Positions 1 through 64,000 of a stretch of DNA of 64,000 nucleotides are shown piece after piece. The translations under genes and the position numbers were made by a program. The stretch covers positions 32,001 to 96,000 of the forward strand of contig CAWBZV010000014.1 in assembly GCA_963793305.1 (NCBI GenBank), written 5' to 3'. Source of the stretch: an uncultured Gemmatimonadales bacterium. GTDB lineage: Bacteria > Gemmatimonadota > Gemmatimonadetes > Gemmatimonadales > Gemmatimonadaceae. Within the stretch, counting starts at the first letter, position 1, and each line of letters starts with the position of its first letter. The notes below the pieces were generated by a model, which saw only the letters and a list, made by a program, of their open reading frames with translations, ran no database searches and had not been told where the DNA came from.

Positions 1-696
1 GTTCGCGTTCGGCGTGCCCGTGATCTTCACATCCGCATCCGGCCCCGTCGAGTAGGCGCGCCACACCTCGTGGCCGTCCATGGCGTCGAAGGCCGTGACC
101 CGGCCCCTAACCCCGAACTCGCCGCCCGAGATCCCCGTGATGACGACGTTCTTCACCACGAGCGGGGCGTTGGTCATCGTCTCGCCCTTGTGGAAATCGG
201 CCGACTTGACCTGGAAGATCTTCTTGCCGGTCTTGGCGTCGAGGGCGAGTAAGTCGCCCTGCAGGAGCTCGATGTAGAGCTTGCCCGAGGGGTGATAGGC
301 GAGCCCGCGGTTCACCACGTCGCAGCAGGCGATCGGGATGACGTTGGCGTCCTGTTCGGGCGTGTACTGCCAGATCTGGGGCGCGCCGGGCTTGGAGAGA
401 TCCAGCGCGTAGACCTTGTTCGGGAACGACGAGTGCAGGTACATGACGCTGCCAATGACGAGGGGGTTGCCCTCGTGTCCGCGCAGCGTCCCGGTCGAGA
501 AGCTCCACGCGGCGTGGAGGTGCGCCACGTTCGTGGCGTTGATCTGCGTCAGTGGGCTGTAGCGCTGCAGGTCGTACGTCCGACCTGTCATCACCCACTG
601 GTTCGCGTTCTCCGACATGGATTCCAGCGAGCCTTCTTGCGCGCTCGCCGTTGCCGCGAGAACTACTCCGGCGAAAACGATCGACGTGTATCGCAT
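1..696 (-). CDS. xoxF: PQQ-dependent methanol/ethanol dehydrogenase, XoxF/MxaF family (5' part; runs off window)
   Basis: Manual translation from ATG 696 (AGGAGG RBS upstream): signal peptide MRYTSIVFAGVVLAATASAQ, then QRYSPLTQIN, WSFSTGTLRGHEGNP, ACCDVVNRGLAY (vicinal Cys), ISGGEFGVRG. Not in ORF track because it is open at the edge. XoxF vs MxaF cannot be settled here. Confidence 0.85.
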   Translation of the reverse strand, partial: MRYTSIVFAGVVLAATASAQEGSLESMSENANQWVMTGRTYDLQRYSPLTQINATNVAHLHAAWSFSTGTLRGHEGNPLVIGSVMYLHSSFPNKVYALDLSKPGAPQIWQYTPEQDANVIPIACCDVVNRGLAYHPSGKLYIELLQGDLLALDAKTGKKIFQVKSADFHKGETMTNAPLVVKNVVITGISGGEFGVRGRVTAFDAMDGHEVWRAYSTGPDADVKITGTPNAN

Positions 697-805
697 GATT
701 GTGCCGGCCCTCCTGTGGTTGTGGGAACGGTTCGCGCGTCTATGTAATAGCGCCGTTTCGGGTTACGCAATCGCGATCTCTCTATTGTCGCGAGCGTGAA
801 TCGCA

Positions 806-821
806 TGTGACGTCTATCACT
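806..821. promoter_or_regulatory. CRP/FNR-family-like site TGTGA-N6-TCACT
   Basis: tgtgacgtctatcact matches TGTGA-N6-TCACA at 9/10 positions, between divergent genes. Confidence 0.4.
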
Positions 822-857
822 GCATTCGGTCATTGTGCCCACACATCTTCACTGCGA

Positions 858-1178
858 ATGGCGACAACACTTTTGACAGAGTTACCGGCGGCAGTCCTCG
901 AGGCGCTCGCCAATGTAGTTGGCGAAGAGCCATGTCCCTTGAGGCCGCTCACGGTGGCGCGGTCGCCATTGCCAGGGCTGGGGCCGTTTGCGCGCCTCCG
1001 ACTCGAAGTGCGATTGCATCTGTTGCACGCGCGGCAAACCGGGCTCGACGAAAGCGCGGCCCGTTGTGCGCTCCTACGCGCGGTCGACGCAGTCATGCCG
1101 TCGTGGACGCCCGAATGGAGCACGCATCTGCTGCGTGAAGAAGTCCATCGCTGGTGCGCAGAAGCGTACGCTGACTGA
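858..1178 (+). CDS. small helical hypothetical protein
   Basis: MATTLLTELP...VHRWCAEAYAD; C-terminus resembles 7907..8233. Confidence 0.55.
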   Translation: MATTLLTELPAAVLEALANVVGEEPCPLRPLTVARSPLPGLGPFARLRLEVRLHLLHARQTGLDESAARCALLRAVDAVMPSWTPEWSTHLLREEVHRWCAEAYAD

Positions 1179-1188
1179 TCTTTTCGGG

Positions 1189-1671
1189 ATGCGCCGGTGC
1201 ATCCCGTTCTTGCTCCTCGCTGCCTGCAGTCGACACGCCAGCGTCAGTCCGGTGCCCGCCAAGACGGCCGCCGTGACCGTTGGCGATTTTCAGTACACCG
1301 CCAGGAATGGCGGCGCCAACGTGTGGGGCCCGTTGGAGGTTCAGGTCACCGTAACGGCAACCAACGCCGCCGACCACACGGCGACGCTCGACGTACTCGG
1401 CGGCAATTGCGCCGTACTGATTCGGATCTTCCGCAAGTCCGACAGGAGCGACAAACCGCTCTACGACGCGTCGTCGGGTGCCGAGTGCTACGTTAAGCCC
1501 GTGCACGAGCGCTTAGCGCCCCATGCGACGTACACGGCGCAATCGGGTCGTTACGGGCCCGGTATCGATATTCCCTCGGGCCGCTACTACCTGTCGGCGC
1601 TCATCATCCCCGAGGATCGAGAGAAATCGCGCATCGAGATCCCCGCTGGGGAGTTCGTCGTCCGACGGTAG
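1189..1671 (+). CDS. lipoprotein, beta-rich/Ig-like, function unknown
   Basis: MRRCIPFLLLAAC lipobox followed by a beta-strand-rich domain (VQVTVTATN...GRYYLSALI). Confidence 0.7.
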   Translation: MRRCIPFLLLAACSRHASVSPVPAKTAAVTVGDFQYTARNGGANVWGPLEVQVTVTATNAADHTATLDVLGGNCAVLIRIFRKSDRSDKPLYDASSGAECYVKPVHERLAPHATYTAQSGRYGPGIDIPSGRYYLSALIIPEDREKSRIEIPAGEFVVRR

Positions 1672-1680
1672 CCTTGCGAC

Positions 1681-1703
1681 GGACCCCGATCGGGGGTTTC
1701 TTA
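1681..1703 (+). terminator. possible intrinsic terminator / palindrome CCCCGATCGGGG
   Basis: Perfect 12-bp palindrome 1684..1695 followed by gtttctt, between the lipoprotein stop and the TPR gene start. Confidence 0.35.
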
Positions 1704-1710
1704 TCGCGCC

Positions 1711-2952
1711 ATGGATGCGCCTTCATCCATCGCGCATCTCCCGTTCCTCGAGGCCCTCGCCGGGATGACGGAGACGTCCCCCCAGTGGCTACGGACACTG
1801 GCGGGATTCTTGACGCTCCGGTTCGTCGAGAAGTGGGCCGATACCACTGACGGCGCACCGGCGCCGCTGCTCAAAGAAATCAACGCGGTGCACCGCGCGG
1901 TCGATGCCGTCGATGATGCACGGGTCCGCGACCTCCTCGACGACATCATCACGGCGACCACGCGATCCTGGGGTAGGCGCTCCCCGGCGGTGACGGCGGC
2001 CGTGCTGAGTTACGCGCAGCATTTGCGCGAGCTCGAGTCCTGGGCCCTCGCCGCTGACGCGTTCGACACGTTCGTCCGGCACGCGCTCACCAGCGAGGAA
2101 CGCCAGTTCGTGCCGATCGCCTACGTGCGACTCGGTGCGTGCCAGCGCGTGGCGGGCGACAGCGATGCGGCGCTGGCGGCGTACGAGGCGGGCGGCGAGT
2201 GCGCCGAGCGCGCCGGCGACATCCAGACCGCGCTCATGGCGCGCCTCGGCGCCGCGCACGTCATGAAAGACCGTGGCAACTATCCGGCGGCCGAGCAGAT
2301 GCTGGACGACGTCATCGCCAGGGCGACGGGCGTCGAGGAGCTGACCGACGTCCTGGCGCGGGCGAAGCACGACCGGGGCGTCGTGGCCACTGACCGTGGC
2401 GACACGGAGTTCGCGGTCACGCTCTACTACGAAGCGCTCAACGCTTACAAGGACGAGCGCGGCCGCCAGCGCGTGCTCGTCGACATCGCCTACAACCTGA
2501 CAGCCCTCGGTCTCGTCGATGCGGCGCGCGACGCATTCCGCGCGCTCTACGCGTCAGCGACCGAGGCCTACGGTCGCGCGATCGCCGCGATCAACCTCAT
2601 GTACCTGGCGCAACTCGGTTGCCGCGAGCTCGAGTTCGAGCACTACCGGCGCGAGCTCGCGCTCGCCGGGCTGCCGCCGCGCGGCGCCGCGCACTATTTC
2701 CTGTACGCGGGCGAAGGGCTCCGGCGGTTCGGTCGAAACGAGGCGGCGCGCGTCTCCTACGGGAGAGCCATCGAGATCGCCGCTCGGCACAAATTCAACG
2801 TGATCCTGCTCCAGGCCGATGGGGCGCTCGATGCCATGCGCCGCCACGAGGCGCTGCCGCCGATTCCGATCGCAGACGATCCGGAACCGGCGTCAGTCGC
2901 TCATGTGGTCAAAGCAGTGCGGGCGTTGTGCGAGCAGGCCACCGCTCACTGA
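1711..2952 (+). CDS. TPR-like helical-repeat protein (cytoplasmic), paralog of 9329..10600
   Basis: 413 aa, TPR-like repeats (AYVRLGACQRVAGDSDAALAAY; ARAKHDRGVVA), no signal peptide. Confidence 0.8.
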   Translation: MDAPSSIAHLPFLEALAGMTETSPQWLRTLAGFLTLRFVEKWADTTDGAPAPLLKEINAVHRAVDAVDDARVRDLLDDIITATTRSWGRRSPAVTAAVLSYAQHLRELESWALAADAFDTFVRHALTSEERQFVPIAYVRLGACQRVAGDSDAALAAYEAGGECAERAGDIQTALMARLGAAHVMKDRGNYPAAEQMLDDVIARATGVEELTDVLARAKHDRGVVATDRGDTEFAVTLYYEALNAYKDERGRQRVLVDIAYNLTALGLVDAARDAFRALYASATEAYGRAIAAINLMYLAQLGCRELEFEHYRRELALAGLPPRGAAHYFLYAGEGLRRFGRNEAARVSYGRAIEIAARHKFNVILLQADGALDAMRRHEALPPIPIADDPEPASVAHVVKAVRALCEQATAH

Positions 2953-3071
2953 TGACAGTGCGTATCGCTGCCCTGACTCATTCCACCGCCGCCGAGGCAC
3001 GCTGACGGCGCGGTTGCGGACGTACAGGCCGTCGCGGCGAGGACGAGCGCGGCCAGAAAAATCCGGCGCAT
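2946..3071 (-). CDS. 41-aa secreted/lipoprotein-signal peptide MRRIFLAALVLAATACTSATAPSACLGGGGMSQGSDTHCHQ
   Basis: Manual translation; AGGGGGG SD-like 5 nt before ATG; basic n-region, hydrophobic h-region, lipobox-like ATAC; below ORF-track cutoff. Confidence 0.7.
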   Translation of the reverse strand: MRRIFLAALVLAATACTSATAPSACLGGGGMSQGSDTHCHQ

Positions 3072-3135
3072 AGAGGCCCCCCTGAATCAAATACGTTCAT
3101 GATCCAGACGGGCTCGGCCATACGTGCGTTACGCG

Positions 3136-3945
3136 CTATTTGGGACCATTTGGTTTGATCTCGAATACGACGGGCCAACGCTTGCCCGTTACGAAAATGC
3201 GGTCGGCCGCGGAGTCGTAGGCAATGCCGTTCGCGACGTTGGCCGAGTCAGCATCGGCGCCAGCTGGCAGGAGACTGCTGATGTCGAGCCATGAATTCAC
3301 CGCGCCCGTATGCGGATTGATGCGCGCGATTTGCGTCGTCTGCCAGACGTTCGCCCAGATCTCCCCTTTGATCCACTCCAGCTCATTGAGCTTGGGAAGA
3401 GGCAGCCCCTGCGCGGTGACGCTCAGCGCATTTTGCACGTGCAGCGTCGCGGGGTCGAGGAAACGCAACACGCTGGTGCCATCGCTCATGATCAGCGACA
3501 CGCTATCGTGCGTGAGCCCCCATCCCTCGCCCGAGTAATTGAACGATGCGCGACGGTTAAAGGTCGCGGTGTCGTAGATGTATCCGACGCCCGTCGTCCA
3601 CGTGAGCTCGTAGAGCCGGCCACGGAAAATCGTGATGCCCTCGCCGAAATACGGCGGAGCCAGCACGTAGCGCCGCAGAATATTCCCGGACGAGAGATCA
3701 TACGAGCGAAAGCCCGATTGGCCGACCAGCCCAGTGGCCTCGTACATGATGCCATCGTGCATCTCGAGGCCCTCGGTAAACGCGTTCGCGTCGTGAGGCC
3801 AGCGATGCACGACGGTGACGCCGTAGGTCGGCACGCCGGACGCCGACGTCGTGTCACCCGCATGCTGTGGAGCCGTCTTCGTCTCGCCGCCGGAGCAGGC
3901 CAGAAGCCAGACCGCCGAGAGGATCAGCGCGAGTCGGGGCGCCAT
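3136..3945 (-). CDS. glutaminyl-peptide cyclotransferase (lipoprotein)
   Basis: PHDANAFTEGLE, FGEGIT, GEGWGLT, LNELEW, ANVWQT, NGIAYD, TGKRWP motifs; LLAC lipobox. Confidence 0.93.
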   Translation of the reverse strand: MAPRLALILSAVWLLACSGGETKTAPQHAGDTTSASGVPTYGVTVVHRWPHDANAFTEGLEMHDGIMYEATGLVGQSGFRSYDLSSGNILRRYVLAPPYFGEGITIFRGRLYELTWTTGVGYIYDTATFNRRASFNYSGEGWGLTHDSVSLIMSDGTSVLRFLDPATLHVQNALSVTAQGLPLPKLNELEWIKGEIWANVWQTTQIARINPHTGAVNSWLDISSLLPAGADADSANVANGIAYDSAADRIFVTGKRWPVVFEIKPNGPK

Positions 3946-4901
3946 TCGAGCAGGATGCCGGCGTGGACCAAGCCACCGCCGAAGCCGTAGAGAAGCACCG
4001 TGTCGCCCTCGCGCAGCTTGCCATTGCGTTGGCCGAGCATGAGGGCGAGAGGAATCGTCGCGGCGGAGGTGTTGCCGAAATACTCGATGCTGGACAGCGT
4101 TCTCTCGACCGGAATCCCGACGCGTTCCGAGACGGCTTCCGTGATCCGGAAGTTCGCGCTGTGGGGCACGAACCAGTCGACGGCGTCGGGCGTGAGATTC
4201 CCACGGCGGAGCAATTCGCACACGCCGGCCGAGACGGTTTCGACGGCCCACTTGTAGACTTCGCGCCCATTTTGGCGAATGACATTCCGCTTGGTGTCGT
4301 CCTGGGCGGCGATGCGGGTGGAGAGCCCCGTACGGTACAACAAGCCTCCGCCGCTGCCATCGGAACCAACGATCGTCGCGTGTACCGTCGGCCGATCCGA
4401 CGGCTCCACGAGTGCCGCGCCGGCCCCGTCACCGAACAGAATACAGGTCGAGCGCTCGGTGTAATCCGTGACTTTCGTGAGCGTCTCGCCGCTCAGCACG
4501 AGCACTTTCTGTTGGACCCCGGACGCCACCAGACCGTGCGCCAGGTGCAGGCCATATGCGAATCCCGCGCAGGTCGCATTGATGTCGATCGCGCCGGCGC
4601 CGACGATGCCGAGACGGTCTTGCACCTGTGAGGCGACGCTCGGGAACGCGTAGTCCGGGGTGGTCGTGCTCAGAATCACGAAATCGACGCCGCCCAAGTC
4701 GAGCCCTCGCGCGGCGGCCGTGCACATATCGGACGTAAATTCATCGTCGCGGGTCGCGCGACGTTCGCGAATACCCGTCCGCCGCACGATCCACTCATCA
4801 TTCGTGTCGACGAGGCGGGACAGCTCGGCGTTCGTGATCACGCGCTCCGGCACGTAGGTGCCGAGCGCGGTCAGACGGGTTCCGCGCAGTTCAGGCATCA
4901 C
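3924..4901 (-). CDS. fabH: 3-oxoacyl-ACP synthase III
   Basis: DINATCAGF (Cys), VPHSAN (His), GNTSAATIP (Asn), LFGDGAGA. Confidence 0.95.
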   Translation of the reverse strand: MMPELRGTRLTALGTYVPERVITNAELSRLVDTNDEWIVRRTGIRERRATRDDEFTSDMCTAAARGLDLGGVDFVILSTTTPDYAFPSVASQVQDRLGIVGAGAIDINATCAGFAYGLHLAHGLVASGVQQKVLVLSGETLTKVTDYTERSTCILFGDGAGAALVEPSDRPTVHATIVGSDGSGGGLLYRTGLSTRIAAQDDTKRNVIRQNGREVYKWAVETVSAGVCELLRRGNLTPDAVDWFVPHSANFRITEAVSERVGIPVERTLSSIEYFGNTSAATIPLALMLGQRNGKLREGDTVLLYGFGGGLVHAGILLEWRPDSR

Positions 4902-6145
4902 TGAGTAGTAACATGATCGAGTTGCTGGATTGTCGCAGTCGACGCCGGCCGTTCGCGCCTGAGCCGTTGCGACACAGCCTCGGCTTGGGCGAACGCCCGC
5001 AGCAGATTGTCCCCGGCCAATTTACGCAGGTCGGCTTCCGTCCAGCCTCGCCGAGCCAATTCGGCGAAGAGATCCGGGAACTTCGAGACATCCTCGAGCC
5101 CGACGACCACATCCGTGATGCCATCAAAGTCGCTGCCGATGCCGACGTGATCCACGCCGGCGACCTGGCGGACGTGATCGATGACATCGGCAACGTCTTT
5201 TAGCGTCGCTTTGGGCGTCGGGTGCGCTGCGTTCCAGGTCGCCAGCTCTTTCGCGCGGCCGGCACTATCCGCAGGATAGCGGCGCTTGAGGTCCGCCGTG
5301 AACGCGTCCTGCGCCGAGTCGTGCTCCCACACGGCCTTGGAGACGAACGATGTCACGAATGGGACCATGACGACACCGCCGTTCGCGGGGACGCGGCGCA
5401 GAATAGAATCGGGGACGTTGCGCCGGTGATTCACCAGAGCGCGGGCGCCGGAGTGCGAGAAGATGACCGGAGCCTCGCTCGTCGTGAGGGCGTCACTCAT
5501 CACGCCCGGCGATACGTGGGCCAAGTCGACCAGCATGCCGAGACGGTTCATCTCGCGCACGACTTCTTTGCCGAAGGGCGTGAGGCCGCCGTGCTTGGCC
5601 GTGTCGAGCGCGGCATCGGCCCAGTCGAGCGTGACGTTGTGCGTCAGCGTCATGTAGCGCACGCCGAGGTCGTAATACGCGCGCAGAGCCCCCAAGGAGT
5701 TCTCGATCGCATGGCCACCTTCCATGCCCATCAAGGATGCGATCTTATGCTCCTGGAACGCCCGGCGAATATCGGCGGTGCCCGTGGCGAATTCGAGACG
5801 CTGCGGATACTTGGCGATCATGCGCCGGGCGATATCGATTTGCTCGAGCTGGACGCGCGCGTAGCCGGAATCCTTGATCTCGCCCGGGATATACACGGAC
5901 CAGAACTGGGCGCCGACCATGCCCTTGTCGAGTCGGGCGAGGTCAGTCATTCTGGGCGTCGGCTTCCGCAGATCGTACGCCTCGACATCCCGACCCGCGT
6001 TCTCGCGGATTGTCCATGGGAGGTCGTTGTGACCGTCGATCAGCGGCGTCTCGCGCAGGACTTTCTCGGCGAGCGCGTGGTATTGGTCGGTCTGAGCCTG
6101 TAGGCCCTGAGCAAGCAGGACGACAAGAGGCAGTATGAATCGCAT
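4898..6145 (-). CDS. membrane dipeptidase (peptidase M19), secreted
   Basis: IDGHNDLPW, AQFWSVY, MEGGH, TLTHN, FSHS, GIGSDFDG; signal peptide. Confidence 0.93.
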   Translation of the reverse strand: MRFILPLVVLLAQGLQAQTDQYHALAEKVLRETPLIDGHNDLPWTIRENAGRDVEAYDLRKPTPRMTDLARLDKGMVGAQFWSVYIPGEIKDSGYARVQLEQIDIARRMIAKYPQRLEFATGTADIRRAFQEHKIASLMGMEGGHAIENSLGALRAYYDLGVRYMTLTHNVTLDWADAALDTAKHGGLTPFGKEVVREMNRLGMLVDLAHVSPGVMSDALTTSEAPVIFSHSGARALVNHRRNVPDSILRRVPANGGVVMVPFVTSFVSKAVWEHDSAQDAFTADLKRRYPADSAGRAKELATWNAAHPTPKATLKDVADVIDHVRQVAGVDHVGIGSDFDGITDVVVGLEDVSKFPDLFAELARRGWTEADLRKLAGDNLLRAFAQAEAVSQRLRRERPASTATIQQLDHVTTQ

Positions 6146-6169
6146 AGTCAGTGAAGATATACTATTGGC

Positions 6170-7369
6170 ATGCTGATCTCACTCTTGATCGCCGCTGCGG
6201 CGGCTCCGTGCGACACATCCCTTACGCTGCCGACGGGATTTTGCGCGACGATATTCGCGGACAGCATCCAAGGGCCAAGGCACGTCGTGGTTGCGCCAAA
6301 TGGTACGGTCTACGTGACCGTCACCTCGGGGGTCGTGGCGCTCAAGGATACCAAAGGCGCCGGTCGGGCCGATGCGATGGCCCATGTTGGGGATATCGGT
6401 GGCACCGGCATCGCGATTCATGCTGGCTACCTGTATGTCGACCTGAAGAGCGCGATCGTTCGGTACCGGCTGACGGACGATCTGGCGCCGGCGGGTGCGC
6501 CGGACACGATCGTGCGCGATTTGCCGACGGGTGGACACGGGTCGCGGAACATTGCGTTCGATCGGGCCGGGATGCTCTACGTGAACGTGGGGTCGCGGAC
6601 GAATTCGTGTCAGTCCGCGGACCGGCAAACCCAATCGCCCGGGATCGATCCGTGCACCGAGCTCGATACGAGGGCGGGGATCTGGCGTTTCCAGTCGGCG
6701 AAGCCGAATCAGACCCCGGCGACCGGTGAGCACGTCGTGACGGGCATCCGCAACGCCATGGGCCTCGCGCTCAATCCGATGGACGGGAAGATGTACGCGA
6801 CGCAGCATGGTCGCGATCAGCTCGCCCAGAATTGGTCGGCGTTGTACACGCAAGCGGATGGGGATGAGAATCCCGCCGAGGAGTTCGTCCGGTTCGCCGA
6901 TCACGACGATTTCGGGTGGCCGTACTGCTACTACGACAACCGGTACAAGAAGCTCGTGTTGGCGCCCGAGTATGGCGGCGACGGCGGGCACAAGATCGAC
7001 CGGTGCGCGCAGAAACAGGAGCCGCTGGTCGCGTTTCCGGGGCACTGGGCGCCGATGTCCTTGCTCTTCTACGACGGCAACAAGTTTCCCGCGAAGTATC
7101 GGGGCGGAGCATTTATCGCGTTCCACGGCTCGTGGAATCGTGCGCCGGATCCGCAGGCGGGCTATCGCGTCGTCTTTGTTCCGTTCGCCAAGGGCAATCC
7201 GTCGGGTGACTACGAGACGTTTGCGATCGGGTTCTCCGGCAAGGATCCGCTCTTCGTCCCGACTGATGCCGCCCATCGCCCCTGTGGACTCGCCGAAGGT
7301 CCGGACGGCGCTCTCTACATCACGGACGATCTCCACGGACGCATCTGGCGCGTAGTGTGGAAGGGATAA
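6170..7369 (+). CDS. PQQ-dependent sugar/sorbosone dehydrogenase family protein
   Basis: LYVNVGSRTNSC, GIRNAMG, FGWPYCY, HWAPM, FHGSWNR, PDGALYITDD. Confidence 0.9.
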   Translation: MLISLLIAAAAAPCDTSLTLPTGFCATIFADSIQGPRHVVVAPNGTVYVTVTSGVVALKDTKGAGRADAMAHVGDIGGTGIAIHAGYLYVDLKSAIVRYRLTDDLAPAGAPDTIVRDLPTGGHGSRNIAFDRAGMLYVNVGSRTNSCQSADRQTQSPGIDPCTELDTRAGIWRFQSAKPNQTPATGEHVVTGIRNAMGLALNPMDGKMYATQHGRDQLAQNWSALYTQADGDENPAEEFVRFADHDDFGWPYCYYDNRYKKLVLAPEYGGDGGHKIDRCAQKQEPLVAFPGHWAPMSLLFYDGNKFPAKYRGGAFIAFHGSWNRAPDPQAGYRVVFVPFAKGNPSGDYETFAIGFSGKDPLFVPTDAAHRPCGLAEGPDGALYITDDLHGRIWRVVWKG

Positions 7370-7956
7370 AGAGACGGCCGACGCGCGCCGAGCTGCTCGC
7401 GTCGGCCGGGAAGACCATCCCGAATCTGGTGGCGCCGGGACTCCGCATCCTATTCGTGGGGATCAATCCGGGTCTCTACACCGCGTGGTCCGGACATTAT
7501 TTTGCCAAGCCCGGCAACCGTTTTTGGCCGGCGTTGTACGCATCCGGACTGACGCCGCGGCTCTTGGATCCGAGCGAGGAGCAAGAGCTCCTGGCGCTGG
7601 GCATCGGCATCACTGGATTCGTGCGCCGCGCGACAGCGACGGCGGCCGAGCTCACGGACGATGAGTATCGAGCGGGAGGTCGTCGCCTGCACGCGCTCGT
7701 GAGGAAAATCAAACCACGTTGTGTGGTGACGCTCGGTATCACGGCGTATCGTATCGCGTTCGATGCCGCTCATGCCCAACTGGGACGTCAACCGGAGGGA
7801 TTCGAAGGGGCCCAGCTATGGGTGCTACCGAATCCGAGTGGGCTCAACGCCCACTTTCAGGCGGCAGACTACGCGCGATTGTTTCGCGAAGTCGGCGAAT
7901 CGTGCGTCAATCCGCGCGGAAGTAGGCGCGGAAGCATCTCCGCTCGACGTGCATGA
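7357..7956 (+). CDS. mug: G/U mismatch-specific DNA glycosylase
   Basis: GINPGL, FAKPGNRFW, VLPNPSGLNAH motifs. Confidence 0.9.
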   Translation: MEGIKRRPTRAELLASAGKTIPNLVAPGLRILFVGINPGLYTAWSGHYFAKPGNRFWPALYASGLTPRLLDPSEEQELLALGIGITGFVRRATATAAELTDDEYRAGGRRLHALVRKIKPRCVVTLGITAYRIAFDAAHAQLGRQPEGFEGAQLWVLPNPSGLNAHFQAADYARLFREVGESCVNPRGSRRGSISARRA

Positions 7957-8233
7957 CGAACATCTCGGGGTCGATCCAATCGGGATGATGCATCACGCGC
8001 TCGGCCTCCGCGGCCCGTCGCGACATGTCGCGCACGTGGACAATCGCGTGCTCGGGTCGTCCACCTTCACGCTTCAAGTGCGACACGTACGCACCCATCG
8101 CCGTATCGATCGTCGGCAACGCGTCGGCGGGTTGTCTCACGGCGCCCGCGAGAGCCACCGCCAGTCGGTCGAGCAGCGTATTGCGCGTCAACCGCGAAAG
8201 TGGTTCATCGCTGACCAGCGGGTCCGTCGACAT
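7907..8233 (-). CDS. small helical hypothetical protein
   Basis: 108 aa, YVSHLKREGGRPEHAIVHV...VERRCFRAYFRAD. Confidence 0.65.
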   Translation of the reverse strand: MSTDPLVSDEPLSRLTRNTLLDRLAVALAGAVRQPADALPTIDTAMGAYVSHLKREGGRPEHAIVHVRDMSRRAAEAERVMHHPDWIDPEMFVMHVERRCFRAYFRAD

Positions 8234-8322
8234 GCCCGCCGGAGGTGCAAGAGAAAGGCCCTGGATTGGGCCTCAAGATCTCAGCGCCCCGGGTGGTTCT
8301 GTGGCGCATATGCTACAGGCCT

Positions 8323-8742
8323 GTGAGCCTCGCCCAGCGACTGGTAGGCGTCTGGCGCCTCGTGTCCTTCGAGGTGCATTCGCAAGACCAGCCAATACGG
8401 CACCCGTTTGGGCGCGATGTCGTCGGCGTCTTGATTTACACCGCCAATGGTACCATGTCCGGCCAACTGATGCGCCCCGATCGATCCTCCTTCGTGTCGT
8501 CGACGATCACGCGCGGCAGCGACGCCGAGTTGGTTGAAGCGGCCACCGGATACGTAGCGTACGCAGGGACATATAGCGTTGACGAAGCGGAGCACATCGT
8601 CACGCATCATGTCACGATGAGCCTCTTCCCCAACCTCGTTGGGACGGACCAACCCAGGCGCGTGGTCATCGAGGGCGACCGGCTGGAGCTGCGAACGCCG
8701 CCCGAGGGCGGACGCGTCATGATCCTTCGGTGGCAGCGCTAA
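8323..8742 (+). CDS. lipocalin-like domain protein
   Basis: LVGVWRLVSF, GVLIYTANG, YVAYAGTY, SLFPNLVG; GTG start inferred. Confidence 0.85.
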   Translation: MSLAQRLVGVWRLVSFEVHSQDQPIRHPFGRDVVGVLIYTANGTMSGQLMRPDRSSFVSSTITRGSDAELVEAATGYVAYAGTYSVDEAEHIVTHHVTMSLFPNLVGTDQPRRVVIEGDRLELRTPPEGGRVMILRWQR

Positions 8743-8751
8743 GTTTCGGCC

Positions 8752-9273
8752 ATGGATCCCCGCTACCCGATCGGTCGCTTCCAGCGACCCACGTCAATCG
8801 ACACCGAGACGCTGCACGCCGCCATCCAGGCGATCGCCGAGGCCCCGGCGCGGCTGCGCGCGGCGGTCGAAGGCCTGACGCCCGACCAGCTGAACACGCC
8901 CTATCGCGACGGTGGATGGACCGTGCGCCAGGTCGTCCATCATGTCCCCGAGAGTCATCTCAACGCGTACACGCGATGTAAGCTGGCATTGACGGAGTCG
9001 CATCCCCTCATCAAGCCGTACGACGAGAATGCGTGGGCGCAGACGTTGGATGTCGAGACGACGCCGATCGGCATCTCGATGCTCATGCTGGAGGCGCTCC
9101 ACGCACGGTGGGTGTTGCTCCTCCGAAGCCTGCAATCGGATCAGTGGGCGAGGACGTACCGGCATCCAGAGTCGGGCGACTGGCGCCTCGATCAGCTGGC
9201 GACACTGTATGCGTGGCATGGCCAGCACCACGTGGCGCACATTACCGAGCTCCGACAACGCTCCGGGTGGTGA
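8752..9273 (+). CDS. YfiT/BstA-family (DinB superfamily) thiol S-transferase
   Basis: DPRYPIG, TPYRDGGWTVRQVVHH, IKPYDE, YAWHGQHH. Confidence 0.92.
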   Translation: MDPRYPIGRFQRPTSIDTETLHAAIQAIAEAPARLRAAVEGLTPDQLNTPYRDGGWTVRQVVHHVPESHLNAYTRCKLALTESHPLIKPYDENAWAQTLDVETTPIGISMLMLEALHARWVLLLRSLQSDQWARTYRHPESGDWRLDQLATLYAWHGQHHVAHITELRQRSGW

Positions 9274-9277
9274 TCGG

Positions 9278-9306
9278 CGCTGTATACTGCTTGCTTGTAT
9301 ACAGCG
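9278..9306. promoter_or_regulatory. perfect inverted repeat CGCTGTATAC-N9-GTATACAGCG (operator or terminator)
   Basis: 10-bp perfect arms with 9-nt spacer, 22 nt before the TPR gene ATG. Confidence 0.5.
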
Positions 9307-9328
9307 TTTAGCGCATGTTTACGATGCC

Positions 9329-10600
9329 ATGAGTCGGCGACGCGCGAAATCCCCGGCCGACCGGGCTCGTCCCGCACAACCAAGCGCCCATCGCGCATTC
9401 CTCGACGCGCACGCGAGCGCAACGGACACGCTGGCGGCGCAACGCGAGGCCCGAGCCGGTCTGTACGTGCTGCAGTTGGCCGATTCCCTACGGGTCGGCC
9501 TCCCGCGGGAGCAGCGGCCGACGCCGCGCGAGTTGCGAGCGGCGCGCCGCCTGGTCGCCGATGTCGAGCCCGCGGCGATTCGCGATACCCTCGACCGCGT
9601 GCTCGATGCGGTGACCAATGCGTGCGGCGGCACGAGGCCGTTCGTCGCGGTGCGACTCATGGCGTACGCCCGCGTGTTGTTGAACGACTCGCGCTGGGCC
9701 CAGGCGGCGGATGTCTATCAGACGTTCATTGCGCACGCCGCGACGCCCGAAGATTTCAAGTGGATCCCTGACGCGTATCGGCGCCTGGCTTATGCCCTCC
9801 GCAGCCAGGGGCAGCCCGATGGCGCCGCGGCCGCGGTGCGCATGGGGTTGGCCGTTGCCGCCTCGCTTGGCGACGTTGAGACAGGCCTGCGCCTCAGAAT
9901 CTCCGCGGCGGCGCTGGAGCGGCTGCGGGGGAATGTCGACGGTGCGGACGCGATGCTCGTCGACGTGATCGCCGCGGCCGAGCGACATGCCTTACCGATC
10001 GTTCGCGCATTCGCGGTCCACGACCGTGGGACGATTGCCTACCAGCACGGCCGACTGCGCGATGCCGTGATGCAGTTCTACGAGGCCTGGCAGACCTACG
10101 TCGAGCCCATCAACCGGGACCGCGCGCTGGGTGACATGGCGATGGTGCTCGCCGATCTCGGCTTACGGGATCGTGCCCGCGATGCCTTTCTCATCATCTC
10201 GGGCACGACGGTCGAGCCGGAAACGCGGATGGTGGCGATGCTGAACCTCTTGGAGCTGGCAGCGAAGGACGGCCATGAGGCCGCGTTCGAGCAGTATCGC
10301 CAGGCGCTGGCGCGCGAGAGTCTCCCGGCGCGCATCCATGCCCGCTATTACCTCACGCTCGCCAAGGGATGGGAGCAGCTCGGTCGGCCGGCGGACGCCA
10401 AGACCGCCGCCGCCAAGGCCATATCGGTGGCGTCGCAGCACGGGATCGACCTCACGAGCCTGAACGACCCTGCCCCCGCGCCGGCGCTGCCACCGTCGCT
10501 CGAAGAGCAGGAGCAGGACCATCTGCGACTCGCGCATGTCGTCCGCGCGCTGGAGGTGGCGACCGGACACGCCGCGCTCGATCGTGCCCGAGCTCCCTGA
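9329..10600 (+). CDS. TPR-like helical-repeat protein, paralog of 1711..2952
   Basis: 423 aa; colinear motifs with 1711..2952 (HDRG, LGLxDxARDAF, FExYR, LP, AHVVxA). Confidence 0.8.
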   Translation: MSRRRAKSPADRARPAQPSAHRAFLDAHASATDTLAAQREARAGLYVLQLADSLRVGLPREQRPTPRELRAARRLVADVEPAAIRDTLDRVLDAVTNACGGTRPFVAVRLMAYARVLLNDSRWAQAADVYQTFIAHAATPEDFKWIPDAYRRLAYALRSQGQPDGAAAAVRMGLAVAASLGDVETGLRLRISAAALERLRGNVDGADAMLVDVIAAAERHALPIVRAFAVHDRGTIAYQHGRLRDAVMQFYEAWQTYVEPINRDRALGDMAMVLADLGLRDRARDAFLIISGTTVEPETRMVAMLNLLELAAKDGHEAAFEQYRQALARESLPARIHARYYLTLAKGWEQLGRPADAKTAAAKAISVASQHGIDLTSLNDPAPAPALPPSLEEQEQDHLRLAHVVRALEVATGHAALDRARAP

Positions 10601-11468
10601 CGTTGTCGTCTACCTCGAGCGACTGACCGCGCGCATCGTCGGTCTCGAGCTCGAGCGCCTGCGGATTCTCAACCCGTTCGTGTTGCGCTCGGTCTCGCCA
10701 CCAACATCGGACGCGGACGGCCGCCGCGTGACCGGCGTGCGGCGCATCGGCAAGCGCATCGTGCTCGCGTTGGAGGGCGACCTCTTCATCGTCATCGACC
10801 TCATGATCGCCGGTCGCTTGCGCTGGCGCGCGAAGGACAAGCCGATACGCGGGAAGCTCGCGCAAGCCGCCCTGGAGTTTGCCGACGGCACGCTCTTTCT
10901 CACCGAGGCCGGATCGAAACGACGGGCGTCCATCAACCTGGTCTCGGGCGAAGCGGCGCTGGCCGAGATCGACCGGGGCGGACTGGAGCCACTCACGGCC
11001 GATCTCGAGACGTTCTCCGCGCGGCTCGTGTCCGAGAGCCATACACTCAAGCGGGCGTTGACCGATCCACGGTTATTCAGTGGGATTGGCAACTCGTACT
11101 CCGACGAGATCTTGCATCGCGCCCGATTGTCGCCGCTGACGCTCACGCGGCGGTTGTCGGCCGAGGAGATCGAGCGACTCTACGTGGCGACCAAGGAGAC
11201 GCTCATCGAATGGACCGCGCGGCTCCGGGCTGACGTGGGGGAGGGATTCCCCGAGAAGGTGACCGCGTTCCGCGAAGGCATGGCGGTTCATGGGCGCTAT
11301 CGCCAACCGTGCCCGGTGTGTGGATCTCCAGTCCAGCGCATCGTGTATGCAGAGAACGAAACGAACTACTGCGCCCGTTGTCAGACGGGCGGCAAGCTCC
11401 TGGCAGATCGGGCCCTCTCCCGACTGTTACGTGACGATTGGCCGAGGTCGATAGACGAGGTCGAGTAG
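10584..11468 (+). CDS. Fpg/Nei-family DNA glycosylase
   Basis: GTG-PELPDV N-terminus, GIGNSYSDEIL (H2TH), CPVC...CARCQ zinc finger. Confidence 0.92.
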   Translation: MPELPDVVVYLERLTARIVGLELERLRILNPFVLRSVSPPTSDADGRRVTGVRRIGKRIVLALEGDLFIVIDLMIAGRLRWRAKDKPIRGKLAQAALEFADGTLFLTEAGSKRRASINLVSGEAALAEIDRGGLEPLTADLETFSARLVSESHTLKRALTDPRLFSGIGNSYSDEILHRARLSPLTLTRRLSAEEIERLYVATKETLIEWTARLRADVGEGFPEKVTAFREGMAVHGRYRQPCPVCGSPVQRIVYAENETNYCARCQTGGKLLADRALSRLLRDDWPRSIDEVE

Positions 11469-12452
11469 GTGTACGCGAGCTGTCTCTTCTGCAATCGCTC
11501 ACTCGGTGCGAACGAGATCATTGACCGGTTTCCCGTCGGCCGCCGGCTCGCGTTCGATCCAGCGAAGGGCCGCCTGTGGGTCGTGTGCCCGCATTGCCAT
11601 CAATGGAACCTCACGCCGCTCGAAGAACGGTGGGAGGCGATCGAAGACGCCGAGCGACGATTCCGCGACGCCAAACGCCGCGTGTCGACCGGCGAGATCG
11701 GTCTCGCGCGATTGCCGGAAGGCGTCGAGCTGATTCGCATCGGCCAACCGTTGCTCCCGGAGATGGCGGCGTGGCGATACGGGCCGCGTCTGTTGCGGCG
11801 ACGGGTGCAAGCACTGGCGGTGGTCGGGGCGGCGGCGATCGTGGGCGCCGGCGCCATCATCGGCGGCGTGGAGGCCGGCATAATCACGAGTGTCCCGTTC
11901 GTGTTCGTCTGGAACGGACGCCGAATCGCCCGGTGGATCTACGGGAGTCGCGTCATCGCGCAGATTCCCGATGGCAGCAACATCCCGCTGATCGTGCGAT
12001 ACCGTCACCTCACGGCCAGCCGCTTGGCGCCGGCGCCGGCCGGACGCTGGAAGTTGGCCATCTGTCACGACTTCGGGATGCGCATTTTCCACGATGACCA
12101 AGCGCTGGCCCCGGCGCGGCAACTGCTCGCGGGCATCAACACGTTCGGTGGCACGCGGGCGCAGCTCAACAGCGCGGTCGACCTCCTCGCGGGGGTCAAG
12201 AGCGCGAACGAATATTTCGGCCACGTGGTAACGAATCACCAGTCGGGGCTCGCGAACGGCTTGGACGGGTTGCCCGTGACCGTTCGCCTGGCGCTGGAGA
12301 TGGCGGCCCACGAGGAGTCGGAGCGCCGAGCCATGGAAGGCGAGCTCGCCGAGTTAGCCGAGGCGTGGCGGCGGGCGGAGGAGATTGCGGCGATCGCCGA
12401 CAACATGTTCCTCCCGCCATCGGTTGACGCCTTCTTTCGTCGTTTAGCTTAA
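11469..12452 (+). CDS. hypothetical protein with N-terminal Zn ribbon and membrane segment
   Basis: CLFC...CPHC, hydrophobic stretch LAVVGAAAIVGAGAIIGG, helical C-terminus. Confidence 0.8.
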   Translation: MYASCLFCNRSLGANEIIDRFPVGRRLAFDPAKGRLWVVCPHCHQWNLTPLEERWEAIEDAERRFRDAKRRVSTGEIGLARLPEGVELIRIGQPLLPEMAAWRYGPRLLRRRVQALAVVGAAAIVGAGAIIGGVEAGIITSVPFVFVWNGRRIARWIYGSRVIAQIPDGSNIPLIVRYRHLTASRLAPAPAGRWKLAICHDFGMRIFHDDQALAPARQLLAGINTFGGTRAQLNSAVDLLAGVKSANEYFGHVVTNHQSGLANGLDGLPVTVRLALEMAAHEESERRAMEGELAELAEAWRRAEEIAAIADNMFLPPSVDAFFRRLA

Positions 12453-12455
12453 GGG

Positions 12456-14255
12456 ATGCCGAAAGAGAAGTACAACGAAAAGCGCGCTTGGCGCGAGGCG
12501 CGCACGCTCGCGTGGCGCCACCGGGTGTCCTTGTCGCTCGGGTTGCTCGTGATGCTCGTCAACGTGGCGCTGACGCCCGTGTTGCCCGCGGCGCCGAAAT
12601 TCCTGATCGACAAGGTGCTCCTCAAGCACGACACGACCTGGCTCGTGCCGATCGTGGCGGCGATCGGCGCCGCGACGCTGATCCGCGTGATCACCTCGTT
12701 CGCCCTCTCGCAAATCGTGAGCATTGCGGCGCAGCGGGCGATCACGGACTTACGGAAGCAGGTCGAGCGTCACGTCTTGCGTCTCCCGGTCTCGTACTTC
12801 GACTCGACGAAATCCGGCATCCTCGTCACGCGCATCATGACCGACGCCGAGGGCGTGCGGAACATCGTGGGGACCGGGCTCATTCAACTGGTGAGCGGCG
12901 TGCTGACCGCGATCATTGCACTGATCGCCTTGCTCTACTTCAACTGGCGCCTGACCCTGTTCGCGATCGTCGTGCTCGGCGCGTTCGGCGCGATGATGTC
13001 GTATGCGTTCAGCAAACTGCGGCCGCTGTTTCGGGAACGGAGCATCATCACGGCCGACGTCACCGGTCGCCTCACCGAGTCGCTGGGCGGCGTTCGGACG
13101 TTGAAGGTGTACGTGGCGGAACGCCGCGAGCAGGTGGTGTTCGCGAAGGGCGTGCACCGGTTGTTCCGGAACATCGCCAAGACGATCACGGGGACATCGG
13201 CGGTGGGCGCTGGGGCGACCGCCACGGCCGGGCTCCTCGGTGTGATCGTCGGCCTGGGTGGAGCGCGCGCGGTCCTCGCGGGCACGATGACGATCGGAGA
13301 TCTCTTCAGCTACACGTTCTTCATTGCCCTCATGGCCTTCCCGCTCATTCAGATCGCGTCGATCGGCACGCAGGTGAGCGAGGCGTTCGCGGGGCTCGAT
13401 CGCATTCGCGAGATCATGGACATGAAGACCGAGGACGATCACGATCGGGAGCACGCGCCGCTGACGAACGTGCAGGGCGACGTCGCGTTCGATCGCGTGA
13501 GCTTCGCATACGTCGCGAGTCAGCCCGTCTTGCACGATCTGAGCTTTTCGGCCCCGGCGGGGACAACCACGGCGCTGGTCGGGTCCAGCGGATCGGGAAA
13601 GAGCACGACCCTGTCGCTCCTCATGGCGTTCGCCAAGCCCGACTCGGGCCGCATCCTGATCGACGGCCAGGATCTGGCGAGCACGCGCATCCGCGACTAT
13701 CGATCCCACCTCGGCGTCGTCATGCAGGATAACTTCTTGTTTGACGGTAGCGTGAAAGACAACATCGCGTTCGCCAAACCCGGCGCGACGGACGCCGAGG
13801 TGCGGCTCGCGGCGAAGATCGCGCATTGCAATGAGTTCGTGGATCGGTTTCCGAACGGATATGACACCATCGTCGGCGAGCGCGGGGTCAAACTCTCGGG
13901 CGGTCAGCGCCAGCGTGTGGCCATTGCTCGGGCGATCATCGCCGATCCGCGCATCTTGATCCTCGACGAGGCGACGTCGAGCCTCGACAGCGAGACCGAG
14001 GCGTTGATCCGGGATGGGCTCACGGCGCTCCGATCAGGACGCACGACGTTCGTGATCGCGCACCGGCTCTCCACCATCGAGAGCGCGGACCAGATCCTCG
14101 TCCTCGAGGGTGGTCGGATCGTCGAGCGCGGACGTCACGAAGAGCTGCTGGCGCTGGGTGGCCGATATCGGCAACTCTACAACCGGCAATACGGCTTGGA
14201 GACCGATCTCTTCGCTAACCCTGGCGAGGAGGACGTGACTCCGGTGCCGGCCTGA
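12456..14255 (+). CDS. ABC exporter, fused permease/ATPase (MsbA-like fold)
   Basis: TM domain plus GSSGSGKST, LSGGQRQR, ILDEATS, AHRLST. Confidence 0.95.
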   Translation: MPKEKYNEKRAWREARTLAWRHRVSLSLGLLVMLVNVALTPVLPAAPKFLIDKVLLKHDTTWLVPIVAAIGAATLIRVITSFALSQIVSIAAQRAITDLRKQVERHVLRLPVSYFDSTKSGILVTRIMTDAEGVRNIVGTGLIQLVSGVLTAIIALIALLYFNWRLTLFAIVVLGAFGAMMSYAFSKLRPLFRERSIITADVTGRLTESLGGVRTLKVYVAERREQVVFAKGVHRLFRNIAKTITGTSAVGAGATATAGLLGVIVGLGGARAVLAGTMTIGDLFSYTFFIALMAFPLIQIASIGTQVSEAFAGLDRIREIMDMKTEDDHDREHAPLTNVQGDVAFDRVSFAYVASQPVLHDLSFSAPAGTTTALVGSSGSGKSTTLSLLMAFAKPDSGRILIDGQDLASTRIRDYRSHLGVVMQDNFLFDGSVKDNIAFAKPGATDAEVRLAAKIAHCNEFVDRFPNGYDTIVGERGVKLSGGQRQRVAIARAIIADPRILILDEATSSLDSETEALIRDGLTALRSGRTTFVIAHRLSTIESADQILVLEGGRIVERGRHEELLALGGRYRQLYNRQYGLETDLFANPGEEDVTPVPA

Positions 14256-14619
14256 CCTCGGAGATATCGGGGCGGAGGCTCTGCGCGTCGCCCAGATACA
14301 CGTGTTGGATGGCGGAGCGCTGGCGGTCGCTCTCCACGTGCAGCAACACCCGGATGCAGTGGGCCATGGCCCCCGGCACGGGAATCTCCATCGTGCACAG
14401 CAACGGCACGTCGAGCCAGCCCATCGACCGCGCGGCCATGGCAGGGAAGGCGCTGGTCAGATCGGGCGTGACCGTGAAGATCACCGAGATGATGTGATCG
14501 AGGTCGATCCCATTACGGGCGATGATCTCGGAGAGCAGCTCGCGCGTGGCGGCGTAGACGAGCTCAGGGGCATCCCGCTCGACCGTGATGGCGCCCCGAA
14601 TGGCGCGAAGCCGCATCAT
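14215..14619 (-). CDS. aroH: chorismate mutase, AroH class
   Basis: RAIRGAITV, FTVTPDLTSAFPA, VPLLC, CIRVLLH, HVYLGDAQSLRPD. Confidence 0.92.
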   Translation of the reverse strand: MMRLRAIRGAITVERDAPELVYAATRELLSEIIARNGIDLDHIISVIFTVTPDLTSAFPAMAARSMGWLDVPLLCTMEIPVPGAMAHCIRVLLHVESDRQRSAIQHVYLGDAQSLRPDISEVRPAPESRPPRQG

Positions 14620-16287
14620 GGGAGGCGGCGCTCCGGGCGATAGGGAATCAGATCGAGCAACTCGCCGGCGCGGACGCGTGTCTGACGGTCGCGCCACCAC
14701 ATCACGTCGAGCAGGTCGCCGTGGGCGGCGAGAAACGCGTCGCGCAGTGCGCCGGGCGGAACGAGAAACGCGCGGAATTCTTCGGGGAACACGTCGTGAT
14801 CTCCAACATGGTACGCCGGTTCGGCCGCCATCTCTTCGTCAACGTCGACCGCGCGGGGAATCTCGCGAAAATTGCACTCGGAGAGCAGGGCCAGCTCATC
14901 GTAATCGTAACAGATCACTCGTCCATGTCTCGTGACGCCAAAGTTCTTGAGCAGCATGTCCCCGGTGAAGATATCAGCGCCCGCGAGATCTTTGATGGCG
15001 GTGCCGTAATCGAGCGCCGCGCGTTGCGCTTCCTCCGGATTGGCCTGCTTGAGATACAGATTCAGCGGCGTGACCCGGCGCTCGGTGTAGAGATGCCGGA
15101 CCACGACGCGGTCGCCATCCACTCGCACGGTGCGGCCGCAGGTCGCCAGCAGATCATCGAGCAGTGGTCGGGCGAAGCGCGCGACCGGAAATTCCATGGA
15201 CTCGAACTCCTGCGCATCCGCCAATCGCCCCACGCGATCCCGAACGAAGACAAAACGATATCGATCCATGACTCCCCGCCGCGTGGTGCGCTTGGGGAAT
15301 CCGAATGCGTCCTTGATGATCTTGAAGACGACGTTGAACGAGGGCAGCGTGAACACGCTCATGACGGTCCCCACGTCGCCCTCGGCGATCTCGAATCGGG
15401 CGTCGGGTCGCTCCAGGTGCCGCATGAGGCTTCGATAGAGCTCGGTCTTGCCGTGCCGATTATACCCGATCGCCGTGTAGAGCTCGTCGACGCGCTTGCT
15501 CGGCATCATCGACGCCAGAAAACCGACGAGCGCACGCGGACGGTCGATGTCCACATGGAAATAGGACCAGCTGAAACCGAACACGACGGACGCTTCGTCC
15601 GCCGTCGGCAACGCCGCGTCGACCCGTATTCCGCGCGGCCCGTTCATGAGCGCGAGGATGAACGGCCGCGGTCGCCCGGTTTTCCGACGAATGCGGCTGA
15701 CGATATACGCGCCTTTGTTCCGATAGAATATCGCGGGGACTACGTCCACCGCGACGATTGGCTCGTGGACTCCCGCGATGGATGCCGAGAGTACGGCGTC
15801 GTGGCGGAGATCGGTCCATGGAATCGAGAAATCGAAGAGGCCCAGAATATCTGAGACCGTCGCCGCGTCGAGGCGGGATGCGTGGAGCGTGACGAACGGA
15901 GGATCGCCGTCAGGTGGCTCGTCGGGCGCCGTGAAGTCGATCTCGGGGTCGCTCCCAATGGTCCCCCGAATGCGCCGTACGACCGAGTTGAAAAAGCTCT
16001 CGGCGATCTCGGCGTCGTTCCGCGTGCAGACCAGCGCGCGGTACGCGCGCTTGACCAGGGCCCAGTCCGGCGCCGTGTGCCAGGCGCGAACGGCCGCGAC
16101 CGTGGCGGCCACGCGTTCCTCGTACAACGCCAGGCGGGCCGACGCGCTCGCTTGGGCCGCGCTCCACTCGCGTTCCTCGAAATGGCCGCGCGCGCGCCGG
16201 GTGATGTAACGAAAGGCGTCGTGGTACGATCCAAACGCGGTCGCGAGAACAGAGGCAAGCGCCTGGGCGTCGTTTATTATTGTCGGC

Positions 16288-16289
<2 letters not shown>
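14616..16289 (-). CDS. aceK: isocitrate dehydrogenase kinase/phosphatase
   Basis: [60 protein letters not shown]; exact start uncertain. Confidence 0.93.
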
Positions 16290-17529
<1,240 letters not shown>

Positions 17530-17536
17530 TTGGGGG

Positions 17537-17563
17537 TCCGGGGGGCGTAGTTTGCCCCCCGGA
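17537..17563. terminator. hairpin between convergent genes
   Basis: TCCGGGGGGC-gtagttt-GCCCCCCGGA, perfect 10-bp stem just after the icd stop. Confidence 0.7.
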
Positions 17564-17623
17564 GGCGAACAGACCAGTCGAGCAGCGTAGTGTGCTGCAT
17601 CGACGAGCCGCGGAGCGGCTTTA

Positions 17624-17944
17624 CTACGCGCGCCAGTGGCCTTCGACCCAGTACCAGGCGCCGTTGCGCTCGTACCAGTGGCCGGGGACCCAGCGCGTGT
17701 AGCCGGCGGGGCGCTGCTGCCAGTGACCCGGTACCCACACGTACGCTGCGGCCACGCCGTCCCACCGGTAGTGGCCGCGGACCCACACGTGCTCGGCCGA
17801 CGGCTGGGCCGGAACCACTTCGACGACTTCCGACGGCGGGGCGCTGCGAACGTATACGACGCCCGGGGGCGGCGGCGGTGGCGGCGGGCCGCCGCAGCCG
17901 ACCATGCCGATCAGGCACGCGACAGCGAGAAGCTTTGATTTCAT
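17624..17944 (-). CDS. YXWGXW-repeat lipoprotein
   Basis: GAGGA RBS; MKSKLLAVACLIGMVGC, poly-Pro, repeats VWVRGHY/VWVPGHW/RWVPGHW/YWVEGHW. Confidence 0.88.
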   Translation of the reverse strand: MKSKLLAVACLIGMVGCGGPPPPPPPPGVVYVRSAPPSEVVEVVPAQPSAEHVWVRGHYRWDGVAAAYVWVPGHWQQRPAGYTRWVPGHWYERNGAWYWVEGHWRA

Positions 17945-18121
17945 GTGGTCCTCATAAGTGTTGATGTAAGGACGGCTGAGCCGCTGAGACGTTAACCAGC
18001 AGGTGCAGAAAAACGCACGCTGCTCGTTAACGAACGTCGGTTGGACTGAGCTCGGCTTCGCCGGAGCGGGTCCCCCGAACGGCTGATTGTAATCGTTCTT
18101 GGTCACCGGGTACGCTCCATC

Positions 18122-19078
18122 ATGGACGCGTTACTCAATGCCTATTCAGAAGCAGTAGCCGGCGCCGCCGAGCGGGCCAGTCCGGCGGTCGTCAAGATCG
18201 AAACCCGAAAGCCCGGTGGCCGCGGGCGGTCCGGGGGCTCCGGCTCCGGATTCATCTTCGCCCCGGACGGCCTCACCCTCACCAACAGTCACGTCGTGCA
18301 AGGCGCCGAGCGCGTGACCGTCTCCTTGCAAGACGGACGCACGCGCACCGCGACCGTCGTGGGCGATGATCCCTCGACCGATCTCGCGGTTCTCCGGATC
18401 GCTGGCAACGGCGAAGACGGACCGTATCCCACCGTGGAGCTGGGAGAGTCCGCGACGCTCCGCCCTGGTCAGGTCGTCATCGCCATCGGAAATCCCTACG
18501 GGTTCCAGTACACCGTGACCGCCGGCGTCGTCAGTGCGCTCGGGCGATCGCTGAGATCCCAATCCGGGCGGCTCATCGACAACGTCGTGCAGACGGACGC
18601 CGCGCTCAATCCCGGCAACTCCGGCGGACCGCTGCTGGACTCTCGAGGTCGTGTGGTCGGCGTCAACAACGCGATCATCTTGCCCGCGCAGGGCATCTGC
18701 TTCGCGATTCCCATCGACACGGCGAAGATGGTCGTGAGCGCGCTGCTCCGAGACGGGCGCGTGAAGCGGAGCTACCTCGGCCTGGGAGGCCAGACCGTTC
18801 GGATCGCGAGGCGCATCGTGCACGACCTCGCACTCGGCGAGAACACCGGCGTGCTCGTCACGAACGTCGAGCCCGAGAGTCCGGCCGCGCAAGCCGGTTT
18901 GGTCGACGGCAATGTCATCGTGCGTTTCAATGACCAGCCGGTGCAGAGCGTCGACGACCTCCATCGCGTGCTCACCGAAGAGCGCATCGGCGTGCCGGCG
19001 AAGCTTGTGCTGGTCCGAGCCGGCGCGGTCAGAACGCTTCCCATCGTGCCCGCCGAGACCCGGCCGAAAGCCGCATAA
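18122..19078 (+). CDS. HtrA/DegQ-family serine protease (trypsin + PDZ)
   Basis: GSGSGF, TNSHVV, DLAVL, QTDAALNPGNSGGPL, PDZ; no signal peptide. Confidence 0.93.
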   Translation: MDALLNAYSEAVAGAAERASPAVVKIETRKPGGRGRSGGSGSGFIFAPDGLTLTNSHVVQGAERVTVSLQDGRTRTATVVGDDPSTDLAVLRIAGNGEDGPYPTVELGESATLRPGQVVIAIGNPYGFQYTVTAGVVSALGRSLRSQSGRLIDNVVQTDAALNPGNSGGPLLDSRGRVVGVNNAIILPAQGICFAIPIDTAKMVVSALLRDGRVKRSYLGLGGQTVRIARRIVHDLALGENTGVLVTNVEPESPAAQAGLVDGNVIVRFNDQPVQSVDDLHRVLTEERIGVPAKLVLVRAGAVRTLPIVPAETRPKAA

Positions 19079-19115
19079 AAAAGCTCGCCGGTAGCGCCCG
19101 TACGCTCCGGCGAGC
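19077..19115 (-). terminator. intrinsic terminator of a minus-strand mini-transcript
   Basis: GCTCGCCGG...CCGGCGAGC stem followed by T6 on the minus strand. Confidence 0.75.
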
Positions 19116-19148
19116 CCACAAAACCAGACCAAGGCGGTTAAGGACCGC

Positions 19149-19190
19149 TCAGTAGGCTCCGGCGATCCGTACCACCGTAAGGCTAGACAA
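19149..19190 (-). CDS. 13-aa mini-ORF (TTG) MSSLTVVRIAGAY within a probable small RNA
   Basis: Preceded by AGGAGGTGATCCA (AGGAGG 7 nt from TTG); TATATT -10-like box upstream; terminator downstream. Confidence 0.45.
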   Translation of the reverse strand: MSSLTVVRIAGAY

Positions 19191-19340
19191 TGGATCACCT
19201 CCTCTCGAATTGGGTTCAACATGAGGGGTGGACATGTGCACAATATATCCGGTTGAAGCCTTCAGGGCGAGTCGTGACAACGGGTTACGTTGCGGCGCGG
19301 TAAAAGGTCTGTTACCGTTAAGATCTCACACCGGAGACCT

Positions 19341-19562
19341 ATGGCGAAACAAGAAGCAATCGAGCTCGAAGGCACCGTAGCCGAAGTATTGCCGAACGCG
19401 ACGTTCCGCGTCGTGATGGACAACGGCCATGACGTTTTGACGACCCTTGGCGGGAACATGCGCCGCTTCCGTATCCGCGTACTCGCGGGCGACCGCGTGA
19501 AGATCGAGGTCTCCCCGTACGACCTCACTCGCGGCCGCATCACGTACCGCCACAAAGCCTGA
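19341..19562 (+). CDS. infA: translation initiation factor IF-1
   Basis: [22 protein letters not shown]...[28 protein letters not shown]. Confidence 0.97.
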
Positions 19563-21511
19563 GTAGAACGCGAGCAGCTTGGGCGCTCGTGCTCGGCGCG
19601 GGCGTTGCCGCCCCGGTTGCGGCACAAAACCCTGAGGCTCCCGTTCGGACTCCAGCGGCGTCGCTCGTCTTCGCCGCCCGCGCATTCGATCGCGCCAATT
19701 CGCTGGACTCCGCGCGCTCGGCGTACGAGACCGCCGCGGCGCTCCTCCCAACAATCTCCGATTGGCTCTGGTTACGCGCGGCAGGCGTGACCGCCGATAC
19801 CGGCACGCGCTCGCGGGACTATGCCTCGGTCCACACCGACGTCGCGCGCTCGCGTATCCCGTGGACTGAAGCGCTGGCCCGCGAGCGTACGGGAGACTTC
19901 GCCGGCGCCGCCCGCGCATACGATTCCCTTGGCTCGCACGCCGAGGCGCTCCACGCGCGCGCCGCGTCGAGCGACACCTCGGGCCACTTTGCGCTCTGCA
20001 GCGACATCGAGCAGTTCGCCCTCGCGCACACCGGCGGCCCAGACGCGCGGTCGGCGCTCGACATCGGGGATCGCCTGTGCGCTCCGCTGCCGCTGGATAT
20101 CGAGCGCGTGGCGGCCATGAGCGCCGTCCCCGCGCGCGCCGTCCAGGCGTTCGTTCGCCTCGACTCCGCCGGCCCGCTGACGCCGACCGAGCGCTTCGCG
20201 TACGGCATGGCGCTCGAGCGGTTGCACCGCACCGCCGACGCCGTGAAGCAATTCACGCGTGTGACCACGCCCGCGGCGCTCGCGCACGCGGCCATGTATC
20301 AGCGGGGCCGAACACTCGTGGCAGGCGGAGACAAGACCGGCGCCAGAGCCGTCCTGCGGCGACTGGTGGCGGCGGCGCCCAAGGATACCTCGGCTGGGAA
20401 CGCGCTGGCGCTGTTGGCCGATCTCGCGACCGACGATGGGAACGACGCCGGCGCGCGCGCCGCGTACTTGGCGATTGCCGATCGATTCCCAACGTCCGCG
20501 ATGGCCAGCAGGGCACGGTTTCGGCTGGGACTGATCACGTTCGTCGCCGGCCGCTATCGTGCGGCCGCGCGCGTATGGGACGGCCTCGCCATCACCGCGC
20601 ACGCCGAGGACGCGATCGCCGCAAAGTATTGGGCGGCTCGCGCGTGGGCGGCGGGCGGCGACACCGGCGCGGCGCGCATTCGCTGGCGAGCCATCATTGC
20701 CGGCGAGCCGTTGTCGTACTACGCCGGCCTCAGCGGAGTTCGCCTCGATGGCCGCCCGCCGGTTCCCACGCTCGGCGCCGACACGACGCCCCCGGCGGTT
20801 GGCGCCGCGACCGACAGCGCGCTGGGCCGCGCGGCGCTGCTGAATCAACTGGGCATGGACGTCGAAGCCAAGTTCGAGACCGACCGCGTGGCGCGCGCGA
20901 CGTTGGGGACATACACGGATCTTCTCGCGACCGGCACAGCGCTGGCCCGCGCCGGCGATGCCTCACGCGGGATCGCGTTCGGGTGGCGCCTCCTCGCTCG
21001 GGGCGACAGCGCGCGCACCGACACGCGCGTCTATCGTCTGATCTTCCCGTTGCTCTACGGCGACAAGATCGCGGCAGATGCCAAGGCGGCCTCACTCGAT
21101 CCAGCGCTCGTGGCGGCGGTCATTCGGCAGGAGTCCAATTTCACGGCCAACGCCGCGTCTCCGGTCGGCGCTCGCGGCCTCATGCAAATCATGCCTGGCA
21201 TCGGCCGCGACCTCGCGCGGAGTCACAACATCGCCGGCCCGTGGGATCCGGCGGTCCTCGATCAGCCCAACGTCAATATCTCACTCGGGGTCAGTCACTT
21301 CGCGACCTTCTTGGAACAAGAGCACGGCGTAGTGGTGCGCGGGCTTGCTGCCTATAATGCGGGACCGTCGCGCGTGACGCTCTGGAGCGTCCGCAAGGGC
21401 ACGAACGACCCTGAAATCTTCGTCGAGCGCATCCCGTTCGCCGAGACTCGGGACTATGTGCGGGCGATCATGCGCGGGCGCGACCTCTACGCCGCGCTGT
21501 ATCACTTATAG
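19559..21511 (+). CDS. slt: soluble lytic murein transglycosylase with TPR region
   Basis: [42 protein letters not shown] start at 19559 gives a complete signal peptide [22 protein letters not shown]. Confidence 0.88.
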
Positions 21512-23424
21512 CCGGCCGCCTGCATGGTGAAGAGCTCGGAGTAGAGCCCGGCTTTGGCGAGGAGCTCCTCGTGGGTGCCTTGCTCCACGAGATGGGCTTT
21601 GTGGAGCACGAGAATCCGATCGGCCATACGCACCGTCGAGAATCGGTGCGAGATCAGAATGGCCATCCGCCCCTGTGTCAGCTCGGAGAACCGCTCAAAG
21701 ACCTCGAACTCGGCTCTCGCGTCGAGGGCGGCCGTGGGCTCGTCCAGAATGAGCAGTTGCGCGTCTCGCAGATAGGCGCGGGCGAGAGCGACCTTCTGCC
21801 ACTCGCCGCCGGACAGGTCGACGCCGTCCTCGAAGCGGCGGCCGAGCATCTGGGCGTAGCCCTCGGGAAGACGCGGCAGCAGGGTGTCGGCGAGCGAGTC
21901 GTGGGCCGCGGACTGGATCGGCCCGGGCACCGATGGGGCCGAGCCGTTGGTCGCCGCGACGGCACGCGTGAGGTAGTCCTGGGTCTCATCGATCTTGCCG
22001 ACGCCAATGTTCTCATCGAACCGCATGTCGTACCGCACGAAATCCTGGAAGATGACGCCGATGGCGTGGCGCAGCTCGGTCAGGTCATATTCGCGGAGAT
22101 CGACGCCGTCGAGCAGCACGCGCCCTTCGGTCGGGTCATAGAGGCGGGCAATGAGCTTGGTCAGCGTGGTCTTGCCGGCGCCGTTCTCGCCGACGAGCGC
22201 GAGACGCTCGCCAGGGCGCAGGGCGAAGCTCACGTGACGAATGGCCCAGCGCTCGCTGCCCGGATACTGGAATCCGACGTTGTCGAACACGAAGCCCTCG
22301 CGCATCGGTCGTGGGACCGGCCGCGCGTTCGGGCGATTGACGATCGTCGGCTTGATCTCGAAGAACAAGAAGAGGTCGCGCAGATTGAGGATCTGCTGAT
22401 AGACCTCCGTCGCGCCCATCACCAAGCGCTGAATGATGTCCCGGGACTGCGAGAACAATGCGGCCAGGAATGTCATCGTGCCGATCGTCACGAAGCCACG
22501 GACCGTGTCGTACAGAATCAATCCGTAGGCCGAGTAGTACCCGGCCGTGCCGAGCAGGGACAGCGATGCGCTCACCGCCGCTCTCTTTTGCGAGAGTGAC
22601 CGGTTCTCTTCGTAGAACTGTTGGGCCAACACGCGATAGCGCTCGGTCAGCCACGGGGCGAGGCCGAACATCTGGACCTCTTTCGCGGTCCGGTCGCTCG
22701 CGCCAACGAAGCGCAGGTACTCCAACAAGCGCCGCTGGGGCGTCCAGCGGAAGAGCAGCGAGTACCCGAGGCCGGCAAAATGCGTCTCGCCTATGAAGCT
22801 CGGCAGCACGGTCACGGCGAGGACCAGCAGCAGCCACGGGTTGAACACGATCATGGCCGCGCTGAGCGTGATGAGCGTGACGACGTCCTGCGCCATCGCC
22901 AGCGCCTGGGAGAAGAGCCCGATCCGCCCCGTGGATTCGCGACGCGCGCGCTCCAGGAGGTCGTAGAACGTCGGGTCCTCGAACTGCGCGAGGTCGAGCG
23001 TCGCCGCGTGCTCCATGATCCGCACGCTCGTGCGGTTCGCGAAGAGATCGCCCATCATGCTTTCGACCAGGATCGAGCCCCGGGCGAGGAGGTCGCTGGT
23101 GATGGCAATCGCGATCGCCGAGAGGAAGAGGCGGATGAGCAGCGTCCAGTCGGCGCCATGCAGGCGTGAGGCGATGACGGTGTCGACGATCTGCCGCGCG
23201 ATGTAGAGCTCGAACAGCGGCGTGAGCGAGCGCGCGAGCCGCAGCACGATCATGAGGATCGACAGGACCGGGCCCGTGCTCCAGATCAGACGGACGAGCG
23301 CCGGGAAATAGCGGAAGGCGTCGACGCGGTCGCGCCATGTCGCGCTCGGCGTGTCTCCCGCGCCGTTCTTCGGTGGGGCGGAGCCGTAGACCGGTACTTC
23401 GGCTGTCGAATAACGAGGCGGCAT
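21502..23424 (-). CDS. ABC exporter, fused permease/ATPase
   Basis: GENGAGKTT, LSGGEWQK, LDEPTAALD, SHRFST plus TM domain. Confidence 0.95.
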   Translation of the reverse strand: MPPRYSTAEVPVYGSAPPKNGAGDTPSATWRDRVDAFRYFPALVRLIWSTGPVLSILMIVLRLARSLTPLFELYIARQIVDTVIASRLHGADWTLLIRLFLSAIAIAITSDLLARGSILVESMMGDLFANRTSVRIMEHAATLDLAQFEDPTFYDLLERARRESTGRIGLFSQALAMAQDVVTLITLSAAMIVFNPWLLLVLAVTVLPSFIGETHFAGLGYSLLFRWTPQRRLLEYLRFVGASDRTAKEVQMFGLAPWLTERYRVLAQQFYEENRSLSQKRAAVSASLSLLGTAGYYSAYGLILYDTVRGFVTIGTMTFLAALFSQSRDIIQRLVMGATEVYQQILNLRDLFLFFEIKPTIVNRPNARPVPRPMREGFVFDNVGFQYPGSERWAIRHVSFALRPGERLALVGENGAGKTTLTKLIARLYDPTEGRVLLDGVDLREYDLTELRHAIGVIFQDFVRYDMRFDENIGVGKIDETQDYLTRAVAATNGSAPSVPGPIQSAAHDSLADTLLPRLPEGYAQMLGRRFEDGVDLSGGEWQKVALARAYLRDAQLLILDEPTAALDARAEFEVFERFSELTQGRMAILISHRFSTVRMADRILVLHKAHLVEQGTHEELLAKAGLYSELFTMQAAGYK

Positions 23425-23479
23425 GCGAGGGGGTTATACTCCTTGATAAGGACACAAGTATCGTGCTCAGGAGGTTCGA

Positions 23480-23836
23480 ATGCGAATGGGTGGACTGGTG
23501 CTACTGGCAGGGCTGGGCATCACGTCGATTGCCCACGCACAGGACGCGTTGGCTGGCGCCAAAGCCGACCTGAGGAAGGTGGTCAGCCTCAACGAGGTCT
23601 ACCACGCGAAGAACAAGAAGTACGCGAGCAGTGTCGGCGACTTGACATCCTACAGGCCATCGGCCGGTGTAACCGTTACCTTGGGCCTTTCGACCGCGAA
23701 TGGGTGGGCGGCGAGCGCCACGGCCAGCGGTGCGGCTGGGAAGAGTTGTGTGATCTTTGTTGGTCAGATTGCGCTGCCAAAGACACAGGCGCAGGGGTTG
23801 ACCGGTCCGGAGGCTGTCCCCGTTTGCGACAAATAG
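23480..23836 (+). CDS. secreted protein with pilin-like globular domain
   Basis: Sec signal ending AHA; KADLRKVVSLNEVYHAKNKKY helix, GWAASAT strand, C-terminal Cys pair. Confidence 0.65.
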   Translation: MRMGGLVLLAGLGITSIAHAQDALAGAKADLRKVVSLNEVYHAKNKKYASSVGDLTSYRPSAGVTVTLGLSTANGWAASATASGAAGKSCVIFVGQIALPKTQAQGLTGPEAVPVCDK

Positions 23837-23947
23837 TCGTACGCCTGCCACAGTTCTACGGTTATCCCGTTGTGGCGACTGGCTGATTAAGAGGCACAGC
23901 CATTGCACGCGTCCCTTAGGTATCAACAACTGAACCGGGGAGACGTA

Positions 23948-25267
<1,320 letters not shown>

Positions 25268-25323
25268 CGTAACGCGACACGCTCGACTAGGGTCTCGCGC
25301 GACAATCGGCGAGCCCTTAGCGT

Positions 25324-27679
25324 ATGGACATGCGCGAGCTTCGGTATGTCCTTCGCCGGCTGCGGCAGCAGCCCGGCCTTCACGATCGCGGCCACGCTCA
25401 CGTTGGCCATCGCGATCGGCGCCACCGCCTCCGTCTTCGGCATCGTCGACGGGGTGCTGCTCAAGGCCTTCCCGTACCGGGATGCCGATCGGGTCTTGTG
25501 GATCGCCCGTAGCAATCCGGCGCGTGGCATGCCGATGTCTTCGTGTCGCCACCCAATTTCCTCGACTATCGAGCGCAGAATACGACGTTCACGGCGCTCG
25601 CCGCGTCGAGTTGGCGCAATAGGACCGTCACGGGGAAGGGACCACCCGAGCGTCTGCAAGGGCTCTCCGTCACGCCGTCGTATTTCCCGGTGCTCGGCCT
25701 GACACCGATTCTTGGACGCGGGCTCGCTCCGGATTCGGGTGGTCCCGCCGAGGTCGTGATCAGCTACGGGATACTGGCGCCGATCGGGCAGACCGTCGGG
25801 TCGAGCCTCACGCTTGCATGGGCGGGTCCGCACGTCATTGTCGGCGTTATGCCTCCCGGGTTGCCCGGCGACAATCAGATCTGGACGCGGCTCACCTTTA
25901 CCCCTGACCCCGGCCCAATCGGCGGCCCCAACGCCCTCTCGGTCTACGGACGGCTCAAGCCTGGCGTCACGCTGGCAAGGGCTCAGCGCGAATTCGAGAC
26001 AATCGCCTCGCGACTGGCGGCTGCGTATCCGGCAGAGGACGCTGGCTTCACCGTCGTGACCATTGCACTGCTCGATCGCTTGTACTCGGCGGCCGTGAGG
26101 CCCGCGTTGCTCATGCTGTTCGCGGCGGCGGGCAGCGTGCTGCTGATCGGCTCGGCCAATCTCGCGAACTTGTTCCTCGTCCGGCACCTGGCGCGCGAGC
26201 GCGAGCTGGCGGTGCGCACGGCACTGGGGGCGTCTCGCGGGCGACTGGTGCGCGACCTCGTGCTGGAGGCGCTCGCGCTCGGCGCGGCTGGCTGCGCCGT
26301 CGGTGTCGCTCTGGCGTTCGGCGGCGCGCGCGCGCTTCGCGCGCTGGCACCGCCGGATCTCCCGAGATTGGATCAGGTCGGCGTCGATGCACGGGTCGTC
26401 GCGTTTTGTGCGCTCATGACATTGGTGACCATGTTGCTGTTCGGCGTGCTGCCTGCGTGGCGCGCGTCGCGCGGCAATGTCGCCGAGGTCATGAAAGACG
26501 GCGGGCGCGGGACCGGGACGGCGCGCCACCATCGACTCCAGAACGCGCTGGTCGTCCTGCAAGTGGCGGTCGCACTCCTCCTCCTGACCGGCGCGGGATT
26601 GTTCGTCAAGAGCTTCGAGCGGTTCCGGCACCTCGATCTCGGCTTCCAGCCAGACGGCGTGCTGACGGCGCAACTGTCGCTGCCCCCTGATACCGGAAGG
26701 ATTGCCCCGTTCATCACGACCGCGGTCGATCGTCTGGCGGCCATACCCGGCGTCCGCTCGGCGAGTGTAAGCACGAATCTTCCAGGCGTCTATCAGTTCG
26801 GCCTCAGGTTCTCGATCGTGGGCGATCCGCCGCCCGATCGGGCACACATGCCGGTCGTCGCCGTACATGTGCGTCACTCCAGATTACTTCCGCACGATGG
26901 GCATCCCGATCGTGCGGGGACGGGGGATCTTACCGACCGATGAGCGACACTCGTCGGAGATCGCGGTCGTGGATCGCTTGTTCGCTCGGAAGTACTTCAC
27001 CGGGCGCGATCCGATCGGTCGGCGCCTGGTGTTGGGCCCCGACACGGTGCCGATCGTCGGCATTGTCGATTCGGTCAGGCTGCACGGACTCGCGAAAGAC
27101 GAGCCGCCGGCTGTCTACTTCCCGTATGTGCAGTGTGGGGAGCCGTTCGTATTCGCCGAGGTGCGCGCCGCGGGCGATCCGGGCGTACTGGCGGGCGCGA
27201 TGCGGCGCGCGATCTACTCGGTCGATCCGACCGTGGCCGTGTCCGACGTGCAAACAATGAACGTCGCGCGTCAACCAGTACCGTCGGCTCGACGCGGTTC
27301 TCGACGTTCCTGGCATCGCTCTTCGCCGTCGTAGCGCTCGTGCTCGGCGTTGTTGGGATCTATAGCGTACTCGCGTACGTCGTCGCCCAGCGTCGACGCG
27401 AGATCGGCATACGCCTCGCGCTCGGCGCGACGCACGGGCACGTCATCGCCACCGTCTTGCGCCACGCGCTCGCGCTCACCGGCATCGGCATCGCGACTCG
27501 GCTCGGCCGCCGCGTGGTGGGTGACGCGCGCGCTATCCGGGCTCTTCCTCGGGGTGAGTCCCCACGACCCCGCCGCGTTCCTCGGCGCGGCCGGACTGTT
27601 CACCGGTATCGCCCTGGTCGCGGCCAGCGTCCCGGCGTTCCGCACGACGCGCGTCAACCCGGCGGTCGTTCTTACGTAG
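25324..27679 (+). pseudogene. duplicated ABC permease (ADOP/MacB-like), at least 5 frame changes
   Basis: Fragments in successive frames: RELRYVLRRL / PAFTIAATLTLAIAIGA / SPPNFLDYR...RELAVRTALGASRGRL / VTPDYFRTMGIP / GIYSVLAYVVAQRRREIGIRLALGA / VPAFRTTRVNP. Could be sequencing error. Confidence 0.85.
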
Positions 27680-29581
27680 GTGCCACGGCGCGTCCACGAT
27701 GATCACGCGTGGACCGCCGTGGATCCGGAGCAGCGACTTGAGTATGGTCGGCCGGTGGCCCGACAGGAGAATGTCGTACCACCGGCGTTTGACGACCTCC
27801 GGCACCACGACGGCGATATAGCGGTCGCGGTGCCGATGGGCCGCGGCGCGGACGTGCTGCAGGATCGGCGGCATGAACTCCCGAAACTCCGACTTGAGCG
27901 TCACGAGCTTGATCGGCTCGAGGCCGCACGTCTGACATGGGTCATGCACCAACTCGCCCCACGCGGCGCGCAGCGCCTCGACCCGGTCGACACCCGTGTC
28001 GCTGTCGTCGGTCTGGACCAAGACCGCTTCGACGTTGGGCGAGATCGTCACGGCGAAGCTCAACGCCTTGCGGCTCACCCAGTCGAGTCGGGTGATGGGC
28101 ACGATCACGACCGGCGGTTTCGCTTCGTGGATCGGCAACGGCCCCCAATCGGGTTGTTCTTCGCCGAGCTCGCGCGACACGCGCTCCTGCCGATAGCGGA
28201 TGCCGAGGAACATGAAGTAGAGCGTCGGGATCGCGACCGCGGTGATCCATGCACCTTCCGTGAACTTGCAGACGATCACGACGAGCAGCGTCACGGACGT
28301 CGCGACCGCGCCGATGCCGTTGATCACGAGCGATCGGCGAGCACCCGGTCCGCCGACGCGTCGCCAATGCGCCACCATCCCCCACTGTGAGGCGGTGAAC
28401 GCGAGGAGCGCGCCGACCGCGAAGAGCGGGATCAACGCGTCCGTAATCCCGCCGAAGATGATCAGCAGGAGACCCGCGAACACGGCGAGCACGACGACGC
28501 CGAGCGAGTATACGAGACGGCGGCCGAGGTGCGCGAATCCCAGCGGCAAATAGTGATCGAGCGCCAGGAGGCGCGAAAGTCTCGGAAAATCCGCGAAGCT
28601 CGTATTCGCCGATAGGCACAACACGCAGACCACGGAGACCATCGTCAGGAAGTAGAACCACCCACGCCCGACAACGGCGCCGGTCATCATCGACAGCACG
28701 CTGTCGTATCCGGTCGCGCCCGGCGCCGTGGCGGTGATCCCATAGGCGATGCAGACATAGGCGACGCCAGCCAACAGCACCACCAGGATGCCAATGATCG
28801 CCGTGAGCGACCGTTGCGCGTTCTTGATGGTGGGTTCGGTGAAGAGTGGGACGCCATTGCTGACGGCTTCCACGCCGGTCATGGCGGTGGTGCCGCTGGC
28901 GAACGCGCGCGACAACAGCCAGAGGCTGACGGCGGCCGTACTGGCGACCGGAGAGGGTGGGCGGACGCGTGGGATCGGGTGGCCATGCGCGAGCGCCACC
29001 TGCGCGATGCCGATGACGATGACGACGGCCAGCGTGCCGACGAAGAGATACGTCGGGAGCATGAAGACGAGACCCGCTTCGCGGATGCCGCGCAGGTTGA
29101 CGATCGTCAGGGCGACCAGGATCACGAGACACAGCGGCAGCGTGAACGGCAGCAGCCTCGGTACGGCCGACACGACCTGCCCGACGCCAGCGGCGATCGC
29201 GACCGCGACGTTCAGGATGTAGTCGAGCGACAGCGCCGCCGCGGCGAGCAGTCCCGCGTGAGGCCCCAGGTTTTCTTTGGCGACCGTATACGATCCGCCC
29301 CCGTTCGGATAGGCGGCGATCGTCTGGCGGTACGAGAAGAAGACCGCCAACAAGATGGCGATGATGATCGCGCTGATCGGCGCGAGGTAGCCGATGGCGG
29401 CGGCACCGAGCGGAAGGAGCACCGTCAGCAGCGCCTCGGGACCATAGGCGGCCGACGACAGCGCGTCGAGGCCCAGGACCGGGATCCCGGTCATGGCGCT
29501 GATCTTTTGTGCGTCTTGCTCGTCCGTTCGCAGCCGGCGGCCGAACAGCATCCCGGCGAGGTCTCTAGGGGGAGAGGACAC
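27533..29581 (-). CDS. APC-family transporter, KimA-like
   Basis: DALSSAAYGPE, SYRQTIAAYPNGGGSY, TGVEAVSNG, SANTSFADFPRL, KFTEGAW, cytoplasmic C-terminal domain. Confidence 0.88.
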   Translation of the reverse strand: MSSPPRDLAGMLFGRRLRTDEQDAQKISAMTGIPVLGLDALSSAAYGPEALLTVLLPLGAAAIGYLAPISAIIIAILLAVFFSYRQTIAAYPNGGGSYTVAKENLGPHAGLLAAAALSLDYILNVAVAIAAGVGQVVSAVPRLLPFTLPLCLVILVALTIVNLRGIREAGLVFMLPTYLFVGTLAVVIVIGIAQVALAHGHPIPRVRPPSPVASTAAVSLWLLSRAFASGTTAMTGVEAVSNGVPLFTEPTIKNAQRSLTAIIGILVVLLAGVAYVCIAYGITATAPGATGYDSVLSMMTGAVVGRGWFYFLTMVSVVCVLCLSANTSFADFPRLSRLLALDHYLPLGFAHLGRRLVYSLGVVVLAVFAGLLLIIFGGITDALIPLFAVGALLAFTASQWGMVAHWRRVGGPGARRSLVINGIGAVATSVTLLVVIVCKFTEGAWITAVAIPTLYFMFLGIRYRQERVSRELGEEQPDWGPLPIHEAKPPVVIVPITRLDWVSRKALSFAVTISPNVEAVLVQTDDSDTGVDRVEALRAAWGELVHDPCQTCGLEPIKLVTLKSEFREFMPPILQHVRAAAHRHRDRYIAVVVPEVVKRRWYDILLSGHRPTILKSLLRIHGGPRVIIVDAPWHLRKNDRRVDARRAERRDAGRDQGDTGEQSGRAEERGGVVGTHPEEEPG

Positions 29582-29603
29582 GCCGTAAGCTTATGTTAAA
29601 ATC

Positions 29604-30654
29604 ATGAGGCGCTGTACTCCGCTGCTTCTGCTGTGCGTCGCCGCTTGTAACAACCCCGCGGGGCCGCCACCGAATCTCACGGTCGCCCAGGTCACCGACT
29701 TGGGAACGCTCCCGCAAGGCGCAAATGTCGTCGGCCGCGACGGCGGCTACAGCGCCGAGTTTCAGGGCCAGTCGGTATGGCTGTACAGCGACACGTTTCT
29801 TTCCAAGCCGAACGCGCTCGGCCGCACGCTGATCAGCGACTCGTGGGCATGGACCACGGATCTGCACTCGTTCCAGCAACTCGATGACACCACCGGCGAT
29901 CCGGCGATGTTCTTGCCGGAGACGCCGGCCGAGACGCAGTTCAATCAGGCGCATCTCAACACCGATGGCCAACGATGGGCGTTGTGGCTCGCGGCTATCG
30001 TGGCGGACACCGTCCGCGACCGCGCGCTCATTCTTTTACTCCGTCGTCCATGCGGCGCCGGGCAGCTTCAACTTCTATAGCACCGGCGTCTCGGTCGCGA
30101 TCTGGGCCGGGTTCGGTCACGCGCCCGTGCGGCCGGCCCGTCTCTTGTTCGACCAGAACGGAGCCGGGCTTCGGGGCCGCCGCGCTGATCGACAGCGGCT
30201 TCTTGTACGTGTACGGATGCGGGACATCGAGCTCGATAAGCCATGTCCGTTGGGACGTGTAGATCCCGCGAACGTGCTCGACCGAAGCGCGTGGACGTAC
30301 TGGGCCGGCAATGGCCGTTGGTCGCCCAATCTCAGCGACGCAGTCTCGGTGTTCAGCGGTGACGACATCGTGAACGTGTCGTGGAACGCGTACCTCGGCG
30401 AGTACGTCGCGATCTATAGCGAGCCCATTTCCGACGATGTCATGATTCGCACCGCACCGCGACCGGAAGGTCCGTGGTCAGGCGAGCGACGGATTTTCAC
30501 CGCCCGGGCCCCAGCTGGTGGCGGCTGGATCTACGACGCGCTCGCTCATCCCGAGTTCAACGCGGGTGGCGGGAAAACGATGTACGTCAGCTATTCACGC
30601 GCGACTGGGACGTTCGCCAGTGAGGTTCGGCTCGTCGCCATCGAGTTTCACTAG
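29604..30654 (+). pseudogene. DUF4185-like beta-propeller lipoprotein, about 3 frameshifts
   Basis: VAAC lipobox, GRDGGYS, WLYSDTF; later frames give FLYVYGC, WTYWAG, VSWNAYLG, APRPEGPWS, YDALAHPEF. Confidence 0.65.
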
Positions 30655-33458
30655 GGCGAGTAGCGGACGATCAGATAGCCGCGGAGCTTGTACTTGTACG
30701 GGTCGTCGATCGAGTACCCGGCGCCGACGGTCGCGTCGATGCCGGGGACTCGGACGAAGCCCAATGGCGGGACCACGTACCGCAGCTCGGCTCCGTACAG
30801 GTGGTGCCAGGTGTGCAGCGCTTCGCCGGCGGCGGTGCCCTCGAAGTAGAGCGAGACGGGGATGACGCCTGCCGTCGCGAAGCGATAGTGCAGCAGATAT
30901 TGTCCACCGGCAATTCCCAGTGGCAATGCCGGGTCCGCGATGCGCTGGGTGAGAAGGGACGAGTCGGTGAGTGGCGGCTCGACTCCGCCGAGCACGAATT
31001 GCTCGTACGCGGGAGCGGCGTGGCTGACGAGGCCCCCTTCGAACGACCCGATTGCCGCCACATCGCGGGTGCCGATATGGGCGCTGATATCGGCAAGCAC
31101 ACGCGCCCAGTCGCCACCGTCGGTGCGGCCAGCGGCGGCGCGCAGCGCGCCGCCCCAGCCGAGAATCTGGTCGTCCGTCGTGGCGTCGGCTTTGGTGGAG
31201 GCCGAGGCAAACGCGAAGGTTCGCTGGGCGCCGCCCAGTCGTCCGGCCGAGACTCCAAGTCGGTATTCGTCCGTGTGCCAGCTACCCGCCGCGGGCAACG
31301 AGGCCGCGAATGCGAGGCCATGGTACTCGACGCCGTTGTCCCAGGTGCCGAAGACCTGGCCGTCGACTTCGACCGGCCAACCGCGCCATGCGGCCGACAA
31401 CGACACGCCGCGCCAGGTCTTTCGGTCGCCGAGTGCGCCCTGGAGCATCCAGGCGAGGCGGCCGACGGGATCGGTGCTCGCGAGGGCCAGGGTCGCGAAG
31501 CGCCCTTCGGTGGCTATCGCGCCGCCCGGCAGCACTCGATATCCACGGGGGGCGATGCCATACGCGTGTGGCCCATCGATCGGCTGTGCGGCCAGCGATT
31601 CGGGCACGATCGGCGCCGGCACGGCAACCGGGGCCAGCGTGTCCGGCAGTGATAGCGATCGCGCATCTTGTGCGACGGACAGGCGCGCGCGTTGGACGAC
31701 GCGACCCGTGGCGTGAGTCGTGAGGAAATAGACCCACGAGCCGGTGGCTGCTGGAGAGGAGACAACGCCAAGCCCGGCAGCAAGCGTCCGGGTCGTATTC
31801 GTGGCCAGGTCGATCAGCTCGAGGTGCTCGACGCCACCCGCTTCGGAGACGACGATCACCGAATGCCCGTCGGCGGTAAATACGGGATCGTAGCGATTGG
31901 CCCCGTCGTCGGGCCCGATACGTCTCAGCGCGCTGTCGATCAGGACGACCGACCAGTTGTGACCGTCGTGCATGGCGACCGCGGTGGGACCGCCGATGGG
32001 CGAGACGCGAGGGTGGTCGTATGTCGTGTCCGGCGAGCCGGCCCGAAGCAACCGCACACTGCCAGAGACCAGGTTGACGGACACGAGATCGCACGTGCCA
32101 TCGTGGCATCGAACGGCGGCCGCGGTTCGTCCATCCAGAGCAGGATCCGCGTCGCGCACACCCGCGCCGTGCGTGACGCGATGCACGGTCCCTTGTCGCA
32201 GCGACCACAGAAAGAGATCGCGTCGAAGCGCCCCGTCGGCACGAGGCTCCAGACGAGATACCAAGATCGACGGGACACTGTCATGGCCAATAAAACGCGG
32301 CTCGTCGAATCCACGATTGTGGGCCGACGTGAGCTGTGCGATCGTGCGACGGTGGGGCGGACCAACGTCGATCGCCGGCACGTCTTTCGGATCGCGCTGG
32401 AGCAACTCGCGGCGTTGGCGCGCGATCGCCGTGTCCGCGCCGGACCAGGGGGCGGTCGTTGAGACGACGATGCGCGTCGACTTCCCGCGCGCCCGGATCG
32501 GGATTGCCAGCAGGCGCCCGTTCGCCGACACGGCGGGGGCGCCCGTGTACCAGGTGGTGCGTTCGACAGTCTCGCCCGTGTCGATGCCGGACGCGACCAG
32601 CAGGGATTGCGCGGCGAGTGCCTTGCGGGTGAGCTCGACGGTGAAGCGGCCATAGAGCTCATCGCTCGAGGCGCCGAACACGCCCATGAATGCCTCGTCG
32701 AACGTGCGCTCGCGGCGGGCGGTCATGCGGCGCCACAAGTGTGGGAGCGACGAGTCGCCGTGATTGGCAGACAACCATTCCAAGTACGCCGAACCAGCGA
32801 GATACGCGAGCTCACCGCCCTCGAATCGTGGGGAGCCGTCGAGTGCGCCGTACGTCGGGAGATGCCCTTCGAGGGCGAGAACGCGGAGCACCGCCGCGCG
32901 GGCCGCGCCGTGTGGCCGGCCGTCCCCGGTTAAGCGGCCCTCGACGAGCGTGGCGTATCCCTCGATCACCCAGCGTGGCGATTGTGCGGCAATCGGGCTG
33001 ATTTCGGCCGGTGCGAGCTGGGCGAGGAGCCGTTCCCACGGATTGCGCGACGGAATCGTCAGGTGCGCAATGTGCGTGTACTCGTGCGTGATCAGCGTCT
33101 GGCCCCAATCGCGATAGTTGCCGATGTCGTCCGAGGGCTCGGGCGCCGCGGCGAACAGCACGATCGTGGGCGCGTCGAGAAACGGGAGCGCGAATCCGTT
33201 GGCGCTGTTATAGGGGTCGTCAATCAAAATAGTGACGCGGTGTGTCGGGCCACCGCCGACGATGGAGTCGACCGACGCGCGAACGGATTCGAGCCGGCGA
33301 GCTATATCGAGAGACCACGCGCGGGTCGACGCGGGGAAGTCGACCGTGAAGTGCGGCGTGCGGACGGTTTCCCAGTGCTGAGCGGGACGCAAGACCGATT
33401 GGGCCGTGAGTGCGGCCGGAACGATCCATGACAACGTGGCGAGGGCCCGGTGCGACAT
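30651..33458 (-). CDS. secreted zincin metallopeptidase + TolB-like propeller + beta-rich C-terminal domain
   Basis: THEYTH and PRWVIEGYA (gluzincin pattern); repeats DADPALDG, DHPRVSP, YDPVFTADG; signal peptide. Confidence 0.75.
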   Translation of the reverse strand: MSHRALATLSWIVPAALTAQSVLRPAQHWETVRTPHFTVDFPASTRAWSLDIARRLESVRASVDSIVGGGPTHRVTILIDDPYNSANGFALPFLDAPTIVLFAAAPEPSDDIGNYRDWGQTLITHEYTHIAHLTIPSRNPWERLLAQLAPAEISPIAAQSPRWVIEGYATLVEGRLTGDGRPHGAARAAVLRVLALEGHLPTYGALDGSPRFEGGELAYLAGSAYLEWLSANHGDSSLPHLWRRMTARRERTFDEAFMGVFGASSDELYGRFTVELTRKALAAQSLLVASGIDTGETVERTTWYTGAPAVSANGRLLAIPIRARGKSTRIVVSTTAPWSGADTAIARQRRELLQRDPKDVPAIDVGPPHRRTIAQLTSAHNRGFDEPRFIGHDSVPSILVSRLEPRADGALRRDLFLWSLRQGTVHRVTHGAGVRDADPALDGRTAAAVRCHDGTCDLVSVNLVSGSVRLLRAGSPDTTYDHPRVSPIGGPTAVAMHDGHNWSVVLIDSALRRIGPDDGANRYDPVFTADGHSVIVVSEAGGVEHLELIDLATNTTRTLAAGLGVVSSPAATGSWVYFLTTHATGRVVQRARLSVAQDARSLSLPDTLAPVAVPAPIVPESLAAQPIDGPHAYGIAPRGYRVLPGGAIATEGRFATLALASTDPVGRLAWMLQGALGDRKTWRGVSLSAAWRGWPVEVDGQVFGTWDNGVEYHGLAFAASLPAAGSWHTDEYRLGVSAGRLGGAQRTFAFASASTKADATTDDQILGWGGALRAAAGRTDGGDWARVLADISAHIGTRDVAAIGSFEGGLVSHAAPAYEQFVLGGVEPPLTDSSLLTQRIADPALPLGIAGGQYLLHYRFATAGVIPVSLYFEGTAAGEALHTWHHLYGAELRYVVPPLGFVRVPGIDATVGAGYSIDDPYKYKLRGYLIVRYSP

Positions 33459-33485
33459 CGGCACAAAACTAGTAGATCTGGGTCT

Positions 33486-34154
33486 ATGGTGATCGGCGTC
33501 GTCGGGGATTCCGGGTCCGGGAAGACCACGTTGTCCGCCGCCATCGCCGCCGAGATCGGGCATGCGCGCGTGACATTGATCTGTCTCGACGACTATCACC
33601 GATACGATCGCGCGGATCGCTCCCGCCTCGATCTCACCGCACTGACCCCCGAGTGCAATCGCCTTGATCTCATGGCCGAGCATCTCCAGGCGCTCAAACG
33701 GGGCTCGACCGTCGTCAAACCCGTGTATAACCACGAGCATGGCACGTTCGATCCCGACGAGCAGGTGACGCCGGGGGACATCGTGATCGCGCGTGGGTTG
33801 CTCGGTCTACATACGCCCGAGTTACGGGCCGCGTTTGATCTCACGGTATTCCTGGACCCGGACGCAGCGCTTCGCATTCGCTGGAAGATCGCGCGGGACA
33901 CCGCCAAGCGTGGTTACACGGCCGAGCAGGTTCTTCAGCATATCCGCCGGAGACAGACCGATTACGAGCGCTACATCGCGCCGCAGCGGTCCCATGCCAA
34001 TGTCGTGATCATGTACTCACCCGCCCCTGACGGAACGCTGACGCTCCGCACCGACGTGCGCACCAAACGTGACGTGTCAATTGTGCTGGCCGCGGCGGAA
34101 CGCGCGCGGTGTCAGGCGGGGACCGCGGCGTCTTTGCCTGTCGAAGCCCGGTAG
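33486..34154 (+). CDS. phosphoribulokinase-like kinase (PRK/uridine kinase family), short form
   Basis: GDSGSGKTT, ICLDDYHRYDR, TALTPECN, KPVYNH, WKIARDTAKRGY, YIAPQR. Confidence 0.8.
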   Translation: MVIGVVGDSGSGKTTLSAAIAAEIGHARVTLICLDDYHRYDRADRSRLDLTALTPECNRLDLMAEHLQALKRGSTVVKPVYNHEHGTFDPDEQVTPGDIVIARGLLGLHTPELRAAFDLTVFLDPDAALRIRWKIARDTAKRGYTAEQVLQHIRRRQTDYERYIAPQRSHANVVIMYSPAPDGTLTLRTDVRTKRDVSIVLAAAERARCQAGTAASLPVEAR

Positions 34155-35129
34155 GCCATCGCCTTGAGCCGCGCGACGCGGATGGCCATCGGCGGATGCG
34201 TGGCGAGCAAGTCAGCGATCTTGCCTTCTTTGTTCGATACCGCGCGCCCGAGCGGATCGGCGATGCACAGGTGGGCTGCGCCGCCTTTGATCACGCTCGA
34301 CGGGATGTCGGCGTGATCGATTTTCTCCAGCGCTGACGCGAGCGCGGCCGGGTTGCGCGTATACTGCGCGCCCGAGGCGTCGGCGAGGTACTCGCGATCC
34401 CGGCTGACGGCCATCGCGAGGAGCCGCGTGACCAACGGCGCGAGCATCCAGCTGATGATCCAGATGACGAAGAGGACGGCGACGAGCGCGCCATTCGAGC
34501 CGCCCTCTTCGTCGCGATCTCGTCCGCTGGAGCCCCACGGCATGAAGCGCCAGGCGCCGTTCGCGATGAGCGCCACCACACCGACGAGTGCCGCCAGCGT
34601 CGTCATCAGTCGGACGTTCGAGATTCTTGACATGGCCCATCTCGTGGGCAATCACGCCTTGCAACTCATCGCGGTTGACCAGGCCGAGGAGGCCGGTGGT
34701 GACGGCGATGCTGGCGGTCTTCTCGTCGTGGCCGGTGGCGAATGCGTTCGGATCGGCATCGTCGATCACGTAGACCGCCGGCTTCGGTAGCCCCGAGGCG
34801 ATCGCCATCTCTTCGACGACATTGACGAGTTGCTTTTCTTCCGGCGTCGACGGGGTTTCGAGCTTCCGGGCGCCAGTGGACCAGAGGATGGCCGAGGGGC
34901 CGATCAGCCATGACCAGGCCGTCATCCCCATCGCCAACGCGATCATCGCCAGTCCGACGAACGGAAAGACGTGATGGTGCCCGGGCGGGGCGTTCTTGGT
35001 GGACAGGTACCAGATGAAATCGCCGCCGAAGCCGAGCCAGGCGAAGAACAGCACGAACAGGACTATGACCCACCGTGACTCGCGGCGGTTCTTCTCCTGC
35101 TGCGCGAAAAGGTTCGCCGACTCGGCCAC
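34112..35129 (-). CDS. htpX: HtpX-like M48 protease (one +1 frameshift at ~34617)
   Basis: PNAFATG, ELQGVIAHEMGH, SRDREYLAD, THPP; removing one base restores HVKNLDVRLMT. Confidence 0.9.
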
Positions 35130-35144
35130 GTGCTAACCCCTTCC

Positions 35145-35744
35145 TTATTTCTGCGGCGGGGTCATCGAGAGATCGACGTTCACATTCTCGCGCTCGGCCG
35201 CGTCCGTGATTTCCCAGAGCTCGGCCGCCTTGGCGCCAGCCATCCCCGCGACGAGCGACGTCGGGAATTGTTGTTGCTTCGTGTTGTACTCGGTCGCCGT
35301 ATCATTGTAGAGCTGGCGGGCGAACGCGATCTTGTTCTCGGTCGAGGTGAGCTCTTCCTGCAGTTGGGCCACGTTGCCGGTGGCCTTCAAGTCAGGATAG
35401 GCTTCCACCACCGCGAAGAGTTTCGACAGGGCGCCCGAGAGCTGTCCCTCGGCGGCCGCCGTCTGCCCGACGCTGGGTCCGGTCGGCCCGCCGGCGCTCT
35501 GGACGGCGATCGCTTTGTTCCGGGCGCTGATCACGGCTTCCAGCGTGTCTTTCTCGAACTGCATCGCGCCTTTCACCGTGTTGACCAAGTTCGGGATCAG
35601 ATCGTGCCGCCGCTTGAGCTGCACGTCGATCTGTTTCCAGGCGTTTGCGACTTGGTTCTTGAGCGCAACGAGTCCGTTATACGCGCCGATGACCCAGAAG
35701 GCCAGTGCGGCAGCGACCACCACGAGCACGATCAGGGGTAGCAT
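35145..35744 (-). CDS. lemA: LemA family protein
   Basis: YNGLV, IDVQLKRRHDLIPNLV, EAYPDLKA, TENKIAFARQLYN. Confidence 0.96.
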   Translation of the reverse strand: MLPLIVLVVVAAALAFWVIGAYNGLVALKNQVANAWKQIDVQLKRRHDLIPNLVNTVKGAMQFEKDTLEAVISARNKAIAVQSAGGPTGPSVGQTAAAEGQLSGALSKLFAVVEAYPDLKATGNVAQLQEELTSTENKIAFARQLYNDTATEYNTKQQQFPTSLVAGMAGAKAAELWEITDAAERENVNVDLSMTPPQK

Positions 35745-35762
35745 CGAGAAACTCCCGGAGTG

Positions 35763-35927
35763 TCAGGTCCTCTTGCGCGTGATCTTATCGAGGACCTTCG
35801 TGATGGGCATGATGAAGAGAGGGGTCAGCAGGCCGCCGAGCAGTACGTTGACCCACGTGAGGGCGATGAAAAAGCAGCCAATGCCGATGCCGACCCACAG
35901 TGTTCCCAGGGGACCGTGATTCTCCAT
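35763..35927 (-). CDS. 54-aa small membrane protein
   Basis: Manual translation MENHGPLGTLWVGIGIGCFFIALTWVNVLLGGLLTPLFIMPITKVLDKITRKRT; fills the lemA-tilS gap. Confidence 0.65.
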   Translation of the reverse strand: MENHGPLGTLWVGIGIGCFFIALTWVNVLLGGLLTPLFIMPITKVLDKITRKRT

Positions 35928-35940
35928 AGCTTAAAAGTCT

Positions 35941-36846
35941 ATGGTTGACGAGGCTGTCGCGAAAGCTCTCGCTGGAAAGCCCCGGGTCGTCCTCGCCGTG
36001 TCCGGTGGGACGGATTCTATGGCGTTGCTCGAGGCGGCCGCGCACACCGCCCGCGCTCGTATATCCGCGGTCGCGACGTTCGACCATGGCACGGGGGAGG
36101 CCGCACGCCGCGCGGCGGCGTTAGTAGCGGATCGCACACTCGCGCTCGGACTGAGGATCGTCACGGGGCAATCCGGGGCACCCGGTCGCACGGAGGCCGA
36201 GTGGCGTGCGGCACGGTGGAGCTTTCTGCGCGGCGTAGCCCGAGAGAGTCGAGCCACCGTTGTCACGGCACACACTCGAGATGATCAGGTCGAGACCGTC
36301 GTCATGCGGATCATGCGGGCGGCGGGCGCTCGGGGCCTGGCGGGTCTCTATGCTGATTCCGACGTGCTACGGCCACTGATCGACGTGCCGAGAAGCGAGA
36401 TCGCGACGTACATACGGGAACGCAATATTTCCGTAATCGACGATCCCTCGAACGCCTCGCCTCGGCATCTGCGTAACCGCGTTCGGTTGGATCTGCTCCC
36501 GGCGTTAAGGCGAGTACGACCGAAGGTCGACGAGGAGATCCTCGCGATTGCGCGAAGGGCGGCGGAGTGGCGGAGGGAAGTCGAGCGACTGGTGAAGGGG
36601 TTTTGCCCCGTCGACCGCATGGGCGACCACTTCGCCGTTGCGGTGGCAGATCTCGCGGGGTATGATGCCGCATCTCTCGCCATCATTTGGCCCGCGATCG
36701 CCGCGCGGGCGGGCGTAACGCTCGATTGGCGGGGAACCTCGCGCGTGGTCGCGTTTACGACCGGGGGACGGGTGGGCTCGTCAATACAGTTGTCCGGCGG
36801 CGTCGAGGTCGTGCGCACGCGAGCGCAGTTTGTCATCCGCCCCTGA
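35941..36846 (+). CDS. tilS: tRNA(Ile)-lysidine synthetase
   Basis: AVSGGTDS, AHTRDDQVET, RPL, DPSN...RNRVR; next to hpt-ftsH. Confidence 0.92.
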   Translation: MVDEAVAKALAGKPRVVLAVSGGTDSMALLEAAAHTARARISAVATFDHGTGEAARRAAALVADRTLALGLRIVTGQSGAPGRTEAEWRAARWSFLRGVARESRATVVTAHTRDDQVETVVMRIMRAAGARGLAGLYADSDVLRPLIDVPRSEIATYIRERNISVIDDPSNASPRHLRNRVRLDLLPALRRVRPKVDEEILAIARRAAEWRREVERLVKGFCPVDRMGDHFAVAVADLAGYDAASLAIIWPAIAARAGVTLDWRGTSRVVAFTTGGRVGSSIQLSGGVEVVRTRAQFVIRP

Positions 36847-37375
36847 TCCGCGGCTCGGCGGGCGCTCTCTCGCCCGTATCGTGTACGACGAGACGACGAT
36901 CGCGCGGCGAGTCGGAGAACTCGGGGCCGAGATCACGGATTGGTATGCCGAGGGCGATCTGCTGATCTTGGGTGCGCTTAAGGGAAGCGTAATCTTCTTC
37001 AGCGATCTCATCAGGCGTATCGAACGCCCGCTCCAGGTCGACTTCGTGATCGCTTCCAGCTACGGGAGCGGCCGGGAATCAAGTGGAGCGGTTCATCTGG
37101 TGTATGACCCTGAAACCAGGCTTGAAGGGAAACACTTATTATTAGTAGAGGATATAGTCGATTCCGGTCGAACCTTGAACCGCCTCATGGGCGTGCTGCG
37201 CGAGCGGCGGCCCAGTTCGTTGGAGGTATGCGCCTTGCTCCATAAGCACATTGCCTCGGCGTTGCAGGAGCGGGTCAAGTTCGTCGGTTTTGACGCTCCA
37301 CACGACTTTCTGGTTGGGTACGGGCTGGATCATGCGGAGGATTTCCGCCACCTGCCCTATATCGCGAGCTTATAA
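36830..37375 (+). CDS. hpt: hypoxanthine phosphoribosyltransferase
   Basis: LKGS, SSYG, LLVEDIVDSGRTL, FLVGYGLD. Confidence 0.95.
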   Translation: MSSAPDPRLGGRSLARIVYDETTIARRVGELGAEITDWYAEGDLLILGALKGSVIFFSDLIRRIERPLQVDFVIASSYGSGRESSGAVHLVYDPETRLEGKHLLLVEDIVDSGRTLNRLMGVLRERRPSSLEVCALLHKHIASALQERVKFVGFDAPHDFLVGYGLDHAEDFRHLPYIASL

Positions 37376-37377
37376 GC

Positions 37378-39372
37378 ATGCCTGTATTGCCTACGCCGCC
37401 GAACAACGGCAACAACAAGAAGAAAGTGAGCTGGGGAAGCATCTCCAAGACGCTCTCTTTTTGGATCCTGATCATCCTGATCCCGATCGTTTTCATTCAA
37501 TTTTCCAGCGCGCGGAATGACCCCGCGCCGCAGATCATATACTCGCAGTACGATCAACAACTGCAGGCCGACAACATCAAGTCGGTTGTCATCCAGGCCG
37601 GACGCATCACCGGCGAGTTCAAGAACAAAGTCGAGTTCCAGGGCCAAGAACGTTCAAAATTCACGGTCAAGCTTCCGGTCGAAAACTCGGACGAGGAACT
37701 GGACCGCCTGCGCTATCACAACGTGCAGATCGAGGCCAAGGGCGATAACCCGGGCATCGGTGTGTACGTGATGAACCTGCTACCCTATCTGTTCATCATT
37801 GGCCTGTGGGTGTTCTTATTCCGTCAGATGCAGGCGGGTGGCGCCAAGGCTTTCTCATTCGGGAAATCCAAGGCGAAGCTGCTGACGGGCGACACGCCCA
37901 AGGTCACCTTCGCGGACGTCGCTGGAGCTGACGAGGCCAAGGTTGAGCTCCAAGAAATCATAGAATTTCTGAAGGATCCGCAGAAATTCACGAAGCTCGG
38001 GGGCCGTCTCCCAAAGGGCGCTCTCCTCGTCGGTCCTCCAGGTACCGGCAAGACTCTGCTGGCCAAGGCGGTCGCTGGTGAGGCCGGAAGACCGTTCTTC
38101 TCGATGTCGGGCTCTGACTTCGTCGAGATGTTCGTTGGTGTCGGCGCGAGCCGCGTGAGAGATCTATTTGAGCAGGGCAAGGCTCACGCCCCCTGTATCA
38201 TCTTCATCGACGAAATCGACGCGGTCGGTCGCCATCGTGGAGCCGGCCTGGGTGGCGGTCACGATGAGCGCGAGCAGACGCTCAATCAGTTGCTCGTCGA
38301 GATGGATGGCTTTGAATCCAACGACGGCGTGATCCTGATCGCGGCGACAAACCGCCCCGACGTCCTCGACCCGGCCTTGCTACGTCCCGGCCGCTTCGAC
38401 CGTCAGATCGTTGTTGACGCCCCGGATCTCCGGGGCCGTGAGGGCATTCTGCGCGTGCATCTGCGCAACAAGCCAGTCGCGGACGACGTGAATGTCACCA
38501 CGCTTGCGCGGGGCACTCCCGGCATGGCCGGCGCGGATTTGGCGAACCTCGTGAACGAGGGCGCCCTGCTCGCGGCCAGGCGGAACCACGAGAAAGTGTT
38601 CATGGCCGATCTCGAGGAGGCCAAGGACAAGGTCATGCTCGGCGCCGAGCGCAAGAGCATGGTCATGAAGGACGAAGAGAAGCGGAATACCGCCTACCAT
38701 GAGGCGGGCCACGCCGTCTGCGCGATGACGGTCGACGGCAACGATCCGTTGCACAAGGTCACGATCGTGCCCCGCGGCCGTTCGCTCGGTCTCGCGTTCA
38801 CGCTGCCCGAGGATGACCGCGTGTCCGTCACGCGCCACCAGCTCGAAGCCCGGCTCGTGATGGCGTACGGTGGTCGCGTCGCCGAGGAGTTGATCTTCGG
38901 CCGGGATCGCGTGACGACCGGCGCGATGAGTGATATCCAGCAGGCCACGGGGATCGCGCGTCGCTACGTGTCCCAGTGGGGGCTCTCGGACGCGATTGGT
39001 CCGGTGCTCGTCGGCGACAACGAGCAAGAGGTCTTCTTGGGTCGCGAGCTGCAGCATCGCCGAGAGGTGTCCGAGAAGACTGCCCAGCTCGTGGACGCCG
39101 AGGTCGCGCGCGTGATCAACGAGGCGTACACTCGCGCGAAGGAGACGCTGACGACGCACAGGGACCTGTTGCACAAGGTCGCGGCGGCGTTGCTCGAGCG
39201 GGAGACGCTGACGAGAGATGACATCGGGTACCTGATGCGCGGCGAGGAATTGCCGCCGCGTCCGCCGGCGCTCCCAACGGTCCCACCCGCGCCGGTCGCG
39301 CCAATTCCAGTCGGCGAGCCCCGCCGGTCCGCGCCTCCGCTGCTCGGGGGTCCGGAGGTCGCGCCCGCCTGA
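37378..39372 (+). CDS. ftsH: ATP-dependent zinc metalloprotease FtsH
   Basis: Two [29 protein letters not shown]. Confidence 0.98.
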
Positions 39373-40217
39373 TCTGGCGCATCCGAGGCGGAGATATCGC
39401 CCTCGACCGACCGATCGTGGTCGGCATTGTAAACGTCACCCCCGACAGCTTCAGCGACGGGGGTGACTTTTTTTCGCCCGACGCGGCCGTGGCGCACGGC
39501 AGGCAGCTCGTCGCCGACGGCGCCGACATCCTGGACATCGGTGGCGAGTCAACGCGGCCGAACGCCTCCCCTGTCTTGATCTCCGAGGAGATCCGACGGG
39601 TTGTTCCCGTTGTGCGCGCGCTTCGCGCTGCGCTCCCAGATACGCCGGTGTCTATCGACACGGTCAAAGCGCCCGTCGCCGAGGCAGCGATCGCGACTGG
39701 CGCGGTCATCGTGAACGACGTGTCGGGACTCCGGCTTGATCCCGATATGGGTCCGCTGTGCGCATCGTCCGGTGTTGGTGTCGTGCTCATGCACTCCCGT
39801 GGCGCCGTCACGGACATGGCCACCTATACGCATGCGCAGTACACCGAAGTCACTCGCGAAGTCGTCGCCGAGTTGCGTTCGCGCGTCAGCGCGGCGCGTG
39901 ATGCTGGGATAGACGACCGCTCGGTTGTCCTCGACCCGGGGATCGGTTTCTCGAAGCGCACCGAACACTCCATTCGGCTGCTGGCCAACCTGCCCGAGAT
40001 CGTAGCGCTGGGACTGCCAGTTCTGGTGGGCGTATCGCGAAAGCGATTTATCGGAGAGATTACCGGCGTGACGACCACCGCGGATCGCGAAGAGGGCACG
40101 ATGGCCGCCAATGTGGTGGCGCTGACGTTGGGCGCTCGACTGTTCCGCGTGCACGATGTCCGTGCGGCCAGACGATCGCTCGACGTGGCGTGGGAGATCA
40201 TGAGGCGGATGCGCTAG
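39369..40217 (+). CDS. folP: dihydropteroate synthase
   Basis: NVTPDSFSDGG, DIGGESTRP, DPGIGF, SRKRF, RVHDV; CTG start overlapping ftsH stop inferred. Confidence 0.95.
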   Translation: MIWRIRGGDIALDRPIVVGIVNVTPDSFSDGGDFFSPDAAVAHGRQLVADGADILDIGGESTRPNASPVLISEEIRRVVPVVRALRAALPDTPVSIDTVKAPVAEAAIATGAVIVNDVSGLRLDPDMGPLCASSGVGVVLMHSRGAVTDMATYTHAQYTEVTREVVAELRSRVSAARDAGIDDRSVVLDPGIGFSKRTEHSIRLLANLPEIVALGLPVLVGVSRKRFIGEITGVTTTADREEGTMAANVVALTLGARLFRVHDVRAARRSLDVAWEIMRRMR

Positions 40218-41008
40218 TGGATTTCCTGGATCAGTTCCGCGGACTCACGTTCGGATGGCGCGATGCGCTCGAGATCGCATTCGTCGCGTACCTTCTCTAC
40301 CGCGGGCTGCTCCTCGTGCGCGGCACGCGAGCCGTGCAGATCCTGAGCGGGATCGTCGTGCTCGTCGTCGTGTATGCGGTCGCCGTCGTGCTCAAGCTGT
40401 CGATGATCACGTACCTGCTCGGCCTCCTCTTCACCTACGGCGTGTTTGCCGGAATCGTGATCTTCCAGCCCGAGGTCCGGCAGGCGTTGGCCCACCTCGG
40501 CTCCTCACGCGTGACGCGGCTCCTGAGGGGGATGGCCGAGTCGGAGGTCGCCGATGCGATCAGCGATGCGCTGGAGCGCCTCAGCCGGTCGGGCATTGGC
40601 GCGATCATCGCGGTCGAGCGGGAGAGCCCACTCGGGGAATACATCCAGTCGGGGACGGAGCTGAACGCGAAGGTATCCTCTGACCTGTTGGCGACGATCT
40701 TTACGCCGTACTCGCCGTTGCACGACGGCGCCGTGATCATTCGCGGCGATACGATCATCGGCGCAGGTTGCATCCTCCCGCTGTCCCAGGCGCCGATCTC
40801 GGATCGGTCCCTCGGCACCCGGCACCGGGCGGCGCTGGGTCTGGCCGAGGAGACGGACGCCTATGTGTTCGTGGTGTCGGAGGAGACAGCGGTGATCTCG
40901 ATGGCCTGTGACGGTCGCTTGACCCGTTCCTTGTCGCCTATCCAGGCCCGGGACCAACTGTCCGGGCGCAGGACCCGGGCCGGCAGCGAGCAGGCGGCGT
41001 TGCCGTGA
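40217..41008 (+). CDS. cdaA: diadenylate cyclase CdaA
   Basis: Three TM, IFQPEVR, PLHDGAV, GTRHRAA. Confidence 0.94.
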   Translation: MDFLDQFRGLTFGWRDALEIAFVAYLLYRGLLLVRGTRAVQILSGIVVLVVVYAVAVVLKLSMITYLLGLLFTYGVFAGIVIFQPEVRQALAHLGSSRVTRLLRGMAESEVADAISDALERLSRSGIGAIIAVERESPLGEYIQSGTELNAKVSSDLLATIFTPYSPLHDGAVIIRGDTIIGAGCILPLSQAPISDRSLGTRHRAALGLAEETDAYVFVVSEETAVISMACDGRLTRSLSPIQARDQLSGRRTRAGSEQAALP

Positions 41009-41009
41009 C

Positions 41010-41038
41010 TTGCGGCAAGCGCTAACTCCCGATATTTT
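41010..41038 (+). promoter_or_regulatory. sigma70-like promoter TTGCGG-N17-TATTTT, 8 nt before yggS ATG
   Basis: 17-nt spacing; no SD before the start codon. Confidence 0.5.
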
Positions 41039-41046
41039 CACATGTT

Positions 41047-41703
41047 ATGCCGTTTCCTGACTTGGCGGAACGCGTAGCCCAAGTCCGGCGGCGTGTGGGC
41101 GAGGACGTCACGATCATCGCGGTAACGAAGACGTACGGCCCGGACGCCGTCGAGGCGGCGTGGCGTTCGGGCTTGCGAGACGTCGGAGAGAATCGGGTGC
41201 AGGAAGCGGTCGCGAAGATGGCGGCAACCCAGGTACCCGTGCGCTGGCATCTGATCGGGCACGTGCAACGGAACAAGGTGAAGGAAGTCGACGGCTTCGC
41301 GCTCGTGCACTCGGTCGATAGTGCGCGGCTCGCCGATGCGTTGGACGAGCTCGGGGTCGCGCGCGGGCGGGCGGTCGACGTGCTCTTGCAGGTGAATACA
41401 TCGGGCGAACTGTCGAAGTACGGTTGGGCGCCCGAGGCCTTGCGGGCGGAAGCCGAACGGCTCGTGGAGCGTCCTGGTGTGCGGGTGCGGGGTATCATGA
41501 CGATGGCGCCGCTCGATGCGCCTGCCGACGTGTTGCGCGCGACCTTTCGTGGCGCGCGGGAGGCGTTGGCGGTCGTGCGCGACGCTGGGCATCCGGCAAC
41601 GGAACTGTCGATGGGAATGTCGAACGACTTCGAGATCGCGATCGAGGAAGGCGCGACGATGGTGCGATTGGGAACGATTCTCTTTGGAGCGCGCGCACAG
41701 TGA
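41047..41703 (+). CDS. yggS: YggS-family PLP homeostasis protein
   Basis: IAVTK, GENRVQE, WHLIGHVQRNK, LSMGMSNDF, MVRLGT. Confidence 0.95.
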   Translation: MPFPDLAERVAQVRRRVGEDVTIIAVTKTYGPDAVEAAWRSGLRDVGENRVQEAVAKMAATQVPVRWHLIGHVQRNKVKEVDGFALVHSVDSARLADALDELGVARGRAVDVLLQVNTSGELSKYGWAPEALRAEAERLVERPGVRVRGIMTMAPLDAPADVLRATFRGAREALAVVRDAGHPATELSMGMSNDFEIAIEEGATMVRLGTILFGARAQ

Positions 41704-42549
41704 TCGATGAGTCATTTCATCTCACCCCGCTGGAACGTCAGGCGCACGGAGTTTCCCGCCGCGCTCCGTGGCTACGATCGCGCGCGCGTCGACGAGTTTC
41801 GCGACCGCGTCGCCAATGAGCTCGAGCGGCTCACGCGGCTCAATCATGAGCTCGAGAACAAGGCCAAGGGGTTCCACGAGCAGCTGCGGGCCTTCCGCGA
41901 GCGCGACAAGGCATTGAACGAGGCGCTCGTCTCGGCCCAGCAACTCCGCGCGGAGACGCGCGAGCAGGCCGAGCGAGAGGCACAACTGTCGCTTCGCGAG
42001 GCGAAGGCGGAAGGGGATCGCCTCGTGGATGCGGCCAAGGCCGAGGTACGGCGCTTGGCGGGAGAGATCGAGGCCCTCGAGCGGTCCCGCCGGGCGTATC
42101 TCGCTCAGCTGCGTTCGATGGTCGCCCGGCAGCTCGCGGAGCTCGAGGCGATCCCTGAGACCAGCGCGAGTTACACGGCGCCTGCGGCGACCGCGACATC
42201 AATGCCACCGGCTGCGGCGACAACAGCGACGGCGACTAGTGGCCAGGGCGAGGCGGCCGCGGGACGCGGTGAACCGGCCACGGGCGGTAAGGGCCGTAAG
42301 GAGCCCACGACTGGCGGGAGCAAGCCGCCGGTGCCAGCTACGACCGGTGCCGCGCAAGGGGCTCCGCCGCCACCACCGCCGGGGGCTTCCCCGCGGACGA
42401 CGACGGTGCCGCTCGCGGCGGTGCCCGCCAATGGGGCTGCGCCGGAGACGGATGAGAAGAAGCCCGAGGACAAGAAAGAGTCAGATGACACGGCGCGTCA
42501 GCACGTGCAGACGCCAGGTTGGCTCAAGGCGGTTCCGAGCGACAAATGA
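41700..42549 (+). CDS. divIVA: DivIVA-domain protein (one +1 frameshift at ~41735)
   Basis: Corrected N-terminus MIDESFHLTPLDVRRTEF..LRGYDRARVDEF; coiled coil; low-complexity tail. Confidence 0.88.
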
Positions 42550-43445
42550 CCTTCCGAACCACGCCGCCCGCGTCTGAAGTCACGCAGGAGCACGCCGCGG
42601 TGATGCCGGATGGCATCCCTCCGTATCTCCACGTCTCGGAGCGGATCAACGCCGCCGCGTCGGTCGTCCGCTCGCAGTTCCGGCACCGCCCCCAGGTCGC
42701 GCTCATCCTCGGCACGGGCCTCGGCGGTCTCGCGCGCGAGATCGACGTCGCGGTGACGATCGAGTACGGGGATATCCCGTACTTCCCGCTCTCGACGGTC
42801 GAGTCGCATGTCGGGCGGCTGCTCTGCGGCACACTCGCGGGCAAGACGGTCATCGCGATGCAGGGAAGATTTCACCGGTACGAGGGGTACACGCTGCAGC
42901 AGGTGACGTTTCCGGTGCGCGTGCTCCGCGCGTTGGGCGCCGAGACCTTGATCGTCTCGAATGCGTGTGGCGGGTTGAGGGGCGATTGGCAGACGGGCGA
43001 TTTGATGCTGATCTCGGATCACATCAATCTGCTCGGCGACAATCCGCTCATTGGTCCGAATGACCCATCGCTCGGGCCCCGGTTCCCTGACATGTCGGAC
43101 CCGTATGATCGGAATCTTCGTGCGTTGGCGCGGACGGTCGGGGAGCTCAAGGGCATCACGCTGCGAGAAGGGGTGTATACCGCGGTGACCGGACCAAGCC
43201 TGGAGACGCGGGCGGAGTATCGCGCGTTGCGGACGGTCGGCGCGGATGTCGTCGGCATGTCGACCGTGCCCGAGGTCATCGTTGCCGTCCACGGCGGCAT
43301 GCGCGTCCTCGGCGTGTCGATCATCACGGATCTCTGTTTACCCGATACTCTGGAGCCGACGGGCATCGAGCAGATCCTCGCGGTCGCGAATCGCAGCGAG
43401 CCTTTTCTGACCGCGCTGGTCTCCGGCGTGGTGGAGCGTCTGTGA
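42546..43445 (+). CDS. punA: purine-nucleoside phosphorylase I
   Basis: ILGTGLG, QGRFHRYEG, GPSLETRAE, VGMSTVPE. Confidence 0.93.
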   Translation: MTFRTTPPASEVTQEHAAVMPDGIPPYLHVSERINAAASVVRSQFRHRPQVALILGTGLGGLAREIDVAVTIEYGDIPYFPLSTVESHVGRLLCGTLAGKTVIAMQGRFHRYEGYTLQQVTFPVRVLRALGAETLIVSNACGGLRGDWQTGDLMLISDHINLLGDNPLIGPNDPSLGPRFPDMSDPYDRNLRALARTVGELKGITLREGVYTAVTGPSLETRAEYRALRTVGADVVGMSTVPEVIVAVHGGMRVLGVSIITDLCLPDTLEPTGIEQILAVANRSEPFLTALVSGVVERL

Positions 43446-46400
43446 CCGCGGTTGATTCACCACGTTCGATGTACCGCCTGCCGCCGTCGCTCCTAGAAGC
43501 CGAGAAGGAAACGCTGGCCCGGTGGACCGACGAGCGACTGTTCGATCAGACGCTCGCGGCCAGCGAAGGCCGGCCCATGTTCGTGTTCTACGAAGGGCCG
43601 CCGACCGCGAATGGGCGGCCCGGCATCCATCACGTGTTCGCGCGAACTATAAAAGATCTCTTCTGTCGCCATAGGGCTATGCGTGGCTTTCATGTACCAC
43701 GTAAGGCCGGTTGGGACACGCACGGGTTGCCCGTCGAGATCGAGATCGAGAAGAAGCTCGGGCTCAAGGGCAAGCCGGACATCGAGACCTTCGGCGTGGT
43801 CGAGTTCAATCGCCTCTCGCGCGAGAGTGTCTGGCAGTATCGGGCCGAGTGGGAAAAGCTCAGCGAGCGCTTTGGATACTGGCTCGACTACGCGCATCCG
43901 TACGTCACGTACTCGAACGAGTATATCGAGAGCGAGTGGTGGGCGTTGGCGGAGTTGTTCCGCCGCGGGCTGTTGTACCAGGGCTTCAAAGTCCTGCCGT
44001 ATTGCCCGCGTTGCGAGACGGCGCTCTCCAGTCACGAAGTAGCGCTTGGCTACGACGACGAGACGGATCCCAGCGTCTATGTGGCGTTGCCACTCGAGGA
44101 CGGGCGCAAGATTCTGGTTTGGACCACGACGCCTTGGACTCTCGTGTCCAACGTCGCGTTGGCCGTGCGGCCCGATCTCGATTACGTCGAGGTCGAGCAC
44201 GATGGGACGATCTTGATTCTCGCCGCTGCGCGGCTCGAACCCGTGTTCGGTGGGGAGTGGGTTGAGCGTCGGCGCTTGAAGGGAACGGATCTGATCGGCC
44301 TTCGCTACAAGCGCCCGCTAGACTGGGTCGCGTATCCCCCCGAGGGCAACCACGAGATCATCGTCGGCGAGGATTTTGTCACCGCCGAAGATGGGAGCGG
44401 GGTCGTCCACATGGCGCCGGCATTCGGCGCCGATGATTTCGCGGCGATGCAGCATCACGGCTTGGCGTTTCTGCAGCCGGTCAACGTGCATGGAGAGTTC
44501 GACGCCAAAGTCCCGGTGGTCGGTGGGTTTGGTGTACGGCAGGCCAATGAGAGCATCATCGCCGAGCTGAAGAAGCTCGGCGTCCTGTTCAAGGCCGAAG
44601 CATTCACGCACTCGTACCCACACTGCTGGCGTTGCTCGACGCCGCTCCTGTACTACGCCCGCACGTCGTACTTCGTCCGTACGACGGCGGTCAAAGACGA
44701 GATGCTGGCCCGGAATGCCAAGATCGATTGGCATCCGCCCGAGGTTGGCACCGGGCGATTTGGTGAATGGCTGGCCGGCAATATCGATTGGGCGATCTCG
44801 CGCGATCGATATTGGGGCACGCCGTTGCCGCTCTGGGTCTGTGACAACGAGCGCGCGCATACGGAGGCGGTTGGGAGCTACGCCGAGCTGGCGCAGAAAA
44901 TCGGGCAACCGTTGCCCGAGGGCTTCGATCCGCACAAACCGGAAATCGACCGGTACACGTGGACCTGCGCGCAGTGCGGCGGGACGATGCGGCGCGTCAA
45001 TGAGGTCATCGACGCCTGGTTCGACTCGGGGTCGATGCCGTTCGCGCAATGGCATTACCCGTTCGAGCATCGGCAGGTCGTCGAGCGCCAGTTCCCCGCC
45101 GATTTCATCGCCGAGGGCGTGGATCAGACGCGCGGGTGGTTCTACTCGATGCTGGCCATTGCGACGACGCTCGGGGACGCGCTTCCCAACAACGACAAAG
45201 GGCGAGCCTCTCCCTACAAGAGCGTCGTCGTGAACGACCTCGTGCTCGACGCACAGGGTCAGAAGATGTCGAAGTCGCGCGGGAATACCGTCGATCCATG
45301 GGGCGTGATCGACCGCCACGGCGCCGACGCGCTGCGGCTCTTTCTGGTGCGCTCGGCGCAAGTGTGGCTGCCGCGGCGGTTCGACGAAGACGCGATCCGG
45401 GACGTCGTCGGCGGGTTTCTCAATGCGCTCGTCAATTCGTACAAGTTCTTCGCCGAGCTCGCGAATCTGACGCCCGAGCCGACGACTGGAGAGCGCACGG
45501 TACTAGACCGGTGGCTGCTTTCCAGGCTGGCGCGGGTCGAGCGCGAGGCGGATCAGTACTTCACGCGGTTCGAGGCGACCGACGCCGCCCGCGTCGTCAT
45601 GGACTTCGTCGAGAACGACGTCTCACGGTGGTATATCCGCCTGTCACGGCCGCGATTCTGGGCCGAGGATCGCTCAGCGTTCGAGACGCTGCGCGAGGCG
45701 CTCGTCGTGTCGTGCCGCCTGATGGCCCCCATCGCGCCGTTCGTGACCGACTGGATACACCGCGAGCTCACCGGATCGTCCGTCCATCTGTCATCGTTCG
45801 TGCGCCAACATCCGGACGCGACGAACGACGAACTGGAGCGGGCCATGGACGATGTGCGGGAGCTCGTCGGCACTGGCCGCACAGCGCGCGAGACGGCGGG
45901 TATTAAGGTCCGGCAGCCGCTGTCGCGGGTCGTTTGTGTGCTGCCTCACGGCAGGTCCCGGAAGGCGGTCGAAGCTTTGACACCGTTGCTGGCCAGCGAG
46001 CTCAACGTCAAGCGCGTGGAGTTTCTCGACGCGGCTGATTCGCTCGTGACCCTGACGGCCAAGGCCAATTTTCGGACGCTCGGAAAGAAGTTCGGGAAAG
46101 GCACGCCGTTGGCCGCCGAAGCGGTGACGAAGTTATCGAGTGCGCAGTTGGCAGCGTTTCAAAGGGGGGAGGCGCCGATCAGTGTGACCGTCGGGGATCA
46201 AACGCATCGCCTCGATCCCGAGGATATCGTGATCACACACGGGACCGCCGGGAACCTGGTGGTCGAAGAGCGGGGCGGATACGTGGCGGCCATTGATCCG
46301 GCGGTAACGCCGGAACTGGAACAGGAGGGACTCGCACGCGAGGTGATCCGTCAGGTCCAGATTCTGCGAAAGGAGTCGGGACTGGTCGTGAGTGACCGCA

Positions 46401-46606
46401 TTCGACTTGCCGTCTGGGGTGACCTAGGCGTCGAGGAGGCAGTCCGCGGTCACCGGGACTGGATCGCCGGAGAGGTGCTCGCCCGAGAGCTGATCATCGG
46501 GGAAGGGAACGTAGTTGTTGCCAATGGCGAATTTGACGCGAAGCGCGGCGTGCAGTTGGACGGACGCACGGTGCACCTCGCCTTGACTAGGGAAGTCGAA
46601 CGATGA
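43442..46606 (+). CDS. ileS: isoleucyl-tRNA synthetase, type 2
   Basis: FYEGPPTANGRPGIHH, GWDTHGLP, WTTTPWTL, EGVDQTRGWF, KMSKS; type-2 C-terminus (KVRQPL, EGLAREV). Confidence 0.97.
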   Translation: MTAVDSPRSMYRLPPSLLEAEKETLARWTDERLFDQTLAASEGRPMFVFYEGPPTANGRPGIHHVFARTIKDLFCRHRAMRGFHVPRKAGWDTHGLPVEIEIEKKLGLKGKPDIETFGVVEFNRLSRESVWQYRAEWEKLSERFGYWLDYAHPYVTYSNEYIESEWWALAELFRRGLLYQGFKVLPYCPRCETALSSHEVALGYDDETDPSVYVALPLEDGRKILVWTTTPWTLVSNVALAVRPDLDYVEVEHDGTILILAAARLEPVFGGEWVERRRLKGTDLIGLRYKRPLDWVAYPPEGNHEIIVGEDFVTAEDGSGVVHMAPAFGADDFAAMQHHGLAFLQPVNVHGEFDAKVPVVGGFGVRQANESIIAELKKLGVLFKAEAFTHSYPHCWRCSTPLLYYARTSYFVRTTAVKDEMLARNAKIDWHPPEVGTGRFGEWLAGNIDWAISRDRYWGTPLPLWVCDNERAHTEAVGSYAELAQKIGQPLPEGFDPHKPEIDRYTWTCAQCGGTMRRVNEVIDAWFDSGSMPFAQWHYPFEHRQVVERQFPADFIAEGVDQTRGWFYSMLAIATTLGDALPNNDKGRASPYKSVVVNDLVLDAQGQKMSKSRGNTVDPWGVIDRHGADALRLFLVRSAQVWLPRRFDEDAIRDVVGGFLNALVNSYKFFAELANLTPEPTTGERTVLDRWLLSRLARVEREADQYFTRFEATDAARVVMDFVENDVSRWYIRLSRPRFWAEDRSAFETLREALVVSCRLMAPIAPFVTDWIHRELTGSSVHLSSFVRQHPDATNDELERAMDDVRELVGTGRTARETAGIKVRQPLSRVVCVLPHGRSRKAVEALTPLLASELNVKRVEFLDAADSLVTLTAKANFRTLGKKFGKGTPLAAEAVTKLSSAQLAAFQRGEAPISVTVGDQTHRLDPEDIVITHGTAGNLVVEERGGYVAAIDPAVTPELEQEGLAREVIRQVQILRKESGLVVSDRIRLAVWGDLGVEEAVRGHRDWIAGEVLARELIIGEGNVVVANGEFDAKRGVQLDGRTVHLALTREVER

Positions 46607-47016
46607 CATCACCGACCGTGAAGAAAGCCAAGTCGATGTCGAAGAAGCAGCTCGGGCACTTCGAGAAGCGGCTGTTGGAGGAGCGGAAGCGCGTCCTCAA
46701 GGAGCTCGGCAATTACAGCGAAGCTTTCGGCGCGACCATGCAGAATTCCGATGGCGACTTGAGCTCATATTCCTTCCATATGGCGGATCAAGGGACCGAC
46801 GCCATGGAACGCGAGAAGGCGTTTCTGTTCGCGAGCCAAGAGGGGCGCTTTCTGTGGCATATTGATGAGGCGCTTCGTCGCCTGTACCGTTCGCCGGAGA
46901 CGTTCGGCAAATGTCATCAGTGCGGGGAAGAGATAGCGTTCGAGCGGTTGGATGCCCTGCCGCATGCTAGGTTTTGCTTCTCCTGCAAGCAGCGCGAGGA
47001 AGATGGAAAGAAATAG
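46603..47016 (+). CDS. TraR/DksA C4 zinc-finger protein
   Basis: HMADQGTD, CHQC...ERLDALP..FCFSC. Confidence 0.92.
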   Translation: MTSPTVKKAKSMSKKQLGHFEKRLLEERKRVLKELGNYSEAFGATMQNSDGDLSSYSFHMADQGTDAMEREKAFLFASQEGRFLWHIDEALRRLYRSPETFGKCHQCGEEIAFERLDALPHARFCFSCKQREEDGKK

Positions 47017-47534
47017 TACCAACGCCAGAGTCTTCTGGGGCGTCTTGATCACCGTCGTCTTGCTGGACGTGGTGACCAAGCAGATGGCGGTGACCCAGCT
47101 CATGCCGAGACAGCTCCCCCACGAGGTGTTGGGAGACGCGATCCGGTTTACGCTCGTATTCAACGAAGGGGCGGCCTTTGGCCTCAAGTTCGGGCCGCTC
47201 TCGAGGTGGATTTTCCTCGGGGCCACGCTCGTGGCGTTGGTGATACTGGGGCGGCTGTACCGGGCGACCAAGGCCGGGGACGTGCTGCGGACGCTGGCGC
47301 TCGGGCTCGTGTGCGGCGGTGCGGTCGGCAATCTCATTGACCGCATCCGGTCGCCCATGGGCGTCGTGGACTTCATCGAACGTCGGGCTCCGCGAGCACC
47401 GGTGGCCGACGTTCAATGTCGCTGACATGGCCGTGAGCACGGGGGCCATTTTGCTCGCGTGGGTCCTGTGGAGCGAGGACCGTCACCACGCGACTCCGGT
47501 GAGCGCACCGAGCGAGACGCGCGAGGTGTCGTGA
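47003..47534 (+). CDS. lspA: lipoprotein signal peptidase II (one +1 frameshift at ~47380)
   Basis: DVVTK, NEGAAFG, GNLIDR; corrected VVDFIDVG...WPTFNVAD. Confidence 0.93.
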
Positions 47535-48493
47535 GCGGCGCCGGCGACGCCGGCGCCCGCTACGAGTTTGTCGTCCCACCCGATTCGGCCGCCCGCCTCG
47601 ACCTCGCGATCGTTGCGGCGACCGGGTTGTCCCGCAACCAGGCGGCGACGCTGATCGCCACCGGACAGGTTACCATCGACGGTCGCCGCGAGAGGGCGAG
47701 TTTCCGACCCCTCCCCGGAGCGCGGATCGTGGTCGACCTCCCTCCGGCGCCCGACCACCCGCTGGTGGCCGAGGACATCCCACTCTCGATCGTCTACGAG
47801 GACGAGTCGCTCCTCGTCGTCGATAAGGCCGCGGGGATGGTCGTTCACCCTGCGCCTGGGAATTGGAGCGGCACGCTGGTCAACGCCCTGCTCGGTCGCG
47901 GCGCCGCGCATTTGGTGCATCGCCTCGATAAAGAAACGTCCGGGCTTCTCGTCGTCGCCAAGAGCGAAAAAGTGCAGCGGCAGCTGCAGAGCGCATTGGC
48001 GGCGAGACAGCTGAAACGTTTGTATGCGGCGCTCAGCTGGGGACATCTGACAAGTGACCACATCACGGTCGACAAACCAGTTGGCCGCGATCCCCGAGAC
48101 CGAAAGCGGATGGCGATCGTCACTACAGGTCGACCGGCGAGGACAGACTTCGCCCGGTTGGCGCGCTACGACTCGGTGGACCTCCTCCGAGCCCGGTTGC
48201 ACACGGGACGCACGCATCAAATTCGCGTGCACCTCGCGTCGATTGGGCACCCGGTGGTGGGCGATGACACGTACGGCGGCGGTGGCGGACGGCGCGTGGT
48301 GGCGCTCCCTCCGCATCGACACTTTCTGCACGCCGCGTGGCTTCGCTTCCGTCACCCGATCACGGGCGCCGACATGGACCTGAGATCGCCGCTGCCAGAC
48401 GATCTGCTTCGATCACTGGCCGCCGTTTCGTACGAGGACACCGGGCTGGACGATGTTGGCTTCTACCGAATCGAACCCGACGACAGTCGATGA
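47531..48493 (+). CDS. rluD: RluA/RluD-family pseudouridine synthase
   Basis: S4-like RLD, KAAGMVVHP, HRLDKETSG, TGRTHQIRVH. Confidence 0.92.
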   Translation: MSGAGDAGARYEFVVPPDSAARLDLAIVAATGLSRNQAATLIATGQVTIDGRRERASFRPLPGARIVVDLPPAPDHPLVAEDIPLSIVYEDESLLVVDKAAGMVVHPAPGNWSGTLVNALLGRGAAHLVHRLDKETSGLLVVAKSEKVQRQLQSALAARQLKRLYAALSWGHLTSDHITVDKPVGRDPRDRKRMAIVTTGRPARTDFARLARYDSVDLLRARLHTGRTHQIRVHLASIGHPVVGDDTYGGGGGRRVVALPPHRHFLHAAWLRFRHPITGADMDLRSPLPDDLLRSLAAVSYEDTGLDDVGFYRIEPDDSR

Positions 48494-48938
48494 GCAGTAC
48501 GCGAGCACCGCGGACGCGCCACGGTTATTGCTGTTCGGCGTGGGCGGGCGACTCTGCGCCTGTGAGCTGGACGCTATTCGCGAAATCGTTCCCTATCGAC
48601 AAGCCACGCGACTGCCCGGCGCGCCGCCGTTCGTCACGGGCCTGATCAATCTGCGGGGATCGATTCTGACGGTGATGGACCTGGGTCTCAGACTCGGGGG
48701 ATCACCCATTGATCCCACGCGGGGATCGATTGTGCTGGCGGAGGCGGGACCGCGCGTCATTGGCCTCGGCGTCGATGAGCTCCGAGACGTGCAACGCGTT
48801 CCGCGAACGCAGATCGAACCGGCCGACGGCGAGATCGGCTCGGGGGTGGTGAGCGGCGTGCTCCAAGTGGGGGAGGACGTCGCGATGTTGCTCGACGTGC
48901 GGGCGATCATCAAGCAAATCTTCGGGGGAAATCTGTGA
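48453..48938 (+). CDS. cheW: chemotaxis adaptor CheW
   Basis: TRLPGAPPFVTGLINLRGSIL, IGLGVD. Confidence 0.92.
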   Translation: MLASTESNPTTVDEQYASTADAPRLLLFGVGGRLCACELDAIREIVPYRQATRLPGAPPFVTGLINLRGSILTVMDLGLRLGGSPIDPTRGSIVLAEAGPRVIGLGVDELRDVQRVPRTQIEPADGEIGSGVVSGVLQVGEDVAMLLDVRAIIKQIFGGNL

Positions 48939-49297
48939 GTCACTCAGTGCTGATCTGCGATGACGCGATCTTCATGCGGACGATGGTCGGCGACATCCTG
49001 ACCCAAGCCGGATTCGAGGTCGTCGGCGAGGCCGAGACGGGCCTGCAGGCGGTCGAGAAGTACAAGCAGCTGCGACCCGACCTCGTCACGATGGACATCG
49101 TGATGCCGGACATGGGTGGGATCGACGCGGTCCGCGAGATCACGAAGTTCGACGCCAACGCCAAGATCCTCATGTGCAGCGCGATGGGCCAGCAAGCGCT
49201 CGTCGTCGAGGCGATCCAGGCGGGCGCGAAAGACTTCGTCGTCAAACCTTTCCAGCCCAGCCGCGTGCTGGAAGCCGTCCAACGCGTCCTCGGCTAG
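48935..49297 (+). CDS. cheY: response regulator CheY
   Basis: ICDDAIFMR, TMDIVMP, CSAMGQ, FVVKPF. Confidence 0.95.
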   Translation: MSHSVLICDDAIFMRTMVGDILTQAGFEVVGEAETGLQAVEKYKQLRPDLVTMDIVMPDMGGIDAVREITKFDANAKILMCSAMGQQALVVEAIQAGAKDFVVKPFQPSRVLEAVQRVLG

Positions 49298-49303
49298 CTC
49301 CTC

Positions 49304-51253
49304 GTGGACACGTCGCGGTACGCCGAGCTCTTTCTCACCGAGAGCCGTGAGCATTTATCAGCCATCAACCACGCGCTGCTCGAAATGGAGCAGAACGGGG
49401 GGACGGCCGATACCGTAGGCGCATTGTTCCGCGCCGTGCACACGGTCAAGGGCATGAGCGCGACGATGGGGTACCACGACGTTGCTGATCTGTCGCACGA
49501 GTTGGAGACCCTGCTCGAGCGGTGTCGCCGGGGCGAGCTCGCGGTGACATCCCCACTGATGGATGTGTTGTTCAAGGCGGCCGACACCCTCGAATCGGCC
49601 ATCGAGAACGCCGTCGCTGACGGGCCTCCAGTCAAGATCGCCAAGATTATCGAGCGGTTGAAATCGATCAGCACCGAGACCACCAACGGTGGCTCGGCTC
49701 CGCGTCGCACGTCCGGCAAGGCCGCGCGCCAGCGCGCCGCGAAGAAGGCTGCGACGCCCTTATCCGTGCCGACGGTCGGCGCCGATCCCGGCACGATCGT
49801 CAAGGTCACGCTCGTCCCCGATACGCCGCTGCCCGGCGTACGCGCGGTGATGGTACTGAACAAGATCCGATCGCTCGGCAAGGTCGTCGCTGTCGATCCC
49901 CCAGAAGACGACTTGGCACACGACGGGTTCAACGGTTGCTTTACGTGCACGATGATCGGGGCGGCGCTCGCGCCCGAGATCGAGGACGCGATTCGCTCCG
50001 TGGGCGACGTTGACACCGTTCAGATCACGGGCGCGCCCGTCCTGGCCGCGCGCCGCGGCACAACGGTCCTCCAAGCCGTGGGCAACGAAGAGACCGGGGT
50101 CAAGCAGCAGCGCCATGTGCGCATCGATCTGCGCCGGCTCGATTCTCTCATGAATCTGATCGGCGAGTTGGTCATCACGCGCGGACGGTTGTTCGAGATC
50201 GGGCGCTCTCTGGCGGATCCGGCGCTCGACGACTCGCTCGCTCAGGCCTCGCGGCTCATCGGCGACCTCCAGGACGAGATCATGACCTGCCGCATGGTCC
50301 CCGTCTGGCAGGTCTTTGACCGGTTCCCACGTCTCGTTCGCGATGCCGCCCGTACGCTCGGAAAGGACGTCACGCTGGAGATCGAGGGCAAAGAGATCGA
50401 GCTCGATCGCTCGATGCTCGACGAGATCGGCGATCCGATCGTGCACTTGCTGCGCAATGCCGTCGATCATGGCATCGAGACGCCCGACGAGCGGGCCAAG
50501 CAGGGCAAGCCGGTCATCGGCCGCCTGACGCTGAGCGCGGCGCGCGATCGCTCGAACGTCCTGATAAGAGTCTCGGACGATGGGCGGGGGATCGATCGCG
50601 GGAAGGTGCTGAGAAAAGCCCAAGAGACGGGACTGATCGACCCGGCGACTGTGGAGCTCACCGACGAAGAGCTGATGCGGCTCATCTCCAAACCGGGATT
50701 CAGCACGGCGGAAGCCGTGACCGAGATCTCCGGACGGGGTGTGGGTATCGACGCGGTGCAGAATCGCGTCCGAGCCCTTGGCGGATCCGTCGATATCAGA
50801 ACCGCGCCGGGGCGCGGGACGACCGTCACGGCCAGGTTGCCCCTCACGCTGGCGATCATGCGAGCCCTGCTCGCGCGCGTCGCCAATGAAGTGTATGCGA
50901 TTCCGATGGCGCACGTGCGCGAGACGATCTCGCTCGACGGCGCAAATGTGTCGACGCTGCAGGGGAAACCCGTGCTGCTGCTGCGCGAGGTCGTCATGCC
51001 ACTCGTACGCCTGCGTGACGTGGTTGGGCTGCCGGGACGAGTGATCGAAGCGGGCGAGGACGCCGAGCAAGCCATCGTCGTCGAGCTGGCTGATAAAGAA
51101 GTCGCGGTCGTTGTCGACCAACTCCCGGGTCAGCAGGAGATCGTGGTGAAGCAGTTCGATGGGGTGCGCGGTGGCCTGAATCTGTTCACCGGTGCGACGA
51201 TCCTCGGCGACGGCGCGCCCGCCTTGATCGTCGATGTGAGCAGTCTTTTCTGA
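49304..51253 (+). CDS. cheA: histidine kinase CheA
   Basis: FRAVHTVKG (Hpt), HLLRNAVDHGIE, DDGRG, SGRGVG, CheW domain. Confidence 0.97.
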   Translation: MDTSRYAELFLTESREHLSAINHALLEMEQNGGTADTVGALFRAVHTVKGMSATMGYHDVADLSHELETLLERCRRGELAVTSPLMDVLFKAADTLESAIENAVADGPPVKIAKIIERLKSISTETTNGGSAPRRTSGKAARQRAAKKAATPLSVPTVGADPGTIVKVTLVPDTPLPGVRAVMVLNKIRSLGKVVAVDPPEDDLAHDGFNGCFTCTMIGAALAPEIEDAIRSVGDVDTVQITGAPVLAARRGTTVLQAVGNEETGVKQQRHVRIDLRRLDSLMNLIGELVITRGRLFEIGRSLADPALDDSLAQASRLIGDLQDEIMTCRMVPVWQVFDRFPRLVRDAARTLGKDVTLEIEGKEIELDRSMLDEIGDPIVHLLRNAVDHGIETPDERAKQGKPVIGRLTLSAARDRSNVLIRVSDDGRGIDRGKVLRKAQETGLIDPATVELTDEELMRLISKPGFSTAEAVTEISGRGVGIDAVQNRVRALGGSVDIRTAPGRGTTVTARLPLTLAIMRALLARVANEVYAIPMAHVRETISLDGANVSTLQGKPVLLLREVVMPLVRLRDVVGLPGRVIEAGEDAEQAIVVELADKEVAVVVDQLPGQQEIVVKQFDGVRGGLNLFTGATILGDGAPALIVDVSSLF

Positions 51254-51262
51254 GGCCCTGAA

Positions 51263-51883
51263 ATGGAAGACATTCGCTCGTTGAAGGCGATTCAACTCGA
51301 CGCGTTGCGCGAAGTCGCGAACATCGGCGCCGGCCATGCGGCCACCGCCCTGTCGCAGATGACCGGCAACACGATCATGATCAGCGTGCCGACGATCAAT
51401 ATCGCGCGGCTCGAGGACGTGCCACCGCAGATCTCCGGCCCGGAAGAGCCGGTGGCCGCGGTGCTCATGAACATGCTCGGCGACCTCACCGGTCGCACGT
51501 TGTTGGTCTTTCCCCGACCAACGGCGCTCCGGCTGTCCGACCTGATGCTCAATCGACCCGGGAACAACGGCGGCGATCTCGGGGAGTTGGAGCAATCGGC
51601 GATTAAAGAGTGCGGCAACATCCTGAGCGGCGCGTACATGAACGCCCTGAGCGATTTTATGGGCCTCATGCTGCTGCCGTCGCCGCCCAGCCTGGCCGTG
51701 GACATGTCCAGTGCGGTGCTGACGACGGCGTATCTGCAGTTCGGAACCGATCGCGACTACGTGTTCTGCGTCGAGAGCGAATTCCACATGCAGGACTTCA
51801 ACGAACGGCTGCGCGGGTTCTTCCTCCTCCTGCCGGACGTGGCCTCGCTGCATGCCATTCTGCGCGCCGTCAAGGTCGCGTAG
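51263..51883 (+). CDS. cheC: CheY-P phosphatase CheC
   Basis: DALREVANIG and SAIKECGNIL (two ExxN sites). Confidence 0.93.
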   Translation: MEDIRSLKAIQLDALREVANIGAGHAATALSQMTGNTIMISVPTINIARLEDVPPQISGPEEPVAAVLMNMLGDLTGRTLLVFPRPTALRLSDLMLNRPGNNGGDLGELEQSAIKECGNILSGAYMNALSDFMGLMLLPSPPSLAVDMSSAVLTTAYLQFGTDRDYVFCVESEFHMQDFNERLRGFFLLLPDVASLHAILRAVKVA

Positions 51884-51891
51884 GCGCGGGT

Positions 51892-54585
51892 ATGGACGTG
51901 GGCGCGCCCCCACTGATGTCCGAGCGGGACCGCGAGGTCCTGCGCTCGTTCGCGCGCCGCATTGATCCCTCGGACGCCGGGGCCCACAACAACCTCGGCG
52001 TTCTCTACTATCACAAAGGCTTGCACGAGGAGGCCGTCGAGGCCTTCACGCGCGCCCTCGAGCTCGACGGGAAAATGCAGGTTGCCCAGCGCAATCTGGA
52101 GATCGCGTACTTCTCGACCGGATACTACGAGCGCCGGGTCGGCGAGCTCCGCGAGCGCCTGCGCGTCACGCCCGCGGACCGCGAGGCGCGGTGGGAGCTG
52201 GGGCGCGCGTATGCGCTGCTCGGCCGCTCGAGCGAGGCGGTCAACGAATTCAACGAGTTGCTGCGCTACCATCCTGACGATCTCGGGGCAGTCGTCCAAC
52301 TCGGACTGGCCGAGAAAGCCTCGGGCGACCTCGAAACGGCGCAACAGTGGTTTGAACGGGCTCGGGACCTCGATCCGGCGAGCTCGGTCATCCATTTCTA
52401 CGTCGGCGAGGTCCTCTACAACCGCGGGCTGAACGACGAAGCCCTGGCGGCGCTCAACAAGGCCATCGAGCGGAATCCCGATAACCCGGACGCCCACTAT
52501 TTGATGGGCTTCGTGCTCGGCGACATGGGCCGACACGACGAGGCGCGCGAGGCGACGAAGCGGGCCATTCGCTTGAACCCGACGCTGTCACGGGCCCAGG
52601 CGAATCTGACACTGGACGGCGGTCCCCGCCGCATCTCGGCGCCGATGGCGGTCGCCGAAGAGGGTCAGCTCGCGCACTATAATTTGGGCTTGGCGTTCCG
52701 GCAGAAGGGGTACTATGTCGAGGCGCTGCGAGAGTACCAGCTGGCGCTCGACCGCGGCGAGGACGCGCCGCTCGTTCAGCAGGCGATGGCGGAAGTCCAC
52801 CTGCTGCGCAAGGACGTCGCGGCGGCGGTCGCCACCTACGACCAGCTGCTGAACCTCCAGCCCGAGAGCCCGAAGCTGTGGAACGAGCGCGGCGTCGCGC
52901 TCCATCAGCACGGGAAGTACACCGAGGCGGCCGAGTGCTATCAAAAAGCGCTCGACGCGGATCCGCGCTACGCGCTGGCCGCGAACAACCTCGGCGTCGC
53001 CCGGTTCCACGGTGGCGAGAACGAGGGGGCCGTCACGGCGTTCGAGACCGCGCTCGACATCGCCCCCACGTTCGTCAAAGCGCGCCTGAATTTCGCGCTG
53101 CTGCTAATGAAGGGGAAGCGCCTGCAGCAGAGTCTCGAAGCCTACCGTCAGGTGCTCCTCCACGCGCCCGAGAACGCCGTCGCCTGGAACGGCGTGGGCC
53201 TGGTGCTCACCGAGTTGCGCAAGTTCGAGGACGCGCGCAATGCCTTTGCGCGGGCGACGCAAAGCCGGCCGAATTACGCCGAGGCGCACTATAACCTGAG
53301 CTTTGCGCTGTCCAATCTCGGCGACTTCGACAGTGCGCTGCGCGAGACGAAGCGGGCCCTGGAGCTCGATCCGTATTACGTGCCGCAGAAGTTCGAGCTG
53401 ACCATCGATCTCCAGTATGAGGATCCGGATCTCTCGATCGTTCCGGATTTGGGGGGAGCACGACAGACCTCGGCACCCATTGAAGAGTTCGCGTTCGATG
53501 CCACCGTGTTGGATTCGCTGTTCACGGAGCTGACGCCACCGGCCGCTGCATTGGCGATGGCCACCGAGGCGCCGTTGGCGAACCCTTACGCGATGGCGGC
53601 CGACTATCTGTCGAAGGGTCTCTATGATAGGGCCACGGCCGAGGTGAGCCGGGCCTTGCTGAGAGGGGGAGATCGGGCCGACGGCATGGCGCTGCTCGGC
53701 GATGTCTTCGTGCATCAAGGACTGCATGGCGAAGCGCTGGAGCGTTACCGGGACGCACGCCGGGTGCAGGGTGTGCATTTGCGGGCCATGATGGGCGAGG
53801 TCAAAGCGCTCCTCGCCTTAGGCCGGACCAAAGATGCCCGACCGGTTGCCGAAGACCTGCTCGGAGCGGCGCCCGAAGATGTCGATACGCTTCTCCTGGC
53901 GGCGACGGCCAGAGCAGCGACCGGAGATCTGGACGCCGCGCTCGCCGCGCTGGCCCTCGCCAGACGGGCCGCCCCGCAACGAGCCGACGTCGCGCAGAAA
54001 ATCGGCGACGTGCGAAAAGTCGCCGGAGACCGAAGCGGCGCCAGAGCGTCGTACTATGAGGCGCTGGCACTCGACGGAGACCTGGCGGTCGTCCGGTTCG
54101 AGCTGGCGAGGTTGCTCGTGGGCGACGGCCATGAGACCGACGCCGAGGCCGAGCTGCTGGCGGCGTTGGACGCGGTGCCGACCTATGTCGACGCCTCGCT
54201 GGAGCTGGCGCAGCTCTGGCGTCGGACGGGGAAAAAGGAAGCCGCCATGCGGGTCGTCATCGAGTTGTTGGAACGCGATATGACGCTGACGCCGGCGCTC
54301 CTGGCGTTGGGCGAGCTCTTGTTCGAGCTGGGGCGACGAAAGGACGCGGCGTTGGCGTTCGCGCGGTTGCGGCGCATGGAACCCGCGCACCCGGCCGCGC
54401 TCTACTACGAGGGGGCGTTGTTCGCCGAGCAGCACCGATTCCGGGAAGCCATCGAGCGCTGGGAGAAAGTCGTGGAGATCGAACCGGATGGCCCGTACGG
54501 CCGGCGCGCGCGTCGCGACGGGCGCACCGCCGCGGACCTGGCCAAGATCTTCACCAACGGCGCGCGCGCCAACGGGAGGCATTAG
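51892..54585 (+). CDS. large TPR-repeat protein
   Basis: Many canonical TPRs (AHNNLG, AHYLMG, AHYNL); about 897 aa. Confidence 0.9.
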   Translation: MDVGAPPLMSERDREVLRSFARRIDPSDAGAHNNLGVLYYHKGLHEEAVEAFTRALELDGKMQVAQRNLEIAYFSTGYYERRVGELRERLRVTPADREARWELGRAYALLGRSSEAVNEFNELLRYHPDDLGAVVQLGLAEKASGDLETAQQWFERARDLDPASSVIHFYVGEVLYNRGLNDEALAALNKAIERNPDNPDAHYLMGFVLGDMGRHDEAREATKRAIRLNPTLSRAQANLTLDGGPRRISAPMAVAEEGQLAHYNLGLAFRQKGYYVEALREYQLALDRGEDAPLVQQAMAEVHLLRKDVAAAVATYDQLLNLQPESPKLWNERGVALHQHGKYTEAAECYQKALDADPRYALAANNLGVARFHGGENEGAVTAFETALDIAPTFVKARLNFALLLMKGKRLQQSLEAYRQVLLHAPENAVAWNGVGLVLTELRKFEDARNAFARATQSRPNYAEAHYNLSFALSNLGDFDSALRETKRALELDPYYVPQKFELTIDLQYEDPDLSIVPDLGGARQTSAPIEEFAFDATVLDSLFTELTPPAAALAMATEAPLANPYAMAADYLSKGLYDRATAEVSRALLRGGDRADGMALLGDVFVHQGLHGEALERYRDARRVQGVHLRAMMGEVKALLALGRTKDARPVAEDLLGAAPEDVDTLLLAATARAATGDLDAALAALALARRAAPQRADVAQKIGDVRKVAGDRSGARASYYEALALDGDLAVVRFELARLLVGDGHETDAEAELLAALDAVPTYVDASLELAQLWRRTGKKEAAMRVVIELLERDMTLTPALLALGELLFELGRRKDAALAFARLRRMEPAHPAALYYEGALFAEQHRFREAIERWEKVVEIEPDGPYGRRARRDGRTAADLAKIFTNGARANGRH

Positions 54586-54588
54586 GCC

Positions 54589-55741
54589 ATGGCGATCGAA
54601 GGACCGCTGCGCGAGCTGAGCATACACGATGTCTTCCAGCTGCTGGATCTGAGCCGGAAGACCGGCGCGTTGCGCGTCACGTCGGTGCTCCGCGACAACG
54701 AAGGCACGGTGCTGTTCGATCGCGGCCGCGTCATCTCGGCCAGCATCCGGTCGAGCCCGAACCCGCTCGGCGCGGTCCTCGTCCGGGCCGGCCGCATCAC
54801 CGAGCGCGATCTGGAGCGCGCCCGGAAGGTGCAGCAGGAGAATGGCGCGACGAAGCGATTGGGCGAGATCCTGCTCCAGATCGGAGCGATCTCGGCCCGC
54901 GAGCTGGAGCGCCAGGTGCGTTTACAGATCGAGACGGTCGTGTTCGAGCTCATGTCGTGGCGCGAAGGGTTCTTCTCGTTCGAGGAGCGCGATGTCGGCC
55001 ATGCGCAACTCGAGGCGGCGGTCCACGTGTCGACCGAGTCGCTCCTCATGGAGGGGGCGCGCCGCATCGACGAGTGGAGCCGGATCGCCGACAAGGTGCC
55101 GCACCTGGGCGTGATCCCGATCCTCGCGGCGGTGAACGAGTTGCACGCGACGCAGCTCGATCTGCTGCCGAACGAGTGGGAAGTGTTGGCGATCATCGAC
55201 GGTGCGAACGACCTGCACGGCATCGCGGCCGCGCTCGGCCGGTCCGAGTTCGAACGTCGCGAAAGTCGTGTACGGCTTGCTCACGACCGGCGTGGTGGAG
55301 CTGCGCGGCGGCAGGGGCACGCCCGTCGCGGTGCAGGCGACCGCGGCGCCCGACCCGGCGCGGTACCTGACGCTCGCGGAGGCGGCGCTGGCCGACGGGC
55401 TGTACGACGAAGCGCTCAATTCGGCGCGCTCGGCGATCGCCGCCGATCCGCGCGCGCCCGCGGCGCGCCTCATGGCGGCGCGAGCCTTGCGAAAGCTCAA
55501 GCGGCATGCGGAAGCGGCCGACGAGTTGCGTCGGGCGGCCGAGGCCGACCCGAAGCATCCGCATATCCAGCTGGAGCTCGGACTGGCGGCGCTCTGTCAG
55601 GGCGATTTCCGCGGCGCCGTGCACATCTGGCGGCAATACCTGGAGGCCGCCCCCGAGGAGGCCGAAGCGACCGAAGTCCGCGAAGCCGTCGATTCGGCTG
55701 CGCGACTCGATCGATTTGTCGAGAGCTATGTCGGTGTCTGA
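54589..55741 (+). CDS. DUF4388-like + TPR protein (one +1 frameshift at ~55254)
   Basis: AIEGPLRELSIHDVFQLL..KTGAL, RLGEIL, WREGFFSF, LLMEGARRIDEW; corrected SEFDVAK matches paralog SEFDVGK. Confidence 0.85.
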
Positions 55742-56645
55742 CGATATCCGCCGTTGGAGCGATGAGCTGGCGCGCAGTCCCGCCAGCATGGTCTTCTTGC
55801 CTTTGGGCGAGGCCCTGCGCACGCGCGGGCAGATCGACGTCGCGCTGCGCGTCGCGTTGCGCGGGCTCGAGCGCCATCCGTACGACGCCGACGCGCACGA
55901 CCTGCTCGCGCGCATCTACGCCGATCGCGGCGAGACCGAGCGGGCGCTCGACGAATGGGATGCGGCCATCCGCTGTACGCCCGGGCACGCTGGCGCCCTC
56001 AAGGGCATGGGCTTCGTCTGCTTCAACCAGGGCCGCATCGTGGACGCCGAGCGGTATCTCGCCGAGGCAGCAGCCGCGAGTCCGGAAGACGACGGGCTCG
56101 CGATGGCGCTCGAGCGCGTCCGCGCTGCGGCTACTCCGCCTGACCCTGAGCCCGTGGCTGCACCGGCGCCCGAGCCGGAACCCGAACCCACACCTGTCGC
56201 CAACGGCAACGGCCACGGCCCGACGAATGGCGACGTGCGGGCCGAGCCAACGCTCGCCGAAGGCGACGCGCACTTTGGCGATCCACGACAGCTCTTTGCT
56301 GATCTCATTGGCGTGGCGGACCAAGCCGCGCTGCTGCTGGATGAGGACGGCCTGGTGATGGCGGGCCAGTACGTGGTCTCCGATGGCATGGACGTCGGAG
56401 CCGAAGTGGGCGCTGCCCTGAGCGGCATCAGCGACGAGGCGAGGCGCGCCATGCGGCATCTCCCGCTCGGCGACTGGCGCACGATCATCTTCGAGACGCC
56501 CGCCGCAACCGTCGTGATGACACCGGCCCCGCAGGATGGCCTGGTGCTCGTCGCGGCCGCGCCCGAAGTGCCGTCAGGCCTCGTGCGTCGCGCCCTCGAG
56601 AGCGTATCCCAGCGCGCGAAACGCTGGATGGAGCAGCTCTCATGA
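55728..56645 (+). CDS. TPR + roadblock/LC7 domain protein
   Basis: N-terminal TPRs, PEP linker, C-terminal ALLLDEDGLVMAG roadblock-like domain. Confidence 0.8.
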   Translation: MSVSDDIRRWSDELARSPASMVFLPLGEALRTRGQIDVALRVALRGLERHPYDADAHDLLARIYADRGETERALDEWDAAIRCTPGHAGALKGMGFVCFNQGRIVDAERYLAEAAAASPEDDGLAMALERVRAAATPPDPEPVAAPAPEPEPEPTPVANGNGHGPTNGDVRAEPTLAEGDAHFGDPRQLFADLIGVADQAALLLDEDGLVMAGQYVVSDGMDVGAEVGAALSGISDEARRAMRHLPLGDWRTIIFETPAATVVMTPAPQDGLVLVAAAPEVPSGLVRRALESVSQRAKRWMEQLS

Positions 56646-56998
56646 GCTCGAGCTCGCCGTTCATTCCCTCGCTCGAACACCTGACACGCCAGCGCGGCGT
56701 GCTCGGCAGCCTCGTGGTGAGCGAGACCGATGGCATCGTCATCGATGCCGTGGTACAACCGAGCGTCAAGGCACCAGTCGTCGCGGCGCTCGCCGCGTCG
56801 CTCTATCGGCGCGCCCGGCAGTCGGCGCACGCCGCGGGACTCGGGGGTGTGAGGTACTTGGAGCTGGTGGCCGACGGCGGCCGGCTCTGTATGGCCGGGC
56901 GCGATGATCTCGTGGTCGTCCTGGTGACCGATACCCGCGTCGGGGTGGGACTGCTGCGCGTCGAGTTACTTCGAACCGCCGCGGAGTTGCCCGAGTGA
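56642..56998 (+). CDS. roadblock/LC7 domain protein
   Basis: GVLGSLVVSETDGIVI, VAALAA, GLLR. Confidence 0.85.
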   Translation: MSSSSPFIPSLEHLTRQRGVLGSLVVSETDGIVIDAVVQPSVKAPVVAALAASLYRRARQSAHAAGLGGVRYLELVADGGRLCMAGRDDLVVVLVTDTRVGVGLLRVELLRTAAELPE

Positions 56999-57465
56999 GC
57001 CTCGCCGTCGTCGAGCGCTGGGTCGAGGCGCCGCTCAGGCGATTCGTCGAGGACGCGCAAGCCGTGCTCGCGCTCTTGCTGACGCCCAGTGGTCAGGTGC
57101 TGGCCCAGCACGGGTTCACGCGCGCGGTCGACGTCATGTCGGCGTGCGCGCTGGCGGCGGCCATCCATGCATCGTCGACCGAGCTCGGACGACAGTTGCA
57201 GGGCCGGCCCTTCGCGGGCCTGCATCACGCGGGCCGCCGGCGGCAGCTCTTCCTGGCGCGCGCGGATACCCCGCGCGGGCCGTACGTGTTCTTGACCGTG
57301 TTCGACCAGGCGAGCTCGCTCGGCCTGGTGCAACTCTACTACGATGAGTTCACGGCGCGCTTGGGCGATGCCGCGCCACCGAAATCGAATGATACGACCG
57401 AGATCCTGGCGGAGAACTTCGAGTCGGAGTTGGATCGCAACCTGAAGCTCTTGTTTAGCCGATAA
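56995..57465 (+). CDS. mglB: MglB-like roadblock protein (putative MglA GAP)
   Basis: LLTPSGQVLAQHG, ACALAA, VFDQASSLGLV, acidic C-terminal helix; directly upstream of mglA. Confidence 0.78.
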   Translation: MSLAVVERWVEAPLRRFVEDAQAVLALLLTPSGQVLAQHGFTRAVDVMSACALAAAIHASSTELGRQLQGRPFAGLHHAGRRRQLFLARADTPRGPYVFLTVFDQASSLGLVQLYYDEFTARLGDAAPPKSNDTTEILAENFESELDRNLKLLFSR

Positions 57466-58070
57466 TGTCGCTCGTCAACTATTCCACCCGCGAGATCACG
57501 TGCAAGATCGTCTACTACGGCCCAGGGCGGTCGGGGAAGACGTTGAATTTGCACTACATCTACGGGCAGGTGCCGAGCGATCGCAAAGGCAAGATGGTCT
57601 CGTTGGCGACCCAAACCGACCGCACCCTGTTCTTCGATTTCCTGCCATTGGACCTGGGCTCGATCTCCGGGTTCACCACCAAGATCCAGCTCTATACGGT
57701 CCCTGGGCAGATCTACTATCAGACCACCCGCCGGCTCGTGCTCCAGGGCGCCGATGGCGTCGTCTTCGTCGCCGACAGCCAGAGTCGGCAACTGGAAGAG
57801 AACATCGAGAGCTTGCAGGACCTGCACGCGAATCTGGAAGAACAAGGGGTCGACCCCCGCGGCGTTCCGCTGGTGCTGCAGTACAACAAGCAGGACTTGC
57901 CGCGCGATCTGATTCTGGACGAAGCCACGCTCGATGACGCGCTGAACTTCAGGGGCGTTCCCCATTTTGCCGCCGATGCGCTGCATGGCGCCGGCGTATT
58001 CGAAACCCTCCGTGGCATCTCGGAGCTGGTGCTCAAGCGATTGAGCTCGCCCAACGGGGCGCGACGCTGA
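57465..58070 (+). CDS. mglA: Ras-like GTPase MglA
   Basis: REITCKIVYYGPGRSGKT, TDRTLFFDFLPL, YTVPGQ, QYNKQDL. Confidence 0.95.
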   Translation: MSLVNYSTREITCKIVYYGPGRSGKTLNLHYIYGQVPSDRKGKMVSLATQTDRTLFFDFLPLDLGSISGFTTKIQLYTVPGQIYYQTTRRLVLQGADGVVFVADSQSRQLEENIESLQDLHANLEEQGVDPRGVPLVLQYNKQDLPRDLILDEATLDDALNFRGVPHFAADALHGAGVFETLRGISELVLKRLSSPNGARR

Positions 58071-58071
58071 A

Positions 58072-59956
58072 ATGGCGAACAATCGCTATCGGTTCGACAA
58101 CTTCATCGTCGGCTCGGCCAATCGCTTAGCCGTGGCGGCCGCGCGCGCGGTCGCCGAGTCGCCCGGGAGTGCCTACAACCCCCTGTTCATCTATGCCGGA
58201 TCAGGGCTCGGCAAGACGCATCTCATGGGCGCGATCGCCCATCACGCCGCGTCAGTCCAACCGGCACTTAAACTCGATTACCTGTCGCTCGACGAGTTCG
58301 TGCGCCAGTTGCATGCGGCGGTATCGATAGGACAGGCCGAGAATTTTCGGCAACGATATCAGCATGTCGACCTGCTGCTCCTCGATGACGTGCAGTTTTT
58401 GACCGGACGCCGAGAGACGCAGAGCGAGATGCTGCGCCTGTTCAACGCCCTGCAGGGCGCCGGCCGCCAGATCGTCATGACGAGCGACCGGCCGCCGTCC
58501 GACATCGCCGATGTCGACGAACGGCTGCTCAACCGGCTGGCGGGTGGCCTCATTGTCGACATCGGCGCGCCCGACTACGAGACGCGGGTCGCGATCCTCA
58601 GGAGCAAATGCGAGGAGCGCGAGGTGCGATTCGCGACCGGCGTCATCGAAGCGCTGGCCAAGATGACGTTCGGGAATGTCCGTGAGCTGCAAGGCGCGCT
58701 CAATCGCCTGATCGCCCATCAGACGCTGGAGGAAGGCGATCTCACCGCCGACGATGTCGCGATGCTGCTCGGTGGCACGACCGCGACCCGGAGCACCGTC
58801 GAACGCGATAACAGCGGCGAATACCTGGCCTTTCTCACTGGCGTGCAGCGCGTCGTCTCCGAGAACGCGTGGCGGGTCCGGCTCGGCGAAGGCATCGCGT
58901 ACTGGCGCGGCGAAGGCTACCGCACGGGTCCACTCGATCGGCTCTTCGAGGGGCGTGTCGAGCCGGACGTTCGAGCGCGTCCTCACGGACTTCTCGACAT
59001 TGATCGACCGGTTGCGGGCACTGGAGGCCGAAGCGACCACCGTCGACGCATCGCTCGGCGGCGCTGATGTGTTCCGCGATCCGGATCGCCTGTCTCAGGC
59101 CGAGGCGCTGGTGGTGAAGGCGCAAGCGGGCGAGGTCGCACCGGACGGGCCGTCGCCCGCGTTTACGCGTGACGAGTACGAGGTCGGCGCCGCGAACCAG
59201 CTCGCGGTGCGCGCGGCCGATGCCATCATCGCCGATCCCGGGCGGCGCTACAACCCCTACTTCATCCATGGGCCGAGTGGCGTCGGCAAGACCCACTTGA
59301 TGCACGCGATCGGGAATGGGATTGCGGGATCGACGTGCCTCGGGGCGCAGCAGTTCGTGGACAGCCTGATCGCTGCGCTGCAAGAAGGCACGGTCGAACG
59401 CTGGCGTGCCCGGTTCCGCGCTGCCGGCGCATTGCTCATCGATGACGTGCACTTTCTCGCCGGCAAAGAGCGGACGCAAGAAGAATTGTTTCACGTGTTC
59501 AACGACATGTACGACCAAGGCAAACAAGTCGTGCTGTCGAGCGACCGTCCGCCGAAAGAATTGGAGGACCTGGAAGAGCGTTTGCGATCCCGGTTCGAGG
59601 GCGGATTGGTCGTCGCCATTCAGCCGCCCGATCGTGGCCTCCGTGAGAAGTTGTACGCTCGTTTCCTGGCGAGGGCCGATATCGAGCCGGAGCCGGCGCT
59701 CGTCATGTATCTCGCGGACCGCCCCGTGGCGAGCGTGCGAGAGATTGCCGGAACGATTCAGCGGCTCATGGCGACGGCCGAAGTCGCCGGTGCGGCGGTG
59801 TCCCTCGATCTCGCGCAAAACGAGCTCGATGGCCCGGGCTCCGCGCGCGTGCCGGCGCCGAAGGAGATGGCGGTCGACGCGTTCTTCCTCGATGACGAGA
59901 AAGTCATCTGGGACTGGCCGGAGATGAGCGGCCGCGTCATCGAGGAGTGGCGCTAA
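58072..59956 (+). CDS. tandem DnaA/Hda-type AAA+ protein lacking DNA-binding domain IV (one +1 frameshift at ~58971)
   Basis: Two DnaA domain III copies: YNPLFIYAGSGLGKTHL..LLDDVQFL and YNPYFIHGPSGVGKTHL..LIDDVHFL..RLRSRFEGGL; 627 aa after correction. Confidence 0.88.
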
Positions 59957-59957
59957 G

Positions 59958-61574
59958 ATGGCCATCAAAGGCAGCCTCAAAGAGGCCAGTCTGCCGGACG
60001 TGCTCCAGCTGCTTGCCATGGGCAAGAAGACGGGGTGCCTCAGCGTCACGCATCGGAACAACTTCGGCTACATCTACTTCGAGAAAGGGCGCATTGCGTA
60101 TGCGTCCATTGTCAATCGGCGCGACCGCCTCGGCGATCTGCTGATCAAGGCCGGTTTGATCACCCGTGACCAGGTGGACGAAGCGATCGGATCCCAGCCC
60201 GGCTACAAAGACAAGCGTCTCGGCGACATTCTCGTGGCCCAGGGCCTGGTCTCGCGCGACGAGCTGCACGCGCAGATACGGGTGCAGATTCAGGAAGCCG
60301 TCTATTTCCTGTTCACGTGGTCGCAAGGCTCGTTCAACTTCGAGGCGGACATCCGCCCCGAAGAGCTGGACTTTGTGGTGTCGATCAACCCCGAATCCCT
60401 GCTCCTGGAAGGCGCGCGGCGGGTCGACGAGTGGGGATTGATCAGCAAGAAGATTCCGAGCTTCGATCTCGTGTTCGAGATCGATCGCGATCGACTCAAG
60501 CAGAGTGACGTCACGCTCACGCACCAGCAGGAAGTGCTGCTCGATTCCATCGACGGCAAGCACGACGTGACCGCGCTGGTCGATGCGAGCGGACTCAGTG
60601 AATTCGACGTTGGCAAGGCGTTGTTCGCGCTCCTGTCGGCGGGCTTCCTGCATCGCGTGGGGACCAGCAAGGCCGAGCCGATGGTCTCCGACGCGCGCGT
60701 CGAAGAGCACCGGAACCTCGGCATCGCGTTCTACAAAACCGGCATGTTCGAAGAGGCCGTCCGCGAGTTTCGGCGGGTCTCCGAGTGTCGGCCCGCCGAT
60801 CAGGGCGCGCCGTTCTATCTCGGTCTGGTCCTGATGCGCCAGGGGAAATGGCCGGCGGCCGCCGACGTCTACCGCGGCGCCGCGCAGACCCTTGGGGCCA
60901 AGCCGGCGGTGTTTTGCAACCTGGCGTACATCCTGGAGCGTCTCGGTGAGTACGACGAGGCGCGCGCGGCACTCGACGAGGCCGTCAAACGCGGCGCGGG
61001 GAATTTGCCGCAAGTGCGCACCTCGTACGGCGCCCTGGCGCTCCGTGGCGGAGATATCGCGGAGGCGGACGCGGTCCTCTCTGCCGCTCGCCCGCTGTGG
61101 GGCAAGAGGCCACCACCACCCGCGTGGTTCCACTACGCCGGATTGGCGGCGGCGTTGGCGGGAGATCTCGACCGGGCCACGGAGCTCCTGACCGAAGGAA
61201 CGGCGCTGCACCCGCATGCCGCGGCGCTGTTCAATAATCTGGCCGCGGTCGCGGAACGACGCGGGGGCTGGGCCGACGCCGCGATGTTCATTGAGCGCGG
61301 CACGGCCGAGGATCCGGCGTTGCCGCAGCTGCACAAGAACTCAGGCGACTATGCGTACCGCTCGGGACAGTATGACGAAGCGCTCGACGCGTATCAGCGT
61401 GCGACGCGACTCAACCCCGCGCTGGGCGACGATGTCTTCTTCAAGATCGGCAATATTCGCTATCGACGACGCGAGACGGCCGAGGCCGTGAAGTGTTGGG
61501 AACGCGCGCTGGAGCTCGAGCCGGCGAATGCGATCATACGGAGTAATCTGGACGCGGTCCGGCGGGCGGGATGA
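59958..61574 (+). CDS. DUF4388-like + TPR protein
   Basis: AIKGSLKEASLPDVLQLL..KTGCL, RLGDLL/RLGDIL, WSQGSFNF, LLLEGARRVDEW, C-terminal TPRs. Confidence 0.88.
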   Translation: MAIKGSLKEASLPDVLQLLAMGKKTGCLSVTHRNNFGYIYFEKGRIAYASIVNRRDRLGDLLIKAGLITRDQVDEAIGSQPGYKDKRLGDILVAQGLVSRDELHAQIRVQIQEAVYFLFTWSQGSFNFEADIRPEELDFVVSINPESLLLEGARRVDEWGLISKKIPSFDLVFEIDRDRLKQSDVTLTHQQEVLLDSIDGKHDVTALVDASGLSEFDVGKALFALLSAGFLHRVGTSKAEPMVSDARVEEHRNLGIAFYKTGMFEEAVREFRRVSECRPADQGAPFYLGLVLMRQGKWPAAADVYRGAAQTLGAKPAVFCNLAYILERLGEYDEARAALDEAVKRGAGNLPQVRTSYGALALRGGDIAEADAVLSAARPLWGKRPPPPAWFHYAGLAAALAGDLDRATELLTEGTALHPHAAALFNNLAAVAERRGGWADAAMFIERGTAEDPALPQLHKNSGDYAYRSGQYDEALDAYQRATRLNPALGDDVFFKIGNIRYRRRETAEAVKCWERALELEPANAIIRSNLDAVRRAG

Positions 61575-62374
61575 GCGACGAAGGCGAATTTCAGCAGCTG
61601 CTGTCGAAGATCGCGACCGAGCGCCAGTTCCACTGCCAGCACTACAAAGAGAAGTGCTTGCGGCGGCGCATCGGCGTCCGTCTGCGCGCGCGCGGCCTGC
61701 ACAGCTACTCGGATTACGCGCGGCTCCTGGACGGGGACGCGCGGGAGTACGAGAAGCTGCTCGATACGCTGACCATCAACGTCACCAAGCTCTTTCGGAA
61801 TTGGGAGACGTGGGAGGCGATGGCGGCCCACGTGGTTCCGGCGATCTGGGGGGAGCCTCGCAATGTGCACATCTGGAGCGCCGGGTGCTCATCGGGCGAA
61901 GAGGCGTATTCGCTGGCCGTCCTCATGCATCGCCACGCCAGCGCGATGCACGAATCACATCGGTTGAATCGCGTGGATATTCTGGGGACCGACATCGACC
62001 GCGAGAGTTTGACGGCCGCCGCGAAGGGGCTGTTCGATGACGATGCCTTCACCGATACGCCGGCCGAGATCAGAACCGCCTATTTCAGTCCGACGCAGCC
62101 GGCGACCGTGCGAGCCGACGCGAAACAGCTCGTCCGGTTTGAAAAGCGAGACCTGATCCGCGGCGACGCGCCCAAGGGCCTGCACCTGATCGCGTGCCGC
62201 AACGTGATCATCTATTTCGATCGCGTCACGCAGGAGCAGTTGTTCGTCCGGTTCCACGACGCGCTCGAGCCCGGCGGCTTTCTCGTGCTGGGCAAAGTCG
62301 AAACCCTGCTCGGCGCCACGCGCTCGTTGTTCGAGCCAGTGGACGCGCGCGAGCGCATCTTCCGCCGCCGGTGA
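61571..62374 (+). CDS. cheR: chemotaxis methyltransferase CheR
   Basis: LTINVTKLFR, IWSAGCSSGEEAYS, GTDID, CRNVIIYFD. Confidence 0.95.
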   Translation: MSDEGEFQQLLSKIATERQFHCQHYKEKCLRRRIGVRLRARGLHSYSDYARLLDGDAREYEKLLDTLTINVTKLFRNWETWEAMAAHVVPAIWGEPRNVHIWSAGCSSGEEAYSLAVLMHRHASAMHESHRLNRVDILGTDIDRESLTAAAKGLFDDDAFTDTPAEIRTAYFSPTQPATVRADAKQLVRFEKRDLIRGDAPKGLHLIACRNVIIYFDRVTQEQLFVRFHDALEPGGFLVLGKVETLLGATRSLFEPVDARERIFRRR

Positions 62375-62853
62375 ACGAGCACATTCGCGTCAAGGTCGCC
62401 GACTACGCCGTGGCCCGCGGCGATGCGATCATCGCCACCATCGGCCTCGGGTCGTGCGTCGCGATCACGGTCTACGACAACACCGCGCGCGTCGGTGGAT
62501 TGGCGCACATCCTGTTGCCGACCGAAGGCATGTCGCGCGATACACACAATCGCGCCAAGTTCCCGGGCTCGGCCGTCCCGCTCCTGCTCGAGGAGATGCG
62601 GAAGCTCGGCGCGAAAGGGCCCTTTCAGGCCAAGCTCGTCGGTGGGTCGAGCATGTTCGCGTCCCTCTTGCCACAGGGCGGCGTGAATATGGGTGACCGC
62701 AATGTCGATGCGTGCCGGCGCGCGCTGGGTCAAGCACAGATCTCGTTGATCGCGCAGGACACCGGTGGCACGTACGGCCGCAGCGTGTTCCTGCACATCC
62801 GCGATGGTCGCGTCATCGTTCGCTCGCTGGCGCACGGCGAGAAGATATTGTGA
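62371..62853 (+). CDS. cheD: chemoreceptor glutamine deamidase CheD
   Basis: TIGLGSCVAI, LAHILLP, KLVGGSSMF, DTGGTYGR. Confidence 0.94.
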   Translation: MNEHIRVKVADYAVARGDAIIATIGLGSCVAITVYDNTARVGGLAHILLPTEGMSRDTHNRAKFPGSAVPLLLEEMRKLGAKGPFQAKLVGGSSMFASLLPQGGVNMGDRNVDACRRALGQAQISLIAQDTGGTYGRSVFLHIRDGRVIVRSLAHGEKIL

Positions 62854-63917
62854 GCAACGTGAAGAGCGTCCTCGTAGTCGATGACAGCGCGTTCATGAGA
62901 AAAGTGGTCAGCGAGCTCGTGTCCGCGTCCAACGAGTTTCGCGTCATCGGGACGGCGCGCAACGGCTATGACGCGCTGAAGCAGATTCACACGCTCGAGC
63001 CGGACATCGTCACGATGGACATCGAGATGCCGGAGCTCGATGGCATCCAAGCGCTCGGATATATCATGTCCGAGACGCCGCGGCCGGTCGTGATGCTGAG
63101 CGGGGCCGAGACCGACGACTCGCGCGACCACACCATTCGCGCGTTGGAGCTCGGCGCCGTTGACTTTGTGCGCAAACCGTCCGGTCCCGTGTCGCTCGAC
63201 TTGCCGACCGTACGGGAACAGTTGTTGGCCGCGTTGCGCGCCGCCGCGTGCGTCAATTTGCGCGGTGTCGATGTCCTCGCACGCCCACGACAGTCGGGCA
63301 CGTGGCGGGTACCCGAACGAACGGGCGGAGCGACGAGGGTGGTTGTCATTGCCGCATCGACCGGGGGGCCCCGAGCGCTGGCCGAGGTCATCCCAAATTT
63401 GACCCCCACGATCGATGCCGCCGTACTGGTCGTGCAGCACATGCCCGGTGGATTTACGGCGAGCCTTGCCCAGAGACTCAACGACATGAGCCCCCTCAGG
63501 GTCGTCGAGGCCAAGGACGGGGATCGAATTGTCCACAATCGTGTGTATTTAGCCCCGGGGGGGTATCACATGCGCGTAGCGATACGGGACGGGTTGCCTA
63601 CGCTCACGTTAGATACCGCCGCCCCGATTTGGGGGGTGCGACCGGCGGCTGACCCGTTGTTTCGGTCGGCGGCCCAGATTTTCGGGCCATCCGTGGTTGG
63701 CGTCGTCCTGACTGGCATGGGGCGCGACGGCGCCGAAGGGCTCCGGACGATCCGAGACGCCGGGGGGCAGGGCGTCGTCCAAGATCAGATGACCTCTACG
63801 ATCTACGGTATGCCCCAGGCGGCGCTGGTGACCGCTGGAGCGGACCGTGTGGCGTCGCTTGTCGACGTGGCGCCCGCGGTCGCTGATCTCCTGGCCGCAG
63901 GCGGACGGGCGTCGTGA
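62850..63917 (+). CDS. cheB: chemotaxis methylesterase CheB
   Basis: REC (VVDDSAFMR) plus ASTGGP, VQHMP, LTGMGRDGA, YGMP. Confidence 0.96.
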   Translation: MSNVKSVLVVDDSAFMRKVVSELVSASNEFRVIGTARNGYDALKQIHTLEPDIVTMDIEMPELDGIQALGYIMSETPRPVVMLSGAETDDSRDHTIRALELGAVDFVRKPSGPVSLDLPTVREQLLAALRAAACVNLRGVDVLARPRQSGTWRVPERTGGATRVVVIAASTGGPRALAEVIPNLTPTIDAAVLVVQHMPGGFTASLAQRLNDMSPLRVVEAKDGDRIVHNRVYLAPGGYHMRVAIRDGLPTLTLDTAAPIWGVRPAADPLFRSAAQIFGPSVVGVVLTGMGRDGAEGLRTIRDAGGQGVVQDQMTSTIYGMPQAALVTAGADRVASLVDVAPAVADLLAAGGRAS

Positions 63918-64000
63918 GCGCGACGCTGGTGCCGACGACCGCGTATCAGCTCGCCGATGCGCAAGGCGTGCGCGAAGCCGCACGCCGGCGCGTGGGCGTC
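63914..64000 (+). CDS. start of next operon gene (truncated by window edge)
   Basis: GTG overlapping cheB stop; open frame MSATLVPTTAYQLADAQGVREAARRRVGV. Confidence 0.4.
   Translation, partial: MSATLVPTTAYQLADAQGVREAARRRVGV

Follow-up and report, generated by a model that had tools for sequence, protein, structure and literature searches.

A Gemmatimonadota chemosensory cluster enclosing a second MglA switch, PATAN-TPR proteins and a tandem DnaA-like ATPase

Organization of the gene cluster

The window, which is the whole stretch of 64,000 nucleotides analyzed here, carries near its end a run of genes on one strand in which chemosensory genes surround a block of a different kind. Matches to Pfam give the order CheW, receiver, CheA, CheC, large TPR protein, DUF4388-TPR, TPR-roadblock, two roadblock proteins and MglA, followed by two Bac_DnaA domains, DUF4388-TPR, CheR, CheD and CheB. 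This bears out the initial annotation of the locus, every gene it named being at its place on the one strand with support from Pfam. The features are as follows.

48453..48938, + strand, cheW, first of three (PF01584, E 4e-34)
48935..49297, + strand, cheY of Thermotoga/Bacillus/archaeal type (best PDB match 1TMY, E 8e-52)
49304..51253, + strand, cheA with Hpt, P2, dimer, HATPase and CheW domains (Pfam)
51263..51883, + strand, cheC phosphatase, both D/S-x3-E-x2-N motifs conserved
51916..54585, + strand, 889-aa all-TPR protein, SgmX-like by architecture; start set by alignment with relatives
54589..55741, + strand, DUF4388 (PATAN)-TPR protein A, whose MshEN-like insert is degenerate; frameshift near 55254; 383 aa in a same-genus genome
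55728..56645, + strand, TPR-roadblock fusion (Pfam)
56642..56998, + strand, stand-alone roadblock/LC7 protein (PF03259, E 2e-6)
56995..57465, + strand, MglB-like roadblock protein (30% identity with the canonical MglB of this genome)
57465..58070, + strand, MglA paralogue (E 4e-72 to M. xanthus MglA)
58072..59956, + strand, tandem DnaA-like AAA+ ATPase: two domain III modules, helical linker and C-terminal tail; frameshift near 58970
58816..58857, + strand, conserved helix motif where the linker begins, retained in mini-protein remnants
59876..59953, + strand, motif in the ATPase's C-terminal tail (Glu 62/62, Trp 58/62 and 59/62, Arg 61/62)
59958..61574, + strand, DUF4388 (PATAN)-MshEN-TPR protein B, putative hub of the cluster, with its MshEN-like motif at roughly 60126-60287
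61571..62374, + strand, cheR (Pfam)
62371..62853, + strand, cheD (Pfam)
62850..63917, + strand, cheB (Pfam)
63914..64000, + strand, start of a second cheW, followed outside the window by the third cheW, a TPR gene of 288 aa with high conservation, a gene resembling HExxH peptidases, and tRNA-Val

Gaps between genes within the cluster range from -41 to +32 bases. Promoter and terminator scans stayed at the level of shuffled sequence (2 against 1.8 and 9 against 9.3, respectively) and, being at chance level, are uninformative on co-transcription. While the proposed gene order stands, cheB is not the last gene: the cluster runs on beyond cheB and the window to a 3′ boundary at tRNA-Val, behind which lies the rsmH-ftsI-mur cluster. 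As a whole it sits between divIVA-ileS-lspA-rluD and the dcw cluster. A TPR gene with a signal peptide past tRNA-Val was left out.

The genes for protein A and the tandem ATPase each carry one extra base relative to a same-genus genome in which both are read in a single frame. As the same assembly has a split rsmH and a truncated murE, and relatives lack the frameshifts, assembly error is likely and a reading of the two as pseudogenes was rejected.

The chemosensory genes

A P2-bearing CheA, a stand-alone CheY, CheC and CheD characterize the F1 class of Bacillus/Thermotoga-type systems, and the cluster encodes all four. Among solved structures, the nearest relatives are 1TMY for CheY and 3JA6 and 1B3Q for CheA, the latter two ranking above 6S1K. 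Both proteins are best matched by Thermotoga-type structures, in agreement with the type first proposed. The most conserved gene of the cluster is cheY, with a median identity of 88% against 49% for CheA among 18 relatives, and the only CheA detected in the genome is the cluster's copy.

Receptors are encoded elsewhere in the genome, with 12 matches, three of which look frameshifted. F1 systems go with receptors of the 44H heptad class, classes that differ in receptor length; the tip-to-end lengths here are 151-152 in 4 of the 12, 166-182 in five, 117-122 in two and 374 in one. FliM, FliG and FlhA gave no match in this genome, which is 92% complete, and no FliM or FliM-N-like motif to which CheY could bind was found, so a flagellar output was rejected for this genome. 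Type IVa pilus genes are present, as are eight GGDEF matches. PilM occurs in 114 of 121 genomes of the phylum whether the cluster is present or absent; its co-occurrence is thus uninformative as a link to pili.

The second MglA/MglB pair

The MglA of the cluster keeps the P-loop, switch Arg, TVPGQ Gln and NKxD of its family and is encoded next to an MglB-like gene. Canonical mglBA is described as lying beside dnaX, DUF149/ybaB and recR (PMC3983030), and such a dnaX-ybaB-recR locus exists elsewhere in this genome. The cluster copy does not adjoin these genes, and its mglB and mglA are paralogues of the canonical pair.

The tandem DnaA-like ATPase and its remnant

Both modules of the ATPase keep Walker A and B, the arginine finger and sensor II, and the fold is that of domain III of B. 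subtilis DnaA (rmsd 1.7 Å). The catalytic and oligomer residues are shared with DnaA and Hda; unlike them, the protein has two modules per chain, a helical linker related to a repeat of archaea, a putative docking tail and no domain IV, the domain that binds DnaA boxes. Neither DnaA_N nor Bac_DnaA_C, representing domains I and IV, gave a match in it, in contrast to the genome's own DnaA. The full tandem is read in one frame in 62 of the 102 loci examined and is split in two.

Where both modules are lost, a remnant of 60-73 residues comprising the two motifs of the ATPase remains, as seen in 8 of the 12 loci that have neither module. These remnants form a conserved protein family (40 clusters, 71-98% identity). 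Both modules are dispensable in several genera while the tail stays; the linker was found in 140 of 161 family genomes and was not found in the other 21.

A related family combines the repeat with a DnaA domain, and some repeat-bearing relatives come from Thermoplasmata. Comparison of the N-terminal domain of these long repeat proteins with PATAN gave no support for a likeness (hhalign probability 0.17% against 1.7% for a reversed control, and no Pfam match). As for the context of these proteins, one metagenome scan was empty and a second, covering 80 loci, gave matches to the DnaA domain only, with no linker, roadblock, MglA or PATAN neighbor.

The PATAN-MshEN-TPR hub and tail docking

Protein B scores 48.5 bits against NF053729, above the cut-off of 38, whereas the insert of protein A reaches 35.3 bits and falls under it. 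MshEN domains have two RLG-type motifs in tandem; such motifs number at least two in 79 of the 88 loci with an ATPase module, and on these sequence features the hub is likely a c-di-GMP-sensing protein. It is kept in 42 of 43 loci, including one with che genes only (L109) and two with mglA only (L022 and L137), and 156 of 161 family genomes have a match to the hub family.

All 88 loci that have an ATPase module also carry the MshEN insert, while in the 12 loci without one it is deleted in seven, degenerate in three and intact in two, among loci chosen partly for being reduced. On a quick tree with weak support, this correlation perhaps reflects two independent deletions only.

The hub is modeled with a pLDDT of 94.8, and its TPR groove is predicted to bind the ATPase tail. 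The complex was folded with the remnant of L109, a relative, in place of the full ATPase of the window, and scored 0.82 against 0.01 for the best control; the runs agree in at least 97% of contacts with a partner pLDDT of at least 76. By rough counts with our own alignments, 116 of 157 solved pairs reached the score mark, as did 2 of 215 mismatched ones. Predicted contact positions are more conserved than other TPR positions by a marginal degree (0.71 against 0.62, permutation p 0.053). Binding of a peptide in a TPR groove is a common mode. The gene-loss variants rank the parts of the cluster and point to one contact, that of a tail of about 25 residues in the TPR groove.

Conservation across Gemmatimonadota

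Gemmatimonadota are common in soils, and most of the genomes sampled had no flagellar match. The cluster recurs in class-level relatives within the phylum: the stretch from cheW-Y-A-C through mglA is kept in 18 of 20 relatives from three families, and in a phylum sample cheA is found at a distance of 4.5-6.3 kb from the orthologous mglA in 65 of 77 cases, so that the inner block is indeed conserved with the che genes. Searches of the Atlas returned Gemmatimonadota clusters first and added nothing. Among the 65 genomes with this linkage FliG is without a match in 50, at least 35 of which have one CheA locus. A further CheA occurs in 12 of the 15 FliG-positive genomes, within 45 kb of fliG in seven of these, and the remaining three have the cluster CheA only, at E<=1e-40.

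The initial description of the coupling between chemosensing and polarity as “hard-wired” was too strong, as either half is lost in some lineages. Three complete loci (L105-L107) hold the whole inner block with no che gene, and four others (L109, L127-L129) hold the che core without mglA. Elsewhere only cheW, cheY and fragments of che genes remain (L104), and a further inner block without che genes (L103) belongs to a locus cut by the end of its contig.

Comparison with known systems

Among the closest parallels is that with Myxococcus xanthus, whose polarity module MglA/MglB/MglC-RomR, together with Frz and SgmX, likewise comprises an MglA-type GTPase with an adjoining MglB-like gene, extra roadblock proteins, large TPR proteins, chemosensory genes and type IVa pilus genes in the genome. 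In contrast to M. xanthus, the second mglA here is embedded in a che operon of CheC/CheD type and the canonical mglBA has kept its place at dnaX-recR, and there are a tandem DnaA-like ATPase and PATAN-MshEN hubs. A closeness of sofG to the dif genes of M. xanthus was not confirmed, and SopA, considered as a carrier of DUF4388/MshEN domains, is without known domains. M. xanthus mglA is not near the genes of its partners, and the actinobacterial conservons (CvnABCD) group genes for a kinase, a roadblock protein and a small GTPase in a single operon (PMC4316618). The present cluster resembles conservons in that sharing of an operon, yet its kinase is a CheA with a full adaptation system and its MglA is of the Myxococcus type. 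Cyanobacterial PatA-type regulators of Tax/Pil are also PATAN (DUF4388) proteins encoded within a chemosensory cluster. PatA is a PATAN-receiver fusion, whereas the proteins described here join DUF4388 to TPR and an MshEN-like insert, have no receiver and accompany a Thermotoga-type che core.

Proposed function and alternatives

We put at about even chances a model in which the che pathway and the second MglA/roadblock switch converge on the PATAN-MshEN-TPR hub, which would hold the ATPase by its tail and set the pilus-active pole. Type IV pili at the cell pole are the likely output. Receptors encoded elsewhere would signal through CheW and CheA to CheY, with reset by CheC, CheR, CheB and CheD, and CheY-P, having no FliM to bind, may act on one of the cluster's TPR or PATAN proteins. 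A roadblock GAP would confine MglA-GTP, which would mark the pole; the TPR protein SgmX is described as an MglA effector for pili (PMC7668184). The ATPase likely assembles, depending on ATP, into a DnaA-like oligomer by which the hub is clustered or positioned, and c-di-GMP could gate this oligomer via the MshEN insert. By analogy with cyanobacteria the PATAN domain likely contacts PilB/PilC, binding of PATAN to PilB1/PilC being reported for Synechocystis (10.1101/2021.06.11.447907). Against this pilus-polarity model, the canonical mglBA elsewhere could alone serve motility, the three FliG-positive genomes noted above have no further CheA match, and either half of the cluster can be lost.

Alternatively, polarity and c-di-GMP cues could control replication initiation or asymmetric division, the ATPase co-assembling with DnaA or binding single-stranded DNA of the origin at one pole. 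Gemmatimonas may divide by budding, a point on which our search gave nothing relevant, and the cluster has divIVA-ileS-lspA-rluD on one side and dcw on the other. The catalytic motifs kept in both modules fit this reading, as do the DnaA equivalents retained in module 2, namely R202 (61/62), R206 (59/62), I190 (53/62), K222 (50/62) and E228 (62/62); R202, E228, I190 and K222 are given as single-stranded DNA contacts of B. subtilis DnaA (PMC10721633). However, module 1 has lost I190, R202 and R206, module 2 deviates from DnaA at E183, N187 and N196 as read off the alignment, and domains I and IV are missing. Together with the dispensability of the modules, the 21 genomes in which no linker was found and an intact canonical dnaA-dnaN locus in the genome, this leaves control of the cell cycle unlikely.

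Next in plausibility, and also improbable, is surface sensing as in the Dif system of M. xanthus, with CheY as a phosphate sink reset by CheC, CheA driving exopolysaccharide, adhesion or c-di-GMP output via an orphan regulator, and the MglA block localizing the complex. Dif, a non-flagellar system of a piliated cell that shares the gene order and the probable F1 class of the cluster, is alike by component set, and a c-di-GMP motif in the hub and the presence of pili agree with such a role. The four core components DifC/D/E/G correspond to CheW, CheY, CheA and CheC (PMC4671073). Unlike Dif, the operon here has no receptor and includes CheR/B/D and the MglA/PATAN/ATPase block, and the conservation of CheY relative to CheA suits a constrained effector better than a sink. 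That the che operon and the MglA/PATAN/ATPase block share a transcript without functional coupling would explain why each half survives alone in different lineages, but is very unlikely given that genes of the two halves alternate, with stops and starts that overlap, in several orders, that the che-only L109 retains hub and remnant, and that neither FliM nor a FliM-N-like motif was found for CheY.

Implications

The cluster brings together in one operon candidate links between a chemosensory kinase and MglA that are scattered over the genome in Myxococcus. More speculatively, and with low probability in our estimation, an initiator AAA+ domain may have been co-opted as a polymerizing, c-di-GMP-gated scaffold that docks by its tail on a PATAN-TPR hub, joins chemosensory and polarity signals and, via module 2, links polarity with replication or asymmetric division over much of a class. 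If true, a DnaA-derived double ATPase in signaling would give the initiator fold a new role, and the family combining the repeat with a DnaA domain would suggest that signaling makes broader use of DnaA folds than has been described.

Organization and limits of the cluster

The initial annotation described a single co-directional run in which an inner block of TPR, DUF4388, roadblock, mglB, mglA and DnaA-like ATPase genes is flanked on both sides by che genes, and Pfam searches find all of these genes, in that order and on the plus strand, with intergenic gaps of -41 to +32 bases. DUF4388 is equated with PATAN in PMC12448109. The cluster continues beyond the window with two cheW genes, the gene for a 288-aa TPR protein and a HExxH peptidase-like gene, followed by a tRNA-Val gene, a further TPR gene and rsmH-ftsI-mur. 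The main features are as follows, L001 being the fetched locus that runs past the window end.

41047-48493: upstream neighbours, namely yggS-like, divIVA, purine nucleoside phosphorylase, ileS, dksA-type zinc finger, lspA and rluD, preceded by cdaA
48453-63917, plus strand: che genes with the inner block
58072-59956, plus strand: tandem ATPase, two DnaA-like modules with linker and tail
59958-61574, plus strand: PATAN-MshEN-TPR protein B, here called the hub
L001:2874-3737: TPR protein of 288 aa whose N-terminal region is helical (median identity in relatives 68%, above most of the cluster), missing from several reduced loci; a candidate partner of CheY or MglA
L001:3599-4744: HExxH peptidase-like protein (Peptidase_MA_2) that seems to carry a signal peptide and, at its C-terminus, a membrane segment; its gene overlaps that of the 288-aa TPR protein and is retained even in L138, a locus that lacks the hub

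The upstream block is Firmicute-like, here in a diderm, with the dcw cluster lying downstream of the che cluster.

One extra base near 55254 and one near 58970 break two cluster genes that are both whole in a same-genus genome, and since rsmH and murE are broken likewise, both breaks are read, from sequence comparison, as assembly errors. Apparent frameshifts in rsmH and murE (L001:6648-7777) and in three receptor genes (C2:404309, C5:1441826 and C12:196447 among the contigs of this genome, G000) point to indel errors in this assembly. The full tandem ATPase occupies a single frame in 62 of 102 loci examined and is split in 2 of them.

Conservation in the Gemmatimonadota

The association of the inner block with che genes proposed in the initial annotation holds across relatives: cheW-Y-A-C through mglA is kept in 18 of 20 fetched loci from three families, with the tandem ATPase kept as well in 17, and in a phylum sample mglA is linked to a same-strand cheA 4.5-6.3 kb upstream at 65 of 77 positions, lying near a contig start at 6 and having no linked cheA at 6. 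These 77 are the best-scoring positions from 121 phylum genomes, five weaker matches (56-59% identity) being left out. The cluster is present in four genomes of other orders in the class; 15 genomes from other classes gave no mglA match at E<=1e-63, and four cheA loci fetched from other-class genomes have a different layout. By name, 78 of the 80 loci found with the 288-aa TPR protein belong to the Gemmatimonadota. Within the family the hub was matched in 156 of 161 genomes and the ATPase linker in 140, tallies that take in the unpublished genome G012, on which no claim depends alone.

Natural deletions and the hub

Because loci were partly chosen for a reduced appearance, the deletion data are to be read as patterns, not frequencies. 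The inner block is complete without che genes in L105-L107, likewise in L103, where a contig end cuts the locus, and nearly so in L104. L109 retains cheW-Y-A-C, cheR, cheB and the hub with the MglA block absent, L127-L129 lack mglA and the roadblocks, and L022 and L137 retain little beyond mglA and the hub. The hub is present in 42 of the 43 loci that span both rluD and a marker downstream, against 37 for mglA, 33 for cheA and 30-31 for the ATPase modules; the single locus without the hub, L138, retains one other DUF4388 gene.

The MshEN-like insert of the hub, scorable in 100 loci, is kept in 88 of 88 with an ATPase module, while in the 12 without one it is cleanly deleted in 7, degenerate in 3 and intact in 2. 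The deletions fall in at least two spots of a quick RluD tree (44 loci; weak support).

The tandem DnaA-like ATPase and its remnant

The predicted ATPase structure (pLDDT 87, pTM 0.51) matches DnaA domain III, and domains I and IV are absent from the protein. Across 62 sequences the Walker motifs, arginine finger and sensor II are kept in both modules; module 2 retains equivalents of B. subtilis R202, R206, I190, K222 and E228, of which I190, R202 and R206 are lost from module 1. As R202, E228, I190 and K222 contact ssDNA according to PMC10721633, their retention in module 2 is compatible with a DNA- or DnaA-binding role. Coupling of the cluster to the cell cycle is nevertheless unlikely, if the strongest of the alternatives; the ATPase modules are dispensable, but the tail is not. 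Elsewhere in this genome (L146:5424-6017; contig C3, ~469.4 kb) lies yet another DnaA-like ATPase gene, the third, with an apparent frameshift; it is found beside a Ku gene and apart from the canonical dnaA-dnaN.

Among the best 150 matches to the linker profile are 19 long proteins, 18 of them made of a similar ~108-residue repeat; scores are 96-155 bits, whereas shuffled or reversed copies reach no more than 6. Of the long proteins P0109, P0126, P0159, P0181, P0074 and P0090, four have a DnaA-type ATPase domain at the C-terminal end, and zinc ribbons occur in three of these; two others are clusters carrying the name Thermoplasmata, one of which has DUF835.

In 8 of the 12 loci without an ATPase module, a 60-73-residue frame directly upstream of the hub joins the helix at the start of the ATPase linker to the C-terminal tail, and L127 and L130 retain the linker plus a divergent tail. 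For the L109 remnant there are 40 relatives, 60-66 residues long and 71-98% identical. Its predicted complex with the L109 hub scored 0.82, the best control 0.01; at least 97% of contacts were common to the runs, and the partner pLDDT was at least 76. Of solved pairs, 116 of 157 attained the score mark, as did 2 of 215 mismatched ones, figures that are only rough for our own alignments. The predicted complex places the tail (residues 33-60) in the TPR groove, shows no confident contact for the helix motif, and supports a putative binding of the tail to that groove. Conservation at the predicted contact residues exceeds that at other TPR positions by a narrow margin only (p 0.053), and peptide-TPR binding is a common mode, which limits the weight of the docking model.

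Chemosensory genes, pili and a second MglA

Receptors, which the initial annotation suggested looking for past the window, are represented by 12 matches elsewhere in the genome. At 92% completeness this genome encodes one CheA, pilMNO with a secretin, eight pilus/secretion-type ATPase matches and 8 GGDEF matches, with no match to FliM, FliG or FlhA. FliG is missing from 50 of 65 genomes with linked cheA-mglA; 12 of the 15 FliG-positive ones carry a further CheA, within 45 kb of fliG in 7 of those. In three FliG-positive genomes the cluster's CheA is the sole CheA at the cut-off used, and these exceptions count against a strict rule. The best structure matches of CheY and CheA are Thermotoga-type. 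PilM, found in 114 of 121 phylum genomes, is nearly universal and so gives a pilus output no specific support. A Dif-like matrix pathway (PMC4671073) is doubtful and ranks below cell-cycle coupling.

A canonical mglB-mglA pair in this genome adjoins dnaX-ybaB-recR, a context described for deltaproteobacteria (PMC3983030). The cluster's MglA retains its catalytic motifs, and the roadblock upstream of it shares 30% identity with the canonical MglB. This MglA is decayed, with switch motifs lost, in L110-L112 and L136; L110-L112 have also lost cheR, cheD and cheB and retain cheA and cheY. Group 1 MglA in Gemmatimonadetes is recorded in PMC4316618, as are occasional PATAN neighbours, and supplementary table S2 of that paper may list this neighbourhood; the literature searched yielded no description of the cluster, and a look-up with the remnant sequence came back empty.

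Concluding remarks

The cluster is real, widely conserved and modular. In the best reading, which we hold with about even confidence, signals would converge on the hub, with type IV pili at the pole as the output; everything from CheY or MglA on is inferred. This reading draws on the binding of PilB1/PilC by PATAN in Synechocystis (10.1101/2021.06.11.447907) and on the TPR effector SgmX (PMC7668184). Mere co-location of the modules is improbable. Read as convergence on the hub, the cluster is a new version of chemosensory-to-polarity signalling in which one part is unusual.

Follow-up and report, generated by a model that had tools for sequence, protein, structure and literature searches.

The ATPase core of DnaA, its domain III, is known from replication initiation and from the direct regulators of that process. 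In the DnaA filament, residues R202, R206, R260, and R264 sit on a face that reaches into the nucleotide pocket of the neighbor. The functional residue assignments of B. subtilis DnaA used here were taken from PMC6669920. Hda is a DnaA paralogue that lacks the helix-turn-helix (HTH); it carries a short N-terminal clamp-binding motif of the QLSLF type and acts in trans through its arginine finger (PMC5397184). Other described systems related to the locus reported here concern polarity and type IV pili: in Myxococcus, MglA, SgmX, and SopA act on PilB (PMC11580455); group 1 MglA proteins are encoded near PATAN genes, Gemmatimonadetes included (PMC4316618); in Synechocystis, PilB1 and PilC are binding partners of PATAN domains (10.1101/2021.06.11.447907); and a motif pattern has been published for the c-di-GMP-binding MshEN domain (PMC5013675).

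The window analyzed here is a stretch of 64,000 nucleotides from an uncultured Gemmatimonadales bacterium (contig CAWBZV010000014.1), which contains a gene for two DnaA domain III modules in tandem (Table 1). The gene order is cheW-cheY-cheA-cheC-TPR-DUF4388a-TPR/roadblock-roadblock-mglB-mglA, then the tandem DnaA gene, followed by DUF4388b-cheR-cheD-cheB; of the first four genes, cheC has a Pfam assignment, cheA is named from PF02895 matches at the corresponding place in relatives, and cheW and cheY come from sequence reading. Like the Myxococcus MglA-SgmX-FrzS-SopA-PilB pathway (PMC11580455), the operon combines a chemosensory system with MglA, roadblock proteins, and long TPR proteins. Unlike in that pathway, the parts lie in one operon that includes a DnaA-type ATPase; the likeness drawn here is one of parts. 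DUF4388b, in turn, resembles cyanobacterial PatA-type/PATAN proteins in having a PATAN domain, here with a helical insert in which the MshEN motif occurs twice. Unlike PatA-type regulators, it has TPR repeats instead of a receiver domain. Its binding of c-di-GMP and of PilB is putative.

Table 1. Features of the operon and of the tandem DnaA gene, in window coordinates
Feature	Position	Strand	Remark
cheW, cheY, cheA, cheC	48453..51883	+	
Long TPR protein	51892..54585 (approximate start)	+	SgmX-like by architecture only
DUF4388a, second PATAN-TPR gene	54589..55741	+	split by extra base 55253/4
TPR-roadblock fusion protein	55731..56645 (approximate start)	+	
Second roadblock/LC7 protein	56642..56998	+	Pfam
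Roadblock/LC7 protein (mglB-like)	56995..57465	+	Pfam
mglA-type small GTPase	57465..58070	+	Pfam
Tandem DnaA-domain-III gene	58072..59956	+	627 aa single ORF in close relatives; extra base splits window copy
AAA+ module 1 (aa 1-234)	58072..58773	+	Walker A/B, sensor I, sensor II intact
Acidic amphipathic helix H (aa ~249-265, EYLAFLTGV)	58816..58866	+	retained in mini-proteins
Helical repeat unit (aa ~266-351, W..EGY...LE..L...DP)	58867..59125	+	one copy here
Extra T (TT vs T in relatives and run contigs)	58970..58971	+	very likely assembly error
AAA+ module 2 (aa 360-587)	59150..59833	+	arginine-finger face canonical
C-terminal tail T (EKVIWDWP...RVIEEWR)	59873..59953	+	predicted docking motif
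DUF4388b: PATAN (DUF4388), two MshEN-type motifs, TPR repeats	59958..61574	+	constant neighbor, likely partner
Two 24-residue MshEN-type motifs (DUF4388b aa 57-80, 87-110)	60126..60287	+	fit published relaxed pattern
cheR, cheD, cheB	61571..63917	+	cheR, cheD by Pfam; cheB by sequence reading

The first-pass annotation of this DNA had treated 58072-59956 as one protein. In this assembly, the span of 1885 nt has no single continuous frame, and module 1 and module 2 lie in different frames (ORF 58072-59067 versus ORF 58754-59956). Alignment with the genomes G001, G004, and G005 shows one surplus T, which is also absent from the contigs of three public sequencing runs from two studies (X1, X2, and X3), and the split is therefore very likely an assembly error. 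The X1 contig differs from the window by 5 letters in 4218 and possibly stems from the window's own sample, so that it is good evidence for the error and not an independent strain. All of the 20/20 fetched relatives carry the gene as a single ORF (in G007 with a shortened module 1), and the orthologue P0001 from G001 is intact at 627 aa. We thus discarded the readings of a pseudogene or of two separate genes, given one extra base that is missing in relatives and run contigs. The extra base in DUF4388a is likewise missing from the contigs of three runs. The gaps of 1 nt on either side of the gene are exact, as annotated: the mglA stop codon ends at 58070 and the ATG of the gene stands at 58072, and its own stop codon ends at 59956 before the ATG of DUF4388b at 59958. 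In one RNA run, a fraction of 0.06 of the words was present.

Both halves of the protein are DnaA domain III. Pfam Bac_DnaA matched each half (E 1e-56 and 2e-50), two PF00308 stretches were found in P0001 (E 2e-108), and the sequence contains both Walker A motifs (GSGLGKT and GPSGVGKT), both Walker B motifs (DD), both SDRPP motifs, both arginine-finger regions, and the acidic aromatic C-terminal tail FFLDDEKVIWDWPEMSGRVIEEWR. P0001 begins at domain III, its alignment starting at residue 110 of B. subtilis DnaA, and Pfam searches of P0001 gave no match to domain I (PF11638) or to the domain IV HTH (PF08299), nor to DnaA_N or Bac_DnaA_C at a maximum E of 5. The AlphaFold model of P0001 (mean pLDDT 85.5, pTM 0.50) shows an AAA+ module, a helical linker, a second AAA+ module, and an unfolded tail (residues 588-627, pLDDT <50), without a further folded domain beyond the second lid. 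The absence of domains I and IV is thus borne out, and a C-terminal HTH was found neither by Pfam nor in the model. A canonical dnaA (480 aa) stands with dnaN elsewhere in the window's genome (G000, 92% complete), at about 385600-388400 of contig C3, which is also the only contig of that genome with Bac_DnaA_C matches. The best 120 database matches of P0001 cover it over 99-100% of its length, and their source names indicate Gemmatimonadaceae. Many of the database matches are labeled DnaA or DnaA/Hda family. These DnaA labels follow from the TIGR00362 score, which passes its cut-off solely by summing two stretches (525 versus 344 bits). Its scores against the Hda models fell short (TIGR03420, 166 against a cut-off of 195; NF005982, 72 against 268). 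In the PDB, domain III structures of DnaA rank best both by sequence and by fold (B. subtilis 8BV3/8BTG, T. maritima 2Z4R, and A. aeolicus 2HCB/3R8F); each module has the same fold and shares with DnaA Walker A/B, sensors I and II, and the arginine finger. Unlike DnaA, the protein has tandem modules between which nucleotide pocket and finger face are split, has neither domain I nor domain IV, is not encoded beside dnaN, and has no ssDNA residues in module 1. Having two AAA+ modules of unequal activity per chain also recalls p97/CDC48 and ClpB. Unlike in those proteins, the modules are of the initiator clade, with no sign of a hexameric translocase, and p97 ranks below DnaA in the fold search (TM about 0.3, 13-16% identity). 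We conclude that the protein is neither DnaA nor Hda and is a genuine AAA+ variant of the initiator clade in a polarity-type operon.

The two modules differ in which half of the DnaA active site they conserve. We mapped 54 orthologues to B. subtilis numbering via a Bacillus DnaA whose residues are numbered identically, and used 34 canonical DnaAs as controls. A genome scan with the archaeal protein P0304 found Bacillota dnaA alone (80 loci), and 20 of these loci were reused as controls. Module 1 is 45% and module 2 39% identical to Bacillus DnaA domain III. The full nucleotide-site set (Walker A/B and sensors I and II) is present in module 1 of 54/54 orthologues as aligned, with 53 the safer count because the G007 row lacks the lid, and in module 2 of 11/54, the module 2 pocket being intact in the window's genus and degenerate across most of the family. 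The finger-face set R202/R206/R260/R264 shows the reverse, being complete in 5/54 module 1 copies and in 44/54 copies of module 2 (R202 53/54, R206 45/54, R260 54/54, R264 53/54, and L269 53/54); canonical controls have either set in 34/34. This pattern of residues suggests one composite site, with nucleotide in module 1 and the finger face supplied by module 2. Against a single composite site, module 1 retains its own finger R264 in 52/54. In a quick tree, each module forms one clade, and both stand apart from the Gemmatimonadota dnaA clade on long branches, indicating that the duplication is old.

Many module 2 sequences also retain the ssDNA-binding residues of DnaA, which the reading of a signaling switch does not need. 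The ssDNA pair I190/K222 is present in 34/34 controls, 34/54 module 2 sequences, and 0/54 module 1 sequences; in the window's module 1, H and R take its place. Module 2 could accordingly be a sensor that responds to ssDNA, for instance DNA imported by a pilus, and signals to the motor; the pair (as in the module 2 count, I190 or V with K222) also occurs in 16/22 cores of the Thermoplasmata type described below, and pilM is near universal. We consider this highly improbable, since the missing pair in module 1 breaks the continuous DnaA-like track and just 6/40 divergent module 2 representatives have the pair.

The finger face of module 2 could also serve DnaA itself. A regulator of the Hda kind would use it to drive hydrolysis by ATP-DnaA or to cap the DnaA filament, with the tail tying this to polar signaling, so that signaling would gate initiation. 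Module 2 conserves R202, R206, R260, R264, and L269, on which the B. subtilis filament depends (PMC6669920), and Hda sets a precedent, being a DnaA paralogue that has no HTH and docks by a short motif (PMC5397184); the operon, moreover, is flanked by a divIVA-ileS-lspA-rluA block on one side and by the rsmH-ftsL-ftsI-mur cluster on the other (names from ORF reading). We nevertheless regard this role as unlikely. The matching nucleotide face of module 1 accounts for the conservation without DnaA, and in the quick tree, with its long branches, neither module groups within the Gemmatimonadota dnaA clade. The arginine-finger residue is present in both modules. Unlike Hda, the protein has two modules, and its putative docking motif lies at the C terminus and goes together with a TPR protein. 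A QLSLF-type clamp-binding motif was found at 0/121 N or C termini, and the TIGR03420 score lies under the Hda cut-off. Further, ten genomes drop both ATPase modules, and of 80 linker-negative genomes searched, 77 gave no match to the gene. Co-polymerization with DnaA via module 2, which the first-pass annotation had offered alongside a signaling or polarity role, is possible and is the weaker reading.

Both modules are dispensable in some lineages. Degeneration or loss was seen in G007, G069, G116, G195, G219, and G298 and in a set of mini-proteins, so that the possibility of decay in relatives, raised by the first-pass annotation as a ground for doubt, applies in part: several lineages have lost one or both ATPase modules or carry them in degenerate form, and the tail is kept. 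Among representatives of clusters at 50% identity, the module 1 pocket is intact in 23/39 and the module 2 finger set in 18/40, implying that ATP turnover is not universal. Such repeated loss, and a module 1 intact in 23/39 divergent representatives, would fit modules that are mostly a vestigial spacer, with helix H and the tail alone of importance. This is very unlikely in our view, because module 1 hardly varies in its catalytic residues and module 2 maintains its finger face throughout families f1-f4, f7, and f8; a pocket and a finger face conserved across families argue for selection on the proposed composite site.

The tail is disordered when modeled alone, yet its profile matches 121/121 full-length homologues and, among 65,043 ORF ends of the genome, this gene alone. 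In ten genomes, the protein is cut to a peptide of 67-76 aa that consists of helix H (EFxxFxxD; family consensus DEFxxFLxxV) and the tail (WxWP...RxIEELR), a form with at least two independent origins on the tree of the neighboring DUF4388b protein. In G219, one degenerate module plus the tail lies directly upstream of DUF4388b. Families f11 and f12, in which one homologue of this class is named Candidatus Glassbacteria, have a single DnaA core joined by an acidic linker to a tail of related sequence, IMEWDREEDRMLNEL, and at 4/4 loci this gene stands directly before a TPR-only gene without PATAN that is homologous to the C-terminal half of DUF4388b. The start of the first TPR (LGxAFYxTxM) is common to DUF4388b and that homologue, and the homology is modest (22-27% identity), the assignment leaning on synteny. 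By sequence comparison, the tail is the part never dispensed with across relatives, some of which have dropped the ATPase modules. A tail kept through module loss, beside a constant TPR neighbor, points to a docking pair, in which the TPR part of DUF4388b is the likely docking site of the tail, a putative contact deduced from gene loss. Against this, the genes are adjacent and translationally abutted, and their co-retention is partly explicable by operon structure.

The gene's fixed neighbor is the downstream DUF4388b and not mglA. The linker profile found the gene in 201/301 genomes of the phylum, and a second search of 80 linker-negative genomes with the full profile found it in 3 and not in 77. 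In a panel of 40 linker-positive and 40 linker-negative genomes, whose counts are descriptive because kin are dependent, a DUF4388b orthologue is present in 40/40 and 11/40, respectively, and all 11 linker-negative carriers have a tail-bearing gene directly upstream (10 mini-peptides and the G219 gene). In G008 and G290, both genes are missing at the locus and the flanks are kept. The coupling to mglA that the first-pass annotation put in its heading did not survive as the defining link, mglA being off the locus in 7/40 linker-positive genomes (G015 and six of family f7) and in five genomes with a reduced form (G072, G091, G093, G199, and G219); this gives 12 genomes in all with the tail gene and its partner and without mglA at the locus. 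We thus rejected mglA as an obligate partner in the sense of a linkage rule. Some MglA is encoded elsewhere in all of these genomes, and MglA possibly acts in trans. P0301, an apparent fusion of the protein to DUF4388, has no recorded contig and is possibly an artefact; it was set aside as evidence.

At least one full MshEN motif match is present in 29/46 DUF4388b orthologues, and the insert is missing in 9. The window's DUF4388b gave no match to Pfam PF05157, and the PilB of the same genome opens its motifs with GIG and SIG, not RLG. The insert is deleted in 9/10 mini-protein genomes and retained in G133. We did not count this co-loss as independent support, as the nine genomes are one clade and one event and G133 is a counter-example.

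The operon order is kept in the 20 fetched loci as far as contigs extend, with the following exceptions: G015 lacks mglB, mglA, cheR, and cheB at the locus, and G017 lacks cheD. Family f7 has lost the che/mgl block, leaving rluA, the tandem DnaA gene, and DUF4388b in 7/8 loci; at the eighth, an mglB-like gene remains. The window's genome has pilB-pilC, 12 MCP matches, and a single cheA (the only one found in the genome), with no FlgI match at 92% completeness, and these together indicate a non-flagellar chemosensory system. FlgI occurs in 16/40 positive and 8/40 negative panel genomes; by this co-occurrence profile, flagella do not track the gene, and a flagellar role was rejected. pilM is present in 76/80 panel genomes, so pili cannot separate genomes with the gene from genomes without it. 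A docking switch whose output is the division site or growth pole instead of pili would suit the position between rluA and rsmH/dcw, held even without che and mgl genes (f7 and G219), as well as the independence from flagella. We consider this output decidedly unlikely. G008 and G290 keep the flanks without the genes, so the location could simply reflect an old insertion, and the known outputs of PATAN are pilus motors (10.1101/2021.06.11.447907).

We propose that the protein is an ATP-controlled clustering switch whose tail docks on the TPR part of DUF4388b, which would regulate the type IV pilus motor or polarity; we judge the chances of this proposal to be about even. Its base is two initiator-clade AAA+ modules encoded in a chemosensory/MglA operon of non-flagellar type, next to a PATAN-TPR gene that is a constant neighbor. 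Module 1 would bind nucleotide and module 2 lend the finger face, giving one full DnaA-type site per pair, whereas the reverse site is degenerate in most orthologues. On binding ATP, module 1 would be closed upon by module 2, either within one chain or head-to-tail between chains; the pTM of 0.50, which leaves the mutual placement of the modules loose, counts against this geometry. The tail, perhaps with helix H, would hold the TPR array, as gene loss suggests, and the ATPase modules would set the timing and the number of partners gathered, making the mini-proteins of about 70 aa constitutive adaptors. From what is described for related families, PATAN would be the output to PilB/PilC, and the MshEN-type insert would read c-di-GMP. 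CheA/CheY and MglA may be inputs where present, and the action of MglA-SgmX-SopA on PilB in Myxococcus (PMC11580455) serves as the model for the output of DUF4388b. The idea in the first-pass annotation that an initiator fold has been re-used in signaling or polarity fits the conserved operon, the separate dnaA, and the lack of a DNA-box domain, and to that extent it stands.

The helical unit between the modules recurs as tandem copies in proteins of a Thermoplasmata type. A profile search of 1.84 billion representatives found large proteins with 4-19 copies of the unit, of which one is named Thermoplasmata archaeon; only P0127 and P0304 bear the name Thermoplasmata, and the taxon of the remaining archaeal-type proteins is deduced. 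A repeat-only profile scored a median of 25.9 bits on Gemmatimonadota linkers (115/121 above 20), compared with at most 1.9 bits for reversed and shuffled controls, and hhalign of the linker against the archaeal-type repeats gave a probability of 72. In the opposite direction, the linker profile gave weak single-domain E-values on the archaeal-type repeats (best 6e-5, most >0.05 at library scale). On the basis of these reciprocal profiles and hhalign, linker and repeats are taken as homologous, and the inter-module helical unit is, as judged by profile comparison, a mobile domain. A fold search with the unit gave a best Z of 5.6 (EzrA, rmsd 7.5, 109 aligned), a value that unrelated helical bundles also reach, and an Atlas feature search for it gave no usable match.

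HTH-less DnaA cores also occur in the repeat proteins P0152, P0218, P0219, and P0288, with 21/22 nucleotide pockets intact and thus near canonical, and in fusions to DUF835 and, in P0304 (Thermoplasmata archaeon), to a T2SSE-family ATPase. In the P0274 family, MshEN is fused to an HTH-less DnaA core, with two cores per chain. Such fusions indicate use of the core without an initiator role, and two of the families join it to pilus-motor domains. To our knowledge, archaea have no DnaA initiator to regulate, and the use of HTH-less DnaA cores by Thermoplasmata also argues against a regulator of the Hda kind. A PATAN-like N terminus that visual inspection had suggested for the Thermoplasmata-type repeat proteins found no confirmation (hhalign probability 0.2), and Pfam gave no DUF4388 or DUF2226 match in them. 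A metagenome scan for the archaeal-type proteins returned one 2.5-kb contig. Tentatively, and with the odds against it, HTH-less DnaA domain III may be a portable ATP switch that was repeatedly wired to motors or regulators of type IV filaments in bacteria and archaea; the cases would be the tail-docking tandem of Gemmatimonadota, the MshEN-double-DnaA proteins, and the fusions to a pilus/archaellum-type ATPase, to DUF835, and to repeats in Thermoplasmata. The MshEN and T2SSE fusions also favor the clustering switch proposed above; counting against it, they are separate lineages in the tree and not orthologues of the window's gene.

We found no description of a tandem DnaA family in the main texts of the open-licence PMC and bioRxiv literature; DnaA goes unmentioned in the main text of PMC4316618, and supplementary table S2 of that paper, on MglA neighborhoods, may bear on novelty. 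The family means that a DnaA ATPase core is kept in a signaling operon across most of a major soil phylum, and that its routine mislabeling as DnaA inflates counts of initiators. Its natural deletion series, from two modules through one module to a peptide of 70 aa, isolates a small putative docking motif together with its likely receptor. Further, the operon unites chemosensory, MglA, PATAN, and c-di-GMP parts, which are scattered in Myxococcus, in a block the size of a transcript and could reveal how such parts are wired to the pilus motor. If HTH-less DnaA cores are indeed a portable switch for type IV filament systems, the initiator filament would have a second, unrecognized role as a polarity scaffold.

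A surplus base breaks the DUF4388 (PATAN)-TPR gene that lies upstream of roadblock and mglB in the operon carrying the tandem DnaA gene. Because this base is missing in three public run contigs (X1, X2, and X4) and in the relatives, we conclude that it, too, is an assembly error. The operon is flanked on its 5' side by a yggS-to-rluA gene block and on its 3' side by a cell wall and division-type cluster (see table), and the rluA and rsmH flanks are kept in the relatives. Beyond the downstream end of the window, cheB is followed by further genes (see table), and the operon contains no MCP gene.

Coordinates of features in the genome of the window (G000) and in fetched loci (L)
Feature	Position	Content
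Surplus base	window 55253-55254	
5' flank	window 41044-48493	yggS-divIVA-pnp-ileS-dksA-like-lspA-rluA (names from ORF reading)
Operon after window end	L007:1915-6842	two further cheW-like genes, TPR protein, peptidase-MA-like gene, second TPR protein
3' flank	L007:6850-12754	rsmH-ftsL-ftsI-murE-murF (names from ORF reading)
Second MglA paralogue	G000:C2:655979-656653	48% identity
Pilus motor genes	G000:C5:177288-181592	pilB, pilC
Second dnaA-like gene	G000:C3:469425-470623 (L006:9425-10623)	domains III and IV, without domain I
Fe-hydrogenase-like family	G000:C3:261004-261786	
Fe-hydrogenase-like family	G000:C3:213297-214193	

The second MglA paralogue is longer and lies outside the operon, and most genomes of the order have copies similar to it. 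The N-terminal MshEN-type motifs of PilB in the same genome begin with GIG and SIG rather than RLG. The second dnaA-like gene, which adjoins a Ku-like gene and is distant from dnaN, is broken by frameshifts in the present assembly; similar-sized matches in four relatives (G001, G003, G004, and G005) are open frames of 336-382 aa.

We also noted a protein family whose N-terminal domain resembles Fe-hydrogenase (a weak match to PF02906; fetched loci L211, L212, and L215). Such proteins are present in 44 of the 61 genomes of the family, and 3 of 10 fetched members carry the acidic amphipathic helix H and the repeat unit at the C terminus; P0237 has the tail as well.

Other proteins with DnaA cores were noted as well. 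In P0274-P0285 (~1900 aa), which have no HTH, MshEN is followed by two DnaA cores with a long helical region between them. It is the second module that has lost the arginine-finger face in these proteins, opposite to what is seen in the protein from the window. In the Thermoplasmata protein P0304, a DnaA core is joined to a T2SSE-family (pilus/archaellum-type) ATPase. Further, a 617-aa Bac_DnaA cluster, mostly from Elusimicrobiota and found by structure match in the ESM Atlas, aligns with residues 1-516 of P0001, the intact G001 orthologue, and is possibly a further tandem form.
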